Shown here: positions 1 through 64,000 of the stretch, one piece after another
Layout of the letters: each line of letters starts with the position of its first letter
How positions within the stretch are numbered: position 1 is the stretch's first letter
From: Nageia nagi
Lineage: Eukaryota > Plantae > Pinophyta
DNA: 64,000 nt
Assembly: GCA_050084985.1 (NCBI GenBank)
Contig: JBITNC010000001.1
Span: forward strand, 89,404,001 to 89,468,000
Direction of reading: 5' to 3'
The notes under the pieces: model-generated
Databases searched by the model: none
Seen by the model: the letters and a program-made list of their open reading frames with translations, nothing else
What the model was told of the DNA's origin: nothing
Position numbers and translations under genes: made by a program

Positions 1-240
1 AATGTTCAGTGACAACCATTTATGAATTTATTGTGAACAAAGAATAGATTTTGGCAAAAAGTTACAAAACATTGTGATTGTTATAGAACCTTGACAATGT
101 TCAATGGTAACCATCTATGAATTTATTGTGAACAAATAATAGATTTTGGTGAAAAGTTACAAAATTTTGTGATTGCTATAGAACCTTAATAATGTTCAAT
201 GAAAACTATAATTGAATTTATAAATAATAGATTTTGATGA
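1..240. repeat. 95-bp tandem repeat, about 2.5 copies visible (may extend left of the window)
   Basis: AATGTTCA...ATGAATTTATTGTGAACAAA...GTTACAAAA...ATAGAACCTT restarts at 1, 96 and 191. Confidence 0.85.
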
Positions 241-623
241 ATAAATTTATTAGATTAACCTAAAAGGAAAATAAAATAAATTAATTTATATTTTTATAAA
301 TTCATATTTGTATTTGCTTAGAAGTTAAATTTGATTATTTTCTCTTATATCGATGTTGAATTATTTTTGCTAAACCTTGAACTTTATCCCTTCCTTTATG
401 AATTTCCTTTTTAAATATTGTTCGAAACAACAATTTTGAGAGATTAAAAAGGTTCGATGAATTCGTTAGAAGAACAATTTACAAAATGTTTGCTTTGTAG
501 TTACATAAATTTATTGCGCTAATTAATACGTGTTGTTGCTTTTAATTTATTTCTATTTATAATAGGTAACTATTAAATATTGAATTTATTAATTGACTAT
601 AGTTAACTATTATAATATTAAAT

Positions 624-1164
624 TTGTTAGTTGACTAAATTACTTTTTTAAAAATATTTAAGGGACAAACATTAGAGTCCATGACACTCTCCTTATCCTC
701 AATGTAAAAACTTCTTCTATCAAAGTAAAACTTTCTTTCACAAATATTAACATTGAATTTTGATTCAATATTTTACATATATATTACATGCAACAAAAGA
801 CACCAAGCATAAGAATGATATAACAAATTACAATGATATTCTTAAAATATTGCAAAAAATGTTGTATAAAAAATTACAATAATATTCTTAAACTATTACG
901 AAAAAAGTTGTTAGTTGACTAAATTAATTTTTAAAAAATATTTAAGGGACAAACATTGGAATTCATGACACTCCCCCTATCTATGATTGTAAGACACCTC
1001 TCGATGTAAAAACTTCTTCTATCAAAATAAACCTTTCTTTCATAAATATTAACATTGAATATTTATTCAATATTTTACATATTACATGCAACAAAAGACA
1101 TCAAGCACAAGAATGATATAAAAAATTACAATGATATTCTTAAAATATTGCAAAAAATATTGTA
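624..1164. repeat. ~284-bp direct duplication
   Basis: TTGTTAGTTGACTAAATTA...AAGGGACAAACATT...CTTAAAATATTGCAAAAAAT starts at 624 and again at 908. Confidence 0.85.
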
Positions 1165-2897
1165 CCATTATTTTCAAGCATCATACATCATTACAATTCT
1201 TTATCATATCTATCATAAATTTTAAATACACAAATTCTAAATTAATAACTAAAAATTCTCCCTAGCTCCTTGAACAAGCCCCCAAAGACTCCTCTAATGA
1301 TGGAGGAAATGGAAATGGACGAAGTTTCTCCTACAGGCTCGAAGATTAATCAATGACAGAAGAATGAGGTTGAAGAAGATATCCAGGCTACATAAAAAGA
1401 GCAATGTCCTAAAATGGACACATTTGGTGAGGATCATCGCGGTCCTAACACATTGAAGACATTAATTTTGAAGATGAATGAGGTAGGCATTTCGAGGAAT
1501 GGGGTAGAATTGGGAGACAAAGAAAGGAATGGAGGGACATCAAAATGATCATAAGGGCAATGAAGGCATCCTAATACCCATGGTACAATAAGCATAGATT
1601 TGGACGGGCATGTGGGATGGTCACTCTCGCCTCTACGTAGAAGGAGGTACCTATGATGATCCCGATTCAGAATGTAGATGGATTGTCTTAGATAGAAATT
1701 GAGTTATTTTGGGAGTGTTTCAACAAAAAAGATTCCAATTTTGAGTTAGATTGGAACTCTATGGTTCAGCCAATGAAAGGATGGTGTGACCACCAAGCGG
1801 AAAGTAAGGATCTTTTCCCTAGTGTGTTTAGTAGCAACTACGATGACTCTTAGAAGACAATTTGTGGAACATACATAATACTGTTGAGCATCTATAAACT
1901 TTTATATATTCAAGACCCTATCTTTTTGAAAATTAGCTATAAATTTTTTACCCTTGTTGAAAAAAAACTAAAAAATCTTCCTTTTAATATTTTCTATCTT
2001 ATACTACTTTGTGGTTTACAATTATCTGTTATTCATTATCATTCATAATACTATTTTATATTTACATCTTATTACTTCATCAATTTTTACATAATACATA
2101 TACCTCAAACAATATTAAACTTCTTAAAAAATAAATTTAAACATCTACACTATGAAAATATCTTAGATTTCTAACATATATGAAAAATAAACTTAAATAA
2201 TAGAAGATAAATTGATAAAGTAGATAATTCGATGATAGAAAATGAATTAATAAAGTAATTTTTTAAACTAAAATAATTTATTATGAAGATAATTTGAGAG
2301 ATAATTGAAAGACAAAGAACTATAAAAAGTGTAAAGTTGAAAAAGAAAGACTAAATTTCTAACTTCCACAAATTAAATAATAAATTAAAATTGATGATAC
2401 AAATGTAACTCCACATAAATTTAATATAAGAAAACTCAGATAACTTTTAACAAAAGAAAACCTGAAACAGAAACTACTTTCCAAGTACCAATCTTTGGAA
2501 GTATCAAGTCCCAATGATGGACTACCATAATTTGTTTTTGCTAAATTTGCTGGACTAGTTAGGTCCTATATTTTTTTTTTGGTAAATTCAATTTCTATTG
2601 ATGTTGCAGTCTACAAAGAAAAAATTGAATTTCAAATATGTCCGAGGATATCTTTACACGGACATGAAGTTTCCTTTGGCGACACCACCTATTTCTCCGT
2701 TCAATTCTGGTAATTTGTCCTCCATGCACAAATGCCGTCCAAATCCACGCAATGCTCGCCCTTTTTCTTGATGAGCACGACCAATAAATGAAGCAAAATT
2801 TCTCCTTGTATCCATTTTCCCAGTAACAACAAATCCTTTCACAAATGCTACTCTTTTCTCCACAAATAGATTTCAGTACTGAAATCAGCAGCTTACA

Positions 2898-3563
2898 ATG
2901 GAGGAAGTACTGAAGAGGCCCCTGCTGCTGAAGATCGGGGCGCTTCTACTTCTTTCTATTGCATGCTTCTACCTCGGCAAGCGCTGGGCCACCTCATATG
3001 ACCAGGTTCTAATCATCAACGAAGCAGAGAGCAAGTCCTTCACCAGATCTCCAGCAGTAACCCTCGTCCTCAACGCCACTCGAACCCACGACCTCTCCGC
3101 TTTCAACATCACACTACCACCGCCTCCACCAGCTCAGCCACCACCACCACCGCCGTTTCCGCCACCGCCTCCGCCGCCTTCTTCACTTGGCGTGGTCGGC
3201 GCTGATGGGGCAATGCAGACGAATTTCAGGGTCGGTGCTGACGGGGACCAAGGTAATGATGACGTGGAAGTGGATGGAGCTGAGGTGGAGTCGGAGAATG
3301 GAACGAGCTTCGTGACGTGGAATGTGACTGGATCTGAAGATAAGTGGGAGCCCAATGTGAGGAAATTTGAGATGTGTGCTGCGAATATGAGTGAGTACAT
3401 TCCATGTATGGACAACTTGGAGGCGATCAGGAGGCTGAATAGTACGGAGAGAGGGGAGAGGTTTGAGAGGCATTGCCCTAATAAGGACAGAAGGCTGAGG
3501 TGCAGGATTCCCAAGCCACAGAAGTATAGGACTCCTATTCCGTGGCCTAAAAGCCGCGACGAG
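2898..3563 (+). CDS. PMT11: PMT exon 1 (TM anchor, poly-Pro stem, start of conserved domain)
   Basis: ATG 2898; ends ...[10 protein letters not shown]|GT at 3564. Confidence 0.93.
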
Positions 3564-6500
3564 GTATTTTTTTGGTTTTTTAAGATCTGGGTTTTTTTTT
3601 GTATTAGATGTTTTTAATTTTATTTTTGCTAGTTTGTTGTTTTTAACATCTGGGTGTTTTTGCATTGGATGCTTTGTATATATATTTGCTTTAATTTGCC
3701 AAACTTTCGAGTTTGGCCAGAATTTCTGAGACCTAGATGCACTCAGCAACAGGTGTTTGAAAATTCTTTTTGACACAATTTTTTTGTAAGATGAAATTAG
3801 GCTAAGATAATTTTCAATAATTGGGTGGAGTGGTAAGTTGGGCACGCACTTACCATGCCCAGAAACATGTTTTAAACGTTGTGGATAGCCTTTGGGTGTG
3901 ATGTCTGTGTTTTAATGATAAGACAGACCAGCTGATTTAGAATCGATCAACCAGATCATAGTCTGACCCATGGACAAGCTAGGATTCGAACCTAATTACT
4001 TGCACAGGTGTTCTACCATTATTTGATTGATCTCCAACATCTCCATTGAGACACCCACAGCCTTCGGATTGTTTAGTTGCAATTCTTTTGTTTCTTAGAC
4101 TTTGGATTGATCTCTGCCTTAAGATTGTTTATTGGCAATTCTTTTGTTTCTTGGACTTAAGATTGATTTCCAACATCTCAATTGAGACACACAATGCCAT
4201 ACTTTAACAACTTAAATCTATGGATCAACAAGGAATTGAACACAGAACCAATTGATCGCTGGCATAGACGCTTTACCACTGAGCTCCCGGCTAACACGAA
4301 GATCTACTAGGATAGAATGTAGTTCAACAAAATAGCAGGAAACTAATATATTTATTTAAAGTAAGACTTCTAGGTAGCAAATATATGCCCTTTGTTGAAA
4401 TGTAGGTCATGATATGTTTATATGTTTCTTTTCTCTTTTGGATACATTCCATTAAATTATATATTAACTTTTCGGATATTCTCCATTAAATGCCTAGCAG
4501 TTTGGCGAGAAATTGAACGCTACGCCTTAACATATATTTATTTTTGACATTTGAAATTAAAAGATTTTTGAGTTTTTTTATAATTTTTTGTTTCCATCAC
4601 TTTATATTTTCTGTTCATTGGATGATTCAAATGGTGGCACCGCTATATTGGAATTTTATGGGCTTTTCCTCTTGCCAGTTAGCTAGTCTTCAAAAAACTT
4701 CAAAAGAGATTGGCTAATCAGCACATTTTTTGAAAATTAGAATCTCATTTGTACTAGGGGTCAATTTCATGCGATGATCATTGGAGAAAACTTGGAAAAT
4801 GTAAACTGTGAGGATGTAGCTAGCACGTTAAATTGAGAATCAGACATCCGTATGTTAATGGGGGACTTTTCACTTTACCTTTATAATTTGAAAATAGGAG
4901 TAGCTACATCATGCATCATGGGCCGGAAAAAATGTCACTCACAGAATTCACACAAACTCTTGCACCATATATTCTAAAATGCTAAACAACAGGTAGAAAA
5001 AGCTTTTGAAATTGATAAACATTTGAATATCCTCACTAAAGAGGATAATGTAAGGCTAAGTGAAGCGTGGAAGCCTGTAACACATTATTAACTGAAAGCA
5101 AATACAAATTAATTCTTGTTAAAGAAGTGCTGACTTGTTTGTCTCCTTGCTTGTATGAAATTAAGTGTCTTGAACTTGAGTTCATTGCATCCTCGTGGGC
5201 AATTTTATTTCTCTTGTTGAATGTGAATTCTAGAATTATACGGAATGCATACAATCTAAAAGAAACACATGCAGTGATCCCAGAAGTTACCACTGGAAAA
5301 AAGAAACAATGGGAAAGCCCAAACAGGTTAAAATTATCAAGCACAATTGTATATGAATTTATACAAACTTATATTCTCCAACTTTACTACTGTGCTCTAC
5401 TTTTACGTTGCTTATCCCACATGCATTAACTATGAAAAGGTTTGTCAGCTATTTTATGCTTATAAACATATATGTTTTCCTTTAATGACTATGGTGTCAC
5501 ATTTTTATTCCATTTTAGTCAAATGAACATGATGTAATGTGAAGGGTTTATAGAACTCTTACATGTGCATTAATGCTTCTGGGTCACAGGGATTTCTCAT
5601 TGCCTTTTTTCTTTCTTTTTCTTTTAGATGGGCTCTCTTTTTTACTACAAAGATAAAATTATCATATATTTATAAAATATATACAAAACTGTTATCCTAG
5701 ATTGAATTCAGGGAACCTGCTTTGGTTTGAACTCAAATATTTGAAATAAACCAGGTGCCCGAATAATTTACTGAAAAATGCGTGTTGAGATATGTTGTTG
5801 TTTCTCCTCACTGCGTAGATAATGCAAATGGTATCAATGTTGTGTTCAATTTTATTGAACAGATTCTAGTTCACATTTTCTTCTACTCCTTGATAAAAAG
5901 ATCCACATCTTCTACAAATTTGGCAAGAAGGGCTCCTGCATAATCATTAAATGTTGGGGGTTTGAGCCTTACACCACAAACCATCAACTCATTGACCATA
6001 ACATTGTAATACGGTGATCGTGCAACAGTGAAAAGAATGTTGCATAAAAACTTAGAGGTCGCCAACCCTTTCTTGCCTAGATGTGTTTTTACTTATCCAG
6101 TTGGTTCAACCAATGGTTAGCTACCGAGATTGTTATGAGAAACAACAGATGGAGTGGCAGCAGACGGGGAGCAAGAATCAGCTCCAAGAGAATTCTAGTG
6201 AGCTCTAGGCCAAATGTTACTTTGAGTGAAGCCCGGTATAGGAAATAGAGCGTATGCATAAATATTGCCCTTTCTTGTGTTTACATTTTGCATCTTCTCC
6301 TTATCAAAGGTCTCAAGGGAGGCGCTCATCTCCCACACTATCTAGTTCCATGCTTGGAACACTCTTGCATATAAATCTGGGAAGATGGTATTTAACAGCA
6401 TTAACCCACTTTGTATATTTTGCCTAGTTACATTGCAACTGCCCAACCATCTCTTTGTGATGTTTCCATATAGGGTCTCTCCTTTTGGTAGTAATTGTCT

Positions 6501-9500
6501 CCTAAATCTGCAATAAACAAGGAAAAAATCTACAATCTCAGCTCAAAATTATTTTTGAAAAATGACCAAAATACCCCTATAATTTACCATAATTACGAAA
6601 ATACTGCTATTTTTTCAATAATTACAAAAATGTGCCTATCACATTTATAAAAATATTTAAATAAGAATTCCAAGTTGTAACTTATCTCTTGTGAGGGTTC
6701 ACGGCGTTGTATAGCTCAGGTCAATCAGTGATGACATAGAATCTGCCATTCTTTCCTCCAATGGCATCTCTTTCAAACCCAATATTGTAGTCTGCAAGCC
6801 TCTTTCTATTGCTCTCTCAACTGGGGTCACACCACCAACAATCATCGATGGGATTCCTCATTCCACATAATAAGTAATCTAGCTTTTGCCTTATGATATT
6901 AACCTAGCTCTCACCTCATGCTGAAAAGCCACCATATATACTTGTGTTTGATGCAGTCAACGTGTTACGAAACATGTGAGGAGTCCAATTGGCAATCCTC
7001 TGCAAATATACAGAGCAATTTTCTTCTCCTTTACCTGCAAATAGATACGTCATTTGCAATACTGATTTAGCATACTGACAATTCTTATTTTAATATTTTG
7101 AAAAGGTGATAAGGGTATTTTCGCAATTATTGAAAAAGTAGGGGTATATTTGTAATTATGGTAAATTATAAAGGTATTTTGTTAAATTTTCTATTATTTT
7201 TTTAACCTATGATGCTACAATTCACAGCACAAAAGTAGGACTAGAAGGAAAAATCTTAGGTGTAAAAAAATAGAAATTACTTTTTTTTTTTTATGTTAGA
7301 ATGGTGCATTTTAATGTTGTAAAACCAACTTCTAATGGTATAAATGCATCTTTTAGGGTTTTGACATGGTCCCAAGTTTAGTCTCCTTTGGTTCAATTAT
7401 GAGTGCTTCAGTCTTGGATGGCTTGAAATAGGCCAAAAGTAAAAATATAAGAAACTTTATTGGCAGGTGTGTCTTTTTGCAAGTTGTTTTGAATAAATGG
7501 CATGGGATGCATGAGTCGCTAATTGCCTTGTGAATATTTGCTCAATTTTTGGCAAACTTGCATATTCTTAGAATATGTTATTTTCACTGAATTTTGGGGA
7601 AATGTTCATTTATGCTGCTTCAACGAATTTTCAGCTGTGTAAACTGAATATTTGTCAATTTTTGTAACTATGGTCAAAATACAAATTTCTCTTTTGCTTT
7701 CTATATGTTCTTTGATGGATGTTTCAAGTTTCAACACACATATCCTGGGGGACTGCATTCTGTGTTACCTATTACACTACTGAAAACTATTAGTTTTTGA
7801 AAACAATTTCTTAAAGAGCTGGTGTTTGCTTGGCATGTATTCTTAGAGTCATATATATCACCATGTAAACTTTTTGTTGACCACTTTATGCATATTGACA
7901 ACTTAATCATGAGAACTTGATTCGTATTTAGTTGCAGCAAGGTGAATCAATTTATTAAATAGGATTTAACCTTATGTTTTTATCTATGCCTGGCTGTGGT
8001 AATGGTATCTCAACCCAGATCACAGTATACATTTTATTAGATGCCTTTTCATAACATTTCCAATTATTCCAGGTCTGGTACAGCAATGTCCCACATACAC
8101 GGTTGGTGGAAGATAAAGGTGGTCAAAATTGGATAGAACTGCGTAAAGATAAATTTGTATTTCCAGGAGGTGGAACACAATTCATACATGGGGCTGATCA
8201 TTACATAGATCAGATGGCTCAGGTTATTGAAAAATAGTGATTGCTTTTCTTGTTGATTTTTTTGCTTACATCTAATTATGATTGGATTCAAGAATTATAA
8301 CTGGTGTTACTGGTTTAATTATATATCATCTTTACCAATCCTTGATTCTGAGCCTTTTTTAGTTGATCTGGTTTTGCAGATGGTTCCTGATCTGGCTTTT
8401 GGTGTTCATACCAGGGTTGCTTTGGATGTAGGTTGTGGTGTAGCAAGCTTTGGAGCCTTCTTGCTTTCACGAAATGTAATTACTCTTTCCATAGCTCCAA
8501 AGGACGTTCATGAAAATCAGATCCAGTTTGCTCTTGAGCGTGGTGTCCCGGCTATGGTTGCAGCATTTGCAACTCGCCGCCTTTTATATCCTAGTCAGGC
8601 ATTTGATCTGATCCATTGCTCTCGCTGTCGAATTGAATGGACTCGTGATGGTATGGTATTGGCTATTCTTCTGTTCGTCTTCTATGTTTCTTAAAAATGG
8701 AAATGCTTGCTTGTTGCATTTCTTCTTTTCTATTGAAAAAGAACCTGACAATTGGTGAAAGCCTCAGGAATAGCGGAGAATTTACGACTGTAGAAAAGCT
8801 CAAAATTCAAGTTTTAAGTTGACTGCAAAGTTTTGGTCATATTCAACTGAATATCATTGGTTTACACATCTCTTCCATAGGGCTTGCAATTGTCTTCTCA
8901 TGCATTTTGCTTCTTTGCAATTGCATATCTACCAGGGAGGAAAGTTATAGTATTTGGGTGTTTTTATAAACAGGAATATATATCAGTACATCATTAGTTT
9001 TTAAAGTTTTTTTTTGTTATATGGCAAAAAACTCCCATGTGGGGCAGCTTTCGTCTAAGGCCGCAACTGGATTATTTATTCAATCAAAGTTACTCAGGAC
9101 TTACACTTGGCCCCGACCACTCCTGCACATTTACAGGATTTTTAAATATATATCTACCAGGGAGGAAAGTTCTAGTATTTGGTTGTTTTTATAAATAGGA
9201 ATATATATGAATACATCATTAGTTTTTAAAGTTTTTTTTTTGTTATATGGCGAAAAACTCCCATGTGGGGGCAGCTTTCGTCTAGAGGCCGCAACTGGAT
9301 TATTTATTCAATCAAAGTTACTCAGGACTTACACTTGGCCCCGACCACTCCTGCACATTTACAGGATTTTTAATTGTTCTCCATGTAGGGGTGGGGAGAT
9401 ATGAACCTGGGCCTCCCATGGAGTGTTCCCTTTACTTTCCTAACTCCCCTAATGTGGGTGGACAGTTTTTAAAGGGTGTTAAAAAACCAGACAAGAATAT

Positions 9501-12500
9501 ATATCCATATGTTTTGAGCCATGCATTATAGCACAGTAAATTGTTAAAAAGCCAGTTACAATGAAAATCATAGAAACAGGTAATTTGGAGATATGGTAAA
9601 CTATAAAAGGGAACATGGAGAAAGCAGCTGGACAACCTCCTCGTTCATTTGTCAGTACAGTCCGCCTCATTCATAGTTTTGCAAGCCTTTAAATTGTTGT
9701 ACAGGAACAACCTGTTAAGCAACGGTATTGCTAAGGTCAATCAATAAGTCAGAGCATTCAATGAGAAGTGGGTTAGTAAATATAGGGCTAAGTAGTGTGT
9801 CTTTGTAAGCTTATGGTTGTGCTTATTGATACATAAGGAGAGAGTCTTGCTTATTTCGATTGGGAAATGTCAAGCAATCAATGGCAGTGTGAAATGCACC
9901 TTGCTTACAAAAATGTATTGAAAACCACCTGTTCTTCAGCTCACTGACCGCAGTCCAGGAATTTGTCCACTTTGAGACTAGTACTTAGTGGTTTACTACT
10001 TTTGAAACATTTATGCCTCTAGCTTGAAATAGGCCAAACATGGTAAAATAGAAAGTCCAATGAAGGTGGTCTACACAAGGGAAGCAGGCTGAAGATCATT
10101 GTGCGCAATACGAGTGGCCTTAACAATGAGACAACTAATTCATGTTAAAAACAATCCATGCATACCAAATAACTTGGGAATCAATGCTCCAAGAAATGTC
10201 ACTGCCGACATGGAATGCAACAGGGTTGTCCTAGCAACTATATTTTATTTTTATTTTTTTATTAAGAGGGTAAATTTTATTAATAAAAAATATATATATA
10301 CATAAGGAGGACCGACATATTCCTGTAAGACATGAAGCTTTCCAGCTTGCTTCATTCTGCTAAGTACAAAAAACCTATAGTGGATTTCAACATTAGCAAC
10401 AGGGTTTTTGCCTAGATCTTAACTCATCTAGGGATTTGGATCCCAACATATTTTAACAGAGCTACATCCAGTTGAGATGCCAAAACGTTAAGAGAAGTGA
10501 AGTAAAGCATACTGCTAGTAAAACCTCACCTACTTAATACATAGTTTGCTGTAAACAAAACTTTTTCCGTAGACTAGCTACGTCTGCTAAAGAGGTGAAG
10601 GAGCCTGGAGAAGTAAGAGGATTTGAAGACTACTTGTTATGGAAAGACTGGGAGACTTTGCTTTGTCATGTACTCCGACACTTTGCTATTTTACCCAGGC
10701 CACTGCTCAAATGGGGTAGCACCACATCTGGATCTTTAGGAAATCTGAACTGCATGTCCCTGTAGAGTGATTTAAAATGCTTGTTGTACAAACGTTTCAA
10801 CATTTCTGCGTGGAACTCTGCCTTTCCCTCAAGGTTGTCAAAGGCTGGACTGGGTTTCCCCTTTTGAAGAATTGCCTCCGCCATATGGGGTGCACCAATA
10901 ATTGTTTGTCCTGGTGTGGAGATTAATCATTTAATCGGATTAAAATCAGCACAAAAAAAAAAAAAAGACAAAAAAAAACCGTAACAAAAATTTATATTTC
11001 CGTTTGTATATATATATATCAAATTAAATGCAAAACTGTTGATAATTCAATCCCAAAAACAGCAGCAGACTGTAGTGAGATTAATACAGTAGATATATGG
11101 TAGAAAAAAGCTATTTCATTAATAAAAGACTGCATTACATTTCACCAACTGCATTACGTATTACTACGTTATTAAATACCAAAAAAGTCTGCTTAGTAGC
11201 ATACTGACAACATAAAAAATTGAAATACATATGGCTGAGTTTGTGATCATCTTTCTAAAAAAAAAAAGTTTGAACACATCAATAATGTGCTCTCTTTCTC
11301 TCTTGTTGCTGCCCTAGATCCTGGTGGTGCAGTAGATGAGCCTATAATGTCTTCAAATTGACTTTGAGTCTCTAAATCATAATCTTCTTCAATCACATTT
11401 CAACATGCCTCTCTAGGCTCTCTAATCCACCCTCCTCCAAGCATTCATCTTCATTACCACCATCATTTCTGATCCATTCATTTGAGGGATCAATTTCATC
11501 TAAATTGATTGGCTCCCCATCACTCCCTTCAATTTTTTTGAGGGTGTAAATCACTCCCTTCAATTTTTTTGAGGGTGTAATGTGCATATACAAGCTTGTT
11601 CAACACCTCTTGGGCCAATCTCTTGCACCTTTTGGAGTGTATTTGCTCAAATAGACTCCAATTGCGCTCACGTCCAGAAATGCCGCAAGGTTGAGACAAG
11701 ATGCGAATAGCTAATTGTTACAAAAGTGGGCATTTGGCACCAAAAGACTCCCACCACACAACTGCAATTCAATAAACAAGGTTGATATTAGATTACCAAC
11801 TTTATTAAATCAAAATTCACCATAAAAACTCAAAATGAACATTGAAAATTTACGAGTTATACCTGGAATTTCAATTTCCCTTGATGTGATGCAAGCAATA
11901 CTAGAGAAGAGGTAGTCTTTTGCACCCCTATACATAGACAACTCTTTTTGTATTCACTGCTTTTTTTGTGGATCATGGCCAACCATCCTCTCAAGGCACA
12001 AATAGAGCCCACTAGAAATTTCATCATTAACCTCAAAATTAGATCTATCAACAAAGTAATATTTGGGATTTAGGAAATATACCGTAGCATGAATTGGCTT
12101 ATGGAGTTGCCCATTCCATCTTCTATCTATCAACTCCCAAAGTGGCATATATTTGGTTGTTACTTTCTTGTAAAAACTTGTGATGCACTCTTTGGCCTTT
12201 TCCATGGCCTTATACAAGTATCTCATTGGTGATTTATGTGCACTTTCAACATGTCATAGAACTCTCACCAAGGTTTCTAAAATCTAATTAATAACAAAAA
12301 AAAAACAACAATTAGTTAATAACAAAATCAACAATTAAATAAGAACCAAAATCAACAATTAATTAATTAATTTAAGAAGTTTAGAGCTAACTTGGATGAC
12401 TTCATGTGCGATCTTCCAAAAGCCATCATCAAGTACAATGCTTGTACACACATGGTTTTCAACACGTGTACTCCACTCTGACTAGTGCCATTCATTGGAA

Positions 12501-15500
12501 ATGAACATCCTCTTCACTCCTGCTCTTTTAGAATACTGGCTCTGAAGGCTAACAAAGTTGGTAGCGAATCGTGTGATTCCAGGTCACATGATGTTCTTCC
12601 CTTCCTTGTTTAGCCTCAACAAGTTAAGAATCTAGGAGTGGTTATAGATGAATTTGGTGAGCTTTCTAGCATTGGATACACACTCCTTCACCCAATATAA
12701 TTTTCCAATATCCTCCAATATAAGTCTATGCCATGGGCTGCACAAGGTGTTAAAAAAATCGAGGGAAAGTTTTCCTCAATATGTTTTTCTGCATTTACAT
12801 ATGAAGCTGCATTATCGATAACAACCTGGACCACATTTTTTGGCCCAACCTCTCATATCACCCACTCCAACAACTCATAAAGAGTCCTACCAATTTTCAT
12901 TTTATTTGAGGCATCCACTAACCTCAAAAAAACAATGCCTCCTACTGATGCAACCAGGAAGTTAATTAGTGTCCTCCCTCTCTTATCCGTCCAACCATCG
13001 TACATGATCGTGTGGCCCTTCATACCCCACACCTCCTTTTGCTCATCAACAATGACATCCACATCCTTAATTGTGTTCTCAAGTAGTGTGTCACGCAAAT
13101 CATGTGCTGTGGGGGGCTTATACCCAGCTCCAACAGTAGTTAGGGCGGTCACCATGGCGGTCACCATGGCAACAAAAAATGGTGAATCAGCAACATTGAA
13201 AGGTAAGTTGCAGTAGTACTAGAAATTGGCAATAGCCTTACTGGCCTCTGCATGCATCTCTTTGTTCCACCCTGTACCTTCCAGTGTTGGCTTCCCACTA
13301 GGAACATTTTGTGGCACAAGAAAAGATGCTATGGATGGTGTGCGAGAATACTATCCAACCTTAGCAGAATTGCGAACTCTAGGCCCAACAATAGTAGCTT
13401 GTGCACTAGGAATAGGAGGTGGGCTGTTGAGTGCTTGACCTTATGCAAGTTTTTGGGCAGCTCTTTCTTGCTTCCTCTCAAAAAAAGTCTCCAGTATGGT
13501 ATTCATTTGGTGTTGCACTTCGGGGGGCACTTGAGGGCAGTCCTAAACATCTCTCCTAGAAATTTAGGCTAGATGATATTTCACACAATTTATCCCACAA
13601 CATATCTCCTTGTCACAATAGTTGCAATGAATGACACCCACTACTTGCTTTACATGTTTCCATCTTGTATCCTCTTTACCAGTTTGTCCCATTTTCTTGG
13701 ATTGAAATAAAACAGAAAAATAAATGACAAAAATTTATTTGTTAGTTGTTAGCAAACTTTAAATGCTTCAGATTTTTGATACACCAGATCAATTTTCATT
13801 GCAAATGTAGAGCATACTCTCCTTAGTATTTAAAAAAATATTTAATAAACTAATTTAGCCTTTGATTTCTGATACACCAGATCAACATATGTTGCAAGTG
13901 TAGAGCATACTCTTCTTAGCATTTTAAAAAAATCAAGAAACCAATCTAGCCTCAAATTTCTGATACACCAAATCAAAATATGTTGCAAGTGTAGGGCATA
14001 CCTCTTCAGTAGACTTTAATGGTTGCAAAAGTAAAAGGGTTCATTCATTTTAATATTCCAACAACATTCTTGTAAAGGTATGCAAAAAAACAAACTTGGG
14101 CTGTAGCTAGCTGGAGATGGTTGGGTTGAATACTGTTAACAACAAATTGTTGAAGACTCTTGCACTCTCCTCTCCTTGCTTGATGCCTTAGAAGATTGCT
14201 TTGGAATGAAAAATGACTTTGTGTGTTGTTGAGTGACCCCCCCCCTCGAATTTATAGAACTTTTTCATGAGTTTTTGTTTCCTGTCGATTTTTTGGGTCG
14301 AGATGCACGATTTTGGAGATTAACCCCCAACATTTATTCAGCTTAGAAAGCGGTCAAAAATCGGATATTCTTTTGATGCAATTTCTGGGGAGTTTTTTGC
14401 CAACATTTGTTTAGGCCTGGAATGTCAATAATTGACAATTAATCTGACTACTTGTTGAGTTTTAAAACACTAGTATAGATTACTATCCAATAGTGGAAGC
14501 TTGGAGACTTCTCTATTGGGTACCCCTATGGACTATTGTTTTGTGCCTTTCTCTTTCTTTTCCAAGGAGCTTCTAGAGCTTGGAGTCTTTTGTTTGTCCT
14601 ATTCACTATTTGGCCATTTCCTCATACTACTCTTCCTAGAGGCCTTTGCTTCAATTTGCCTTGCCTCATTGTTAATTTCCCCCAAAACTTCCAGCAATTC
14701 CACCTCTTCTTGGGACTTTGGGTTGTTACTCAGCATGGACGGGCTCCCAAGTTCTAATAGCATGGATTGAAGATACTTGTTTCTTACCGCTTCTTGTTCT
14801 AGATGCAATCCTCTGAGTGTCAACTTTGTCTATCCCTTTATCAATTTTAGTTGCTTCATTCTTCCTTGGTCTTGGATCTCGAGGCTTCCTTCCTATTACT
14901 TTCGACTTGCTTAGCTGTAGGAGTTTGTAAGCTGCACAAACCTCTGCCTCTTTGATCTTTTGTGCTCCACTTCCTTTCTTTTTGGGTTTGCTGCTAGAAT
15001 CTCCTTTTTCTAAACCAAACTTTGTTTTTGTCTTCTTGAGGACCGCTAATGTGGTACACTCCTCAATCCCCTCTTTGTCCCCTTTGGAGTTTGATGATGG
15101 CCAAGGCTCAAAAACCTACCCTTCGACTAGGATTTTGATTCTAGGGGATCTCTTTGGCCTTTTAGCTAAGGCTATGTCATACATAAGCTTAATAATAGTC
15201 TCATGAAGAGGGACACTAATGAAATTCTCCTTAAATGTTTTCACTAAAATAGCTAGAGAAATAAGAATGAAGAAGGGGAAGTTTACTCTGTCAGTGGCTC
15301 GGAACTTGAAGTGGTTGATAAGGCCCAAGTGATATGCAAGCACGACTTTATGTCTCCCCTCCAAAGTGACATATCTCATGAGGGCCCTCGCGACCTTGTC
15401 CCATGGGTTAGGGAGACTAATTCTTTCCACCCTTGTTTCGTATTTGTTCAACATCTAACCTTTCCTTAGGGACTTCTGAAATTTGCCCCTCATTGCTAAT

Positions 15501-18500
15501 TTATTAACCTTCCCCTCTTGCGGATTTCAATTCCAACATTTAGCATGTGTATAGCTTATGAGATAGACTTTGTAGTGTATGAGAATTGCAGGTCATTAAC
15601 TTTGCATGTGCCTTCCCTCCAAGAGTCTACGACGTCTATAAATAATTGGTGATCAAATCCTTTGCAAGCCAAGATAAATTCCCTCATTCCTCGGTTACAA
15701 AGGATATGCCAAACCACTCCATTTTTTTGAACTTCCTCTAGAGATTGGGATTCGGTTTTTACTAAATCCCCTTCCATTGTTCTTTCCTTAACTGCTTCGG
15801 GCCTTAGTGAAACGTAAGCAGGTATAAGTCACTCTTTGCAACTAGAGCTCGACTCTGTAAATGGGCATAAAACCACTTCCTATAGATGCTTCATTCTTTC
15901 TAATAGGTGGCAGAGGTCTTTTCATTATTAAGGCTTCACGTAGGTCACTTCATGCCAATCAAAGGGAGGTGAGCCATTTGTCCACTCGTTTGAGTAGGTG
16001 TAAGAGCCATCATTATTCTAACTTGCCTTGGAGTTTGGAGATTACCTTTCGTTTTGAATGTTGTAGACCTGCTTATTGCTTTGGGACTAAACGCTAAGCC
16101 AAATTAAGGAGGGCCCCATCTTTCTTACCAACTAACATATGCAATCTAATATGACATGTAAACTCAAACACCTCTTGGTGTGTCATCCTAGCTTGAATGG
16201 AGTGAGACAAAGTTTCAAACCTGCTAAGGAGGATAAGTTAAAGATCAAGTTGAGCTATCGATAAGAGGAAGATAAATTCGGACTGATGGAAGTAAATGGG
16301 TCAAAGAGAGGAGGGGAGCTCGCCTTCAAGATGTTCACATTATCTCCCCCTCTAACCTACCTGTTCTACCCCAACCTCCACCCAGTATATTTGTTACTTT
16401 TTACTTGTCTTAACGTTTTAAAATATAGATTCCTGCAACTATACGCTCTCAAATGTTTTAACCATAGTTGTCAGAGTTGGACTTGATGCATACTTGATGA
16501 GGTCCACTCGGACTTGGGAAAAAACCACGACTAGACTCGACAAAAACTCGACAAAAGAAAAAAGGATTAAAAAAAAGATATTTTCACTGGAAACATAAAT
16601 TTTTTCAATTGCATATTTCTTACTACTGTTGTTAGTGTCTTCTAGAAGCCTACATACTCAACATTAACATTATACAATTTACAATATACACAATCATAAA
16701 TAAGAAATGGCGAATATGAAAAGGCATATGTTTGTACTTTGTATTCATCAAAAAGTTAAAAATTCACAATACAAAATGTGCCTATGATGGCTGCAAAATA
16801 CAAAATTACACAATCTATAATGGCTGCAAATTTCACAAAATGTGTTTATGATGGCTGAAAAATACAAAATCAACCAATGTATGATGGCTGGAAAATTCAT
16901 TCATTCTTTTTGTTTTTCCCCTTTGTCATTGGAGTTAGGTGGTGTTTGGAGCATTCCTAATGGTTTTGTGGAAATTGTTTCTTGTTGAACCTATCACAAA
17001 ATGTATCGTGCATCTCTGGGAAGGCATATCTTTTTGTAGAGACATTCAATTGAGGTAATTCTTTTTCCATTGGGTAGCATTCGAAGAGACCTTTCTAATG
17101 AGTATACACATGTTTAAATAATGTTTTTTTTAATGTTTTTAAGTCACTTTTTCAAATTTACTTTGTTGGGGACTGGACTTGCCAGACTCGGCCAGACTTG
17201 CCAAGACTCGTAGAATCGCGAGTTTGAGTGGAAAAAATTGTTTTAGGTGTCTCGGACTTGCCTAGTCTCGCGATTTTTGGCGATTTTGACTACTTTGTTC
17301 TAAACCATAAGTATTTGTTACTTGTTAGCCATTAGGTATATATTAGATATATAACAGATTCTAAATAGAGTTCACACAAACTTCAGTGATTACATACATG
17401 AGAACCTATCCTTGAATCACAATTAACAAATATACATAATCCACCAATTTATTCCTATTTTATTCATTATAACAAATACAGAAAACGTGTACAATCTGTA
17501 AAGATTGACGTGATTATCTGGTTTACATTTTGCTACCCAACAACCCATGTGCCAACTGTCAGCATGGTTAGGCAGAGCCAGCAACACATATGCAAAAGTG
17601 CCCAATATGTATTCCCTGCTGCATCCATGCCTATAATCAAATGCTGCAGGGCTTGTACAGGCTAAATGAGTTCTGAACAATGTCCTCAGCAGCAACCATG
17701 CCTATTCATAGGGGCCATCTAGGCAAAAGCAGTGCTTAACAGCCTTTCTTGGTTGCAGGAACAGTCAGAGGTTCACATAGAACAAGAGAAGTGTTGAAAG
17801 GCCATCTCTGGCTTTAGTTTGGCTATCCTTAGGGCTTATGTATCCAAAATAAGTCCTGAACAATCATGATGTTGACATCCGTATCTGCAGAACTTGCTAT
17901 GCAAAATAAATGTTAAATGGCCATCAAAGCTGTGGCAAGTGTATTATTCAAAGTGGTCTCCCCATCACCATAGGAGCTCTTATAACAGTTTTATAACTTC
18001 TTTGTGCACTTAGTCATATTGCCAATTATTAAGATTATCTTCAGATTTTATCACACTATTACTAATTTAATCACATGTTCTTATCTCAGTAATGAACTTG
18101 GAAGTGTGTTTCATAAGGCAGTTCATTGTATGTTTTGCACTCATGTATAATGCACAGTATAATAACCCACATGAACCATAAATGAAAGCTATGTTATATA
18201 ATAATTAAAGGCCATATCATGATTTCATGCCTGTTTAATGATTTTATCCATGTATTATAATCTATATTTGACAATTTTCATGCTTCCTTAAAATTCCAAT
18301 GTCATTATTGTCATGAAAATGTATATTCTTTCTAAAGGTAAGATTATCACAATGCTTGTCACGACATTCTGTATCAATGTATTTGGCCATATCTCCTCTG
18401 TAAATATCTGGAAGCTATTTTTCAAATCATATGTTGGGTCATATTCTTATACTGTAACACACATTTTGCATATTTCAATTTCGGTCATGCAGCGTTTTCT

Positions 18501-21500
18501 TTTTGTTTTCATGTTTATTGAATTATAAGTTGGGTAGATTAAGCATTAGGTTTTGGTCATGTAAACATGTAGAAATTAAAGATGTCATGCACCGTCGTCT
18601 TTATTTCATTAAATTATTTTGTACATAATATGCTTCTCGTCAGGTGGGGGTCTCATGTGGGTGCCAGTATATGTATATACTTTCTGTTTTCATATAGCTA
18701 CATTAAATGCTCTCTGTGTTCTTGTATATGCCTGTATTATGTGTATTTACATTAGAGACAATGCATGGTTCTTTTTGTAGTGCTTTTCACCATACGCGTG
18801 AATCATGGGCTTGAAATGCTTGATAATATGTTTTTTCTTTGAAAGTACGGGCATTTAGATAGATGGTTCATAGTAACGGCTAATTCTGAGAGGTCTATTA
18901 GGTGAGACACAAAACCTGAAGCTATAAAATTATTACATGCAAGGAGATGTAGCCTCAACATTGATAAGTTTATGACAAGCATAATTCAACAGAGACACCA
19001 CATGTTTGAATTTCATGTCTTCATTTTGAAGTCCTTATTCCTGACCTATGATAAATAGTTTCAGAGTTTTATAAATGTTTCAAGTTATTCTAAAAATATT
19101 TGATTTCCTGTCATGAAGGAGGTATTTTACTACTTGAAGTGGATCGCATGTTGAGAGGTGGAGCCTATTTTGCATGGGCAGCACAACCAGTATACAAACA
19201 TGAACCAAATCTTCAAGAGGCTTGGAAAGGTACTGTAAATGTTGGAGCAAGATCCACTAAAGAATTCACTTTTTGAACATCGTAGCATATTGCCATATAT
19301 ATTGAGTCAATACTTCCAATGAATCTACCTTTTTTATGTATAATATGTTCCAAACGAAATATTTCTTAAGAAGGTGCAATGTTTTCTTTCTTGGTTTGAT
19401 TACTATTCTATTTGTGACTTCAAAACTGGCTGGGCACAATCAATATACAAAGTTCTTGAGTAGTTGAACTATGCTACTTTTTGAATCGTATGGGTACATG
19501 CATCAAAATTTCAATAGAAACGTTTCTACTTATTCCTGTATCCCATATCTTTTTCTAGAGAAAAGGGGGATATGAAAATAAATATTTTTTTATTGTGCAT
19601 TAAGTGCCCTTCAGATACATATATCACTGCCATTTAGAACTAACCTGTATGAGGTAATCAATCCAGTGTTTGGAGAGGAAGTGACAGCACTACCCCAGGG
19701 ATCTTCTTGGCTCAGCATAGCCAGTTCCAGGATGGCCTCCTTTAGTGGACACTTGGGGAAGGGTGCCTTGATGTCTGGACATTCCCAAGGTGTCCTTGCA
19801 TCCCCATCATTCCCAATGGATGGCTAGGTCTCACTTAAAATTCTTGGGGATGACCATCTGCACCCAGGGACATGATAGCATGAATAAAGCACATAAATTG
19901 ATTCAAAAACATTAATAAAAGTGCTGGTAGCCCGCTGTGGCCGACCTTTTTTAAATACACCTCCAAAACACCAATGGACCCTAAACATCACATTTTGAGA
20001 AATCAAGGAGGAAGAAACAGCAGCAGAGGAGCTTATTTGTAAGGTGAGTCGGTGAGCAAGTGTGAGGGCATGGTGCTGCTGCACCCAAAAGTGCAAAGTC
20101 AAACAAACTTGGTATCCTCTCCTATGTTTTATGAGATATTGCAAAGGTGCCACACATACCCAAGAAACCATTGCTATAGTTTGTTACAAAAAGAAGGCAA
20201 GGAAAAGAAGTTTGTGGTGCTCCATTGCTGCAGCTTGTGACTTTTTATTTGACCATTGGTCCACCTATTTAACAGTTTGATGATTACTGTTTAGGATTTA
20301 CATGATATATGATATTTGGATCAATGTGATTTTTTCATTATTTTATGATTCATTCAATATCGATATCATGAATTAGTTCAAGTTGCTTGTTGTTGACATG
20401 TTTTGAAGATATATTTGTATTAAATTGTTTATAGATGCATTGGTATGGTGGAGAATTTATATTTTATGTATAAGGAATTTAATGTTCCATAGTTTGAATT
20501 CTATTTTGTTCCATTTTGTACACTTCCCATGCTCGGAATTTTATTTTGTTCCATTTTGGATGCACTTCCCACACTTGCAATTTTATTTTGTTCCATTTTG
20601 GACTCACTTCCCACGCTCACACATCTCCAACAATTACTACGTGGTAGATTGATTCTTCACCTACTGGCATTTATTTCCTTTGGAGGCGTGTAGTTGATCT
20701 CTTAATGCACACAATTTGATCAAATCTCCCTTGGAGGCACAAATATGGACGCCCATCCCTTTGTGATAGATTTCATTTATGTTCTAATTCTCTGAGCGGA
20801 ATGTAATTCGTTAGATCTCTTGGAGTCTCAAACACTCTATTTTCTTCTTTCTATAAATAGGGACTTTGTTTCCCATTGTAAGTAATCAAGAGAGAATATT
20901 CTAACGTTATGTTGGCTTTTTGAGCACTCATAATAGAAAACATTTTGTTTCCACTGCAACTCTCTGTTTTTAGTCTCTTTGTGTGGTTGAGGGATTGTGT
21001 ATGACTCAGGTTATTCATGCAAGCATCTTGAAGTTGATTTGAGGTATTTCTAATAGTGAAGTCCATGTTTTAGCTATTGGGTGTTGATCAGATTCTCGTT
21101 TTGTGCTTCTGTTTGTGAAATATCATGGTTTGTCTTGTTGCCTTTTCTGGAGTCTCAAACAAATTTGAATGCTTAAGTCTTCAACTTAGCTCTTCATCCT
21201 CTTGATTTTCCTTGCGAGAATCATGTCCAAACCAGATCTCCTGCTTTGTAGTTGTTGAATATGTTTTTTTAGACCTTTTCCAGCATTACCGAACCTCCAT
21301 TTTCAAGACAGAATGTGTTTTATGCTTCTTGGGAGCTTTCCTTGCTTGTCGGACATATTTTTGGTGCTTTGCTATGCCGTGCTGTGTTGCACCTTACCGT
21401 GCCTTACAAAGCCTTTCCGTGTTGTGTTCATATTTTTGCTGACATCATCACTCTTACCACCTGACACTTAAGTGTTTTTCATGCCTTATCGATCCCTAAT

Positions 21501-24500
21501 CGAACTTGTGCTGACGTCATTGCTCATACTTGCCTGACATTGAGTGTATTTCATCGTGCCTTGGCCAAGTCTCTGATTAGTTGTCATCATCATCTTTCGT
21601 TCGACACTCAAGTGCCTTCACCGATGCTTCTTTTGCTTTACTGACACTTTTAAGGACTTATGTTGACGTCATAGTTCCTATTGCTTGACACTTAGCACTT
21701 CCCTTGTCATGCCACTTTTAAGGACTTATGCTGACCTCATAGAGGTCATGGAAGAGGTGACCATGGTAGAGAAAGAGGCCGCTCAGAAGGCCATAGCTAG
21801 AGCTTAGCCCCTTGACATTGTGACTTCTGTGGTAAAAACAATCACATAGAACAACAATGTTTCCAAAAGAAGAAGAAACAACCCAAAGCCAACTTCACTG
21901 AAGAATTCGGGGACTTCAAATTGTTTTTGACTCACAACAACTTCGAAGCAGTTGATGATTAGATATGGTACCTAGACAATGGTTGTTCGAATCACATGAC
22001 TAGTAACAAGAACGTGTTTGTACAACTTGAAGAAAATGGCTCTGAACAAGTCATGTTTGGTGACAACAATCAGGTTAGCATAGCCAACAAAGGATCTATT
22101 CTTTTAAAGCAAAGTCATGCACATGCATGATACATTGTATGTTCCGGGGCTGAAGCATAATCTTTTGACCATTGGTCAGATGTGCTTGAAGAACTACTCG
22201 ATAGTCTTAAAGAAGAAGAGTTGCACCATTATGAATGAGACCAATCGCAAAGTAGTTGCCATATTCTCATGTATGAGAATAGAATGTATATGCTCAAGAT
22301 GCAGCCAATGATAGTTAAATGTCTTAAAACAAGTATGGGATCAAGCGACAATATACAATTGCCTATACTCCTTAGTAGAATGGTGTTGCAGAAAGGAAGA
22401 ACTGGACGGTTGTTGAAATGGCCTTGTGCATGCTGAAGGAGATGGGCATGGACAACAAATTATGGGGGGAAGCTGTTCACATTGTTGTTTGCTGTTTACA
22501 TCTTGAATTGTTGCTCCACCAAGGTTATGTGGGATTCAACCCCCTACGAGGCTTGGTTTGGCAAGAAACCAAGTATCTCACGCCTTCGAATCTTTGGCCT
22601 ACCTGTTACCTTTACATTCCTAAGGAGATTAGAAAGAGTTTGTATGAAAAATCAATCAAATGTATCTTTGCGGGATACTCTAATGAGTCCAAAGCATAGA
22701 GGTGTTAAGATTCACTTGTTGGTAAGCTGCACATCAATAGTGATGTGATCTTCTTCGAGGAGTTTAGTCCAAGGGTTTTGATACTTTGACATCGTCCCTG
22801 AGTTCGAAGACTTCAGTTCCTCTGATCTAACAGAGCCCCATTAACCTTCCCACCCTCAACCCCCCAACACCTTGATAGCTCCTCCTCCTTCCAAGAAGAT
22901 GATTGCATGAGATCATCCACAATCTCAAATGTTGGATGATGATTTAACTAGGCATGTGACCCGACAACAATCAAGGGGGAGGATCATATCACCAACTATG
23001 CCTTGATGTCTTCTAACCTCATTGAACCTTCCAACTTCATAGAAGTGGCGACAAATAAAGATTGGAAAGCGACAATGGAAGACGAGATAGAGTAGATCCT
23101 CAAAACAAGAACATCATTAAAGCCAAGTGGATCTACAAGCTGAAGCACAATGTTGATGGCAACATTGCAAAACACAAAGCTCGGTTGATTGCTAAGGGCT
23201 ATGTCTAGAAAGAAGGCTTGAATTTGCACTTGTTGCTCGCATTGTGATGATCTGCTCTCTTCTTGCTTTAGCTTCCCATTTTTATCTTATAGTCTACCAA
23301 ATGGATGTCAAGTCAGCTTTCTTGAATGGATAAATAAGTAGAAGTGTATATGAATCGATCCCAAGGACTCACAATTGCCGGACATGAAGATAAAGTGTAC
23401 AAGTTGAAGAAAGCTCTTTATGGGTGTAAACAAGCACCACACACATGGTACTCTCGGATTGACACCTACTTCCATCAAAATGGTTATCATAGATGTTTAG
23501 TGGAAGCTACACTCTACATTGTTGTGCCTACACAACGCCCCCCAATTTTTTTTGCATTTTTGAGGACCCTCATACAATTGAAAAATGATAAAATTGCATG
23601 TTTTGTTGAAACAGGTCCCAAAAGTCACTTTTCCCCTTGGGCGCATGTTTTTGAGTGAGTGCTTTTACAATTTCGTGTTTTAAATGTGCATTTTCATGTC
23701 TAGTTCACTCCCCATTGTCAAAACATGGCATTCTCCTCATTGCATATCATCCTGGGATCATTTTGGTCATTTTTGAGAAGTTTTGGCAAGTTTTGGACTT
23801 GGGCACATGGATTTGGCATACTGAAAAATCACCCTCTTGAAAAGGTGCGAGCATTTTCAACACTTGGCATTTTTGTTTGGAAAAATAGCTTGAGCGCATG
23901 GTTTTTGGGGAGTGCAAAAGCACTCACCCAAAATGATGCACCTACCCTTCATGTGCATGAAAATTGGTTAAGTGCCAAAATTCTGGAACGTTCATTATGA
24001 GCTAAACAAGTGTTCCACCATGCATTGGGCCTTCATTTGCACCTGTTAGCATGTGACACCTGTCCATATGGGTGCATAGGCTATAAAAGGGGGGTCAACT
24101 TGATTATGTATGCATTTTGGTCAAATTGCTCCATCATGTGTTAAGTTTTGCGTGCATTGAAGGGAAGTACTACTTGAAATTGGTGCGCCTCATTCTAAAA
24201 GACATTTTTGAAGCATTTTTCTTGGAATTTCACTTTACTTGCGCCATTTAAGGCACCATGAAAGTTGTGCGCAGGTTTTTTCAAGAGGTGAAAAAGCACC
24301 CATCCATTTTGATGTGCTAGCCTCCTAGACGTCCAGATCTGGGACCAAGGTTTTTTGTCTAAGTGTGAAATTTTGCATCTTGGGCCTAGGTGCATTTTTT
24401 CCAAGGAGTGCAAAAACACATTGTTTTTGTTGCGCCTAGATTTTGGAAACATAATTCAAATGTAATTTCCTAGGTGTTGTGTTGACCCCAGGCGCAAGGA

Positions 24501-27500
24501 TTTGGGGGAGTGTAAAAGCACTCATTAAAAATGATGCACCCATGATCAAAAGGTCAGTTTAAAAGGGAAAATTGTCTAAGTTTCAAAACACCAAAAGAGA
24601 CCAAAGTGCATGAATTTTGAGGGGTGGAAAATGACTCACTCAAAAAGTTGCATCCCCCATTTCTGTTACATACATTGGACTTCATTTTTGACCAATCTGA
24701 AAGTGACATGTGGCAAGGTCCAAAATCTATAAATAGAAAGTCATCCCATGCATTTCATTACTCCATTTTCATTTTTTGAAGGCTCCCATGTCGCACCATT
24801 TCTAGGCATTAAGAAAGGACTACCCAAAAACAATGCACCCACGAGGAATAAGGGTTTTGAGGATAGTTGACATCATTTTAAGCCATTTTCTTTGGTAAGG
24901 AGAGGGTAAGCTCGATCAAGCAAAGCATTTTTAGAATATTACTTCATTTTTTTCCTGCATGCTTACCTAACTAACCTATGCACATGATTTCTGCATAGTT
25001 AAAAAGGATTCATCCAAAATGATGTGCCCAGGTCTAGAGTGAGAAAATTGACCAAGTATCAAAGTCTCAGGTGCATTCCATTCCCTTTTTGTTTTTCCTT
25101 CATGCATGGTAATTGATGAAAAATTAGGGCACAAGGTTTTTGTGTAGTGAAAAGGAATTCATGTAAATTGTTGCACCCTCATATGGAGTGATGATCTAGC
25201 AATTCAAAGCGAGAAATTTATTCAAGTAAGGATGAATGTTGACTGAAATGATGTGTTCCTCTAGCAAGTATCCAGGTGCATGGGTTTTTGGCAGTGAAAA
25301 AGCACTCTTCCAAATTGGTGCACCTCAGAGAAACTGATCTAAAATTTGACTAAGTGGTGAATAGCCAAGAGTGAAAATACAAAGTGAACAAGTGGCACCC
25401 ATGCAGTGCACCAAGCATTCACACTCCATGCAGCCTTTATAAAAGGGGATTTTCAATCCATTTTCTGTAGGATGTTTCAGCTGTCCTAGCCTGTACGTTT
25501 GGGCAATCCCTACTACCCCAGGACACATCCAAGATAGTGCACCCATCAAAATTTGACCTTCTTTCAGCCATTTTGCCATAATTTAGACCTATTCTCATTT
25601 ATTTTTTAAAATACACTTGTTGACTCAATATGAGTTCCAGGGCAAAGTCTACCCCATTTAAGTCCAAAAAGCTCTAGAACAGCTGCTTGAGAGGCATGTG
25701 ACAGAAGATCGGAAAGGCTTCTCAGAGAAAGCTAGATAGAATTCCAAGAAAGAGGGAAACCATAGCTCCTTGAATCCAAATTCAAAGGGAGTTTCACATT
25801 TTTCGGTGACATTGATTGGGGTAACATTGATCTTATTCAGACCATTGCATCCACCGCTGATATTAGCGAGAAAGATTTGCAAGATGAAATTATCCACTCC
25901 TGTGTGTTGTTTAATGCTACCATGATGCCATTTGCTATTGCTTTTCTTGATTTGTGTTACAAAGTGGCCAAGCATTGTAAACTAGACAAGAGAAATCTTT
26001 TGGATACCGAGGGAAATGTAATCATGGACTTCACTCTAGCAGGGATTGGAGCTTCTTTCGGGTGGAGAAGATATGAAGATGAATATACTGAAGCCTTATC
26101 TGTGGAGTTCCATGACAACACTACTAAGCTAGGAGACTACATAAGACATTGGTTGTATGATGATTATCAAGGCATTCAAGGCCAAAGATTAGTTAGTTCT
26201 TGTAGGGTAGAATTCATCCCCATGGTGTCTAAGTTGATTACTCTACTATCTCGGGTCACTGGACAAGAAAAGGATGGCAAGTACAAGGAGTTTATTGGCG
26301 TCATTTCCATGAGGGCTATACGATGGAGCAAAATAATAAGTGATGCTTTGTGCCACCAATTAGCTTATTTGGGTTCATCCAAAAAATTCTACATGAATTC
26401 ATACTTGGTGTATTTATTGTTATGTGGCAAATGCAGATCTAGATCACATGTAGATGAAAGGCAGTTGGAGAAGAAAGGCACCCCAGTGTGGAATGTCCAT
26501 CCCAAGTGGTAGTATCGCAACAAGTTTAGACACTATTACATGAGAAATAATGAGTGGGAATATGCTATATGATGAGTAAAATAATGGTATTCCAAATTCC
26601 ACTAGCGTTTTCACTACCCTTCCCCTAGTGATCCTTTCACCTGTTATCGTGAAGGGACCAGTTAGCTTGTAGAGCTAGTACTTAAACACTCAGGGCAGAT
26701 TTAGTTTCCTCTCACTAGTCTTGGAAGACAATATCTGACTCCTTCATTTAGTTAATCAATCTGGGCGGTGTTCAAGGCTATATGCTATTGAACTCTATTC
26801 TCTCAGCTGTATCTACTTCAAGTAAACATTGCAAAAAGCAAATATGCAGAAAGGAAAGTTGCAGAATTGAAAGTACAGGAATCTTAAATGTTGAAAGAAA
26901 TATACACTTGAAATCATCACACTGAATGTAAACTCACACCTGAATTAAAAGAACAGTAAAATAAAAGAGTTTTCTAGCATTTGGAGTGGGCCCTTGCTCC
27001 TCTTGGTGGAAGACTTAGAAGAACTCAGAACTAGAAACTCTTAACAGATCACTCTATTATTGCATACAATTTGTCTTGCACAGAATGTGCTTGACAAATC
27101 TAATACAAAGTCTTATTCTCAACAATCTACACACAATCCTTCCTTAATCTTCTAACCTCCCCTACCGTCAACAACTGAGGTATAAATATCCTCAATTGTT
27201 TAACAATAGGCTGGCCAAGAATAACAATAATCTGAACAATATTCTATTATAGAAAACAAAATCACTTATTCTACCAGCTAGTTAATGCTAAAATTAACAT
27301 GCTAACAGTGCCCACATCTTATCTAAGGAGAGCTGCAATCTCTTAAGAAAAGGGTGGCTCATCTCAACGAGTCAGCACTATCCTATTTACATCATAAGTA
27401 GTTTATTATGCCTAATTTGGAGTCAAACATACTCCATAAAACAAGAATCATATCTGACTATATCTAATGTGTTGGAGCCATGCTTCTACAGACTATAACT

Positions 27501-30500
27501 GGAGCAGCTCACATCATGTAAATATCTGGATCATACAAGGCTGGAATAGAGTTGGCAATATGGTCAATAATGAAGGTCAATTTCTCAAATTTGGGTCTGG
27601 AGCGGAAGCTTCGGACGAGTCTGAAATAGAAGCTTCGGACAAGTCTGAATTAGAAGCTTCGGACGAGTCTAAAATAGAAGCTCTAGACAATCTAACTCTG
27701 CTTTACCAAATGAGGCGTCCGCTTCGAACAATGTATACAAGTGCAAAATCTGTTTAGAATACTTCCTAACAATACTTGCAACTCATTCGAGTTATCAACC
27801 AACATTCTGTGGAGCAAAGAGAAGCATTTTGGTTCAAACAAACACACAAAATAGAATCAGTATGCACAAAATACTAATATAAGGAAAGTATGCATTTAAC
27901 CATATAATAAGCAACTAAATAGTTCAACAATTACAATTAATCCGTCCCATAATGGCCAAATATACAAAATGAACCATCAAATTGTGCCAAAAATCATGTA
28001 ATTACTGATACTCATCACTCCCCCCAGCTTAAGACATTGCTACTCCTAGAGCAACAAAGGAAAAAGACAGCCTCAATCAGAATCATTGGAACTGTCGACA
28101 ACAATAACAACTAGTGGAGCATGAACTAGATGAGCCAAATCATAAGGTCCGGCAGCGAGCTACAGTCTTTGTCGGGTTCGAATGTCAATTGTGCCCTCTT
28201 TAACCTGTGGAACACTTGCCCCCCCACCATGGTGTCAGATGAGTCGAGACTTCCATGTTTTGAATGCTGCATTTGGTTGGGCTCATTTTCAATCACGTTA
28301 GGAACTAGAAATAGAATCAATGGAGGACGAAATTGACTCCCCACCCAATTGTCAGGATCTGTTTCTAACAGAGTGATAAGAGAGAGCTCGTCGTCTGCTC
28401 CAATATAAATTACTAGGTGTAAAAACTTCACGTATATGGATTTCATAAGGAAAACCCATCCAGCGTGTGTTACAACACACCACAGCTTCATCAAACATGG
28501 CGTGAAGAGTTTCGCGACATTCTTGTTCACAATGTGATGTTGCCGCCTGATATTGTGCTCTAATAGGGCCTTGTAAAAGAAGTGTGTGCAATGCAGCCTA
28601 AAATCGTTGGGGAAAATATGCTTCAATCCTCATTGGAAAGATGTCACCCTCTTGACTGTTCTGAAATTGAGCTATTTCTTTCCTCCACTAAATATGATTT
28701 AACAGAGCAAAAATCCGTAGCTAGACTTCTCCCACATACAAATTTACAAAGAACCCCTGATCAGACGGAACAAAGAAACCATGAATAAAACACTCACACA
28801 TTAAGAAGTGTTGCTCATCCGAAGCAATAGAATATTCTTGAAGAAATTGTTGGGGAGTGTCTAAACGATAAAGTCGCCCTTTCTTAGTCTGTGACAATTG
28901 CCATCTGTAAAAGAGTTCTTTCAAATACACTGTGTAAACTGATAAAGGTGAGCGTAGTTGCAGAATTTCCTCAAAGATTGAGGAAACATCCTGGACAATT
29001 TGCCTTGGAACAGAAGAGTTTTGGGAGAGTGCAGCAACTCGGCTCTGAGATTCTTCATATTTATCTTGTAAATTCTGATGCTCTACCACCAACTGTTCAT
29101 GCATAATGTTGAAATCAGAAAACACATACTGTTCCTACACCACCTGATGTCTCAGCTCTTCAATTTCATCTCGCAATCTAGCAGTGGAAGCTTTCTCCTC
29201 TGTCAAAGCAGTCATCCAATCAAAATTCTGCTGAATTCTCTCCTTAAGGGCTAACTGTTTAGACGTTATGTGCTTGATCATTGCATGGAGTGTCTGAGTG
29301 CCCATTTGTCGTCGTCGTAATGTATCATTAGCTGCGACCAACTCTTTATTTTTTTTGTTCTGTCTCATCATGTTGGGCACGTAGAATCTGATTTTCGTGC
29401 TCTAGACGTTTGGTTTTTCCTTCTAGCTCTTGAACACGAGTTAATAACAGTCCATATGACACATCTGGAGTAATGGAGGAATTGGCAGTCTCAAAATTAG
29501 GTTGCAAACATGTAGAATCTTGCGGTGGTGTAGAACAAATTGACGTAGTCACAGGAATTGTGGAATCAATGCGTGGTCTCTTCCTAGAAGGTCTAGCGGA
29601 AGACTATGCATGTAGTTCACAGGTGGAAGGCTTAATTTGGATGTGAGCTGTTGGAACTACCTCTACCAGATTTATGCCAAATTTATGCCAAATGTAGGTA
29701 CTATATCCGGTTCAGCAGCCTCGTCCTTACCTTTTAAAAATGCTTGCCAGGCTTCTTCACCGCTAATGTGAAGAAAATACTCCCGACAAATCAAAGTGAT
29801 AAGTCCATGGTGTTTTAAGGGAGAAGTTTGGTTCGACTTGCGTCACTTAGCAGCCATGGATTGAATTCTGTCAAACAAATGCTAAGGAATATTATAGTTA
29901 TACTCACCTGGATATCGTAACTAAACCAATAGCTGCATTTGATGCCCTTGCAGTGTTGCATATTGGGCCTCATAGAAGAAATACTTTAGCACCCAGGTGG
30001 CAACCTCACTCCAGGGCTCGGGCAGAGACGTCCGGTTAATTCCTCGATCTCGTGGAAGGCGTCGAGAACATCATTAGGCGATTCTTTTCCAGATGTCAAC
30101 TCTTCACCTTCAACAGGAATACCAGAGATGGTGCTAATTATCTCAGGAGAGACTAGAATGGTGTGCCCTCGAAGAGTGACAAAGTTTTCTTTTAATTCGA
30201 TTGCAAACTGCTGCACCAACCAAAGCTCATAGCCCTGAAACTTGTCGAAAAATTGGAGCTACTGGGCGGTGGCAAATATTTCTGACACCTGGGGACAGCC
30301 AGTGGTCTGGAAGTTTTTGGCTGAATTTCAAGTGTGGCAAGGTGGCGAACAACACTTATGGCACATTTGTTACTTGGACATACAAATTCGAATAATTTAT
30401 AATAGTTAAACTACTAATTACCCAAGTAATGGTGAAATGACATACCATTTAATGGCGGATGGTGGTGGAGCGCGAAGATGGACTTTGGTATGTGTGGAGG

Positions 30501-33500
30501 TGATGAAGTGACATACTGATGATTGCGTACATGATATTTTGAAGCGTCGATCTCTTCCTATGAATCATATGTCACGTGAAAGACACTTGACATGTGTTAG
30601 GCATTGTGAAGGGAAAAGGTGGCACTGTCTTATTCATGGCATCGAAAAGTGTGACAACCAGCTCTTGAATCATGTGCCATGGAGTGGTGGGTGTGAACAT
30701 GTGGATATGTGGACGTACCTTATTTGCCAAGTTGTCACATGGTTTGGTTGTTATGTTGCGCTCCCAACGGGTGACGTTACGTTGTAATTGAAATCTCGTC
30801 TGGCGCATTGTACGAAGGTTGTGGCGTGGAAATTGATAGCTCTTGACAACATGTTCGGAGAAACGTCGTTCAAAGCTACAATCACAACACTTGTGCAAGA
30901 TTCATGCCAACTTTTGAAACTATAATAGTTCCTGCTGAAATGAGAATCCTGCACTTGACCTTATGTTATTATTATTATTATTATATATTTTTTTTACTAT
31001 ATATATAATAATTTTTTCTCCTTTTAAAAAAAAAAAAACTGACTAAAGCTCCTTGTGTTTTCAGTGTTGGTGGTTTTCACCCGGCAAGTGCCAGTTTCCT
31101 GGTTTTCACTTACTGACTACCACGTTCACTGGAATCATTTATTTATAAGATTGATCAATGGAATTAAACCATACCCAAGGAGGAAGAGGCTTCCCCAGAT
31201 ATATCAGGATCTGCTATCCTTATCTGTTGTGTGAATTGCTCCTTCGTTACTAGTATAGTATATGGGCGGAGGCGATGTCCATTAACCAGGAGAATCCTCT
31301 GAGAGTCGTTAATTGGTTGCAACTGGACCGAACCATTAGGGAATATTTGAAAAATCTTATATGGCCCCAACCATCGTGTCTGGAGCTTCCTTATGAAATC
31401 ATTATAGTTGGAATCAAATAATAAAGCCCATTCTCCTACCCAAAACTAGTTCTGTTTCAGATTTTTGTCATGCCATAGCTTTCGTTGATGTTGAATGATC
31501 TCAGTATTATGCAATGCCTCCATTCTTATTTCATCCAGCTCATTTAGCTGTAGTAGTCTATTTTTTTGTATTTCTTTTATGTCCATCCCAACCTCTAAAG
31601 TTGTTCTTAGTGTCTGGAGCTCAAATTCTATTGGCAATAAAGGCTTCTTACCAAATATTAACTCATATGGAGTAAACCTAGTGGTGGATTTCCACATAGT
31701 ATTGTATGCCCAGACTGCTTCAGGAAGCTTGGATACCCAATCCCTTCTGTGTGAAGCTACTGTCTTGGTCAATATATTTTCCAGCTCTTTGTTAGTAACT
31801 TCAACTTGTTTATTCGTCTGTGGATGATAAGGCAAAGCCTTCTTATGTCGGATCTGGTACTGGTTCACAAAAATGTTGAATTGTTTTTGACATGAACTGT
31901 TGACCTTGATCAGAAACCGAAAACCGAGGAGCTCCAAATCTTTGCATAATGTTATTATACAAGAAATCTACCACATATTCTTCCTTGGCATGTGCTAAGG
32001 CTACTACTTCTACCCACTTAGTGGCATAATCAGTACATACTAGTATGTGTTTCTTACCTTGAGATGGAGGAATAATAGGCCCGACAAAGTTGATGCCCCA
32101 TTGCTCAAATGGTTCAAGCATCCATTGTGGCTGTAATGGCATTTGAGTAGTAGCAGTAGGCCTACCCATTCGTTGACATTGATCACATTGCCTCACATAT
32201 TTTCTAATGTCTGTGTGCATAGAAGGCCAAAAATAACTAGCTCCTAGGACTTTATGGATGGCTTGTTTATTAGAATAATGACCTCCTGAAGGCCAATCAT
32301 GGCATGCACGGATGATTCAAATACTTCGTTTGTCCGAAGACATCTTCGGAGTGCATGATCAGGTCCATATTTGAACAGCAACCAATCCAACCACTTATAT
32401 GATGCAATTTGTCTAATTAATTGTTTCCTCTGATTTGGAGACAAATGTGGAGGAAGTTTCCCAGTGGCTAAATAATTGGCAATATCTGCAAACCAGGGAG
32501 ACTGTGCAGATATTGCAAAAAGTTGTTCATCTGGAAAGGTATCTTCCATCATCTCATCTTCCCGGACAATATTCAATCTGGATAAGAAATCTGCGACCAC
32601 ATTTGCCTTTCCAGGCTTATCAATGATAGTCACATTAAACTCTTGTAATAACAGCAACCATCTCACAACTCTTCCACTTACCACAGGTTTATTCATGAGA
32701 TATTTAATGGTAGCATTGCCAGTATGAACAAACACTTGGTATCCTATGATATAGTGTCTAAATTTATTGATGGCATACACTACTGCTAGGAATTCTTTCT
32801 CTGTAGTAGTATAATTTCTTTCAGCTCCCACCAAATTTTTACTTATGTAATAAATAGCATATGGGGCCTCGGTTCTTCTTGTCCTAGGATTGCTCCAATA
32901 GCATAATTTGAGGCATCCATATGAATGTGGAATGGTAGTTCCCAATTGGGACCTCTCAACATAGGAGTTGTGGTGAGTTTTTCCTTGATAGTCTGAAAAG
33001 CTTCTTCACAATCAGCTGTCCATTCAAATTCATTGTCCTTATGCAGCAGGGCAAATAATGAGGCTGCTGTTTTACTGAAATTTTCTATAAATCTTTTGTA
33101 GTATCCAACATGTCCCAAGAAGCTCCGGACATCTATTTGAGTCTCAGGTTGAGGGAATTGTTTGATGACTTCTATTTTCTTGGGATCCACCTGAATCCTG
33201 TGGGCTGAAATATGATGGCCCAAAACTATTCCCTCCTTTACAAGTATGAAGCATTTTTCATGGCTTAAGGATAGATTATGCATTTTACATCTCACCAAGA
33301 CTTTTTCTAAGTTCTTCAATGCATCTCCAAAAGTGTTGCCATACATCGTGAAGTCATCCATGTACACTTCAACGCAATCATTAGTCAAATTTGAAAAGAT
33401 TGCTAGTACAACTCTTTGGAAAGTTGCTGGTGCATTGCACAAGCCAAATGGAAGAACTTTATAAGCATATGTACCCCATGTACAAGTAAACGTGGTCTTG

Positions 33501-36500
33501 CCCTGATCTTCCTCTGCAATTTGTATTTGGTTATAGCCACTAAATCCATCTAGGAAGGAGAAATATTGCTTACCAGACAAAGTGTCTAACACTTGGTCAA
33601 TGAAAGGTAATGGGAAGTGGTCCTTGAATGTAGCTTTATTGAGAGCTTTGTAGTCAACACATACCCTCCATTTGCCATTTTTCTTAGGCACAATCACCAA
33701 TGGTGAGACCCATTGACTATCTAAGATAGGATAGATGAATTTAGCTTTCAATAGCTTTTCAATTTCAATCTTAACAACTTCTTTAAGTGCAAGATTTACC
33801 TGTCTAGGAGGTTGCTGGACTGGTTTGGTTTCATCCGTATATATATGATGGGTACAAATCTTTGGATGAATACCTTTCATGTCTGAATATTCCAGGCGAA
33901 AGCCTCAGTATGGGTTGTCAAGATATCAAAAAGCTTCTTCTCTTGTTCATCTGTCAACCAACTGCTGATATTAAGAGTCTTTCCTGGTAATACTTCAACA
34001 GTCTTGATCCCAGGTTTGGTCAGATTACTTTGTTTTGGAAGCTGAACCAGGGAATTCAAAGGACAAGAGTGTGGAAATAAAGAATGGAATACTCTTGTTC
34101 TTTCCTTGAAAGTATCCCCTTTTGGAATAATGTGAGTAAGGGGGCATTTGAACATTGCCAAAAATGTTGCCTGATTTTCTGATGGAACATTGAAAATAAT
34201 GTTTAGTAGTGGGTTAACCACTGTATTTCCCTTCTCTTCATCACTGCCCTCTGATTCTTCTTCCTGTGGTTTCGGATAGTGGTACTGTATTTGTTTCAAA
34301 CTAGGATATTCTTTTATCTCTTCAACATGGTTCTTGATGGTAATGGTTGCTAATGTTGCAAAAGTCTCATGTGCATCCGTGTCAAGCTCATCAACCTATA
34401 TTTGGTTGTGATATTCCAACGTTGGTTGGGAAGGTGGGTACAAAGAAAGTGTCTTTGTGTTTAGGCCATTAGAAATGGTCATATCTCCAGACCTACAGTT
34501 GATGTATGCAGTTGCAGTGGCTAACCAAGGTCTTCCTAGTATGACTGAATATCCAGATGGTTGTGCTCTTGTCTTTAGAAACAAAAAATCTACTGGATAG
34601 CTCTAGGAATCTACTGTTAGTTGGACATCTTCCACGATTCCGTCTGGCTTGGCCACTATTCGGTCTGCCATTTGCAACATAGTTGAAGTGGGTTGTATAT
34701 TTGACAGGAATTGCTTTTGAGACATATCCAGAGTCGTGACATTTATTGCTGCTCCCAAGTCAACCAAAACATTGGGCACTTTAGTGACTCCTATGAAAAT
34801 GGTAATAACAGGATTACCTGGATCGCCATACTTAGGAATTACCAAATTTTCGGCCTAAAGATCAGCTACTTTACCATCTACTTTAATAGTCTTTGGATAG
34901 ACCTTTCTTCTTCCTCCCTTTTGGATGCATAGTTCTTTAACCAGCTTGTTTAGCTCAGAAACTTGTTTGATTGCTTGTAATACAGGTATCGAGATATTCA
35001 ATTTCCTTATCTCTTGCAGCAGTTCTGATTCAGTTTCTTGGGGTTTTTCAATCAGTCTTTTTGGATATGGAGTAACTTTTGTTTGGAGCTCCTTGTTGTT
35101 TGCAGGTAGAATTGTTTTTGTTGGTGGCTTTTGATTGTCTTCTGTGTGTTCTCCTGGAGATTCATTTGAGCTGTCCACCTTTACTTCTATGATGACAGGA
35201 GGTACAGGATCTGGCCATTTCTTACCAGATCGAAGTTCAATTTCATTGCATTGGATAACATTTACTGATGCAGTCTCCTTGATCAATTTGATAGGTAGGA
35301 GCTGGAGCTTGCCTGTTATTATTTGGGTTAGGAACAGGTTGGGCTGGAAGAGTAGGTTGCTTTGGAGGTTGTTGCTGTTGATTCATTTGCTGTTGTTGGT
35401 TAAATGGTGGTGGTAGCAAACCTTGCCTTCACTGTCCTTGTACTAGATGATTACTCCAGTTTTGCTGATTTTGTCCTCCATATTGTTGCCATTGTGGATT
35501 CCATTGTGAAGGATCTCATCCATAACCTTCCTAATCTTGAGTTACCATCCATGGGGATATGGTAGCATGCTCCACCAATTTTGATTCGTTGGTCTAGAAA
35601 AATAGCGATTTGGATTCCCTTGGAAATTACTATTTCCCCTAGGTCCCATTGCTCCCATATAGTTCATGTTCATGTTTGGAGCTGCTATAGACATTTGTGC
35701 TATCGTTAGATAGTCACAATCATTTGTTGGATGGTCATTATTGCATAGGTTGCATATATGGGTAGTGTTCAGAGGACATTCATGTAGAGCATGTTTCTTT
35801 CGGCACCTAGGAGAGTATCTTGTTGAAAACTCATTTGTGGTCTCCTTTTTCGAATTCGTAGTTTGAAGAGAATCCTGGACCTCATTCAGTTTATTTGCTG
35901 TTCCCTTCAATTGACTTAATTCAAACAAAACATTAGTCTTGAAGTTTGCAAATTCCTCTTTAATTTCACTTGCCAATCCAGTCTCTACCCAACCATCATT
36001 TTGAAACCTGTCACTTCTCTTATGTGTTCTGGTTCTTGAATAGTTTCTGTAGAGTTCCACAATTTCATCAAGAGTTAACCTATTGACATTACCCTTTCCC
36101 ATCAGATTGAGGACTTCTAATGTGGAATCCAGAAGCCCTCTTAAAAAGATAGTTTTGGAGAATTCGAGATCCATGGTTGTGTCAACTCTTTTATGAACAA
36201 ATAAGAATCTGTCAAGGTAATTTTCAAGGCTTTCTGATGCTGCATGACTGAGTTGAAATAGTTCATCTTTCCTATCTTTGACTCGATAGTATTCTTGGTA
36301 TTTTTCTAGAAAAGCTTTCTCCATTTCATCCCAAGTGGAGATGGAATCTGGAGGAAGTCCCATGAACCACCTCATTGCATTGTCCTTTAGAGTGGATGGA
36401 AAAAGTTTAATTTTTGTTCATCCATCTCATAGTCATAAGTTCTGCACAGTATCTTGAATTCAAATAGAAACTGATCTGGATCCTTATTGGAAAGACCTCG

Positions 36501-39500
36501 AAAGCTAGGTAAGATTGACGGTGAAATGTTCTTCATAGGAGCTTGAGTCCTTATGGCGAGCCTTATGGAATAAGTGAATGTTTGAGTAGAGGGATTAGTA
36601 CCTCCCACTCCAAAACCACCACTTCCTCTAGACATATTGACAAATGGATTAGTATATATCTTCTTTATTTGCTCAAACTCTCGTAATCTCCCCTTGCTGT
36701 AATAAATATGGAAGGGTATCTTGGCTTCTTCTTTTTCTGCTTCATAATCAATTCAACTGGAAAGAGGATGAATATGAATAACGGGTAATAGTAAAGATGT
36801 ATTGGAGAAATGGATGGATGGATGAAGAGTAGTAGTGATTGTATCTGGAGCAGGCTCAACTGTCTCTGTTTGGAGAGTTAAGTTTGCAAACCAAATTGGA
36901 AATGGAGGGGATTTATCAGTAAATCTTTTATATTGCTTAGGTGGATATGAGAATCTCAGAAATGGTGGTGATGATGGACTAATGAAAATTGTCTCTTCTG
37001 CAACGACTGGGTGCTCATTTTGGAGTATGGTTTGCCTCCTCTTCCAAAATTGTTGGATCAATTTCTTTCAATTCTTCCACAGGTCTAGGCTTTGGCCTAG
37101 TTTCTTCTGGTTGCTCCACTTGATGTTCTTCAACAACTATACTGCTTCCCTTTTCTTCCACAACCTTTTTTGAAATCAACTTTTTAGTTTTGGGGGATTT
37201 TTGTTGTGTTTTTTGGACTGATTTTCCTACAGCTACTTTCTTACTACCGTCTTCTTTACTACTGACAAATCTTCTTTTATCATCTCTTGATCTATTCATA
37301 CATTCTCCAGCAAATAAGCACACAAATCTATCACAACTTAGACAACAATTCGCTGCAATTTCTTAATATAGGTTATTGGGGCCACTCATTTTGTGAAGAA
37401 TTGAGGAACCAAGATGGCACCTGATTTCAAATTGGCTCTGTCAAGTCCTCTATCCTTAAGAAGTGCAGGGATAGTTCAATTAACATCGTTCCCTGACAAC
37501 GGTGCCAAAAATGATGAGTAAAATAATGGTATTCCAAATTCCTCCAGGGCTGTCACTACCCTTCCCCTAGTGATCCTTTCACCTGTTATCGTGAAGGGAT
37601 TAGTTAGCTCGTAGAGCTGGTACTCCAACACTCAGGGCAGATTTAGTTTCCTCTCACTAGTCTTGGAAGACAATATTTGACTCCTTCATTTAGTTAATCA
37701 ATCCGGGTGGTGTTCAAGGCTATATGTTATTGAACTCTATTCTCTCAACTGTATCTATTTCAAGTAAACATTGCAGAAAGCAAATATGCAGAATGGAAAG
37801 TTGCAGAATTGAAAGTATAGGAATTTTAAATGCTGAAAGAAATATATACTTGAAATCATCACATTGAATGTAAACTCACACCTGAATTAAAAGAACAGTA
37901 AAATAAAAGTCTTCTACCATTTGGAGTGGGCCTTTGCTCCTCTTGGTGGAAGACTTAGAAGAACTCAGAACTAGAAACTCTTAACAGATCACTTTATTAT
38001 TGCATACAATTTGTCTTGCACAGAATGTGCTTGACAAATCTAATACAAAGTTTTATTCTCAACAGTCTACACACAATACGTCCTTAATCTTCTAACCCCC
38101 CCTACCGTCAAGAACTGAGGTATAAATATCCTCAGTTGTTTAACAATAAGCTGGCTAAGAATAACAATAATCTGAACAATATTCTGTTATAGAAAACATA
38201 ATCACTTATTCAACCAGCTAGCTAATGCTAAAATTAACATGCTAACAGTGCCCACGTCTTATCTAAGGAGAGTTGCAATCCCTTAAGAAAAGGGTGGCTC
38301 ATCTCAACGAGTCAGCACTATCCTATTTACATCATAAGTAGTTTATTATGTCTAATTTGGAGTCAAACATACTCCATAAAACAAGAATCATATCTGACTA
38401 CATCTAATGTGTTGGAGCCATGCTTCTACAGACTATATCTGGAGCAGCTCACATCACGTAAATATCTGGATCATACAAGGCTGGAATAGAGCTGGCAATA
38501 TAGGCAATATAGTCAATAATGAAGGTCAATTTCTTAAATTTGGGTCTGGAGTGGAAGCTCCGGATGAGTCTGAAGTAGAAGCTTCGGACAAGTCTGAAAT
38601 AGAAGCTCTGGACAAGTCTGGAATAGAAGCTCCAGACAATATAACTCTGCTTTATCAAATGAGGCGTCCAATGTGTCCGAGCTCTAGACAATGTATACAA
38701 GTGCAGAATTTGTTCAGAATACTTCTTAACAATACTTGCAACTCATCCAAGTTATCAACCATCATTCCGTAGAGCAAAGAGAAGCATTTTGGTTCAAACA
38801 AACGCACAAAATAGATCAGTATGCACAAAATACTAATATAAGGAGGGTATACATTTAACCATATATTAAGCAACTAAATAGTAAAACAGTTACAATTAAT
38901 CTGTCCCATAATGTCCGAATATACAAAATGAACCATCAAATTGTGCCAAAAACTAGGTAATTACTGAGACTCATCACTATATACAATGAAATCAAGGGAG
39001 AGTTTGCAGTCAAAAGGATTTCTGATGCAACCATCCAAGCTTGGGTACACAGATTTGTACCTACAGTACATTGATCACACGTACATAAGAGTTTATGGCT
39101 CTAAAGAGCAAACTCTTCTTTTACGTAGATAATGCTAGCGATCGACTAGTCCTCATGGAATTTGCCAGGCAATTGTTATTCTTGAAGGGAAAGGTTTGGA
39201 GAAAGAAGGATGCAACGATTAACCTGCCCATCACTATTTCAGGTTACATTTTTCAGACTTGGGTTGAGGCCAAAAGTATGGGAAAGGAGTTGCTACAATA
39301 TGTTTTCTATAAGGAGAAAAAGCTAGATTTTTTGATCCTAGAGGTGTTATAGCCAATTTCTATAACACTGCCTTCCCAAAGCTTATTGCATTTAAATACA
39401 GATCTTTGGGGAATGTAGAGAGATATAGGAACTTGAGAGATAAAAAGAAGATTAAGGATATTGATGCTCTTTTGAGCAAAAACAAGGCTCCTCTCAAGCT

Positions 39501-42500
39501 TGGAAGCAAAATTGCTCAACCTGCACCTCAAGGGGCCAGAAATGTAATAGAAAGACCTACAGAGGTCTCACTTAGGATTAGGATGTCCCCTTCTGCTAGC
39601 AATGCATCTCTTCTGGGTGAGAAGTCTTCCTTGCTTCCTCTTGGGAAAAGACAAGGAACCATTGGTCGACATGCTTCGATGGGTTCCAACAAACACAAGG
39701 CAAAGGCTAATGCAATAAAGATAAGTTAGCAGGTGGTTGCTCTCAGGGAAACTGGCTATGTGAATGTCTCTTTGAGCATATTAGAACAAGCTGTTGTCTA
39801 CCCCAAGGGTAGTTGTGCCAATAATTCCCCTATTAGAAGATCCAATGACACTCCACAAAGATCCTTACATCTTCAAGGGTACAAAGAGAAGGTTCTCCCA
39901 CTAAAACCTAGTACGAGTTCTTCCAGTTGCTCTTCTTCCTTAGATGGAGAAGATCTTGAAGAGTTAGGCTCCTGTGATGAAGAAGGCTCCCATGATGAAG
40001 AGAGCCAAGGTAGGAGGGTTGTAACAAGGGAGATGATGGAGAGGAGAGCTATGAAGATGATGATGATGCTGAATCCAATCCACAAGAGGATGAATTATAC
40101 CTTGCACAAGAAGAGAATGTAGTTGTAGGTGCTTCTGCACCTGATGATACAAAGAATGATACTCTCTCAGATGATGATTTGTTTGTTGATGTATAAAAGA
40201 TTGATGAAAATGTCCAAATTGTTGGAGTAAAGCGCCAAAGAGATGAGCACATCCAGAACTCCTCCTGCAGACCATCGAAAAAAATCACCCTCATCTTCCC
40301 AGAAGACCTCGTCTAAGAGGACCAACCATGAGAGATCTCCTCAACCCCGCATAAAAGTTCTATCATTAGGAGGAGGTGGTAGAGATGAAGAGGATGAAGG
40401 TGATACAAAAGAACAAAAGAAGAGGAAGCAGGATGAACCAAGGCAAAGAAGTTGCCATCATACAAACTACTCCCACAAAAGAAGTCGACAAGAAGTTGAG
40501 CCAAAGTAGAATGCTAGTGTAAAGGCTCCCTCCTAAACCAGCTACTGAACACCTAGAGCTTGACTTGGACGCTTGCTTGAGAGTTTTAAGCATGAGTACG
40601 ACTCATGATGAGGATATTGATCCAGACTTGATGTCCAAGGACAAAGAGGAAGAGCTCTCCGATGGTGAGAAAGTGCAAAGAGTGGATACCTATGTTTGCA
40701 CAGACAGATAGATTTCTGTTAGTCATCGCTACTCCAAGAAGAAGCACCCAAAAAGACTTGAATATTGTTTGATGGAAACTTTAAGATTCCTGCTAAGCTA
40801 GGGTTATCATCAAGGAAGCACATTGTTACCCAAAATGCAGCAATGATGGAGCAAGAGGGCGATGAGGCCAAACAAGAGGTAAGAAGGTTAAAGAAGGAGC
40901 TCACTGCCAATAGGAAAATGATCAAAGAATTTCAGGTTGTGAGTATGACCCCTGTTGAGCTCAAAAGACAAGCTTCATTCCATGTAGGTTGGAAGTTGAT
41001 GAAAGAGTCCTTGAAGAAGGAGACGATGGAGACCATTGAGAGGCTATCTTTTCAAATTTATGGGCTTATCAAGGAAGGAGCTGAGATGAGAGAGTTGAAG
41101 ACTCAAATATCTTCTCTCCTCGAGAAGCTAGATGTACATCTCCCTATTGTTATCAATCTTCAGAGGATGTTTGCTGATAGACTTGAGAAGCATGCCTTGG
41201 ACAAATGCCAAGCGATGCTTAAAGCCAGGGTGCCCCTAAAAAAGGACGTAGAAGAATAGATGGCCCAATACATGTATCAGTTGAAATATCAAGGGGAGAA
41301 TGGTGATGTACGCAAAAAGGATTCAATCTTGGCAAAGGTGCAAAATCTAATCAAAGAGCATCTTGAGATGGAAGACCTCAATCTTTTAAAGGCAAGCAAG
41401 CCCATTCATCATGAGAGGTAGATGGCCATCTGGAGATTTCAGATGCAAGCTACATCTCGACAGATAAGAGGGATATAGAGAAAATGGCAACATCGCAGGC
41501 ATGCTCTCTAGAGGAGTACGGAAGACCTTAGCTTTCTTGGAGGAAGCTATGGGATAATGCAGTCTCACCGACAAAAGCGTGGAACTCCGCAGATGTTGAA
41601 TCAAATTTGCCCTGGATTTGATCCGTTTGCAGATTCTGTTTGCAACTATCTTTTCAGTGTTAAATGCATTTATTGTTCTCAGTTTCATATACTTGATTTG
41701 ATTGGTGCAAGGATTGTTTTTTGCTCCCACTGGTTCAAATGTCAGACTTATTTTCATATCTGATCTTATTTTGCATAGATTAGAGGTTTTGTGGCTGCGA
41801 CATTTATGTTTTGTCAAGTTTTTAAATGCCACTTGCATAGATAAGTGTGATGTGATCTAATTTTGCATAGATATGTGTATTGCATGTGAGCATACCATAT
41901 ATGATTTTATGCATATAGGGCAACATTGCATTTATTGCAACTACTTTTGTGACCTATATATATCCCACTTCGGTCATTTAGAAGGGGATTTTCGCTATTG
42001 AAAGAAAGGAATGCTCCTATTATGTTTTTGAAAATGTTTTGTAAAGTGGATTTCATTTTGGAATAGTGCTTTAAAGAATGTTATGAGTCTTTCATTTGTG
42101 GGATCATGCATGTTATCTTGTAAGAATTTCTTGCCAATTTGAATAGTTTTTTTTGCTTAAGTGCATTCTCTTTGAAAACTAAGGGTTTTAAGAGGAGATA
42201 GTTGAATATTTTGTGAAGTGGTTTGAATTATTCATTGCATGATTCGCAAATAAGTGTATGTATTCTGAGGCAAAAAGTTTATCTCTATATCATTCAGCTA
42301 GAATATGTATTCACGTGTGGTCCTTTCCCTTCATTTTCATTTCCATTGAGTCTTCCATTATAGACCCAACATCTCCTTGCTCTTGTCTAGTAGCAACTTG
42401 AGTTTTGCTATTTGCTGCTAGGCTTGATAAGTGAATATAGATTTCTTAAGGAATCCGGGAATGACCTGTCGAGACATTGCATCATTGGTGATTGCTTCAT

Positions 42501-45500
42501 GTGCTATTTTCTCATTCCTATGCATTTATCCTCACATTTGTGATCTTTCTTCACTTTTGTGATCTTTCTTCGCTTTTAAGCTCATACCTCATGATATAAG
42601 TCAATCATTGAGTCTTGATTGTATACGGTTGAACAATATGCATCTCTAACCATTGTGCATGGGTTCATATTCCATGTGAGTTGCTTTGGGTATAAAGTCC
42701 TTTCAGGCGGACACAAGTAACATTGTCTCCTTCAACTTGAGTGGATGTTTTGGAAGGAAAGAAAAACATACCAACATACACCAAAGTCTCCGAACATGAT
42801 TATATCTTCATTTGATTGTATGTTGATGATATTATCTTCATGAGCACTTCCGCTTCCATGCTGCAACAATTTAAGACTACAATGGTAATCAAGTTTGAGA
42901 TAAGTGATCTGGGTGACATACAGTACTTTTTTGGACATGCAAGTTCAACAGTCATCCAACAACATCTTCATCACTCGAATTAAAATTTTTGATGATATGC
43001 TTGCCAGATTCTTAATGAAAGATTGCAAACTTGTTGGTACCCCTACAATTGTATGTTGTAAATTGATGAAGGAGCATTCTACTCATTTGGCTAATGCAAC
43101 CTTGTACATGTCACTTGGAGGTAGTCTGATGTATCTCAAGGAAGAGGAAGAGGAAGAGGAAGAGATGACAAACAAAACAAACGATGTTACTCTTGTAACA
43201 AGTTTGGTCTCTATGAGAGGGATTGTAGATTGAAGGCTTCTTAAGAAGGGAAAAATAGTGCACATTATGGAGAAGAGGATAGATCTTAAAATATTTTTTT
43301 GACTTATGGCAAGGCTGATCAGAATTTGCAAGAGACATGGATACTTGGTATGGGCTGCTCCAACGACATGTCTGGCAAGAGAGAGTTCTTTGCTACCATG
43401 GAAAACTCATACAAGTCCAAGATCAGGCTTGGAGATGACAAGGCCTTGCATGTTGAATGCACTGTAGCCATGGAGGTGCACACCAAAGAAGGTAAAAATA
43501 AAGTAAATGACATTTATCACACTCCAAATTTAAAATACAATTTGTTGACTCTTGGTCAAATAATGGAAAAGAAATATAAGCTTGTTTTTGAAGATGTCAA
43601 GTGTGTAATATTTGATAAGAATAATAGTCATAGGTTGGTCACAACAGTCCTTATGACAAAGAATAGATTATTTCCATTAAAATATGGAGGACAAGGGGTT
43701 GGTCTTGCAAATATTGCTATAGAAAACAAAAATTGGTTGTGGCACCTTAGATATTGTCATTTAAACTTCACAAGTTTGAGATTATCAATAGCTAAAGAAA
43801 TGGTATATGGGATACCGAAGGTTGAAGATCACAAAGGAGTTTGTGAAGGTTGTGTTTTGGGAAAGCACTCAAGATCAAGTTGTCCAAGAGGAAGGAGAGC
43901 TACTTCTCCACTACAATTGGTGCATTCTGACATAAGTGGGCTAATGCAAACACAAAGTTTGGGTAAAAATTACTACTTTCTCACTTTTATAGATGATTTC
44001 TCAATAATGTGGTGGTTCTATTTGTTAAAGACCAAAGATGAAGCTTTTGAATGCTTTAAGGATTTTGAAAATCATGTTAAGAACCAAAGTGGATATTTTG
44101 TAAAATGCTTAAGCATTGATAGAGGAGGGGAATTTTGCTCAAATGAATTCCTTCATTTTTGTAAAGATTGTGGAATCAAAAAGGCAACTCACTATTGCCT
44201 ACACTCCACAACATAATGGTGTGGCTGAGCACAAGAATAGAACCATTGCTGAAATGGCTAGAAGCATGCTTCAAACTAAAAAATTGACAAATATCTATTG
44301 AGCGATGCGGTTAGGACAACAGTCTATATTTTGAATAAGAGTCCTATTAGCAAGCATATTGACATTCGCCATCATTTTATGAGAGATTTGGTGAAAGATG
44401 GATTCATTGAATTCAAGTTTTGTCCTTCTGAAGACCAGTTAGCAAACATCTTCACCAAAGCATTACCAAATGATCGATTCCTCAGTCCTTGAAATTGTAT
44501 TGGAATTCAACCCATTCACATTAAGGTGAGAATGAGGGAATTTAATGTTCCATAGTTTGAATTCCATTTTGTTCCATTTTGGACACACCTCTCGTGCACG
44601 TACATCTCCTCCAACGGTTAGTACATGTCGGATTGATTCTTCACCTATCGACATTTATTTCCTTCGCAGATGTGTAGTTGAGCTCTTAATACTCACAATT
44701 TGATCAAATCAATCTTGGATGCACAAACATGGATGCCCATCCCTTTCTGATAGATTTCATTTATGTTTTTCCTAATTCTCTAAGCAGACTGAGTTGTAAC
44801 ATCTCTTGGAGTCTCAGACATTCGATTTTCTTTTTTCTATAAATAGGGACTTCATTTCCCATTGTAAGTAAGTAGGAGAATATTGTAATGTTATGCTGCC
44901 TTTTTGAACACTCATAATAGAAAACATTTTGTTTGCTCTGCAACTCTCTGTTTTCATTTTCTTCGTGTTGTTGAGCGATTGTGTATGACTCAAGCTATTG
45001 GTGCAGGCATCTTGAAGTTGATTTGAGGTATTTCTTATCGCTAAGTCCGTGTTTTAGCTACTTAGTATTGATCAAATTCTCATTTTGTGTTTCTGATTGT
45101 GAGATATCGTGGTTTGTTCTTTTGTTGCCCTGTCTTGGGTCTTAGACAAGTCTGAATGCTTAAGTCTTCGGCTTAGCTCTTTAGCCTCGTGATTTTCTTT
45201 ACTGGAATCACGTCCAAACCAGATCTCCCTCTTTGCAATTGTTTGAATTTGTTTTTTAGACCCTTTCTACATTACTGAACCTCCATCTTCAAGACAAAAC
45301 CATGTTTCAGGCTTCTCGAGAGCTTTCCTTGCTTGCTAGATGTATTTTTGGTGCGTTGCTGTGTTGTGCCATGTTTGCTGTGCCTTACAAAGCCTTTTTG
45401 TGCTGTGTTCTAATTTTTGTTGATGTCATCTCTCTTACCGCCCGACACTTAAGTGTTTTTCGTGCCTTACCGGTCCCTGATCAAACTCGTGCTGATGTCA

Positions 45501-48500
45501 TCGCTCTGGCTTTCCTGACATTCAGTGTATTTCACCATGCCTTGGCCAAGTCTCTAATTAGCTGATGTTATCATCGTTCATTTTACTAAAGTGCTTTCAC
45601 CTTTGCTTTTTCTGCTTTGCCAACACTTCTAAGGCCTTGTGCAGATGTCATAGCTCTTGCTGCCTGACACTTAGCACTTCTCCTGTCATGCCGTGTTTCA
45701 AAAATCCTTCTGTTGACATCATTGCTTTCGCTGCTCAAGATTCTATGTTCTTTTTATGACATGCCAAACTTACTTTGAACTTTAGTTGATGTCACTATTC
45801 TTGCTAGACGACAATTAGTGTTATTTGTGCCTTTGTTGTTGTGCCACATTCCGACAAACTTGTTGTTCACATCACCATTTCAAAAGTGCAACAATGCATT
45901 TTTTACTCTCTTTGTTGCAGTCTGGGAAAGTATTTGTTGACGTCATCCTCACAGAGTGTGGCATTGCCCCTTTTCTTCCAAGAAAGTATTTGCTAACATC
46001 ATCATCTCAAAAGTGTGGCATTTCGTATATTGCCTTGTCTTGTATCACAACAAAGCTTCTGCTGATGTCATCAGCTTGAAAGTGCGACAATCTGACTTTT
46101 GCAATGTTCCTGACCGCAACAACTCAATTCCTGATTGCGGCAACTTCATTATTCCGTACAACAACTGAGTTTGACTGCGACCGCTTGATATTTGATTGCG
46201 GCAATCCTTATGTTGACCGCGACATCTCAAATTCTTCATAATATGCCTTCTTATCGGTGTCCTTAAAATCGTACCAAAACTCAACCATCCTCAAAGCCCT
46301 TTATTGAACTTTGGGTAAATTTCATCAGATAATTTAATGACTCAAGTCTACTTATATAGCAAGCTTATTCCATCTAAACCATCTATGCTGTTTACAGATG
46401 TGGACCATCTTGATACACCCATGATGGAGTGCATTTAAGTAGAGTATATGTATGTATGTGTGTGTTGTTAGTCTGCAATGTGATTGTACTCAAGCACTAA
46501 CTACTAGATGGTTCATTTTTGAGATGTCATATTAAACTTCAGCTTGAGGACTTGAGTATGGCAGTCAGCAACTGACTTTGGGGATCTTATTTGTCCTTCA
46601 TTCTCAAAAACCTATTATGATCGAGTCTCAGTATTTATGCCTTTAGTCATCTCTATTGGATCCTTAATTGAGTATTAGGTTTAAGGAGGCTTCTTAGTTC
46701 ATTCCTATCAAGTGGCTATATCATGTGCCTATACCGTGAGGAGCCTAATCACTCACATCTCTTATGAGAGGGAAAGATAAGCTCTTGAGAGGCACCAAGT
46801 GACCCAATCTTACTAAGAGATAAACATCTGAGGGGCACCAAATTGTTGCACTTTACAGGGAATGAAGGACACAATTACTGCACCTAAATATGGTGAACAT
46901 TTGTTGGGAAATGCAGCTAAGTTGATTGTATTTGTAGATATTTTTTTTCCTGCATTTAAGTTTTTTGTCAGCTCACCAAGACAAGCTCTATTATGATGCA
47001 GCTTAGGGTTAGCAAGTAATCTTGGTTCAAAAGGAGGTTAAGTCCCTAAGGGTAAGTTAAAAAGGTTTATTTCTTCTTATTCTAACCAAACACTTGATTA
47101 CATCCTTTGTGATGGTTTAAATCAAATTTCCCAATTTTGTCTTTGGGGTGATTTTTACCTCACCTTCTTAGCAAGGTCTTGGAATTTAATTGTGGTGCTG
47201 TAGGGTGGGTCTTTGGGTTCACTGAATATGTTTATAACTTTATACAGACATGGGTCTTATCAGTCGAAAGATCTTGTGATGGCCATTGCAGTAGTTTTAA
47301 CTTTGAATGCTATTGAGTTTCTAGTTATAATAAAAATTTAAATAAATACAAACTTATGTCATTCTTTTACTTTTTGATACTTTGTCTTTTAAATATTTCC
47401 TGACTTTGTTTATTTATGCTTTGTAGAGATGGAAGATCTTGCCACAAGGATTTGCTGGAAGCTTGTTAAGAAGGAGGGTTACATTGCGATTTGGCAAAAA
47501 CCTGTCAACAACACTTGTTATGTTAATCGAGATGCAGGAGTCAAACCTCCTTTATGTGATGTGAATGATGACCCAAATGATGTTTGGTAAGCAACAAAAT
47601 TTACAGTGTAATGAGTAAAAATTTCACATACAAATATTGAGCGGAATAGATGTTTATTTTATTGTTTAATTATGCACAATTAAATTGAAAATTAACTGGC
47701 ATTTAAGGTTTCTTTCATTAGGAGAAAGCTGTTGCACATTGTTTAGTTGTTTTGATCGATGGGAACTAGAGGTCTCAATAAATGCATCTACATTTTAGTT
47801 GGAATAACTATGCTGCAGGGCTTAACCTACAAGGACAGACATACGTGGAGAGTTGAAAGTTGAAACAGTGTCACTAGTGTCCATTAATATGTAAATTTGG
47901 TTCAGAAGTTGTTTTCAAGATGATTTTGTTGTGCTGAGGATTATGAATTATCATGAAGATTTCACAATCGGTCTCTCACAGCTGCATCTGGCTAGAGCCA
48001 CTCACTATCTGCACAATGGTGGCTGTAGACACAAAAAAGAAAACAACTTATTAAAATATGTACAATTAATTGTTTATGGAAATGAAAACTAAATTAACAG
48101 TTAATTGCAGTACAGAGATCTAGAGACTATGATTTATATAGTATTTACAAGAGGAGGTACAAAGAAGACTTCTCTGGAAAATTGGGGGATTAGAGGATGG
48201 ACAGATTGTATTCTTGGAGGATGAATCTTGGGATGAAATCAGTAGCTTCCTAGACTGGTTTGGGTTCGATCTAAGTCAGGGACCAGATCACCCACATTTT
48301 GGGGTTGAGGTCCAAATCACCTGCATTTTGGAGTTGAGGTCTAGAATGCCCACGCTTTGGAATCCAATTTCTAATTTGCAATGACCTTCAGTTGATGTGT
48401 TCTACAATGTTCTGCTTGTTCCTAGCGATCCTCTTGTGGAATTTTGGTGCCATACCTGCAGATGACTTAAGAAAAAGCTTGGAATGATGTTGATTAGTCT

Positions 48501-51500
48501 TGCAAAAGATAATAGTGTTAGAGCACTTCTTGCGTATTTCCATAATTTCTATCTTATTTTTTCATATCAAATGAACTTTTGCTCTTTGCTTTGTGTAGAT
48601 GGTATGGTGTAGTTCGGATGTGCAACAACCTTCAGTTGCAATGTTTGACTTGTTTCGAGTGATTCTCTTGTGGAATTTTGTTGCGATATCTTCAAATATG
48701 ATTTAAGAAAGAGCTTGGAAGGATGTTGATCAATCTTGCAAAATATTTTAGCATTAGAGCACTTCTTGTGTATTTCTTGAATGTCTTTCTATCTTATTTC
48801 TTCATATCAAATGAGCTTTTGCTCTTTTCTTTGTATAGACTTGAAGAAGTCTAATTTTGAACTCACCTTGGTGAGAGTATACAGTCTTGGTGAGAGTATA
48901 CAGTCTGATGTGTATACCAAATAATGTGAAACTAAAAGATATTACTTAATTTTTAAAAATGACCTCAAGTGGGTCCAAAATTGATGCTTTACATAAGTCA
49001 AAGAAAACACTTACAATAAATACATTTAAAATAGAAAAAATTCGAATTGAAGTGCTTATAAATGTTGGAGTATATAATGTAAACTTAGGTATGTATGTTC
49101 TAGTTATTTATTTAAAATAACAAGAACATATTTTATTGCTGTAAATACCCAAAAATTAAGGATAAAAAGTTAACCAGGAATGTAAACAAAGTGGTATGGT
49201 CCACCTATACATGTCAACAAATAGGTATGGGCTACATGTTTGTAATTAATGATAGTTTGACTGTCAGATCAATCCATTGGATTGAGTATGAAGGAAGAAA
49301 GCTAGTCATAACAAGTTAGAGGGTGAGACACATTGTAATGCCTAATTGTAAATGTTTCATATTTTTGTGAAAGAGAGTAATACAAGGATTGAGACTTCAA
49401 AGTGGATGTTTGCTTGCTTTGTTTTGCAACAAGGATTTTACCACTATGAATTGCATCTTTTGTGTGCTTGAATCTTATACTCATTGTTACAGTTGAGATT
49501 CTATTATGGATGGTATTACTTGCATAGTTGACTGTTTAAACTGAGGAACGATCATTCATATTTGTGGGATTCTAACAATAGATTGCTCCTTTTGGCGGTG
49601 TGGTTAACGGAAAAAATGAAATGTTATTAATGTCTATGATGGGTCAAAAGTGACCCAAGGGATTGAGAAAAGAGTACATTGAAAACTACAAGTAAGGGGT
49701 CAAAATTACCTAGTTAGAGAGAAAACAAAAAATAAATATAAAGAGTGCAAAACATGCTGCATGAAAATGAAGACAACCATAAAAAGAACTCTCTTTCAGC
49801 CTTATGAACTAATCTCTCCTAACTTGGTGAATCACTGTCGAAGAAGTTATTGATTTGTCTTTGCATATCATTGATCTGGAGTCCCAAAGATCCATAGGTA
49901 CGCTGTCTAGTGATCTTGTTGATGTTTAGATGATTTGGTGCCTATCGTTTTCGACCAATATCTATATCCTTCCTGTTGTGCTTGCACAACACCCCCCAAA
50001 ATTTTTGCATTTTGAGGACCCTCGAAATTAGAGAATAATGCATGGAACTAAACATTTGTCTAAGGGAATGTATGCATGCTAGTCTAGCTTCGGGAAACAT
50101 GTTAAACCTACACTTTCATGGTCACATCAAATTAGAAATACACATTTTCCTCAGTCGCATGTTTTTGAGTGAGTGCTTTTGCACACCTTTCAAACGGTGC
50201 AACCAACCTCATGCTGCATTTTCACGCTTATCATTTGCATTTTCAGTCTTGAAATTGCACTTTTAGGGTCCCTCATGCTGCAAAAATTCGTCTCCCCCTC
50301 ATTGCATTTCATGTTTGAAGTCATTTTGGTCAAAATGCAAGGTTAAAAAATGTGTTTTCGGCTTGTCACATGTTTTCAGGTGAGTGCTTTTGCACCCCAC
50401 CCAAATGGTGTGACCAGGTTAGAGCCTCTCATACTTAGCATTTTTCTATGACAAAACGTGTCGCATGTTTTTAGGTGAGTGCTTTTGCACCCATTAGAAC
50501 CATGTGACCAAGGAGGAAGTCATTCATACTTAGCCATTTTTGAGGCCATCGAAGCTTGTCACATGCTTTCAAACAAGTGCTTTTGCACCCCACTCAATCC
50601 ATGTGACCTGGAAAAGGGGGACTTGGCCATTTTGGGACAATCAAGGCTAGTTGCATGCTTTCAAGTGGGTGCTTTTGCACCCATCTCAAAGTGTGCGACC
50701 AGATTCATGAGGTGAAATTTGGCTAAGTGTTGGGTCCAGATTGTTGACAAGTGGAAATACATGCATTTGAGCCCCTCTTGCACCTATCATGTGGTGACAC
50801 CTGTCCAACTTGGAAGGCTATAAAAGGAAAGTCAGTTTTAGTCATTTTGTTTGCAAATTTGTCTAGAGCATTGCATGGAGCCAAGAGAGAAAAGCATGTC
50901 CTCCAAAACGTGCGATCTATGTCAAATCAGCATTTTTCAAGTCATTTTGAAATTTTTGGTCTTGGGATGCATGCCAGACCCCAGGCGCAAGGATCAAGGT
51001 GCATGCTTTTGCACCCTTTCAAAACGATGCGACCAAGGATTGAGCTTCAGTGTTGGCTTGAAATTTTGGCCAAGTGTTTAAGAACCTAGTTGCATGCTTT
51101 TCATCATATGCTTTTTCACCCCTTTAAAACCATGCACCCCTGTTTTGGCTCCGTCATTCGACCCCTAGTTTGACCAACTCGAAGGTGACACATGGAAGTA
51201 CCAAATGTTATAAATATTATCTTAGATTTATCACCCTTTCCCCAGTTGCACCATTTCTAATGCATGCTTTTGCACTCATCTAAAGCAGTGCACTAGGGAG
51301 AAATAAGGAATCTAGTGGGACGTTGTGCATTCAGATAGCTTGTTTTTGGCTAAGGCATTTCAGTGAAGTCCCAAGCTCAAGGCGCATGCTTTTAGACACA
51401 TGCTTTCTCACTCATCCAAATCCATGCGCCCAGGTGTGAGGTGAAGAATTAAGCTCTAGAATTTGACTAAGTGACCCTAGGCCCAGTCGCATACTTCTCA

Positions 51501-54500
51501 AGCTGTGTTCAAGCACTCATTCAAAACTGTGTGCCTAGGATTGCAAGGTGAAATTGATCAAGTGCAAGGCGCTAGGAGTTGAGAGGAGAGGATGACAAGT
51601 GGCAAGCATGCACCCTGCCATGCATTCACCCTCCATGCATCTCATATAAAAGGGGAAGCAACTATCATTCGGAGTGTTGGAGGTCCTATAGCCCAGGTTT
51701 GTACGTCTGGTTCTACATTACTGCATTCTTCACAACGTCCAGACTCGTTCCTAGGTCCTTCTGAGGGCATTATCAAATAATCCTACATGGCTTCCAGTAT
51801 TAGACAACCTCCATCAAGGGCCAGGAAAATTCAAGGGCAACTATTTGAGAGACATGTAACCAAGAGCCAGATGACCCGACTTTTGAAGGAGAGCCTGATT
51901 GAGTTTCAGGAGAAAGAGAGGCCAGAGCTCTCTGAGGCCAAATTCAAAGGGAGATACATCTCTGTTGGTGATACAAACTGGGGAAACTTGGACCCCATCC
52001 AGACTTTAGCTTGCACAGCCTCCATCAGTAAGGAAGACTTATCACAAGAGCTCATCCACACATGTGGCTTGTTCAACGCCACAATGATGCCTTTTGCAGT
52101 ACCTTTTCCTGACTTGTGCTACAAGGTTGCTAGGAAATGTGAATATGACAAGAGAGTCCTATGGGACACAAAAGGCAATGTAACCATGGACTTCTCCCGT
52201 GCTGGAATTGAAGAAGCCTTTGGCTGGAGAAGGTATGGGGACGATTACACTTTGGCATACTCTAAAGAATTCCATGATTCCATGTCCCGGCCTGAGGACT
52301 ACATTTGGCCTTGGTTGCTGGAAGATTGCCAAAATCTTCAAGGTCAGATGCTGATCACCGCTTGTAGAGAGGAGTTCTTGCCTATTGTAGCCAAGCTGAT
52401 CACTCTCTTATTGAGGGTTACTATTCAGGAGAATGATACTAAGTATAGGAGGGAGTTCACAGGCTTCATTGGAGTTATAAGCTCGAGGAGAGCTATCCGA
52501 TGGGCTGGGGTAATCAATGATGCCCTACGCCACCAATTAGCCTATTTCGGCTCTTCAAAGAGATTCTATATGAATTCCTATCTTGTATACCTGTTATTGC
52601 ATGGCAAGGTTAGATCCAAGGGGCTGACCGATGAAAGATATCTAGGACAAAAGAGCACCCTTGTGTGGCAAGCTTATCCAAAGTGGTGGTACTAGAACAA
52701 GTTCCAACATTTATGTGAGAGGAATGATCATTGGAAGTATGATATCTATAAAGATATCAAAAGGGAGTTCGTGGTAAAGAGGATTTCTAATGCAACCATT
52801 CAAGCTATCAGTGTACATGCGGATTTCTTCCTACAGAACGTTGACCATACTTTCATCATAGTCTATGGCTCAAAGGAGTGACCCCTACTCTTGCCAGGAT
52901 ATGTCAGTGACAGGCTTATCCTCATGGAGTTTTCTTGTCAGCTCTTGTTCTTGAAAGAGAAAGTTTGGAAGAAGAAGAATGCGACCATCAACTTGCAAAT
53001 CTCTATTGCAAGATATGTGTATCAAACATGGGTTGAGGCAACCAATATGAAGAAGGAGCTGCAGCAGTATGCCTTTTCCAAGGAGGCGACTGTAAGAAAC
53101 TATGATCCTAGGGCTATAATTGCACATTTCTACGACACTGCATTCCACAAACCTATTGCGTTTCTGCATAAGTCTTTGGGGAATGTGGAGAAGTACCAGA
53201 ACGTGCAGGATGAGGAGGAGATTGTGAGGATAGATGCTCTTTTGAGAAAGAAAAAGGCTCCCCTCCAAGCAAAAAAAACCACCTCAAAGACCCTGAACCA
53301 CAAAGCCTAGATCTAGGGAGGTCTCTCTTAGGATCAAGTCGTCTCCTTGTCTTGCTCGTACTGCATCTCTACCAGGCAAGACGTCCTTGCTTCCTATTGG
53401 AAAGAAGCAAGAGGTTTTGAGGGAACACATTTTAGGTCCCAGCAAGTGCAGTGTAGTGATGGTTGATCTCAAGGATGATGGCTATCACACTCTCCCGTCG
53501 GATATGCTACATGTAGTGGATGAGGCTTGTGCCAGTGATTCACCCACAAAAACGGTTCCGGTCTCTTCGAGGCTCACTCATTCTCCTAGATGTAGGGAGA
53601 AAGTTCCTCCTTTGCAACGAAGTTCCAGTTCCAGTTCTGAACGTTCCACTTCCTCTTTCGACGAAGAGACTGATGAAGAGCCTGGTCGTACAGCAAAAGA
53701 TTCTCGAGAAGAATCGGAAAGCCATGGTGGAAAAGAAGAAGAGGAGGAAGAAGAAGAAGATGATGTTACCGTTGTCCCAAGAAGATGTAGCTATAGGTGC
53801 ATCTGCACCCAATGAGATAGATTGAAACTCTCCCGGACGATAATGAGATAGTGGACATTGGAACATACGATGATGACATCCATATTGTTGGAGAAAAGTG
53901 TGCTAGAGAGGTGGGTGCCTCTAAACCCTCTCTTGCTGAGCATAGGAAGAAGTCCCCTTCCTCTTCGCATAAATCCTCCACAAAGAGGACGAGCCATGAG
54001 TGATCTCCCCAAGCATGAAACAAAGGTATATCTATAGGCGTTGATGGAGGAGATGAGGAGGATGAAGGAGAGACTGAGGAACATAAAAAGGAGAGAAGGT
54101 AGGAAGAGCACCAAGGCAAGGAGATTGCCGTAGTTCAGACCACTCCAGCGAAAGAGGTTAAGAAGATCAACAAAGGGCGATTATTGGTTCAGAGATTCCC
54201 TCCCCAGCCAGCAATCGAGCATCCAAATCTTGACCTAGATGCTTGCCTTAGAGCCCTCAACATGAGCATGACTCATGATGAAGATATAGACTAGGACCTG
54301 CGTTCTAAAGATGAGGAGGAAGAGCTTTTGGATGGTGAGAAGATTCGAAGGGTTGACACGTTTGTCTCCACCTCTTGAAAGGAAATCTCCATCAGCCATT
54401 GCTATTCGAAAGAGAACCATCTTCAGAGAGCAGAAGACTGTGTCATCGAGACATTCAAGATGCCGGTAAAGTTAAGATTGACCGCCCATAAACATATTGT

Positions 54501-57500
54501 CACCCAGAATGTTGCAGTCATGGAGCAGGAGGGGTACGAAGCCAAGGAGGTGAAGGGGTTGAAAAAGGAACTCACGGCTATCAGGAAAATCATCAAGGAG
54601 TTCCAAAAGGTCAGTACCACCACCTTCAATCTGCAGAAACAAACTTCCTTCCATGAGGGATGAGAATTGATGGAGCAGGTGAAAAAGGAAATGATGGAGG
54701 TCATCGAGAGATTGTCTTCTCGAATTTACAAGCTCCTTGCTAAAGGTGTGGAAGTCAAGGACCTTAAGACGCAAATTTCAGCACACCTTGGCACTATGAA
54801 TAGCCATCTTCCCAACTTCTCCCATTTGCAACATATTTATGCTGATAGTCCCGAGAAGCTAGTCTACGACCACGAGTTCACATACCATCATGATTGGTTG
54901 AACCACGCACTTGAAAAATGCAACGCAGTTTTGAAAATCAAAATCCCCTTGAGAAAGGAAGTCGAGGAACAAATGAGTGAATATGTCTATCAGCTCAAGT
55001 TCCAAGGGGAGGACAACAATGTGAGAAAGGAGGAGGTGGTATTGGCAGAGGCTTAGAACCAGATAGAGGAGCACCTTGACATCAATGACCTCAGTTTGCA
55101 GAAGGCAAGGCATCTTATCATCCATGAGAGGCGGATGGTCATCTGGAGACACCAGATGCAGGCTACATCGAAGAAGATAGAAGACTACTTTCGACTGAAT
55201 GGTAGCACCGTTGGCATGATTTCCAAGGGTGTAGGAGACCATTGAGTCGTACGCTCTCACTAATGAGGAGTTGAACTCCGCCAGTATTGGATCAGATTTG
55301 GCTTATGTCCGATCCACCCGTAGATTCTGTTTGCGGTATCTTTTCTTTTGTTAAATGCATATTTGATGGTGGTTGTTATGTCAGACTCTATTTCATTTGA
55401 TTTGACTGGTGCAGGGATGAGTTTTTGCTCCCAGTAGGTCAAATCAGTCAGACTTATTTATTACTTTGGCGGGTGCAGAGATGACGTTTTGCTCCTATCG
55501 GTTCCGATGTCAGACTTCTTTATTGCATATCTGATTTACTTTTGAGTAGTTTAGAGATAGATTAACTGCATGTTAGTTGTGGCATTTATGTTTTGTCAGA
55601 CTTTTAAGTGCTGCTTGCATCAATTCATGTAAGCAATCTCATTTTGTATCGGTATGTGTGTTGTGTGTGTGCACACCATATCAGATCTGATGCCTTTAAG
55701 GCAACACTTCTAGTGGCCTATTTATACCCCATCCTAGCCATTTAGAAGGGGATTTTTGCATTTGGGATTTTTGCACTTGAAATACTACATGATATTATGC
55801 ATTGTTGCATATGTGAGACTTTGCACTTGATGGAAATATTGCATATTGAGGATATTGCATTTTTGGGATGCTAGCTACAAGCTTCTATGTGTGTAAGAAT
55901 TTTTGAGTTGTTGCATTCTTAAGCATTTACATTCCATTGCATAGAGGTTCGTTGTATAAAGGGGTTTATGCATGTTCATCATTGAATATTATTATGAATG
56001 TATGTCTTTTGAGGAATGAGATTATAAAGTTAATAATATGAAGGATGTCATTTGTGGGATCATGCATATATGAGAAACTTTCCATTTGGAATTTTATATT
56101 GAATATTCATTGAAGTGGTTTGAGTTTTCTTCGCATGGTTTGCACGTAAGTGGATGTATTATGAGGCTTATAGCTTGTCTTTATATCATTCAGTTAGGTT
56201 CTTGCACTCATGCCCTCATTTCATTTATTTTTCCCACCAAGTGTTTCACCAAGACCCTATAGCTTCTTGCTCTCGTCTGGTAGTGATTTTAGCATATTTT
56301 TCTATTTGTTGCCCGACTTGATAGTGGTTACATTGACCTTAATGAATCTGAAGATGACGTGCCGAGACATTGCATCACTAGTGATACCTTCATAAGTTCA
56401 TCCTTCCTCGTATTTCTTTGCATTTACCCATGTGTTTTGTCCCTGCATTTGTGATCTTTCTTTGCTTTCGTTCACATTTGTAGTTTTTCTTTATTGTGGA
56501 AAGGAACTCTGGTGTCATATTTCCCTTGTATACGGTTAACAACATGCATCTCTGACTACTGTGCCTTCAAGACCATGTTCCATGTGAGTGCTTGGGGTAA
56601 CTAGTCCTTTCAGGCGGAAACAAGTAACACTGTTTCCTCTAAGTCTTGTGCATGTTTTGGACTAGGAAAGAAAAACATACCAACACCTCCTCAATCTATC
56701 AAAGTTGGTGAAGTAGGTTGTGATAAGCCTAGACTGTCAGGGATGGAAGATTTTTGGATGAGAGCTCCTTTGTCAACGAAATTGGATTGTGTCTTTGATG
56801 TAAAGTCCAAGGCTGTGTTGGTCCTCATAATTGAAAAATGTGGGTAGAGAGCGTGATTCACCCCTGAAGAGGTAGTGGAATCTCCCTCGAATCTCATAGT
56901 AGATCAGACAATGGAAAATAAAGTGATGTAGAGTTCTACTTCCCCCAGGGAGCCAAATATACATATTTGTTCCTCCCTTAGTATATGGTGATCTTTCTCA
57001 ACACGAAGTTGGTGGGAGCACACTCGAAGTTTTCCAATGGAAACCTTTATGCCATGTGTCATAGGTTGCCGAAGGTATTGAGGAGGCACTATCCGACCAT
57101 CTTGAATATGAAGAAAGTGCTCTTTATAGAAGGATAGCTTGGGGGCGAGAGGTGTAACAGGAGATATCCAAGTGCAATGGGTGTATTGAAGAGTGAAATC
57201 TGTTAGAATCTCACAAAGTATCTTTGACTGTATTGGAGAGAATTCAAGATCACATGCCCCAAAATATAAAAAAAAAGATATAGAGCTTGATGAAGGCTTG
57301 CACAATTGCTCTTATTAAGATTATGCAAGATGTTAGGTAAAATTAAATATGTTTTGAAAAACATATGATGGTCAAACCTATTGTGATATGGTTGGAGACT
57401 TGTTGCTGCCCCAAGGGCTGAAAAGATTAGGCGAAAGCATTGATGAGCATGCTCTCTTTGATCGATGGAAATGGTATTGATTGCTTGTTTTGCTTTTGAG

Positions 57501-60500
57501 GTGCTTGTGAAAACCTATGCTGAGCAAACATCTTGTAGCAAGAAAATATTAGATGAAAACTAATAAAAAACCTTAAAATTGCCTTTACCTTGATGAATTG
57601 CGGTATTCATGCTGAGGAATCTTGAAATTGATAGTTCTAATGATACAATCGATCTGTAATTTTGAGTTGTCTCTTGTAGTGGGCAATTGAAGATCACATT
57701 TAAATAGATAATCATGAAAATATAAAACAAGAATGTGTTTTATTTAGGGATTTCCTTTGATTCGCATGGTCATTTTTTCTATTTTGTCATGTCTTATCTA
57801 CCTAGATAAGAGTAATCAAAGTTTTCTTATAGGTATGGCACATATTGCATGCGCTATGATACATCAACAATAATTTTATGCTTGGGGGTCCAACTATTTT
57901 AGATAGTTATATCATGATCTCTTCCTCTTCACCATGAAAGGGAAAAAAATATTATCCATGCTTTATGATTGTAGATATGGGCCTTGGATCATATCATCGT
58001 TCTTCATCCACAAGGGCTTCTATATGCTATTGATGACATTAAGCTATCTTTTTAGGCTAGGTGGGTTCCTTTTGATTCCAAAACGATTACTCGAGGTATT
58101 GAGCATGGGAGATACGTGTTAGATGTATTTGATGGAGGAGGAGATGGTGTGCAGACCTTACTTGGGATTCGCTTGCTGGGAAGAGGACTTCCATGAGATG
58201 ATTCGCATACAATAGAGTTGCTAGTTGCAGAGTCAACACATGCTCGTGGAATTATATTATCCAAAGTGGGTATCGAGGTAGTTTGAGTTTCCGTAGGATG
58301 TACCAAAGGAGGGCTCCATATATAACTCGTTATACTACAAAGAGAGATCTTCTTGAGGAGGCCATCCATTACCCCACTTGAATTGTTGAACTTGATTGCA
58401 ATTCACTTGCAAACAGTGATGATGACATAGAGGATCTTAGATGTACAATGCATATAGGGATTGGTGGATAGCTATGAGGCAACCACCCTTAGTTTTTTAT
58501 GAGGGGGATCCCATGGATGTTGAGGAGCATGTAGGTGGTGGACATAGTGGTACTGTGAGGTATAACAATGAAGAGGATGAGGATGCTTCAATAGCTTTAA
58601 GGGTGATTCAGTTTCATATAGATCAAATGGTAGGAGGGTGATCCATGTAAGTATTTCAATACATCCAAGGTAAATGATAAAGATAAATGACAAAATATTT
58701 ATGTCTTGATATTTGGTTTTGCAACTAGTGTCGAGGAGTGGTGTTACCTTATTCAAGATACCATCATGTCTAGGGGAGGAGAAGATGTGCGAGCTTGGTT
58801 TTCCGAGAGTGGGCTAGACAACAATGCATTCGCCTTGGTGATGGAGTTGCTTGAAAGGAGAGAGAGGATGTGGGATCTAGATGGATAGGTTCAGTAATTG
58901 CCCTCAGAGGTACAACTATAGACAAAGGTGGCTAGGTGAGAGGTGAACTATTTAGCTCAAGCTAGCATGCCCTTGTTGGGGGATACATGGACTACGTATT
59001 AAGTGGAAATATAAGAGCTTCAAGGTGTTGCTTGTCGAGTTATGGGATATAAAGAGGTTGCTAATTTAGTACATGGGAAAGTAAAACAGCTTTTTCTCTT
59101 AGGGTACCAAGGGGAAATTCAAATGAGGATTGTCTTCAGGGAGTATAATGGATATGTTAGTGCAACAACCATTGGGTCGGGAAGTGCAACCTAGGGAGGA
59201 TGCAAATGAGGAAGGGGGAGAGAACTAGTCTCTTTGCTAGTTGTTGTACATTATTATATTGTATCAAGTTTTGAAAAATATTTAATACAAACATTGATTT
59301 TTGTATGAAAGTTGTGTTCATAACACATGATAATAACTGTTATAAAAAAAAAAGGGAATTGTACATTGTATATATGATGGTTAAGATGTTTCATAATTTT
59401 GGCAATTTAAATATGTAACAAGGTTTTGAAAGAACATTGAAATATATATATATATATATCAAAAAATAATAATGTTGTGGATAAAAAAATAAACAAGATG
59501 AAATAGGCTATAAAGGGCAACAAAGAAACTGTATTAGACAAGGAAAGATGATAGAAATTGAAACAAACAAAAATGTTAGAAAACAAAATTTGAAGATTTT
59601 GATTATATTACTAAACTTCGGAAGAAACTTTGGAAAAATGATAACTATGGGATTGTCCTTGAAGACCTTTTTGTTTCTGCTGAGCAAATCGCCATGCTGA
59701 AATGGCTGTAAAATCCTTGGGCATTGCCTCATAATCCCATGTTCTAGGTGCTTTGGTTCTAGAGCAACCACGATTGGCACCTTTCTATCTTAGAATGCCT
59801 GCATTGTGGGACAAATTGCATTTGAATCAATTGTTATGCTGAGGATGTTCTTATACCTTATTTTTGCTACTAGATATAAACTTATAAAACTTTTTAAGTT
59901 TTTATCAATATGTTTCACAACTACTGGTGGTAAGGGATAATTGAAAATTCCCATTTCTTGCTTTGCGGATGAATGTTGAGCATGTTAAACAAGTTGATTA
60001 GATTGTATCAGAAGACATTTGGAGAAGCCAATATCAATTGCATTAATGAGAAAAATAGGTTTAATTACATGTAGAAGTGAGAGTTACATTGCCATACACT
60101 AACCACCTTAGAACTAATTATTTATGAAACCCGTAATAGTAATAATGCCATTGTATTATTTATTGACCATTTATTGTAGATACCTAAATGTATTATTAAT
60201 TCTAACACTCCCCTTTAATACATTAGGTCTTCAAAGAATAAAAGAGGATGTTCTGAAAGTATTCAAACTTTCCACAGTCATGAAATAAGAATGAAATACT
60301 AGTTAAACCTGAAACACTAAAAAATTTCAAAATTCTCTTACTGGCTATTGCTCTAAAACTGTTCCTTGCTGAATTTCAGTATTTCTCCACTAGAAAAATT
60401 TGTGCTGTCGTTCTTGTGCAAGGAAGTTGCCATAATTTTTTCTCTTTGCAAAAGCATTGCAATCATTGATTGAGTAAATTCGTTGATTAATCTAGGTTTC

Positions 60501-62853
60501 TTTTAATTAAATTCAGCTTCTGCTTCAAATGAACTTCAAGGAGCTGCTTGCCTATAGTTGTATTTACACCCTTACTATCAAACCATTGCCTCCAAGCTTT
60601 TGATTTTTGAAGCTTGATATTTCTTCTAAACCATGATCTAACATAATAAATTGTTCTTGAATATATTAGCATACAGAAGTTCCTTAGTTTATTGATGGCT
60701 AACATTTCTGTTGCCAATGTGTGAAGCACTACTAGTGATTATGTGGCATGCAGTAATATAATCTGAAAGGACTTTTATTAAAAATGACGACCATACAACA
60801 ACAGAGTAAAATAATATTTTGTTTGTTTTGCAGCTAAGCAATACTTTCTTCCAAATTTAGAATTAGCCTAACAATTTGAAGTTTTTTTTTGAGTTGGTCC
60901 ACATTCTCTTTGTTTCATTCGACTTCAACAGCTTTTTTATAACAAGATTTTCCTGTTTTTTTGTTCCAAATAACATTGTAAATTTGGGCAATCCTATGAG
61001 GTTTAATCAGATTAGGAACATCACTTTATCTTGCAAAATATAAAGTTTGGTTTCTTTCTATGAATTGTTTTTTTCAATTGCTACATATTTTGCAGGTATG
61101 TGTCATTGAAAGGCTGTATCACTTTGTTACCTGAAAATGGCTTTGGGAGAAATTTGAGCAAGTGGCCAGAGCGCTTGCATCTGCCACCTGATAGATTGGA
61201 GGGTGTCCCACTAGATGCATATGTAGCAAAGAGGGAAATCTTTACTGCAGAAACAAACTACAATAAAATGCTTGTTGAAAGTTATTTGCGTGGACTGGGC
61301 TGGAGTAGACAGCACTTTCGAAATGTGATGGACATGAGGGCAGGCTTTGGAGGGTAACCTACTATTCCTAATCATTTTTTTGAAGAAACTTCATTTTATT
61401 TAGTTTTGAGATTTGCTTTTAATTTGCTTGGTCTGTAGAATAGTTTTTATTAATCAGACTACTCCATTAGTCTGTTTGTCATCGTGAATCTGTTTCAAAA
61501 TTATCCTGGCAATTGATGAACTTCTCTGCATTCTAAACTTGTGACATTCATGGCATGATATTATTTTATATTTTTCTGAATGGTGACCTCAGTTTTTTTG
61601 CAAATTGGAAACATATTCTTAATTAGGCATCCTTTCTATTTTTTTCCAGATTTGCAGCAGCATTATTGGATTTGCATGCTGACTGCTGGGTAATGAACGT
61701 GGTTCCTGTAAGTGGACCAAATACATTACCTGTGATTTATGACCGTGGTCTGATTGGAGTCGCTCATGATTGGTACTGTGTGTTTGCCTGACCTATTTTC
61801 TCCTTAATCTACATCAAACTTTCCTTTTAATTTTAAGATTCGAGGTTGTCTCCATATCAGAGCAAGGCAACTACTGCTTTTAAGTTTTTCATTACAATAT
61901 AGCAGTTATTTCAGAATACTTTTTTCATATGCAGTTAACATTTTTTTATGGCAGTCTCTTCAAATTGAGTAGCTGAAAACCTGGTCCTACTAAAGTTTGA
62001 CATCTTAAAAATTCATATTACTAGGTTATAGAAATCCTGTCATTAGAGGGAAACATGTTTCTGCAAATTTCAAACTTTAGAATTAGGGGGAGGGTGTAAG
62101 AAAAGGGCAAGAGGCTGCAATGAGAGTTTATTGTTAAACCTTCAAATCATTTTGTATAAATAATATGGAAATAGAAACATAGTCGATTCCACTCCTGCGG
62201 GGGTGAGTGTGTGACAAAAAAAAAAGAAAAGGAAGAAACATGGTCGCTATATCATGTCAAAATCTGGTCACTGGTATCACATGTATGCATTTATAAATGC
62301 TTTAGAATTCACAAGAGGAATGCCAATTTTTTAATGGAAAATATACCATAATTTTGTTCATGTAACAATCTGATGATTGTTTCAAATGAATTTCCATTAT
62401 TATAATGATTCTATTTCTTGTTGAAGTGTGTGCCAAAAGATTGAATCTTCCTGACTGTTGCATTTTGTATCGTTTTAAATAGGTGTGAGGCATTCGATAC
62501 ATATCCACGAACTTACGATCTTTTGTATGCTTCTGGCCTATTCTCCATTGAGGAGAAAAGGTAATCATTATTTCCAAAATTTCCCCAAAATATCTTGTCA
62601 GCTATAATATGTGTTCTAATAGTTTTGGTGGTTTGATTTTTGCAGATGCAATATATCTGATATTCTGTTAGAAATGGATCGAATTATGCGTCCTGGTGGA
62701 CATGCATATATTCGAGATACTAGAACAGTCATTGTGAAAATTGAGGTACTTGCAAAGGCAATTGGGTGGAAAACAACATTGTTTGACACTGAAGAGGGAC
62801 GCTTTGCTAGCAGGAAGATTCTATCTTGTCAAAAGATGCTATTGCACTCCTGA
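2898..62853 (+). CDS. PMT11: Probable SAM-dependent (putative pectin) methyltransferase, Methyltransf_29 family, PMT10/11/12 clade; 9 exons, 674 aa
   Basis: join(2898..3563,8073..8222,8380..8650,19119..19229,47427..47586,61096..61353,61650..61772,62483..62560,62646..62853) = 2025 nt, open frame, GT-AG introns with compatible phases. Family motifs: [85 protein letters not shown]-terminal TM anchor and poly-Pro stem. The choice of PMT11 among PMT10/11/12 is from recall, not a search. Confidence 0.93.
3970..4293 (-). mobile_element. Degenerate tRNA-derived SINE head(s)
   Basis: Minus strand 4293->4228 reads GCCGGGAGCTCAGTGGTAAAGCG...GTTCAATTCC (A-box and B-box like); a second B-box GGTTCGAATCC on the minus strand at ~3982-3992. 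No full cloverleaf. Confidence 0.5.
6557..7192. mobile_element. Pack-MULE (non-autonomous Mutator-like element with captured gene fragments)
   Basis: ~115-bp imperfect TIRs (GAAAAATGACCAAAATACCCCTATAATTTACCATAATTAC... and its reverse complement at ~7080-7191); 9-bp flanking duplication ATTATTTTT at 6548-6556 and 7193-7201. Confidence 0.85.
6690..6891 (-). pseudogene. Captured pectate lyase (PL1) N-terminal exon fragment
   Basis: Translates [55 protein letters not shown]...AVNP, matching the plant pectate lyase signature [38 protein letters not shown]..G..YVVTD. Confidence 0.9.
8073..8222 (+). CDS. PMT11: PMT exon 2
   Basis: ttccAG|[20 protein letters not shown]...[21 protein letters not shown]|GT; not in the ORF track. 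Confidence 0.95.
8380..8650 (+). CDS. PMT11: PMT exon 3 (SAM-binding motif I)
   Basis: ttgcAG|MVPDLAFG...[12 protein letters not shown]...CRIEWTRD-G|GT. Confidence 0.95.
8925..9374. repeat. ~225-bp tandem duplication covering the SINE 3' part and flank
   Basis: ATATCTACCAGGGAGGAAAGTT...TTTACAGGATTTTTAA at 8925 and 9150, nearly identical. Confidence 0.9.
9232..9463 (-). mobile_element. tRNA-derived SINE with TSD
   Basis: Poly(T) at 9232-9241 (poly(A) tail on minus); 11-bp TSD AGTTTTTAAAG at 9221-9231 and 9464-9474; minus-strand A-box-like TAGGGGAGTTAGG and B-box-like GGTTCATATCTCCC. Confidence 0.75.
10911..14473 (-). mobile_element. hAT DNA transposon, degenerate transposase (BED finger, DUF659, C-terminal dimerisation domain)
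   Basis: WKH...HCNYC (~13610-13670), [16 protein letters not shown] (12853..13167), [20 protein letters not shown] (11954..12226), WWESFG...LAIRILSQ...ERNWS (~11640-11760). Ends approximate; no clean TSD. Confidence 0.85.
13771..14010. repeat. Three ~93-bp subterminal repeats in the hAT
   Basis: TGATACACCA(G/A)ATCAA...TGCAA(A/G)TGTAG(A/G)GCATAC recurs near 13778, 13870 and 13961. Confidence 0.8.
16463..17297. mobile_element. Non-autonomous hAT-type element (MITE-like)
   Basis: Ends CATAGTTGTCA / TGACTACTTTG (9/11 inverted match), clustered subterminal GACTCG/GACTTG motifs; TSD degenerate. Confidence 0.6.
19119..19229 (+). CDS. PMT11: PMT exon 4
   Basis: [36 protein letters not shown]; acceptor is a tandem AAG-GAG, so the start could be 19122. 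Confidence 0.9.
20470..21740 (+). mobile_element. Copia 5' LTR (3'-truncated)
   Basis: Collinear with 44533-~45720 (GGAATTTAATGTTCCATAGTTTGAATT..., CTATAAATAGGGACTT...); runs directly into gag zinc-knuckle sequence with no PBS visible. Confidence 0.8.
21741..23519 (+). mobile_element. Ty1/copia internal region A (gag knuckle, protease, partial integrase, RT 5' part), degenerate
   Basis: [62 protein letters not shown]. Confidence 0.9.
26570..28017 (-). repeat. Gypsy 3' LTR (1448 bp), with 24-bp tandem repeat at ~27605-27693
   Basis: Direct repeat of 37512..38976; adjacent PPT is the reverse complement of CTCCCCCCAGCTTAAG at 28018-28033; unit GAAGCTTCGGACGAGTCTGAAATA. Confidence 0.95.
28126..30370 (-). 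pseudogene. Additional ORF between integrase and 3' LTR (Athila ORF / Transposase_32-like N-terminus, then coiled coil and unknown domain)
   Basis: [30 protein letters not shown]...[22 protein letters not shown]...HHGLITLI, followed by heptad-rich ORFs 29346..29552, 29135..29380, 28721..29125 and ORF 28126..28626. Confidence 0.7.
31164..37323 (-). pseudogene. Gypsy gag-pol (frameshifted, with stops)
   Basis: ORFs 35542..36375 (gag), 34603..34845 (protease), 32843..33880 (RT), 32244..32945 (RNase H), 31843..32220 and 31446..31937 (integrase), 31164..31370 (GPY). Confidence 0.95.
37490..37507 (-). other. Primer binding site (tRNA-Asp type, as in Athila)
   Basis: Minus strand TGGCACCGTTGTCAGGGA, 4 nt from the 5' LTR, close to the Athila consensus TGGCGCCGTTGCCGGGGA. 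Confidence 0.85.
37512..38976 (-). repeat. Gypsy 5' LTR (1465 bp)
   Basis: Direct repeat of 26570..28017, next to the PBS. Confidence 0.95.
42782..43140 (+). mobile_element. Copia RT continuation (region A)
   Basis: [14 protein letters not shown]...[18 protein letters not shown]; resumes right after the TSD. Confidence 0.85.
43200..44532 (+). mobile_element. Copia internal region B (protease, GAG-pre-integrase, integrase, then RNase H tail; RT deleted) and PPT
   Basis: [46 protein letters not shown], fused directly to [13 protein letters not shown]...[11 protein letters not shown]; PPT-like TTAAGGTGAGAA at 44521-44532. Confidence 0.9.
44533..46327 (+). mobile_element. Copia 3' LTR (~1.8 kb)
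   Basis: Starts TG after the PPT, homologous to 20470..21740, TATA CTATAAATAG at ~44837; the end at TTTCATCA is inferred. Confidence 0.75.
47427..47586 (+). CDS. PMT11: PMT exon 5
   Basis: ttgtAG|[26 protein letters not shown]...[14 protein letters not shown]|GTAAG. Confidence 0.95.
48378..48840. repeat. Diverged ~220-bp direct duplication, probably within an old repeat
   Basis: CCTTCAGTTG...CTCTTGTGGAATTTTG...TTAGAGCACTTCTTG...TTCATATCAAATGA in 48378-48599 and 48621-48840; followed by an exact 19-bp doublet CTTGGTGAGAGTATACAGT. Confidence 0.75.
50154..51535. promoter_or_regulatory. Array of ten ~50-bp dyad-symmetric units (equivalent array at 23640..25324)
   Basis: Units at about 50154, 50365, 50460, 50558, 50650, 50984, 51089, 51245, 51381, 51486; e.g. 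GTTGCATGCTTTCAAGTGGGTGCTTTTGCACCCATCTCAAAGTGTGCGAC. The regulatory role is inferred. Confidence 0.7.
51787..55263 (+). pseudogene. Long uncharacterised ORF (~1150 codons) of giant element copy 2: globular N-terminal domain, acidic/Ser-rich linker, C-terminal helical region
   Basis: Consecutive ORF pieces 51787..52695, 52891..53310, 53387..53815, 54460..54663, 54667..55056, homologous to copy-1 pieces; TATAAAA at 51645. 3' end approximate. Confidence 0.85.
56770..57250 (-). mobile_element. LINE 3' fragment (C-terminal Cys/His region, RTE-X-like)
   Basis: [13 protein letters not shown]...REEQIC...EVE then [20 protein letters not shown] across a frameshift. Confidence 0.7.
57830..58480 (+). pseudogene. 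Plant mobile domain (PMD) pseudogene fragment, probably Mutator-borne
   Basis: Ordered motifs YAWGS....[35 protein letters not shown] match the PMD consensus YAWGxAxLAxLY / LQxWAWE / WRPY / VExYxPxRVxRQFG..QxxP. Confidence 0.7.
61096..61353 (+). CDS. PMT11: PMT exon 6
   Basis: ttgcAG|YVSLKGCIT...[12 protein letters not shown]...[13 protein letters not shown]|GTAAC. Confidence 0.95.
61650..61772 (+). CDS. PMT11: PMT exon 7
   Basis: ttccAG|[41 protein letters not shown]|GT. Confidence 0.95.
62483..62560 (+). CDS. PMT11: PMT exon 8
   Basis: aatAG|[26 protein letters not shown]|GTAAT. Confidence 0.95.
62646..62853 (+). CDS. PMT11: PMT exon 9 (to stop)
   Basis: ttgcAG|[24 protein letters not shown]...[16 protein letters not shown]. 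Confidence 0.95.
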
Positions 62854-63329
62854 AATTTTGATTATAATCTTGATTCGATTTTGTAAATTTATGTACTGAG
62901 CTTGTTCCTTTTTTCTATTTTTGTTTTGTCTTATGATTAATGAGATCATTTACAAAGCATATAATACATTCTTTTTGCAGCGATGATATTGTAACATGAA
63001 TTTTCATCTTTAATAAAAGCAGTGTGGGATAACTTAATGCATATTTGGTGATAAATTGACTTTAACATGCCATTGTTTCACAAGCCTTCTAGCTTCTCCA
63101 GCTAAATGAATTATTTCTCCAAGAAGTTCGGGTTTGAATGTGTCTATTTGTAGGAGTGTACTCACAGCTTGGATTTTTAGAATGCGTGCATAAATATAAT
63201 GGAGAAGAATAACATGCTTATTCTTGTTGAGAGATGAATCTTATTTCGTGGGAATAGCTTTTTTTTAGTATGGCAGTAATTAATTCTTCCTAACTGAAGA
63301 CATTACTCTTGGGATTTAGGCTTCTAGTT

Positions 63330-64000
63330 TATGTGTGAACAAAATTGAACAACATAAATAAATAAACATGTAAACAAAGGAGAACACATAAATTTAACGA
63401 GGTTCACTCAACCATGTGTTGAGCTACGTCCTCGACGAAAGCATCAACAATGCAATTCCATTAATTCCTGAATTTACAATTACATGGGAGGAGAAATCGA
63501 ACATTGGTTCTTGGTGTCACACCCTCTCTCCAATTTGCTTCTTTCATATGGTTTCCTCTCTACATCAAACATGCAATCTTCGTTCAAGCTTTGAATTGTC
63601 GTGCCATCATCCACAATAACCAATTTGCCACATTGGTCATTGTGGAATCCTCCAGCACCTCTTTGCATTGCCACTATAGGATTACAATTCGAGCATACTA
63701 TAACATAGTTACATCAATAGAACGCTTCATGAGCATCCTAGACATCACCTCCTCATTGTATACCATTTCAACATGTGAGAGCTCTCTATTCACTCATTGG
63801 CATTACAATGTTGTATCATTAAACAACAACATTTTATACATTACACTATTTGTTACAGCAAATATAACAATTTCTATCTTCATCCCAAAATCGACAAATG
63901 CCACACCAAACAGTTTGCTTGCCTTCTCCAACAAAACTCCATGCTATGAATCAAGCGGCTCACACCAGAGTTCGTCCTTTTCACTAACGATACGTAAACA
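63330..64000 (-). mobile_element. Probable degenerate copia-type LTR and 3' internal remnant downstream of the gene
   Basis: AATTTAACGAGGTTCAC...GCTACGTCCTC resembles reverse-strand copia LTR sequence; no protein motif recognised. Confidence 0.35.

Follow-up and report, generated by a model that had tools for sequence, protein, structure and literature searches.

Co-oriented 50-bp dyad sites upstream of a gene for a predicted VANC-like protein in giant LTR-like units of Nageia nagi

Two copies of one large element in a window of 64,000 nucleotides from the conifer Nageia nagi (GCA_050084985.1, contig JBITNC010000001.1, positions 89,404,001 to 89,468,000) carry arrays of 50-bp dyad sites whose central letters are A-rich in one copy and T-rich in the other. 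A methyltransferase gene marks the DNA as that of a plant, and its intron size, base composition and repeat style look gymnosperm-like. The locus raises the questions of what carries the arrays, what the sites might serve and how their cores came to differ together. The carrier units are as follows.

23520..42776, + strand: copy 1 (A-type), giant LTR-like unit with TGTTG...CAACA ends, collinear with copy 2
26570..38976, - strand: complete Ty3/gypsy element nested in copy 1, interrupting its ORF; target duplication CTATA
49974..56685, + strand: copy 2 (T-type), giant LTR-like unit of 6712 bp with TGTTG...CAACA ends
55246..56685, + strand: 3' part of copy 2, T-rich, with conserved terminus; AT skew -0.25

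Each copy is flanked by a 5-bp target duplication with one mismatch, TACAT (23515-19)/TACAC (42777-81) for copy 1 and CTTCC (49969-73)/CCTCC (56686-90) for copy 2. Copy 1, ~6845 bp long once the nested element is subtracted, lies in what reads on either side as a reverse-transcriptase gene, which we take to be copia from its family motif. The nested element has LTRs of ~1.45 kb that are 6.2% divergent and a primer site whose motif presumably marks it as Athila-like; it matches Transposase_32 weakly (E 0.13), and a profile comparison of its extra-ORF piece with the unit's own ORF was not significant (probability 0.3%). The termini of copy 2 (49974 and 56685) are family boundaries, seen as loose ends, in four of four runs, empty-site contigs connect its two flanks, and the metagenome relative L008 begins at its first base. 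The 3' terminus is common to both copies and abundant in the four runs, and the unit is a dispersed multicopy family with fixed ends. Its T-rich 3' part (55246..56685) likely acts as a 3' untranslated or R-U5 region. A Pfam scan found no gag-pol in the open frames of copy 2 and no transposase family in the frames of the unit; the gag, reverse transcriptase and RNase H matches within copy 1 are those of the nested element. With TG...CA termini, a 5-bp target duplication and no transposase, the element is LTR-like rather than Mutator-like, and the 6.8-kb unit is likely a giant solo LTR.

Each copy also holds a long, damaged open reading frame downstream of its array.

25630..26569, + strand: copy 1 ORF, first part, with stops and frameshifts; predicted N-terminal VANC/PMD-like domain
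38979..41520, + strand: copy 1 ORF, second part; remainder of the N domain, low-complexity linker and C-terminal heptad-rich region
51787..55245, + strand: copy 2 ORF, about 1150 codons, with stops and a frameshifted middle

The copy 2 protein would comprise an N-terminal globular domain of ~430 residues, an acidic/serine linker and a C-terminal heptad-rich region, the last a predicted coiled coil. Folding and an Atlas search covered the N-terminal part, whose predicted fold resembles VANC21, of the VANC/PMD DNA-binding type; Foldseek on the PDB and viral models and PDB sequence searches gave no match. The ORF is under purifying selection and its synonymous sites are saturated between lineages (seven codon blocks, with block C3, dN/dS 1.2 at 35% identity and probably out of frame, kept in the pooled figures). 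Word-based protein searches returned one near-length relative, none longer and 13 short ones. A HMMER library search gave 229 clusters, of which the best 150 were considered; the 10 examined were not informatively named. PF10536, PF20167, PF03078 and PF04195 had no match in 135 members or in 18 longer homologues, and the nearest language-model neighbors of the ORF were Transposase_32 and ATHILA (similarity 0.90). The earlier note had drawn an analogy to VANDAL elements, Mutator-like DNA transposons whose VANC proteins counteract silencing (Hosaka et al. 2017, PMC5735166). The predicted match of the adjacent ORF to VANC21 would make this analogy much more than a resemblance, but its Mutator-like carrier has no counterpart here.

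The dyad sites and the TATA-like boxes that they accompany are listed below, each unit being named by its first position.

23640..23689, + strand: copy 1 unit 1, T core with left arm, truncated by deletion of the right half
23802..23942, + strand: copy 1 module-1 units 23802 and 23893, A core
24082..24088, + strand: copy 1 TATA-like box 1 (boxes 2 and 3 begin at 24728 and 25438)
24269..24654, + strand: copy 1 module-2 units 24269 (irregular spacing), 24389, 24491 and 24605, A core
24790..25324, + strand: copy 1 module-3 units 24790, 24979, 25128 and 25275, A-rich core
50154..50699, + strand: copy 2 unit 1 (50154) and module-1 units 50365, 50460, 50558 and 50650, T core
50819..50825, + strand: copy 2 TATA-like box 1 (boxes 2 and 3 begin at 51209 and 51645)
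50873..50915 (about), + strand: degenerate A-core half-site within the T-type element
50984..51535, + strand: copy 2 module-2 units 50984 and 51089 and module-3 units 51245, 51381 and 51486, T-rich core

Ten units of near-fixed geometry had been proposed for each element (GCA at 4-6, TGC at 21-23, a centre, GCA at 28-30 and TGC at 45-47). The positions stand, but count and regularity need correction: copy 2 has 10 units, copy 1 has 11 candidates (nine full-length and in register, the irregular 24269 and the truncated T-core 23640), and all four triplets are perfect in just 1 of 11 units in copy 1 and 4 of 10 in copy 2. Because only 12 to 34 of 50 positions pair within single units (among those listed), the units are palindromic as a consensus and not individually. 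The arrays, with 10 to 11 units per 1.8 kb, are nevertheless far from chance. Eight sites in the first 2.2 kb of copy 1 outscore the best of 300 dinucleotide shuffles under a symmetrised matrix trained on the 10 copy 2 units alone, and nothing in the window outside both arrays' units scores >2.3 with it. The dyad pattern with ≤3 mismatches has 15 matches in the window (0.04 expected), 14 of them inside the two arrays. The TATA-like boxes of the two copies align and may be the promoters of three modules; the dyads keep conserved distances 5' of them and are conserved across lineages already saturated at synonymous sites.

The reported switch of the core between A and T is real. The cores hold 34 A and no T among 36 letters in copy 1, and 36 T and two A among 40 in copy 2, where the last unit (51486) reads TCAA. 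The strings first quoted, GAGTGC-AAAA-GCACTC and GGGTGC-TTTT-GCACCC, occur at 23910 (unit 23893) and 50667 (unit 50650), and the units 24491 and 50984, which share an 18-mer at 24484 and 50977, are orthologous as claimed. Neither inversion of the array nor inversion of whole units accounts for the switch. A metagenome pattern scan gave at least 116 stretches, and two of 115 loci examined, L008 and L053, are relatives; the others are without similarity to the element. The detection pattern required a W4 core in the matched units only (one in L008, two in L053), and their remaining units were found with the symmetrised matrix. Core direction is uniform inside each of the four elements and opposite between subfamilies, so that core state is fixed per subfamily. 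L053 has an A core at the position of the truncated T-core unit of copy 1, and the degenerate A-core site of copy 2 is present also in L008. No relatives were found in viral contigs, and the one match of a GTDB scan was judged to be chance. A general A-versus-T strand bias was also rejected as a cause, as fourfold sites and T/A runs outside the units favor T in both copies. The suggestion that the switch records diverged binding specificity of a dimer is not supported: read between TGC and GCA, AAAA and TTTT form the same duplex in two orientations, to which a symmetric dimer would be blind.

We lean, with modest conviction, toward the dyads being candidate sites for the predicted VANC/PMD-fold protein of the downstream ORF, keeping promoters active against silencing in what is likely a giant solo LTR. 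The protein made by the unit would bind the dyads, and the three promoter modules would stay active despite host silencing. An oligomer joined via the coiled coil could read both 23-bp arms through their GCA/TGC marks and T tracts, with the A/T core conferring direction on each site. Template switching across the short inverted arms might turn a single core around in one event. Selection favoring a common orientation, of the kind reported for VANC21 motifs, would then have fixed all working sites in one direction per lineage, opposite in the two, and broken sites may retain or acquire an odd core state. Direction might matter if loading is polar and proceeds toward the TATA box, or if the complex is asymmetric.

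Instead, the dyads could belong to the U3 of a long LTR and serve as enhancers bound by host transcription factors, with the ORF as an accessory gene of different function. LTR promoters often carry repeated host-factor sites, and the fixed distances upstream of the TATA-like boxes would suit such factors. To our knowledge, however, a four-part dyad of 50 bp exceeds the usual site length of plant factors, a fixed host factor leaves the opposite polarity of two subfamilies in one genome unexplained, and the adjoining gene has a predicted DNA-binding fold; we regard this reading as unlikely. Less probable still is that the sites function but their core state is unselected, one variant per lineage having spread by conversion among units or by tandem re-amplification. 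Four copy 2 units (50365, 50460, 50558 and 50650) do form a ~95-bp tandem array with 72% matches, some joints in the runs omit or duplicate roughly one unit spacing, and without the core, likeness within elements approximates that between orthologues (0.58-0.63 vs 0.62). Re-amplification of a single variant was nevertheless rejected as the cause of the switch, because arm identity by position is kept at six non-tandem positions (P=0.006); unit-specific marks survive the switch at 24491/50984 and 24790/51245, and conversion would have to copy the central few bases alone. The earlier note also allowed for hairpins or cruciforms; these could form in DNA or in the transcript, with the A or U loop mattering at the RNA or replication level. 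Folded as single-stranded DNA, the best units reach -14 to -16 kcal/mol, and strand-specific roles would give loop direction a meaning, but folding is weak in many units (-2 to -7 kcal/mol), Rfam gave no match and covariation is absent, the left arm pairing with its own right arm no better than with those of other units (239 vs 240.2 permuted pairs, P=0.60). We consider this very improbable.

The nature of the carrier is a separate matter. The 6.8-kb unit might be a stand-alone gene cassette that uses a retroelement integrase in trans and has no gag-pol parent. All three readable 5' flanks (copies 1 and 2 and L008) are mutually unrelated, and loose ends past both termini are diverse in four of four runs (agreement 0.42-0.53). 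At 6.7-6.85 kb, the unit also exceeds the range given for Ogre LTRs (1.9-6.5 kb, according to PMC6431247). Yet such junctions are where contigs of high-copy repeats end, neither a primer site nor a purine tract that would permit autonomous replication was identified within the unit, and its anatomy is that of an LTR (TG...CA, 5-bp inverted termini, 5-bp target duplication, 5' TATA boxes and T-rich 3' part). A cassette is therefore fairly unlikely, and a giant solo LTR is preferred. As for a parent, in which two such repeats would enclose gag-pol together with a primer site and a purine tract, viral contigs contained none, and the short contigs of the runs have no dominant continuation past either terminus.

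Among known systems, VANDAL/VANC (PDB 9LNK) shares with this unit a protein encoded by the element, with a coiled coil and, by prediction, a similar fold, as well as a dense co-oriented motif array in noncoding DNA adjoining the gene, a subfamily-dependent motif state and array growth in part by tandem repeats. Unlike VANDAL, the carrier is LTR-like and lacks a transposase; its sites are 50-bp dyads rather than asymmetric words of 8-9 bp; most units were altered in place, with tandem turnover in module 1 of the T type alone; and the sites changed by reversing direction rather than by adopting a new word; there is also no sequence-level match. The extra ORFs of Ogre/Tat/Athila elements (PMD-CC, Transposase_28, Transposase_32 and ATHILA ORF-1) are likewise conserved accessory ORFs with a globular domain and coiled coil in a Ty3/gypsy-type setting. 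Those ORFs are described from the internal part of the element, upstream of gag or downstream of pol (PMC4408406, PMC6317226, PMC7264820), and PMC7264820 calls the function of extra ORFs in plant retrotransposons unknown; the present ORF, in contrast, is enclosed by the TG...CA ends of one unit, together with promoter modules and candidate sites of its own, and has no Pfam match. The host PMD proteins MAIN, MAIL1 and MAIL2, with their M1M/M2M promoter motifs, also have a VANC-related fold and appear to keep genes active through promoter-proximal motifs, one of them palindromic; these, however, are host genes with single short motifs and Polycomb antagonism, as described in bioRxiv 10.1101/2024.09.27.615353. 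Giant Ty3/gypsy solo LTRs agree in termini, target duplication and size class but not in having a ~1150-codon ORF within the repeat, and the parent element was not seen in the contigs searched. Retroviral LTRs can carry genes, among them sag of MMTV and Tas of foamy viruses, which has sites in the LTR, and there too a regulator gene is tied to an LTR promoter. In the open literature outside subscription journals, as far as its available text goes, no description of the element, the array or an LTR-encoded VANC-like protein was found.

Sequence-specific anti-silencing is known from VANDAL DNA transposons; here a VANC-like predicted fold stands beside an orientation-locked array in an LTR-like unit. 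It is possible, although we put it forward tentatively, that plant LTR retrotransposons own a VANC-type anti-silencing system in which the LTR is a self-contained cassette of promoters, polar 50-bp operators, a VANC-fold gene and a 3' end, each copy or solo LTR keeping the family active and subfamilies parting their circuits through in-place operator flips. As there are two natural subfamilies of opposite polarity, and protein, site and control can all be named, the question is directly testable. Surveys confined to the internal region would miss genes of this kind in LTRs. If true, VANC-like systems would extend far beyond eudicots (VANC is described as dicot-specific in PMC13547354), and the enigmatic PMD/Transposase_32/ATHILA extra ORFs would gain a function. 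Dispersed sites flipping in place would represent a mode of concerted cis evolution different from tandem turnover, and epigenome tools would gain a 50-bp target of much higher specificity than the 9-mers of VANC. Such a system would also help to explain how LTR elements go on multiplying in plant genomes that are very large and heavily methylated.

The giant LTR-like units that carry the dyad arrays, copy 1 (A-type) and copy 2 (T-type), are homologous end to end. Both seem to sit within very long, element-filled introns of a host methyltransferase gene, in its sense orientation. The window is plant DNA in which methyltransferase exon pieces (PF03141) extend from 2883 to beyond 62502, with introns filled by elements; pieces at 19121, 61322, and 62502 (+ strand) are assigned to this gene by their motifs.

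2883-3614 and 8257-8691, + strand: methyltransferase exon pieces (PF03141; plant SAM-dependent methyltransferase gene)
12856-13218, - strand: hAT-type transposase fragment (DUF659)
23520-42776: copy 1, ~6845 bp without the nested gypsy element; duplication TACAT/TACAC
26570-38976: gypsy element nested in copy 1, 12.4 kb; target duplication CTATA
49974-56685: copy 2, 6712 bp, starting TGTTG and ending CAACA; 5-bp duplication CTTCC/CCTCC

The first 2.1 kb of copy 2 were covered by 2102, 941, 598, and 390 contigs (four runs, four studies). In all four runs, contigs departed from the unit at exactly 49974 and 56685 into diverse flanking sequence, and an empty site, with the left flank joined directly to the right, was recovered at 56689 (5 and 4 contigs in two runs). 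The unit is therefore a mobile, multicopy insertion with LTR-type ends. No gag-pol was found inside it, and contigs 3' of copy 2 showed no dominant continuation (agreement, 0.42 to 0.48), the parent element not being seen. We consider it probably a solo LTR; Ogre LTRs of up to 6.5 kb are described in one source (PMC6431247), and a plant survey mentions LTRs of up to ~5 kb (PMC6317226). The 5' terminus (23520-23537 and 49974-49991) is an 18-bp near-perfect palindrome resembling the inner TGC...GCA of the dyads, with 8-bp arms and a 2-bp center in copy 2 and in the metagenome relative L008.

Copy 1 is old, since the LTRs of its nested gypsy element differ at 89/1442 sites. Both of these LTRs hold three or four 24-bp tandem repeats (27605-27682 and 38554-38639), on the right within a 124-codon open frame. 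The gypsy element itself carries a decayed extra open reading frame (ORF) (~30900-28130, - strand), located downstream of integrase and in the same orientation as pol; this frame matches Transposase_32 weakly (E, 0.13) and shows no detectable similarity to the giant-unit ORF. The members of a third repeat pair (20474-21713 and 44537-45692, ~81% alike) start with 42-bp repeats, end with short repeats, and contain a TATA box; they are probably copia LTRs on either side of the copia pieces that copy 1 interrupts.

The unit arrays claimed for both elements are real, as two scans agree. A matrix trained only on copy 2's ten units scored eight copy 1 sites above the best of 300 shuffles, and the dyad pattern matched 15 times in the window versus 0.04 expected, 14 of them within the two arrays. 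Near-fixed geometry in ten units each held less evenly: copy 2 has 10 plus one degenerate half-site and copy 1 has 11 candidates, with all four triplets intact in 4/10 and 1/11, respectively. Comparison of 35 units from four elements shows half-site conservation at G1, GCA 4-6, TT 11-12, G18, G20, and TGC 21-23. The units are grouped into three modules. A TATA-like box closes each of them, at a conserved distance from the last unit.

24082, 24728, and 25438: TATA-like boxes of copy 1
50819, 51209, and 51645: TATA-like boxes of copy 2

The reported core difference was confirmed: the nine full units of copy 1 have A at 34/36 core positions, and the units of copy 2 have T at 36/40. Of 115 loci examined among the matches listed from a metagenome scan, two were relatives: L008 (83% like copy 2; core, 30/32 T) and L053 (~70% like copy 1, on a rearranged contig; core, 31/32 A). 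The L053 contig (1-650 and 2791-2670) folds back on itself through an identical inverted stretch, contains another LTR-like insertion, and is probably an amplification or assembly chimera.

The arrays are collinear, and once the central six bases are removed, units at matching positions resemble each other more than shuffled pairs do (identity, 0.623 versus 0.584; P=0.005; six nontandem positions alone, P=0.006), a likeness lost when units are reverse-complemented (P=0.84). The effect is modest: outer-arm best matching finds the partner in only 2/7 pairs, both with unit-specific marks and a switched core. In the seven aligned pairs, core bases match directly at 2/28 and reversed at 23/28 positions, and outer arms at 139/210 and 119/210. 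The core is reversed but the arms are direct, and thus the core alone turned round; array inversion, already discounted in the earlier note, is not the cause. A lineage-wide base bias is excluded, and tandem re-amplification of one variant, named there as a refuting condition, accounts for the four T units at 50365-50650 and not for the others. Spread of a core variant without selection is improbable. If flips were independent and 50:50, the probability of seven to eight positions ending up concertedly opposite would be about 1e-4 or lower. The sole T core of copy 1 lies in a half-deleted unit whose L053 counterpart has an A core, and both T-type elements retain, beyond their first TATA box, a degenerate site with an A core; broken sites depart from the core rule, as expected if the rule reflects selection. 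One-step inversion of a hairpin loop by template switching is described as possible (PMC10710096), and we infer this as the mutational route for core flips.

TGC-AAAA-GCA is TGC-TTTT-GCA on the opposite strand, so a symmetric dimer meets an identical duplex, a point overlooked in the earlier note, and the switch is no evidence for the diverged dimer specificity proposed there. The switch is therefore one of direction relative to arms, neighbors, and TATA boxes. A second, symmetric difference lies at positions 2/49 (T in 2/18 versus 13/20 half-sites in the window and 1/16 versus 13/16 in the relatives); it could be a real specificity change, but much of the signal comes from the tandem module. 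The suggested hairpin or cruciform role is very improbable: units pair with their own arms no better than with those of other units (239 versus 240.2; P=0.60), and Rfam gave no match. Symmetry that is held by the consensus and shows no covariation is what protein-binding sites display.

We lean slightly toward a model in which the giant unit would act as a promoter cassette making a protein with a predicted VANC/PMD fold, which would bind the candidate dyads as an oligomer and so may maintain the activity of the promoter modules against silencing. Host PMD proteins are described as acting at motifs in promoters, and one of these motifs is palindromic (bioRxiv 2024.09.27.615353). Counting against this model are the lack of CG/CHG protection in copies 1 and 2, both dead copies, a site length different from that of VANC, and the availability of two subfamilies only. 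That the dyads instead form an enhancer for a host factor is unlikely, though less so than the hairpin role or unselected spread.

The giant-unit ORF is part of a large unnamed family, comprising 229 clusters at 50% identity, whose members, in the best 150 of 229 clusters, fall to ~20% identity and share the motifs W...I...I..QL, FYM.SYLVY, and P..LP.Y (matches including P0028, P0060, and P0146). No account of this arrangement was found in the openly accessible literature searched; the novel features are the site array and the predicted VANC-like fold. Lacking a transposase and having LTR ends and another site design, the giant unit is not a VANDAL, yet on present evidence it would work like one. 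Unlike described extra ORFs, its ORF is located within a terminal-repeat-like unit. One survey reports gymnosperm Tat lineage II to be without an extra ORF; an ORF borne by the LTR could explain why it is missing.

Follow-up and report, generated by a model that had tools for sequence, protein, structure and literature searches.

LTR-shaped units with a long, constrained gene in introns of a Nageia nagi methyltransferase gene: candidate solo LTRs carrying a gene in U3

Two LTR-shaped units in adjacent introns of one gene

The window analysed, a stretch of 64,000 nt from contig JBITNC010000001.1 of Nageia nagi, contains two LTR-shaped units, A and B. Methyltransf_29 exons flank each unit on both sides, which places A and B in two adjacent introns of one gene and confirms the original prediction of two insertions in a single host gene. 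Unit B occupies 49974..56685 on the + strand (6,712 bp) and runs TGTTG...CAACA, with steps in repeat depth at both borders (in skim X1 the depth rises at the 5' border, 44 to 378, and falls at the 3' border, 1600 to 63). Unit A, 6,842 nt long once a nested element is removed, is also on the + strand and falls into two parts. The left part (23520..26568) comprises the 5' end, sub-repeats, a predicted promoter P1 at 25438 and the N-terminal domain of an ORF (25766-26509); the right part (38984..42776) holds the remaining ORF, a second predicted promoter, P2, at 41953, the tail and the 3' end. The nested element, a Ty3/gypsy retrotransposon on the - strand (26569..38978; TSD CTATA), lies inside the ORF of unit A and is foreign to the unit. 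It carries gag, RT, RNase H and integrase, and its 1.45-kb LTRs are 92% identical.

A and B are collinear, aligning in six blastn blocks at 64-70% identity, and share the order 5' end, motif array, P1, 1,150-codon ORF, P2, ~0.95-kb tail and 3' end. The termini TGTTG...CAACA are seen in both, and the CAACA side recurs at the 3' end of a third unit, C; the inverted ends of A and B amount to 5 bp. The identical 3' end predicted for these TGTTG-starting units proved longer than claimed, extending to a terminal 21-mer, GGAAAGAAAAACATACCAACA, that is invariant in A, B and C; the window contains two occurrences when up to three mismatches are allowed (0.00 expected). The 5' motif TGTTGTGCNNNCACAACNCCCCC likewise occurs twice, against 0.02 expected. 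In unit B the conserved 5' terminal block (49974..50023, + strand) includes two small palindromes, TGTTGTGC..GCACAACA and CCCCAAAAT..ATTTTGAGG; it is 86% identical between A and B over 52 nt, compared with only 43-58% in the next 1.6 kb, and is also present at the 5' end of a fourth unit, D. Conservation of the 5' 50 nt, the last 110 nt and the 21-mer is the pattern that att sites and U5 would be expected to produce.

Both units are bordered by 5-bp target-site duplications, as had been claimed, a length inside the 4-6 bp range of LTR retrotransposons. Unit A, between TACAT (23515..23519) and TACAC (42777-42781), splits a copia RVT_2 domain, whose profile positions 95-154 run up to the left border and 166-206 follow the right border; removing the unit with one TSD copy restores a continuous copia RT reading frame, which proves the duplication. 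For unit B, between CTTCC (49969..49973) and CCTCC (56686..56690), the proof comes from empty-site skim contigs (5 in skim X1, 2 in X2 and 3+3 in X3), in which the left flank (...CAATATCTATATCC..) is joined straight to the right flank at 56689/56698 and CTTCC is present as a single copy. The TG..CA ends and the proven 5-bp duplications show that A and B entered these sites by integrase-type insertion. Together with the 5-bp inverted ends they make up all the LTR traits readable from sequence.

Inside and beside the units, the usual internal components of an LTR retrotransposon were searched for. No gag/pol Pfam match was obtained in the six ORF pieces of unit B, a PBS-like TGG is absent after the 3' end of both A and B, and the sequence beside the copies showed no matching-family gag/pol. 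Neither A nor B contains terminal direct repeats, because local alignments of 5' against 3' ends score 20-34, inside the range of 100 shuffles (maxima 30-39). The claimed lack of gag/pol, PBS, PPT and terminal direct repeats is upheld for both units. LARD and TRIM elements resemble the units in lacking gag/pol, in being moved in trans and in having LTR-type ends, but they possess two terminal direct repeats around a PBS and a PPT, and the units here have none. The check for short terminal repeats enclosing a PBS and a PPT within each unit was negative, and the interpretation of each unit as a LARD or TRIM with internal terminal direct repeats was rejected on the end alignments. A further search for relatives with the ORF outside the unit found none.

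Motif arrays and two predicted promoters

Upstream of the ORF, unit B contains a sub-repeat array (50150..51540, + strand) of ~50-60-nt repeats with the core GTGCTTTTGCAC and many RY (CATGCA) boxes. The core is found eight times within 1.1 kb of B, always on the + strand, and six times in A; the arrays sit where A and B otherwise fail to align, and the remaining 50.6 kb of the window has no exact copy. The sole A/B-conserved block upstream of the ORF is P1 (51607..51655 in B, + strand), with CATGCA at 51607, 51619 and 51634 and TATAAAAGGGG at 51645. These RY boxes resemble the ones in seed and embryo promoters.

The second predicted promoter, P2 (55560..55760 in B, + strand), has CCTATTTATAC at 55717 and TAGAAGGGGATTTT at 55743, is conserved in A, B, C and D, and shares its orientation with P1. 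Across this block A, B and C are 74-79% identical, compared with 51-60% in neighbouring sequence. A second conserved TATA-like box followed by ~0.8-1 kb of tail had been predicted, and both were recovered: the TATA lies at 55717 in B and 41953 in A, and across A, B, C and D its distance from the 3' end is 0.8-0.97 kb. Behind P2 there is no coding signal; the tail (55761..56685 in B, + strand), which is R-U5-like and has its last 110 nt 86% identical to A, lacks frame-specific conservation.

A decayed ORF with a record of purifying selection

The ORF of unit B (51787..55233, + strand) spans 1,149 codons from the ATG at 51787, a start that aligns with the Met of the relatives P0003 and P0004, and is interrupted by 25 in-frame stops and at least two frameshifts. 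The claim of one long degenerate ORF per unit is thus borne out, each carrying a decayed frame of ~1,150 codons. In-frame comparison of A with B gave pS 0.84 and pN 0.21 over 762 codons (pN/pS 0.25), and that of B with C gave pS 0.71 and pN 0.18 over 506 codons (pN/pS 0.26), whereas control frames gave pN/pS of 0.84-1.28. The substitution patterns of these two independent pairs show that the ORF was strongly constrained by purifying selection as synonymous sites became saturated. With purifying selection in two pairs and a predicted promoter of its own, P1, the gene borne by the unit is, on sequence evidence, real.

Relatives of the ORF number 86 among 1.84 billion representatives. Taxus chinensis encodes an intact 1,034-aa protein of the same architecture, with 22 near-identical members.

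The N-terminal domain is intact in unit B (51787..52692, + strand; 302 codons) and is predicted to be all-alpha; the remaining protein is charged and helical. Among 48,161 PDB chains, 9lnk_A (VANC21 with DNA) was the top match for both models examined, with Z 5.8 over 202 residues for the window ORF (next match 2.2) and Z 6.2 over 228 residues for the relative P0029 (next match 4.1), a modest match in that both scores fall below the fold tool's caution line of Z 8; modelling of the window ORF was confined to the part before residue 320. The domain had no Pfam match, none of 81 family members scanned matched PMD or DUF1985 in Pfam, Foldseek returned nothing at E <= 0.001, a sequence search against PDB had no match at E up to 10, and in the ESM Atlas a DUF1985 cluster was reached only at a score of 0.79. 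The DUF1985 domain of VANC is described as structurally similar to PMD in the relevant passages of bioRxiv 10.1101/2024.09.27.615353 and PMC13547354. The predicted role of the ORF product is that of an anti-silencing factor that binds DNA.

An ORF-less relative and the case for a gene in U3

Units C and D come from one metagenome contig. Unit C is the third ORF-bearing unit; other DNA truncates its 5' half, leaving the 3' side alone known, and its 3' end abuts a LINE RT/zf-RVT with no PBS following. Unit D measures 2,586 bp and shows the same termini, P2 and tail as the ORF-bearing form, with 915 nt separating the TATA block from its 3' end; it contains no ORF of more than 100 codons and also lacks P1. 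Long and short forms have only the termini, P2 and the tail in common. Because the ORF-less D keeps these three elements, the gene can be located in what would be U3, and the overall layout reads as U3-R-U5 in which U3 may or may not carry a gene cassette.

On this basis we give a modest preference to the interpretation that A and B are solo LTRs with a gene in U3, no paired copy having been seen. Their parent was probably a giant gymnosperm LTR retrotransposon lineage, Ty3/gypsy and Tat-like. P2 would start the genomic RNA, with the tail as R-U5, so that the ORF would lie at the 3' end of that RNA and in every LTR copy; P1 would let every LTR, solo ones included, express the protein alone. 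The protein may combine an N-terminal VANC/DUF1985-PMD-like DNA-binding domain with a central stretch that is charged and disordered and a C-terminal part that is helical. It could bind the GTGCTTTTGCAC arrays that precede its gene and work against silencing of its own family, as VANC does for VANDAL transposons. Solitary copies would have arisen by unequal recombination between two 6.7-kb LTRs. The claim of an LTR with a U3 gene is supported by the ends, the TSDs, the P2 layout and the ORF-less D, and falls short for pairing around PBS-gag-pol-PPT.

Solitary copies and competing interpretations

None of the four units A-D was seen as part of a pair; A, B and D are solitary, with unrelated sequence on either flank. 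Three genome skims supplied 9, 16 and 5 contigs running past 56685. These 30 contigs showed no common continuation past the 3' end (agreement 0.43-0.49), and none started with TGG, although this is a contig-count consensus in which a rare PBS junction could be hidden.

Such observations are also what a stand-alone, LTR-shaped non-autonomous element without an internal region would produce, one copied and inserted by the RT and integrase of other LTR retrotransposons. The unit would then supply only ends, promoters and, in the 6.7-kb forms, an accessory protein, the 2.6-kb forms being ORF-less. We consider this unlikely, though worth serious attention: all the copies seen stand alone (A, B and D by their unrelated flanks, C by its LINE at the 3' flank), the 30 skim contigs of the three runs share no continuation past the 3' end, and the long and short forms resemble pairs of autonomous elements and deletion derivatives. 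The purine run GGAAAGAAAAA, 10 nt from the 3' end, and the 5' palindromes might conceivably serve priming. According to the relevant part of PMC5751070, conifers form few solo LTRs, about one per 4-7.5 complete elements; given that low ratio, several solos without a pair would be unexpected if the host is conifer-like. Against a stand-alone element, there is no known reverse-transcription scheme for a unit whose RNA starts at P2, behind U3, and a lone copy would need a second LTR, a tandem or a circle to regenerate its U3. Neither junction has a PBS-like TGG, and the purine run does not adjoin the TG end. Four copies are also few, and unequal recombination simply accounts for solitary LTRs. 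If the stand-alone interpretation were nevertheless right, the units would form a new class, for which we see a similarly small chance: gymnosperm LTR-shaped gene cassettes that borrow an integrase and bring their own sequence-specific anti-silencing factor and target arrays, with ORF-less forms riding along.

Less probable again is that the units are LTRs of a large LARD-like non-autonomous element with a non-coding internal region, in which the LTR ORF would be the only gene. LARD LTRs of ~4.5 kb are known. This proposal draws on the same LTR evidence as the solo-LTR interpretation and fits the lack of matching-family gag/pol beside any copy, but nothing in the way of an internal region was observed.

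A further candidate is a DNA transposon that moves by cut and paste and represents a new superfamily, with the ORF as transposase and the sub-repeats as its binding sites. It would suit the sub-terminal repeat arrays, the constant length of the TSD, the single large ORF and the common ends of the long and short forms. We regard this as highly improbable. The inverted ends are 5 bp long, short of the 10 bp or more of class II terminal inverted repeats, and, retroelement integrases aside, plant superfamilies are not known to combine a 5-bp TSD with TG..CA ends. Pfam returned no transposase family. The N-terminal domain, modelled as all-alpha, appears nearest to a DNA-binding accessory protein and not to a catalytic fold, RNase H-like or otherwise, and what follows it in the protein is charged and helical. 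A DNA transposon would also leave unexplained a conserved, 3'-facing promoter with no ORF behind it.

Comparison with known systems

Among known systems, the Ogre/Tat elements of Ty3/gypsy are close to the units. In the relevant passages of PMC6431247 and PMC6317226 these have LTRs of up to 6.5 kb, TG..CA ends and 5-bp TSDs; Ogre LTRs span 1.9-6.5 kb in the former, so 6.7 kb stands at the top of the known range. Many carry an extra ORF, and PMD-A clades are Gypsy-encoded as outlined in PMC5418596. However, the extra ORFs treated in PMC7264820 are internal, upstream of gag or between pol and the 3' LTR, and the present ORF is enclosed by the TG and CA ends of one unit; the LTRs themselves are called non-coding in the passage concerned of PMC6431247, unlike the ORF-bearing units. 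The units differ further in having no match to Pfam PMD, in their gymnosperm lineage and in having no RT tied to them. We found no plant LTR with a conserved gene in the published literature, and the review PMC7264820 has no mention of an ORF in an LTR under the three phrases checked.

VANC of the Mutator-like VANDAL elements is likewise a transposon-borne accessory protein, and VANC21 is the best, if modest, PDB fold match for the modelled domain and the only clear one. In the sections of PMC5735166 on its targets, VANC acts on dense, same-orientation arrays of short motifs in non-coding parts of its own transposon, and the protein joins a conserved domain to a highly variable region. Motif arrays in non-coding sequence and a conserved domain alongside a variable part are likewise features of the units here. 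By contrast, VANC has no detectable sequence similarity to the ORF described here, which has roughly double its length, includes an extended helical stretch at the C-terminal side and encodes a putative DNA-binding protein. VANC is also reported as dicot-specific and in a class II element in the part of PMC13547354 concerned, whereas the present units are gymnosperm and LTR-shaped.

A positional parallel is MMTV sag, a gene of ~320 codons. Since it lies wholly within U3, sag is present in both LTRs and would be retained in solitary ones. MMTV is an animal retrovirus, with an unrelated protein and no target-motif array, and the likeness is positional only. Papers retrieved on ORFs in LTRs dealt mainly with MMTV.

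Implications

Plant LTRs are usually regarded as non-coding promoter and terminator pieces. Length limits on LTRs in annotation pipelines, such as the 6,000 bp given in the relevant part of the survey PMC6317226, mean that units of this kind would be missed by gene finders as well as LTR finders. Should U3 indeed house a gene of 1,150 codons that is under selection and has a promoter of its own, thousands of copies, orphans included, would be potential expression units, and their product would be predicted to act on the chromatin of its own family. The idea of anti-silencing by a protein plus a DNA motif, as in VANC/PMD, would then extend from dicot DNA transposons to gymnosperm retroelements, and could bear on the failure of giga-genomes to restrain such families. 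At the locus itself, A and B are both sense-oriented in the methyltransferase introns with P2 facing downstream, and readthrough from such units into host exons is conceivable.

Termini and target site duplications of the two units

Units A (23520..42776, + strand, enclosing a nested gypsy element) and B (49974..56685, + strand), two LTR-shaped insertions, proved collinear end to end, as the original prediction had it, with alignable blocks 64-70% identical and lengths of 6,842 bp (A, after removal of the nested gypsy) and 6,712 bp (B). Unit B runs from TGTTG (49974) to CAACA (56685) between the flanks CTTCC and CCTCC; unit A, at 23520-42776, is flanked by TACAT and TACAC. They share an identical 3′ end of 21 nt (hereafter the 21-mer); this sequence and the 5′ motif are confined to these four places in the window, with 0.00 and 0.02 occurrences expected by chance. 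The 5-bp target site duplications (TSDs) claimed for both insertions are supported by further evidence beyond the resemblance of the flanking pentamers. Unit A splits the RVT_2 domain of a copia element, and removal of the unit together with one TSD copy restores the reading frame; for unit B, three low-coverage genome runs yielded contigs in which the left flank continues straight into the right flank with a single pentamer copy. Unit B is a high-copy repeat in these three runs, its depth rising exactly at 49974 and falling exactly at 56685.

Neither unit contains gag, pol, PBS or PPT, and terminal direct repeats are absent, the two ends of each unit being alike over 5 bp only. Hidden short LTRs, with PBS or PPT on either strand inside the units, were ruled out by end comparison and reading of the borders.

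Read depth in three genome skims is ~3x higher over the final ~55 nt of unit B (56630-56685) than over the preceding 40 nt, and 5-8x higher than over the remaining tail. Many more elements thus have this terminus than have the unit, suggestive of a large lineage united by its 3′ end. The unit carries an invariant purine run, GGAAAGAAAAA, at 56665-56675, 10 nt short of its 3′ terminus, and two small palindromes occupy the extreme 5′ end (49992-50022); both features are kept across A, B, (C) and D, the latter two being relatives on a metagenome contig, and may act as integrase sites, in priming or in protein binding.

A selected long ORF

Each unit holds the long degenerate ORF originally described: when A and B are compared in all six frames, by far the highest score belongs to the + strand frame spanning ~51877 to 55180. 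Over 762 ungapped codons, this pair gives a pS of 0.84 (synonymous sites saturated) and a pN of 0.21, against pN/pS ratios of 1.0 and 1.26 in two shifted control frames; the ratio between B and the metagenome copy C is 0.26, with control frames at 0.84 and 1.28. The low ratio in both pairs indicates that a working protein was encoded throughout the long divergence of these families. The ORF copies in the window are dead, that of B (1,149 codons) carrying 25 in-frame stops and at least two frameshifts and that of A being disrupted by the nested gypsy element. The ATG at 51787 lines up with Met in two database fragments.

A profile built on the N-terminal 300 residues matched 86 proteins among 1.84 billion representatives; the sources of 20 of these relatives are Logan contigs (16), JGI (2), ENA (1) and a Taxus chinensis cluster (1). 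Since named Taxus chinensis proteins occur among the distant relatives, the family is a gymnosperm one. An intact Taxus relative of 1,034 residues, which has 22 near-identical members, is organized like the ORF product, with an N-terminal domain followed by a middle part rich in Ser/Pro and charge and then by a helical C-terminal third. Pfam returned no matching family for 81 scanned members of the ORF family. Protein word search found no longer proteins containing the window ORF, and with the related database protein P0087 it retrieved two longer Taxus models, neither fused to gag/pol. A metagenome scan with the alignment of two other relatives, P0029 and P0050, produced 47 pattern matches, none of them confirmed, and two DNA patterns and two proteins found nothing in IMG/VR.

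Motif arrays and predicted promoters

A and B hardly align (43-58%) in the 1.6 kb that precede the ORF. This region contains eight copies of the core GTGCTTTTGCAC in B, all on the + strand, and six in A, of which five are on the − strand; the window's other 50.6 kb contain no exact copy. The only block upstream of the ORF conserved between A and B, ...CATGCA...CATGCA...CATGCA..TATAAAAGGGG, constitutes a predicted promoter (P1), whose TATA box (51645 in B, 25438 in A) precedes the ATG by ~140 nt. Repeated RY boxes beside a TATA box are a hallmark of seed and embryo promoters.

The second TATA-like box reported behind the ORF was located at 55717 in B, followed by TAGAAGGGGATTTT, and the surrounding block, a further predicted promoter (P2) ~0.95 kb from the 3′ end, is kept in A, B and C. 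After this block, conservation collapses and rises again in the last 560 nt. The tail behind P2 contains nothing coding-like, and the covariation term of its RNA structure, computed from three sequences, is only -1.86 kcal/mol, the sole stem with two-sided changes being broken in A.

Relatives on a metagenome contig and the layout of the unit

Scanning metagenome contigs with the 21-mer, GGAAAGAAAAACATACCAACA, gave 59 loci, among which only L051 is related to the units. This contig carries unit C, in which the ORF, present from residue ~250 onward, is followed by P2, a tail and the 3′ end known from A and B; unrelated DNA severs its 5′ half at L051:3299, and directly after its 3′ end lies a LINE RT with zf-RVT, without a PBS. 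Nested in the tail of C, on the opposite strand, unit D (L051:7026-9611, 2,586 bp) has the family 5′ end with both palindromes, sub-repeats, a 3′ end that includes the purine run and a P2 block with identical CCTATTTATACCCCAT at 915 nt from the 3′ end; it contains no ORF over 100 codons. Because D, without the ORF, possesses the ends, the repeat region, P2 and a ~0.9-kb tail, these parts represent the constant design. Judged from sequence, this design would be the ordinary LTR layout (U3, promoter, R-U5), and the ORF with P1 would be an optional 4-kb cassette within U3.

Weak similarity (18% identity, E 3e-5) to the C-terminal third of the ORF was also observed on the − strand of L051 at 12399-13707, and a 200-nt repeat, 77% identical, is common to D (7913-8115) and L051 12399-12606; the 12399-13707 stretch, close to the end of the contig, possibly represents an additional and more divergent member of the family. 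The 21-mer is exact in many gut-metagenome contigs (loci L001-L070 other than L051), and its 11 matches in GTDB genomes fall on contigs titled Lachnospiraceae, Eubacterium or related gut bacteria. These bacterial copies presumably represent a conserved bacterial gene and are taken as chance matches, unrelated to the plant element.

Probable solo LTRs and competing models

The integrase footprint at the ends would denote an LTR-type insertion, and P2 would face a non-coding 3′ tail, a promoter for which no other model would account. Unit size falls at the upper end of the known LTR range, Ogre LTRs being reported at 1.9-6.5 kb (PMC6431247), and the probable tie between the ORF protein and the extra ORFs of Gypsy elements also favours an LTR. 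The original prediction of an LTR with a gene inside U3 is thereby sustained in its integrase footprint and U3-R-U5 layout, and falls short in pairing: A, B and D are all solitary, and the 3′ side of C is not a 5′ LTR. No common continuation past the 3′ end was found in 30 junction contigs from three runs, where a contig-count consensus would hide a minority PBS junction. On balance, we regard the units as solo LTRs, with confidence slightly better than even; a LARD-like variant is considered improbable.

The lack of a pair and of a shared continuation in the junction contigs tells against the LTR reading and would suit a true stand-alone class that is LTR-shaped, as would the scarcity of solo LTRs in conifers, for which one per 4-7.5 complete elements is reported (PMC5751070), a ratio of limited bearing given that the host need not resemble Picea or Pinus and that four copies are few. 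Against such a class, no reverse-transcription scheme is known by which a single copy could restore its U3, and the promoter directed toward the non-coding 3′ tail would be left unexplained; we consider a stand-alone class rather unlikely. That promoter is also left unexplained by a DNA transposon, which appears very improbable.

Published accounts place the extra ORFs of plant LTR retrotransposons in the internal region (PMC7264820, PMC6317226, PMC11963269), and the phrases ‘in the LTR’, ‘within the LTR’ and ‘inside the LTR’ do not occur in the review PMC7264820. A full-text literature search for an ORF inside an LTR retrieved MMTV sag, a known example, and no plant case. The survey in PMC6317226 states an LTR length limit of 6,000 bp, by which units of the present size would be missed. 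The novelty would lie, as read from the DNA, in an LTR-type unit whose U3 holds a selected accessory gene with a predicted promoter and a putative target array; should the units prove stand-alone, the finding would be categorically new.

Predicted fold of the N-terminal domain

AlphaFold models the N-terminal domain with good confidence as all-alpha (pLDDT 82, pTM 0.79). Foldseek against the PDB returned no match for this model at E up to 0.001, and exhaustive structural alignment against 48,161 chains gave a sole match above Z 5, 9lnk_A, the VANDAL anti-silencing factor VANC21 bound to its target DNA (Z 5.8, rmsd 4.4, 202 residues; next best 2.2). The model of P0029, a relative 23% identical, again had 9lnk_A as its only match above Z 5 (Z 6.2, rmsd 5.8, 228 residues; next 4.1), values near 6 being below the tool's own caution line; as the two models have most alignment rows in common, they are not fully independent. 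A sequence profile search of the PDB gave no match, and a sequence-level tie to VANC21 is lacking; in the ESM Atlas, P0029 had no usable match and P0108, another related protein, only leads below 0.85. On the basis of these models, the N-terminal domain probably adopts a VANC21-type fold.

This assignment would fit the literature on VANC, DUF1985 and the plant mobile domain (PMD). VANC is described as an anti-silencing factor of VANDAL transposons that binds a 9-nt motif densely arrayed in their non-coding parts (PMC5735166), and the motif array upstream of the ORF would be the matching DNA feature of the unit, a putative target. The DUF1985 domain of VANC is reported to be structurally like the PMD of MAIN/MAIL1 (bioRxiv 10.1101/2024.09.27.615353, PMC13547354), and PMD-A clades are reported to be encoded by Gypsy retrotransposons (PMC5418596). 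A role of the ORF as transposase is unlikely, the N-terminal fold being all-alpha with VANC21 as best match.

Genomic setting of the units

The DNA of the window is of plant origin, and its introns are very long and filled with transposons. A Methyltransf_29 gene (putative pectin methyltransferase) lies on the + strand, with exons at about 2883-3614, 8073-8691, 19115-19198, 47393-47587, 61100-61354, 61642-61788 and 62484-62561, and its introns contain a hAT-type DUF659 piece, two copia fragments and one gypsy element. Unit A is located in intron 19198..47393, within a copia RT, and unit B in the intron next after it. The DUF659 (hAT-type transposase-associated) ORF lies in a long intron at 12856-13218 on the − strand. 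Copia sequence at 21963-23519, 42777-42980 and 43290-44213 comprises an element split by unit A (Pol_BBD, SH3, RVT_2) and a second protease-integrase stretch directly following the RT piece; this order is incompatible with a single element, so there must be two or more copia copies. A complete-looking Ty3/gypsy element of 12.4 kb (26569-38978, − strand; gag, RT, RNase H, integrase), with 1.45-kb LTRs 92% identical and the TSD CTATA, is nested within the unit A ORF and gives the minimum age of that unit.

The Taxus chinensis gene model P0109 (1,125 residues) joins domains of the ORF family and Methyltransf_29, units A and B likewise being lodged in a gene of the Methyltransf_29 family. Identity between the exons of P0109 and those of the window is only 45-65%, and P0109 thus represents a paralogue of the window gene; it is probably a mis-joined model spanning an intronic insertion.
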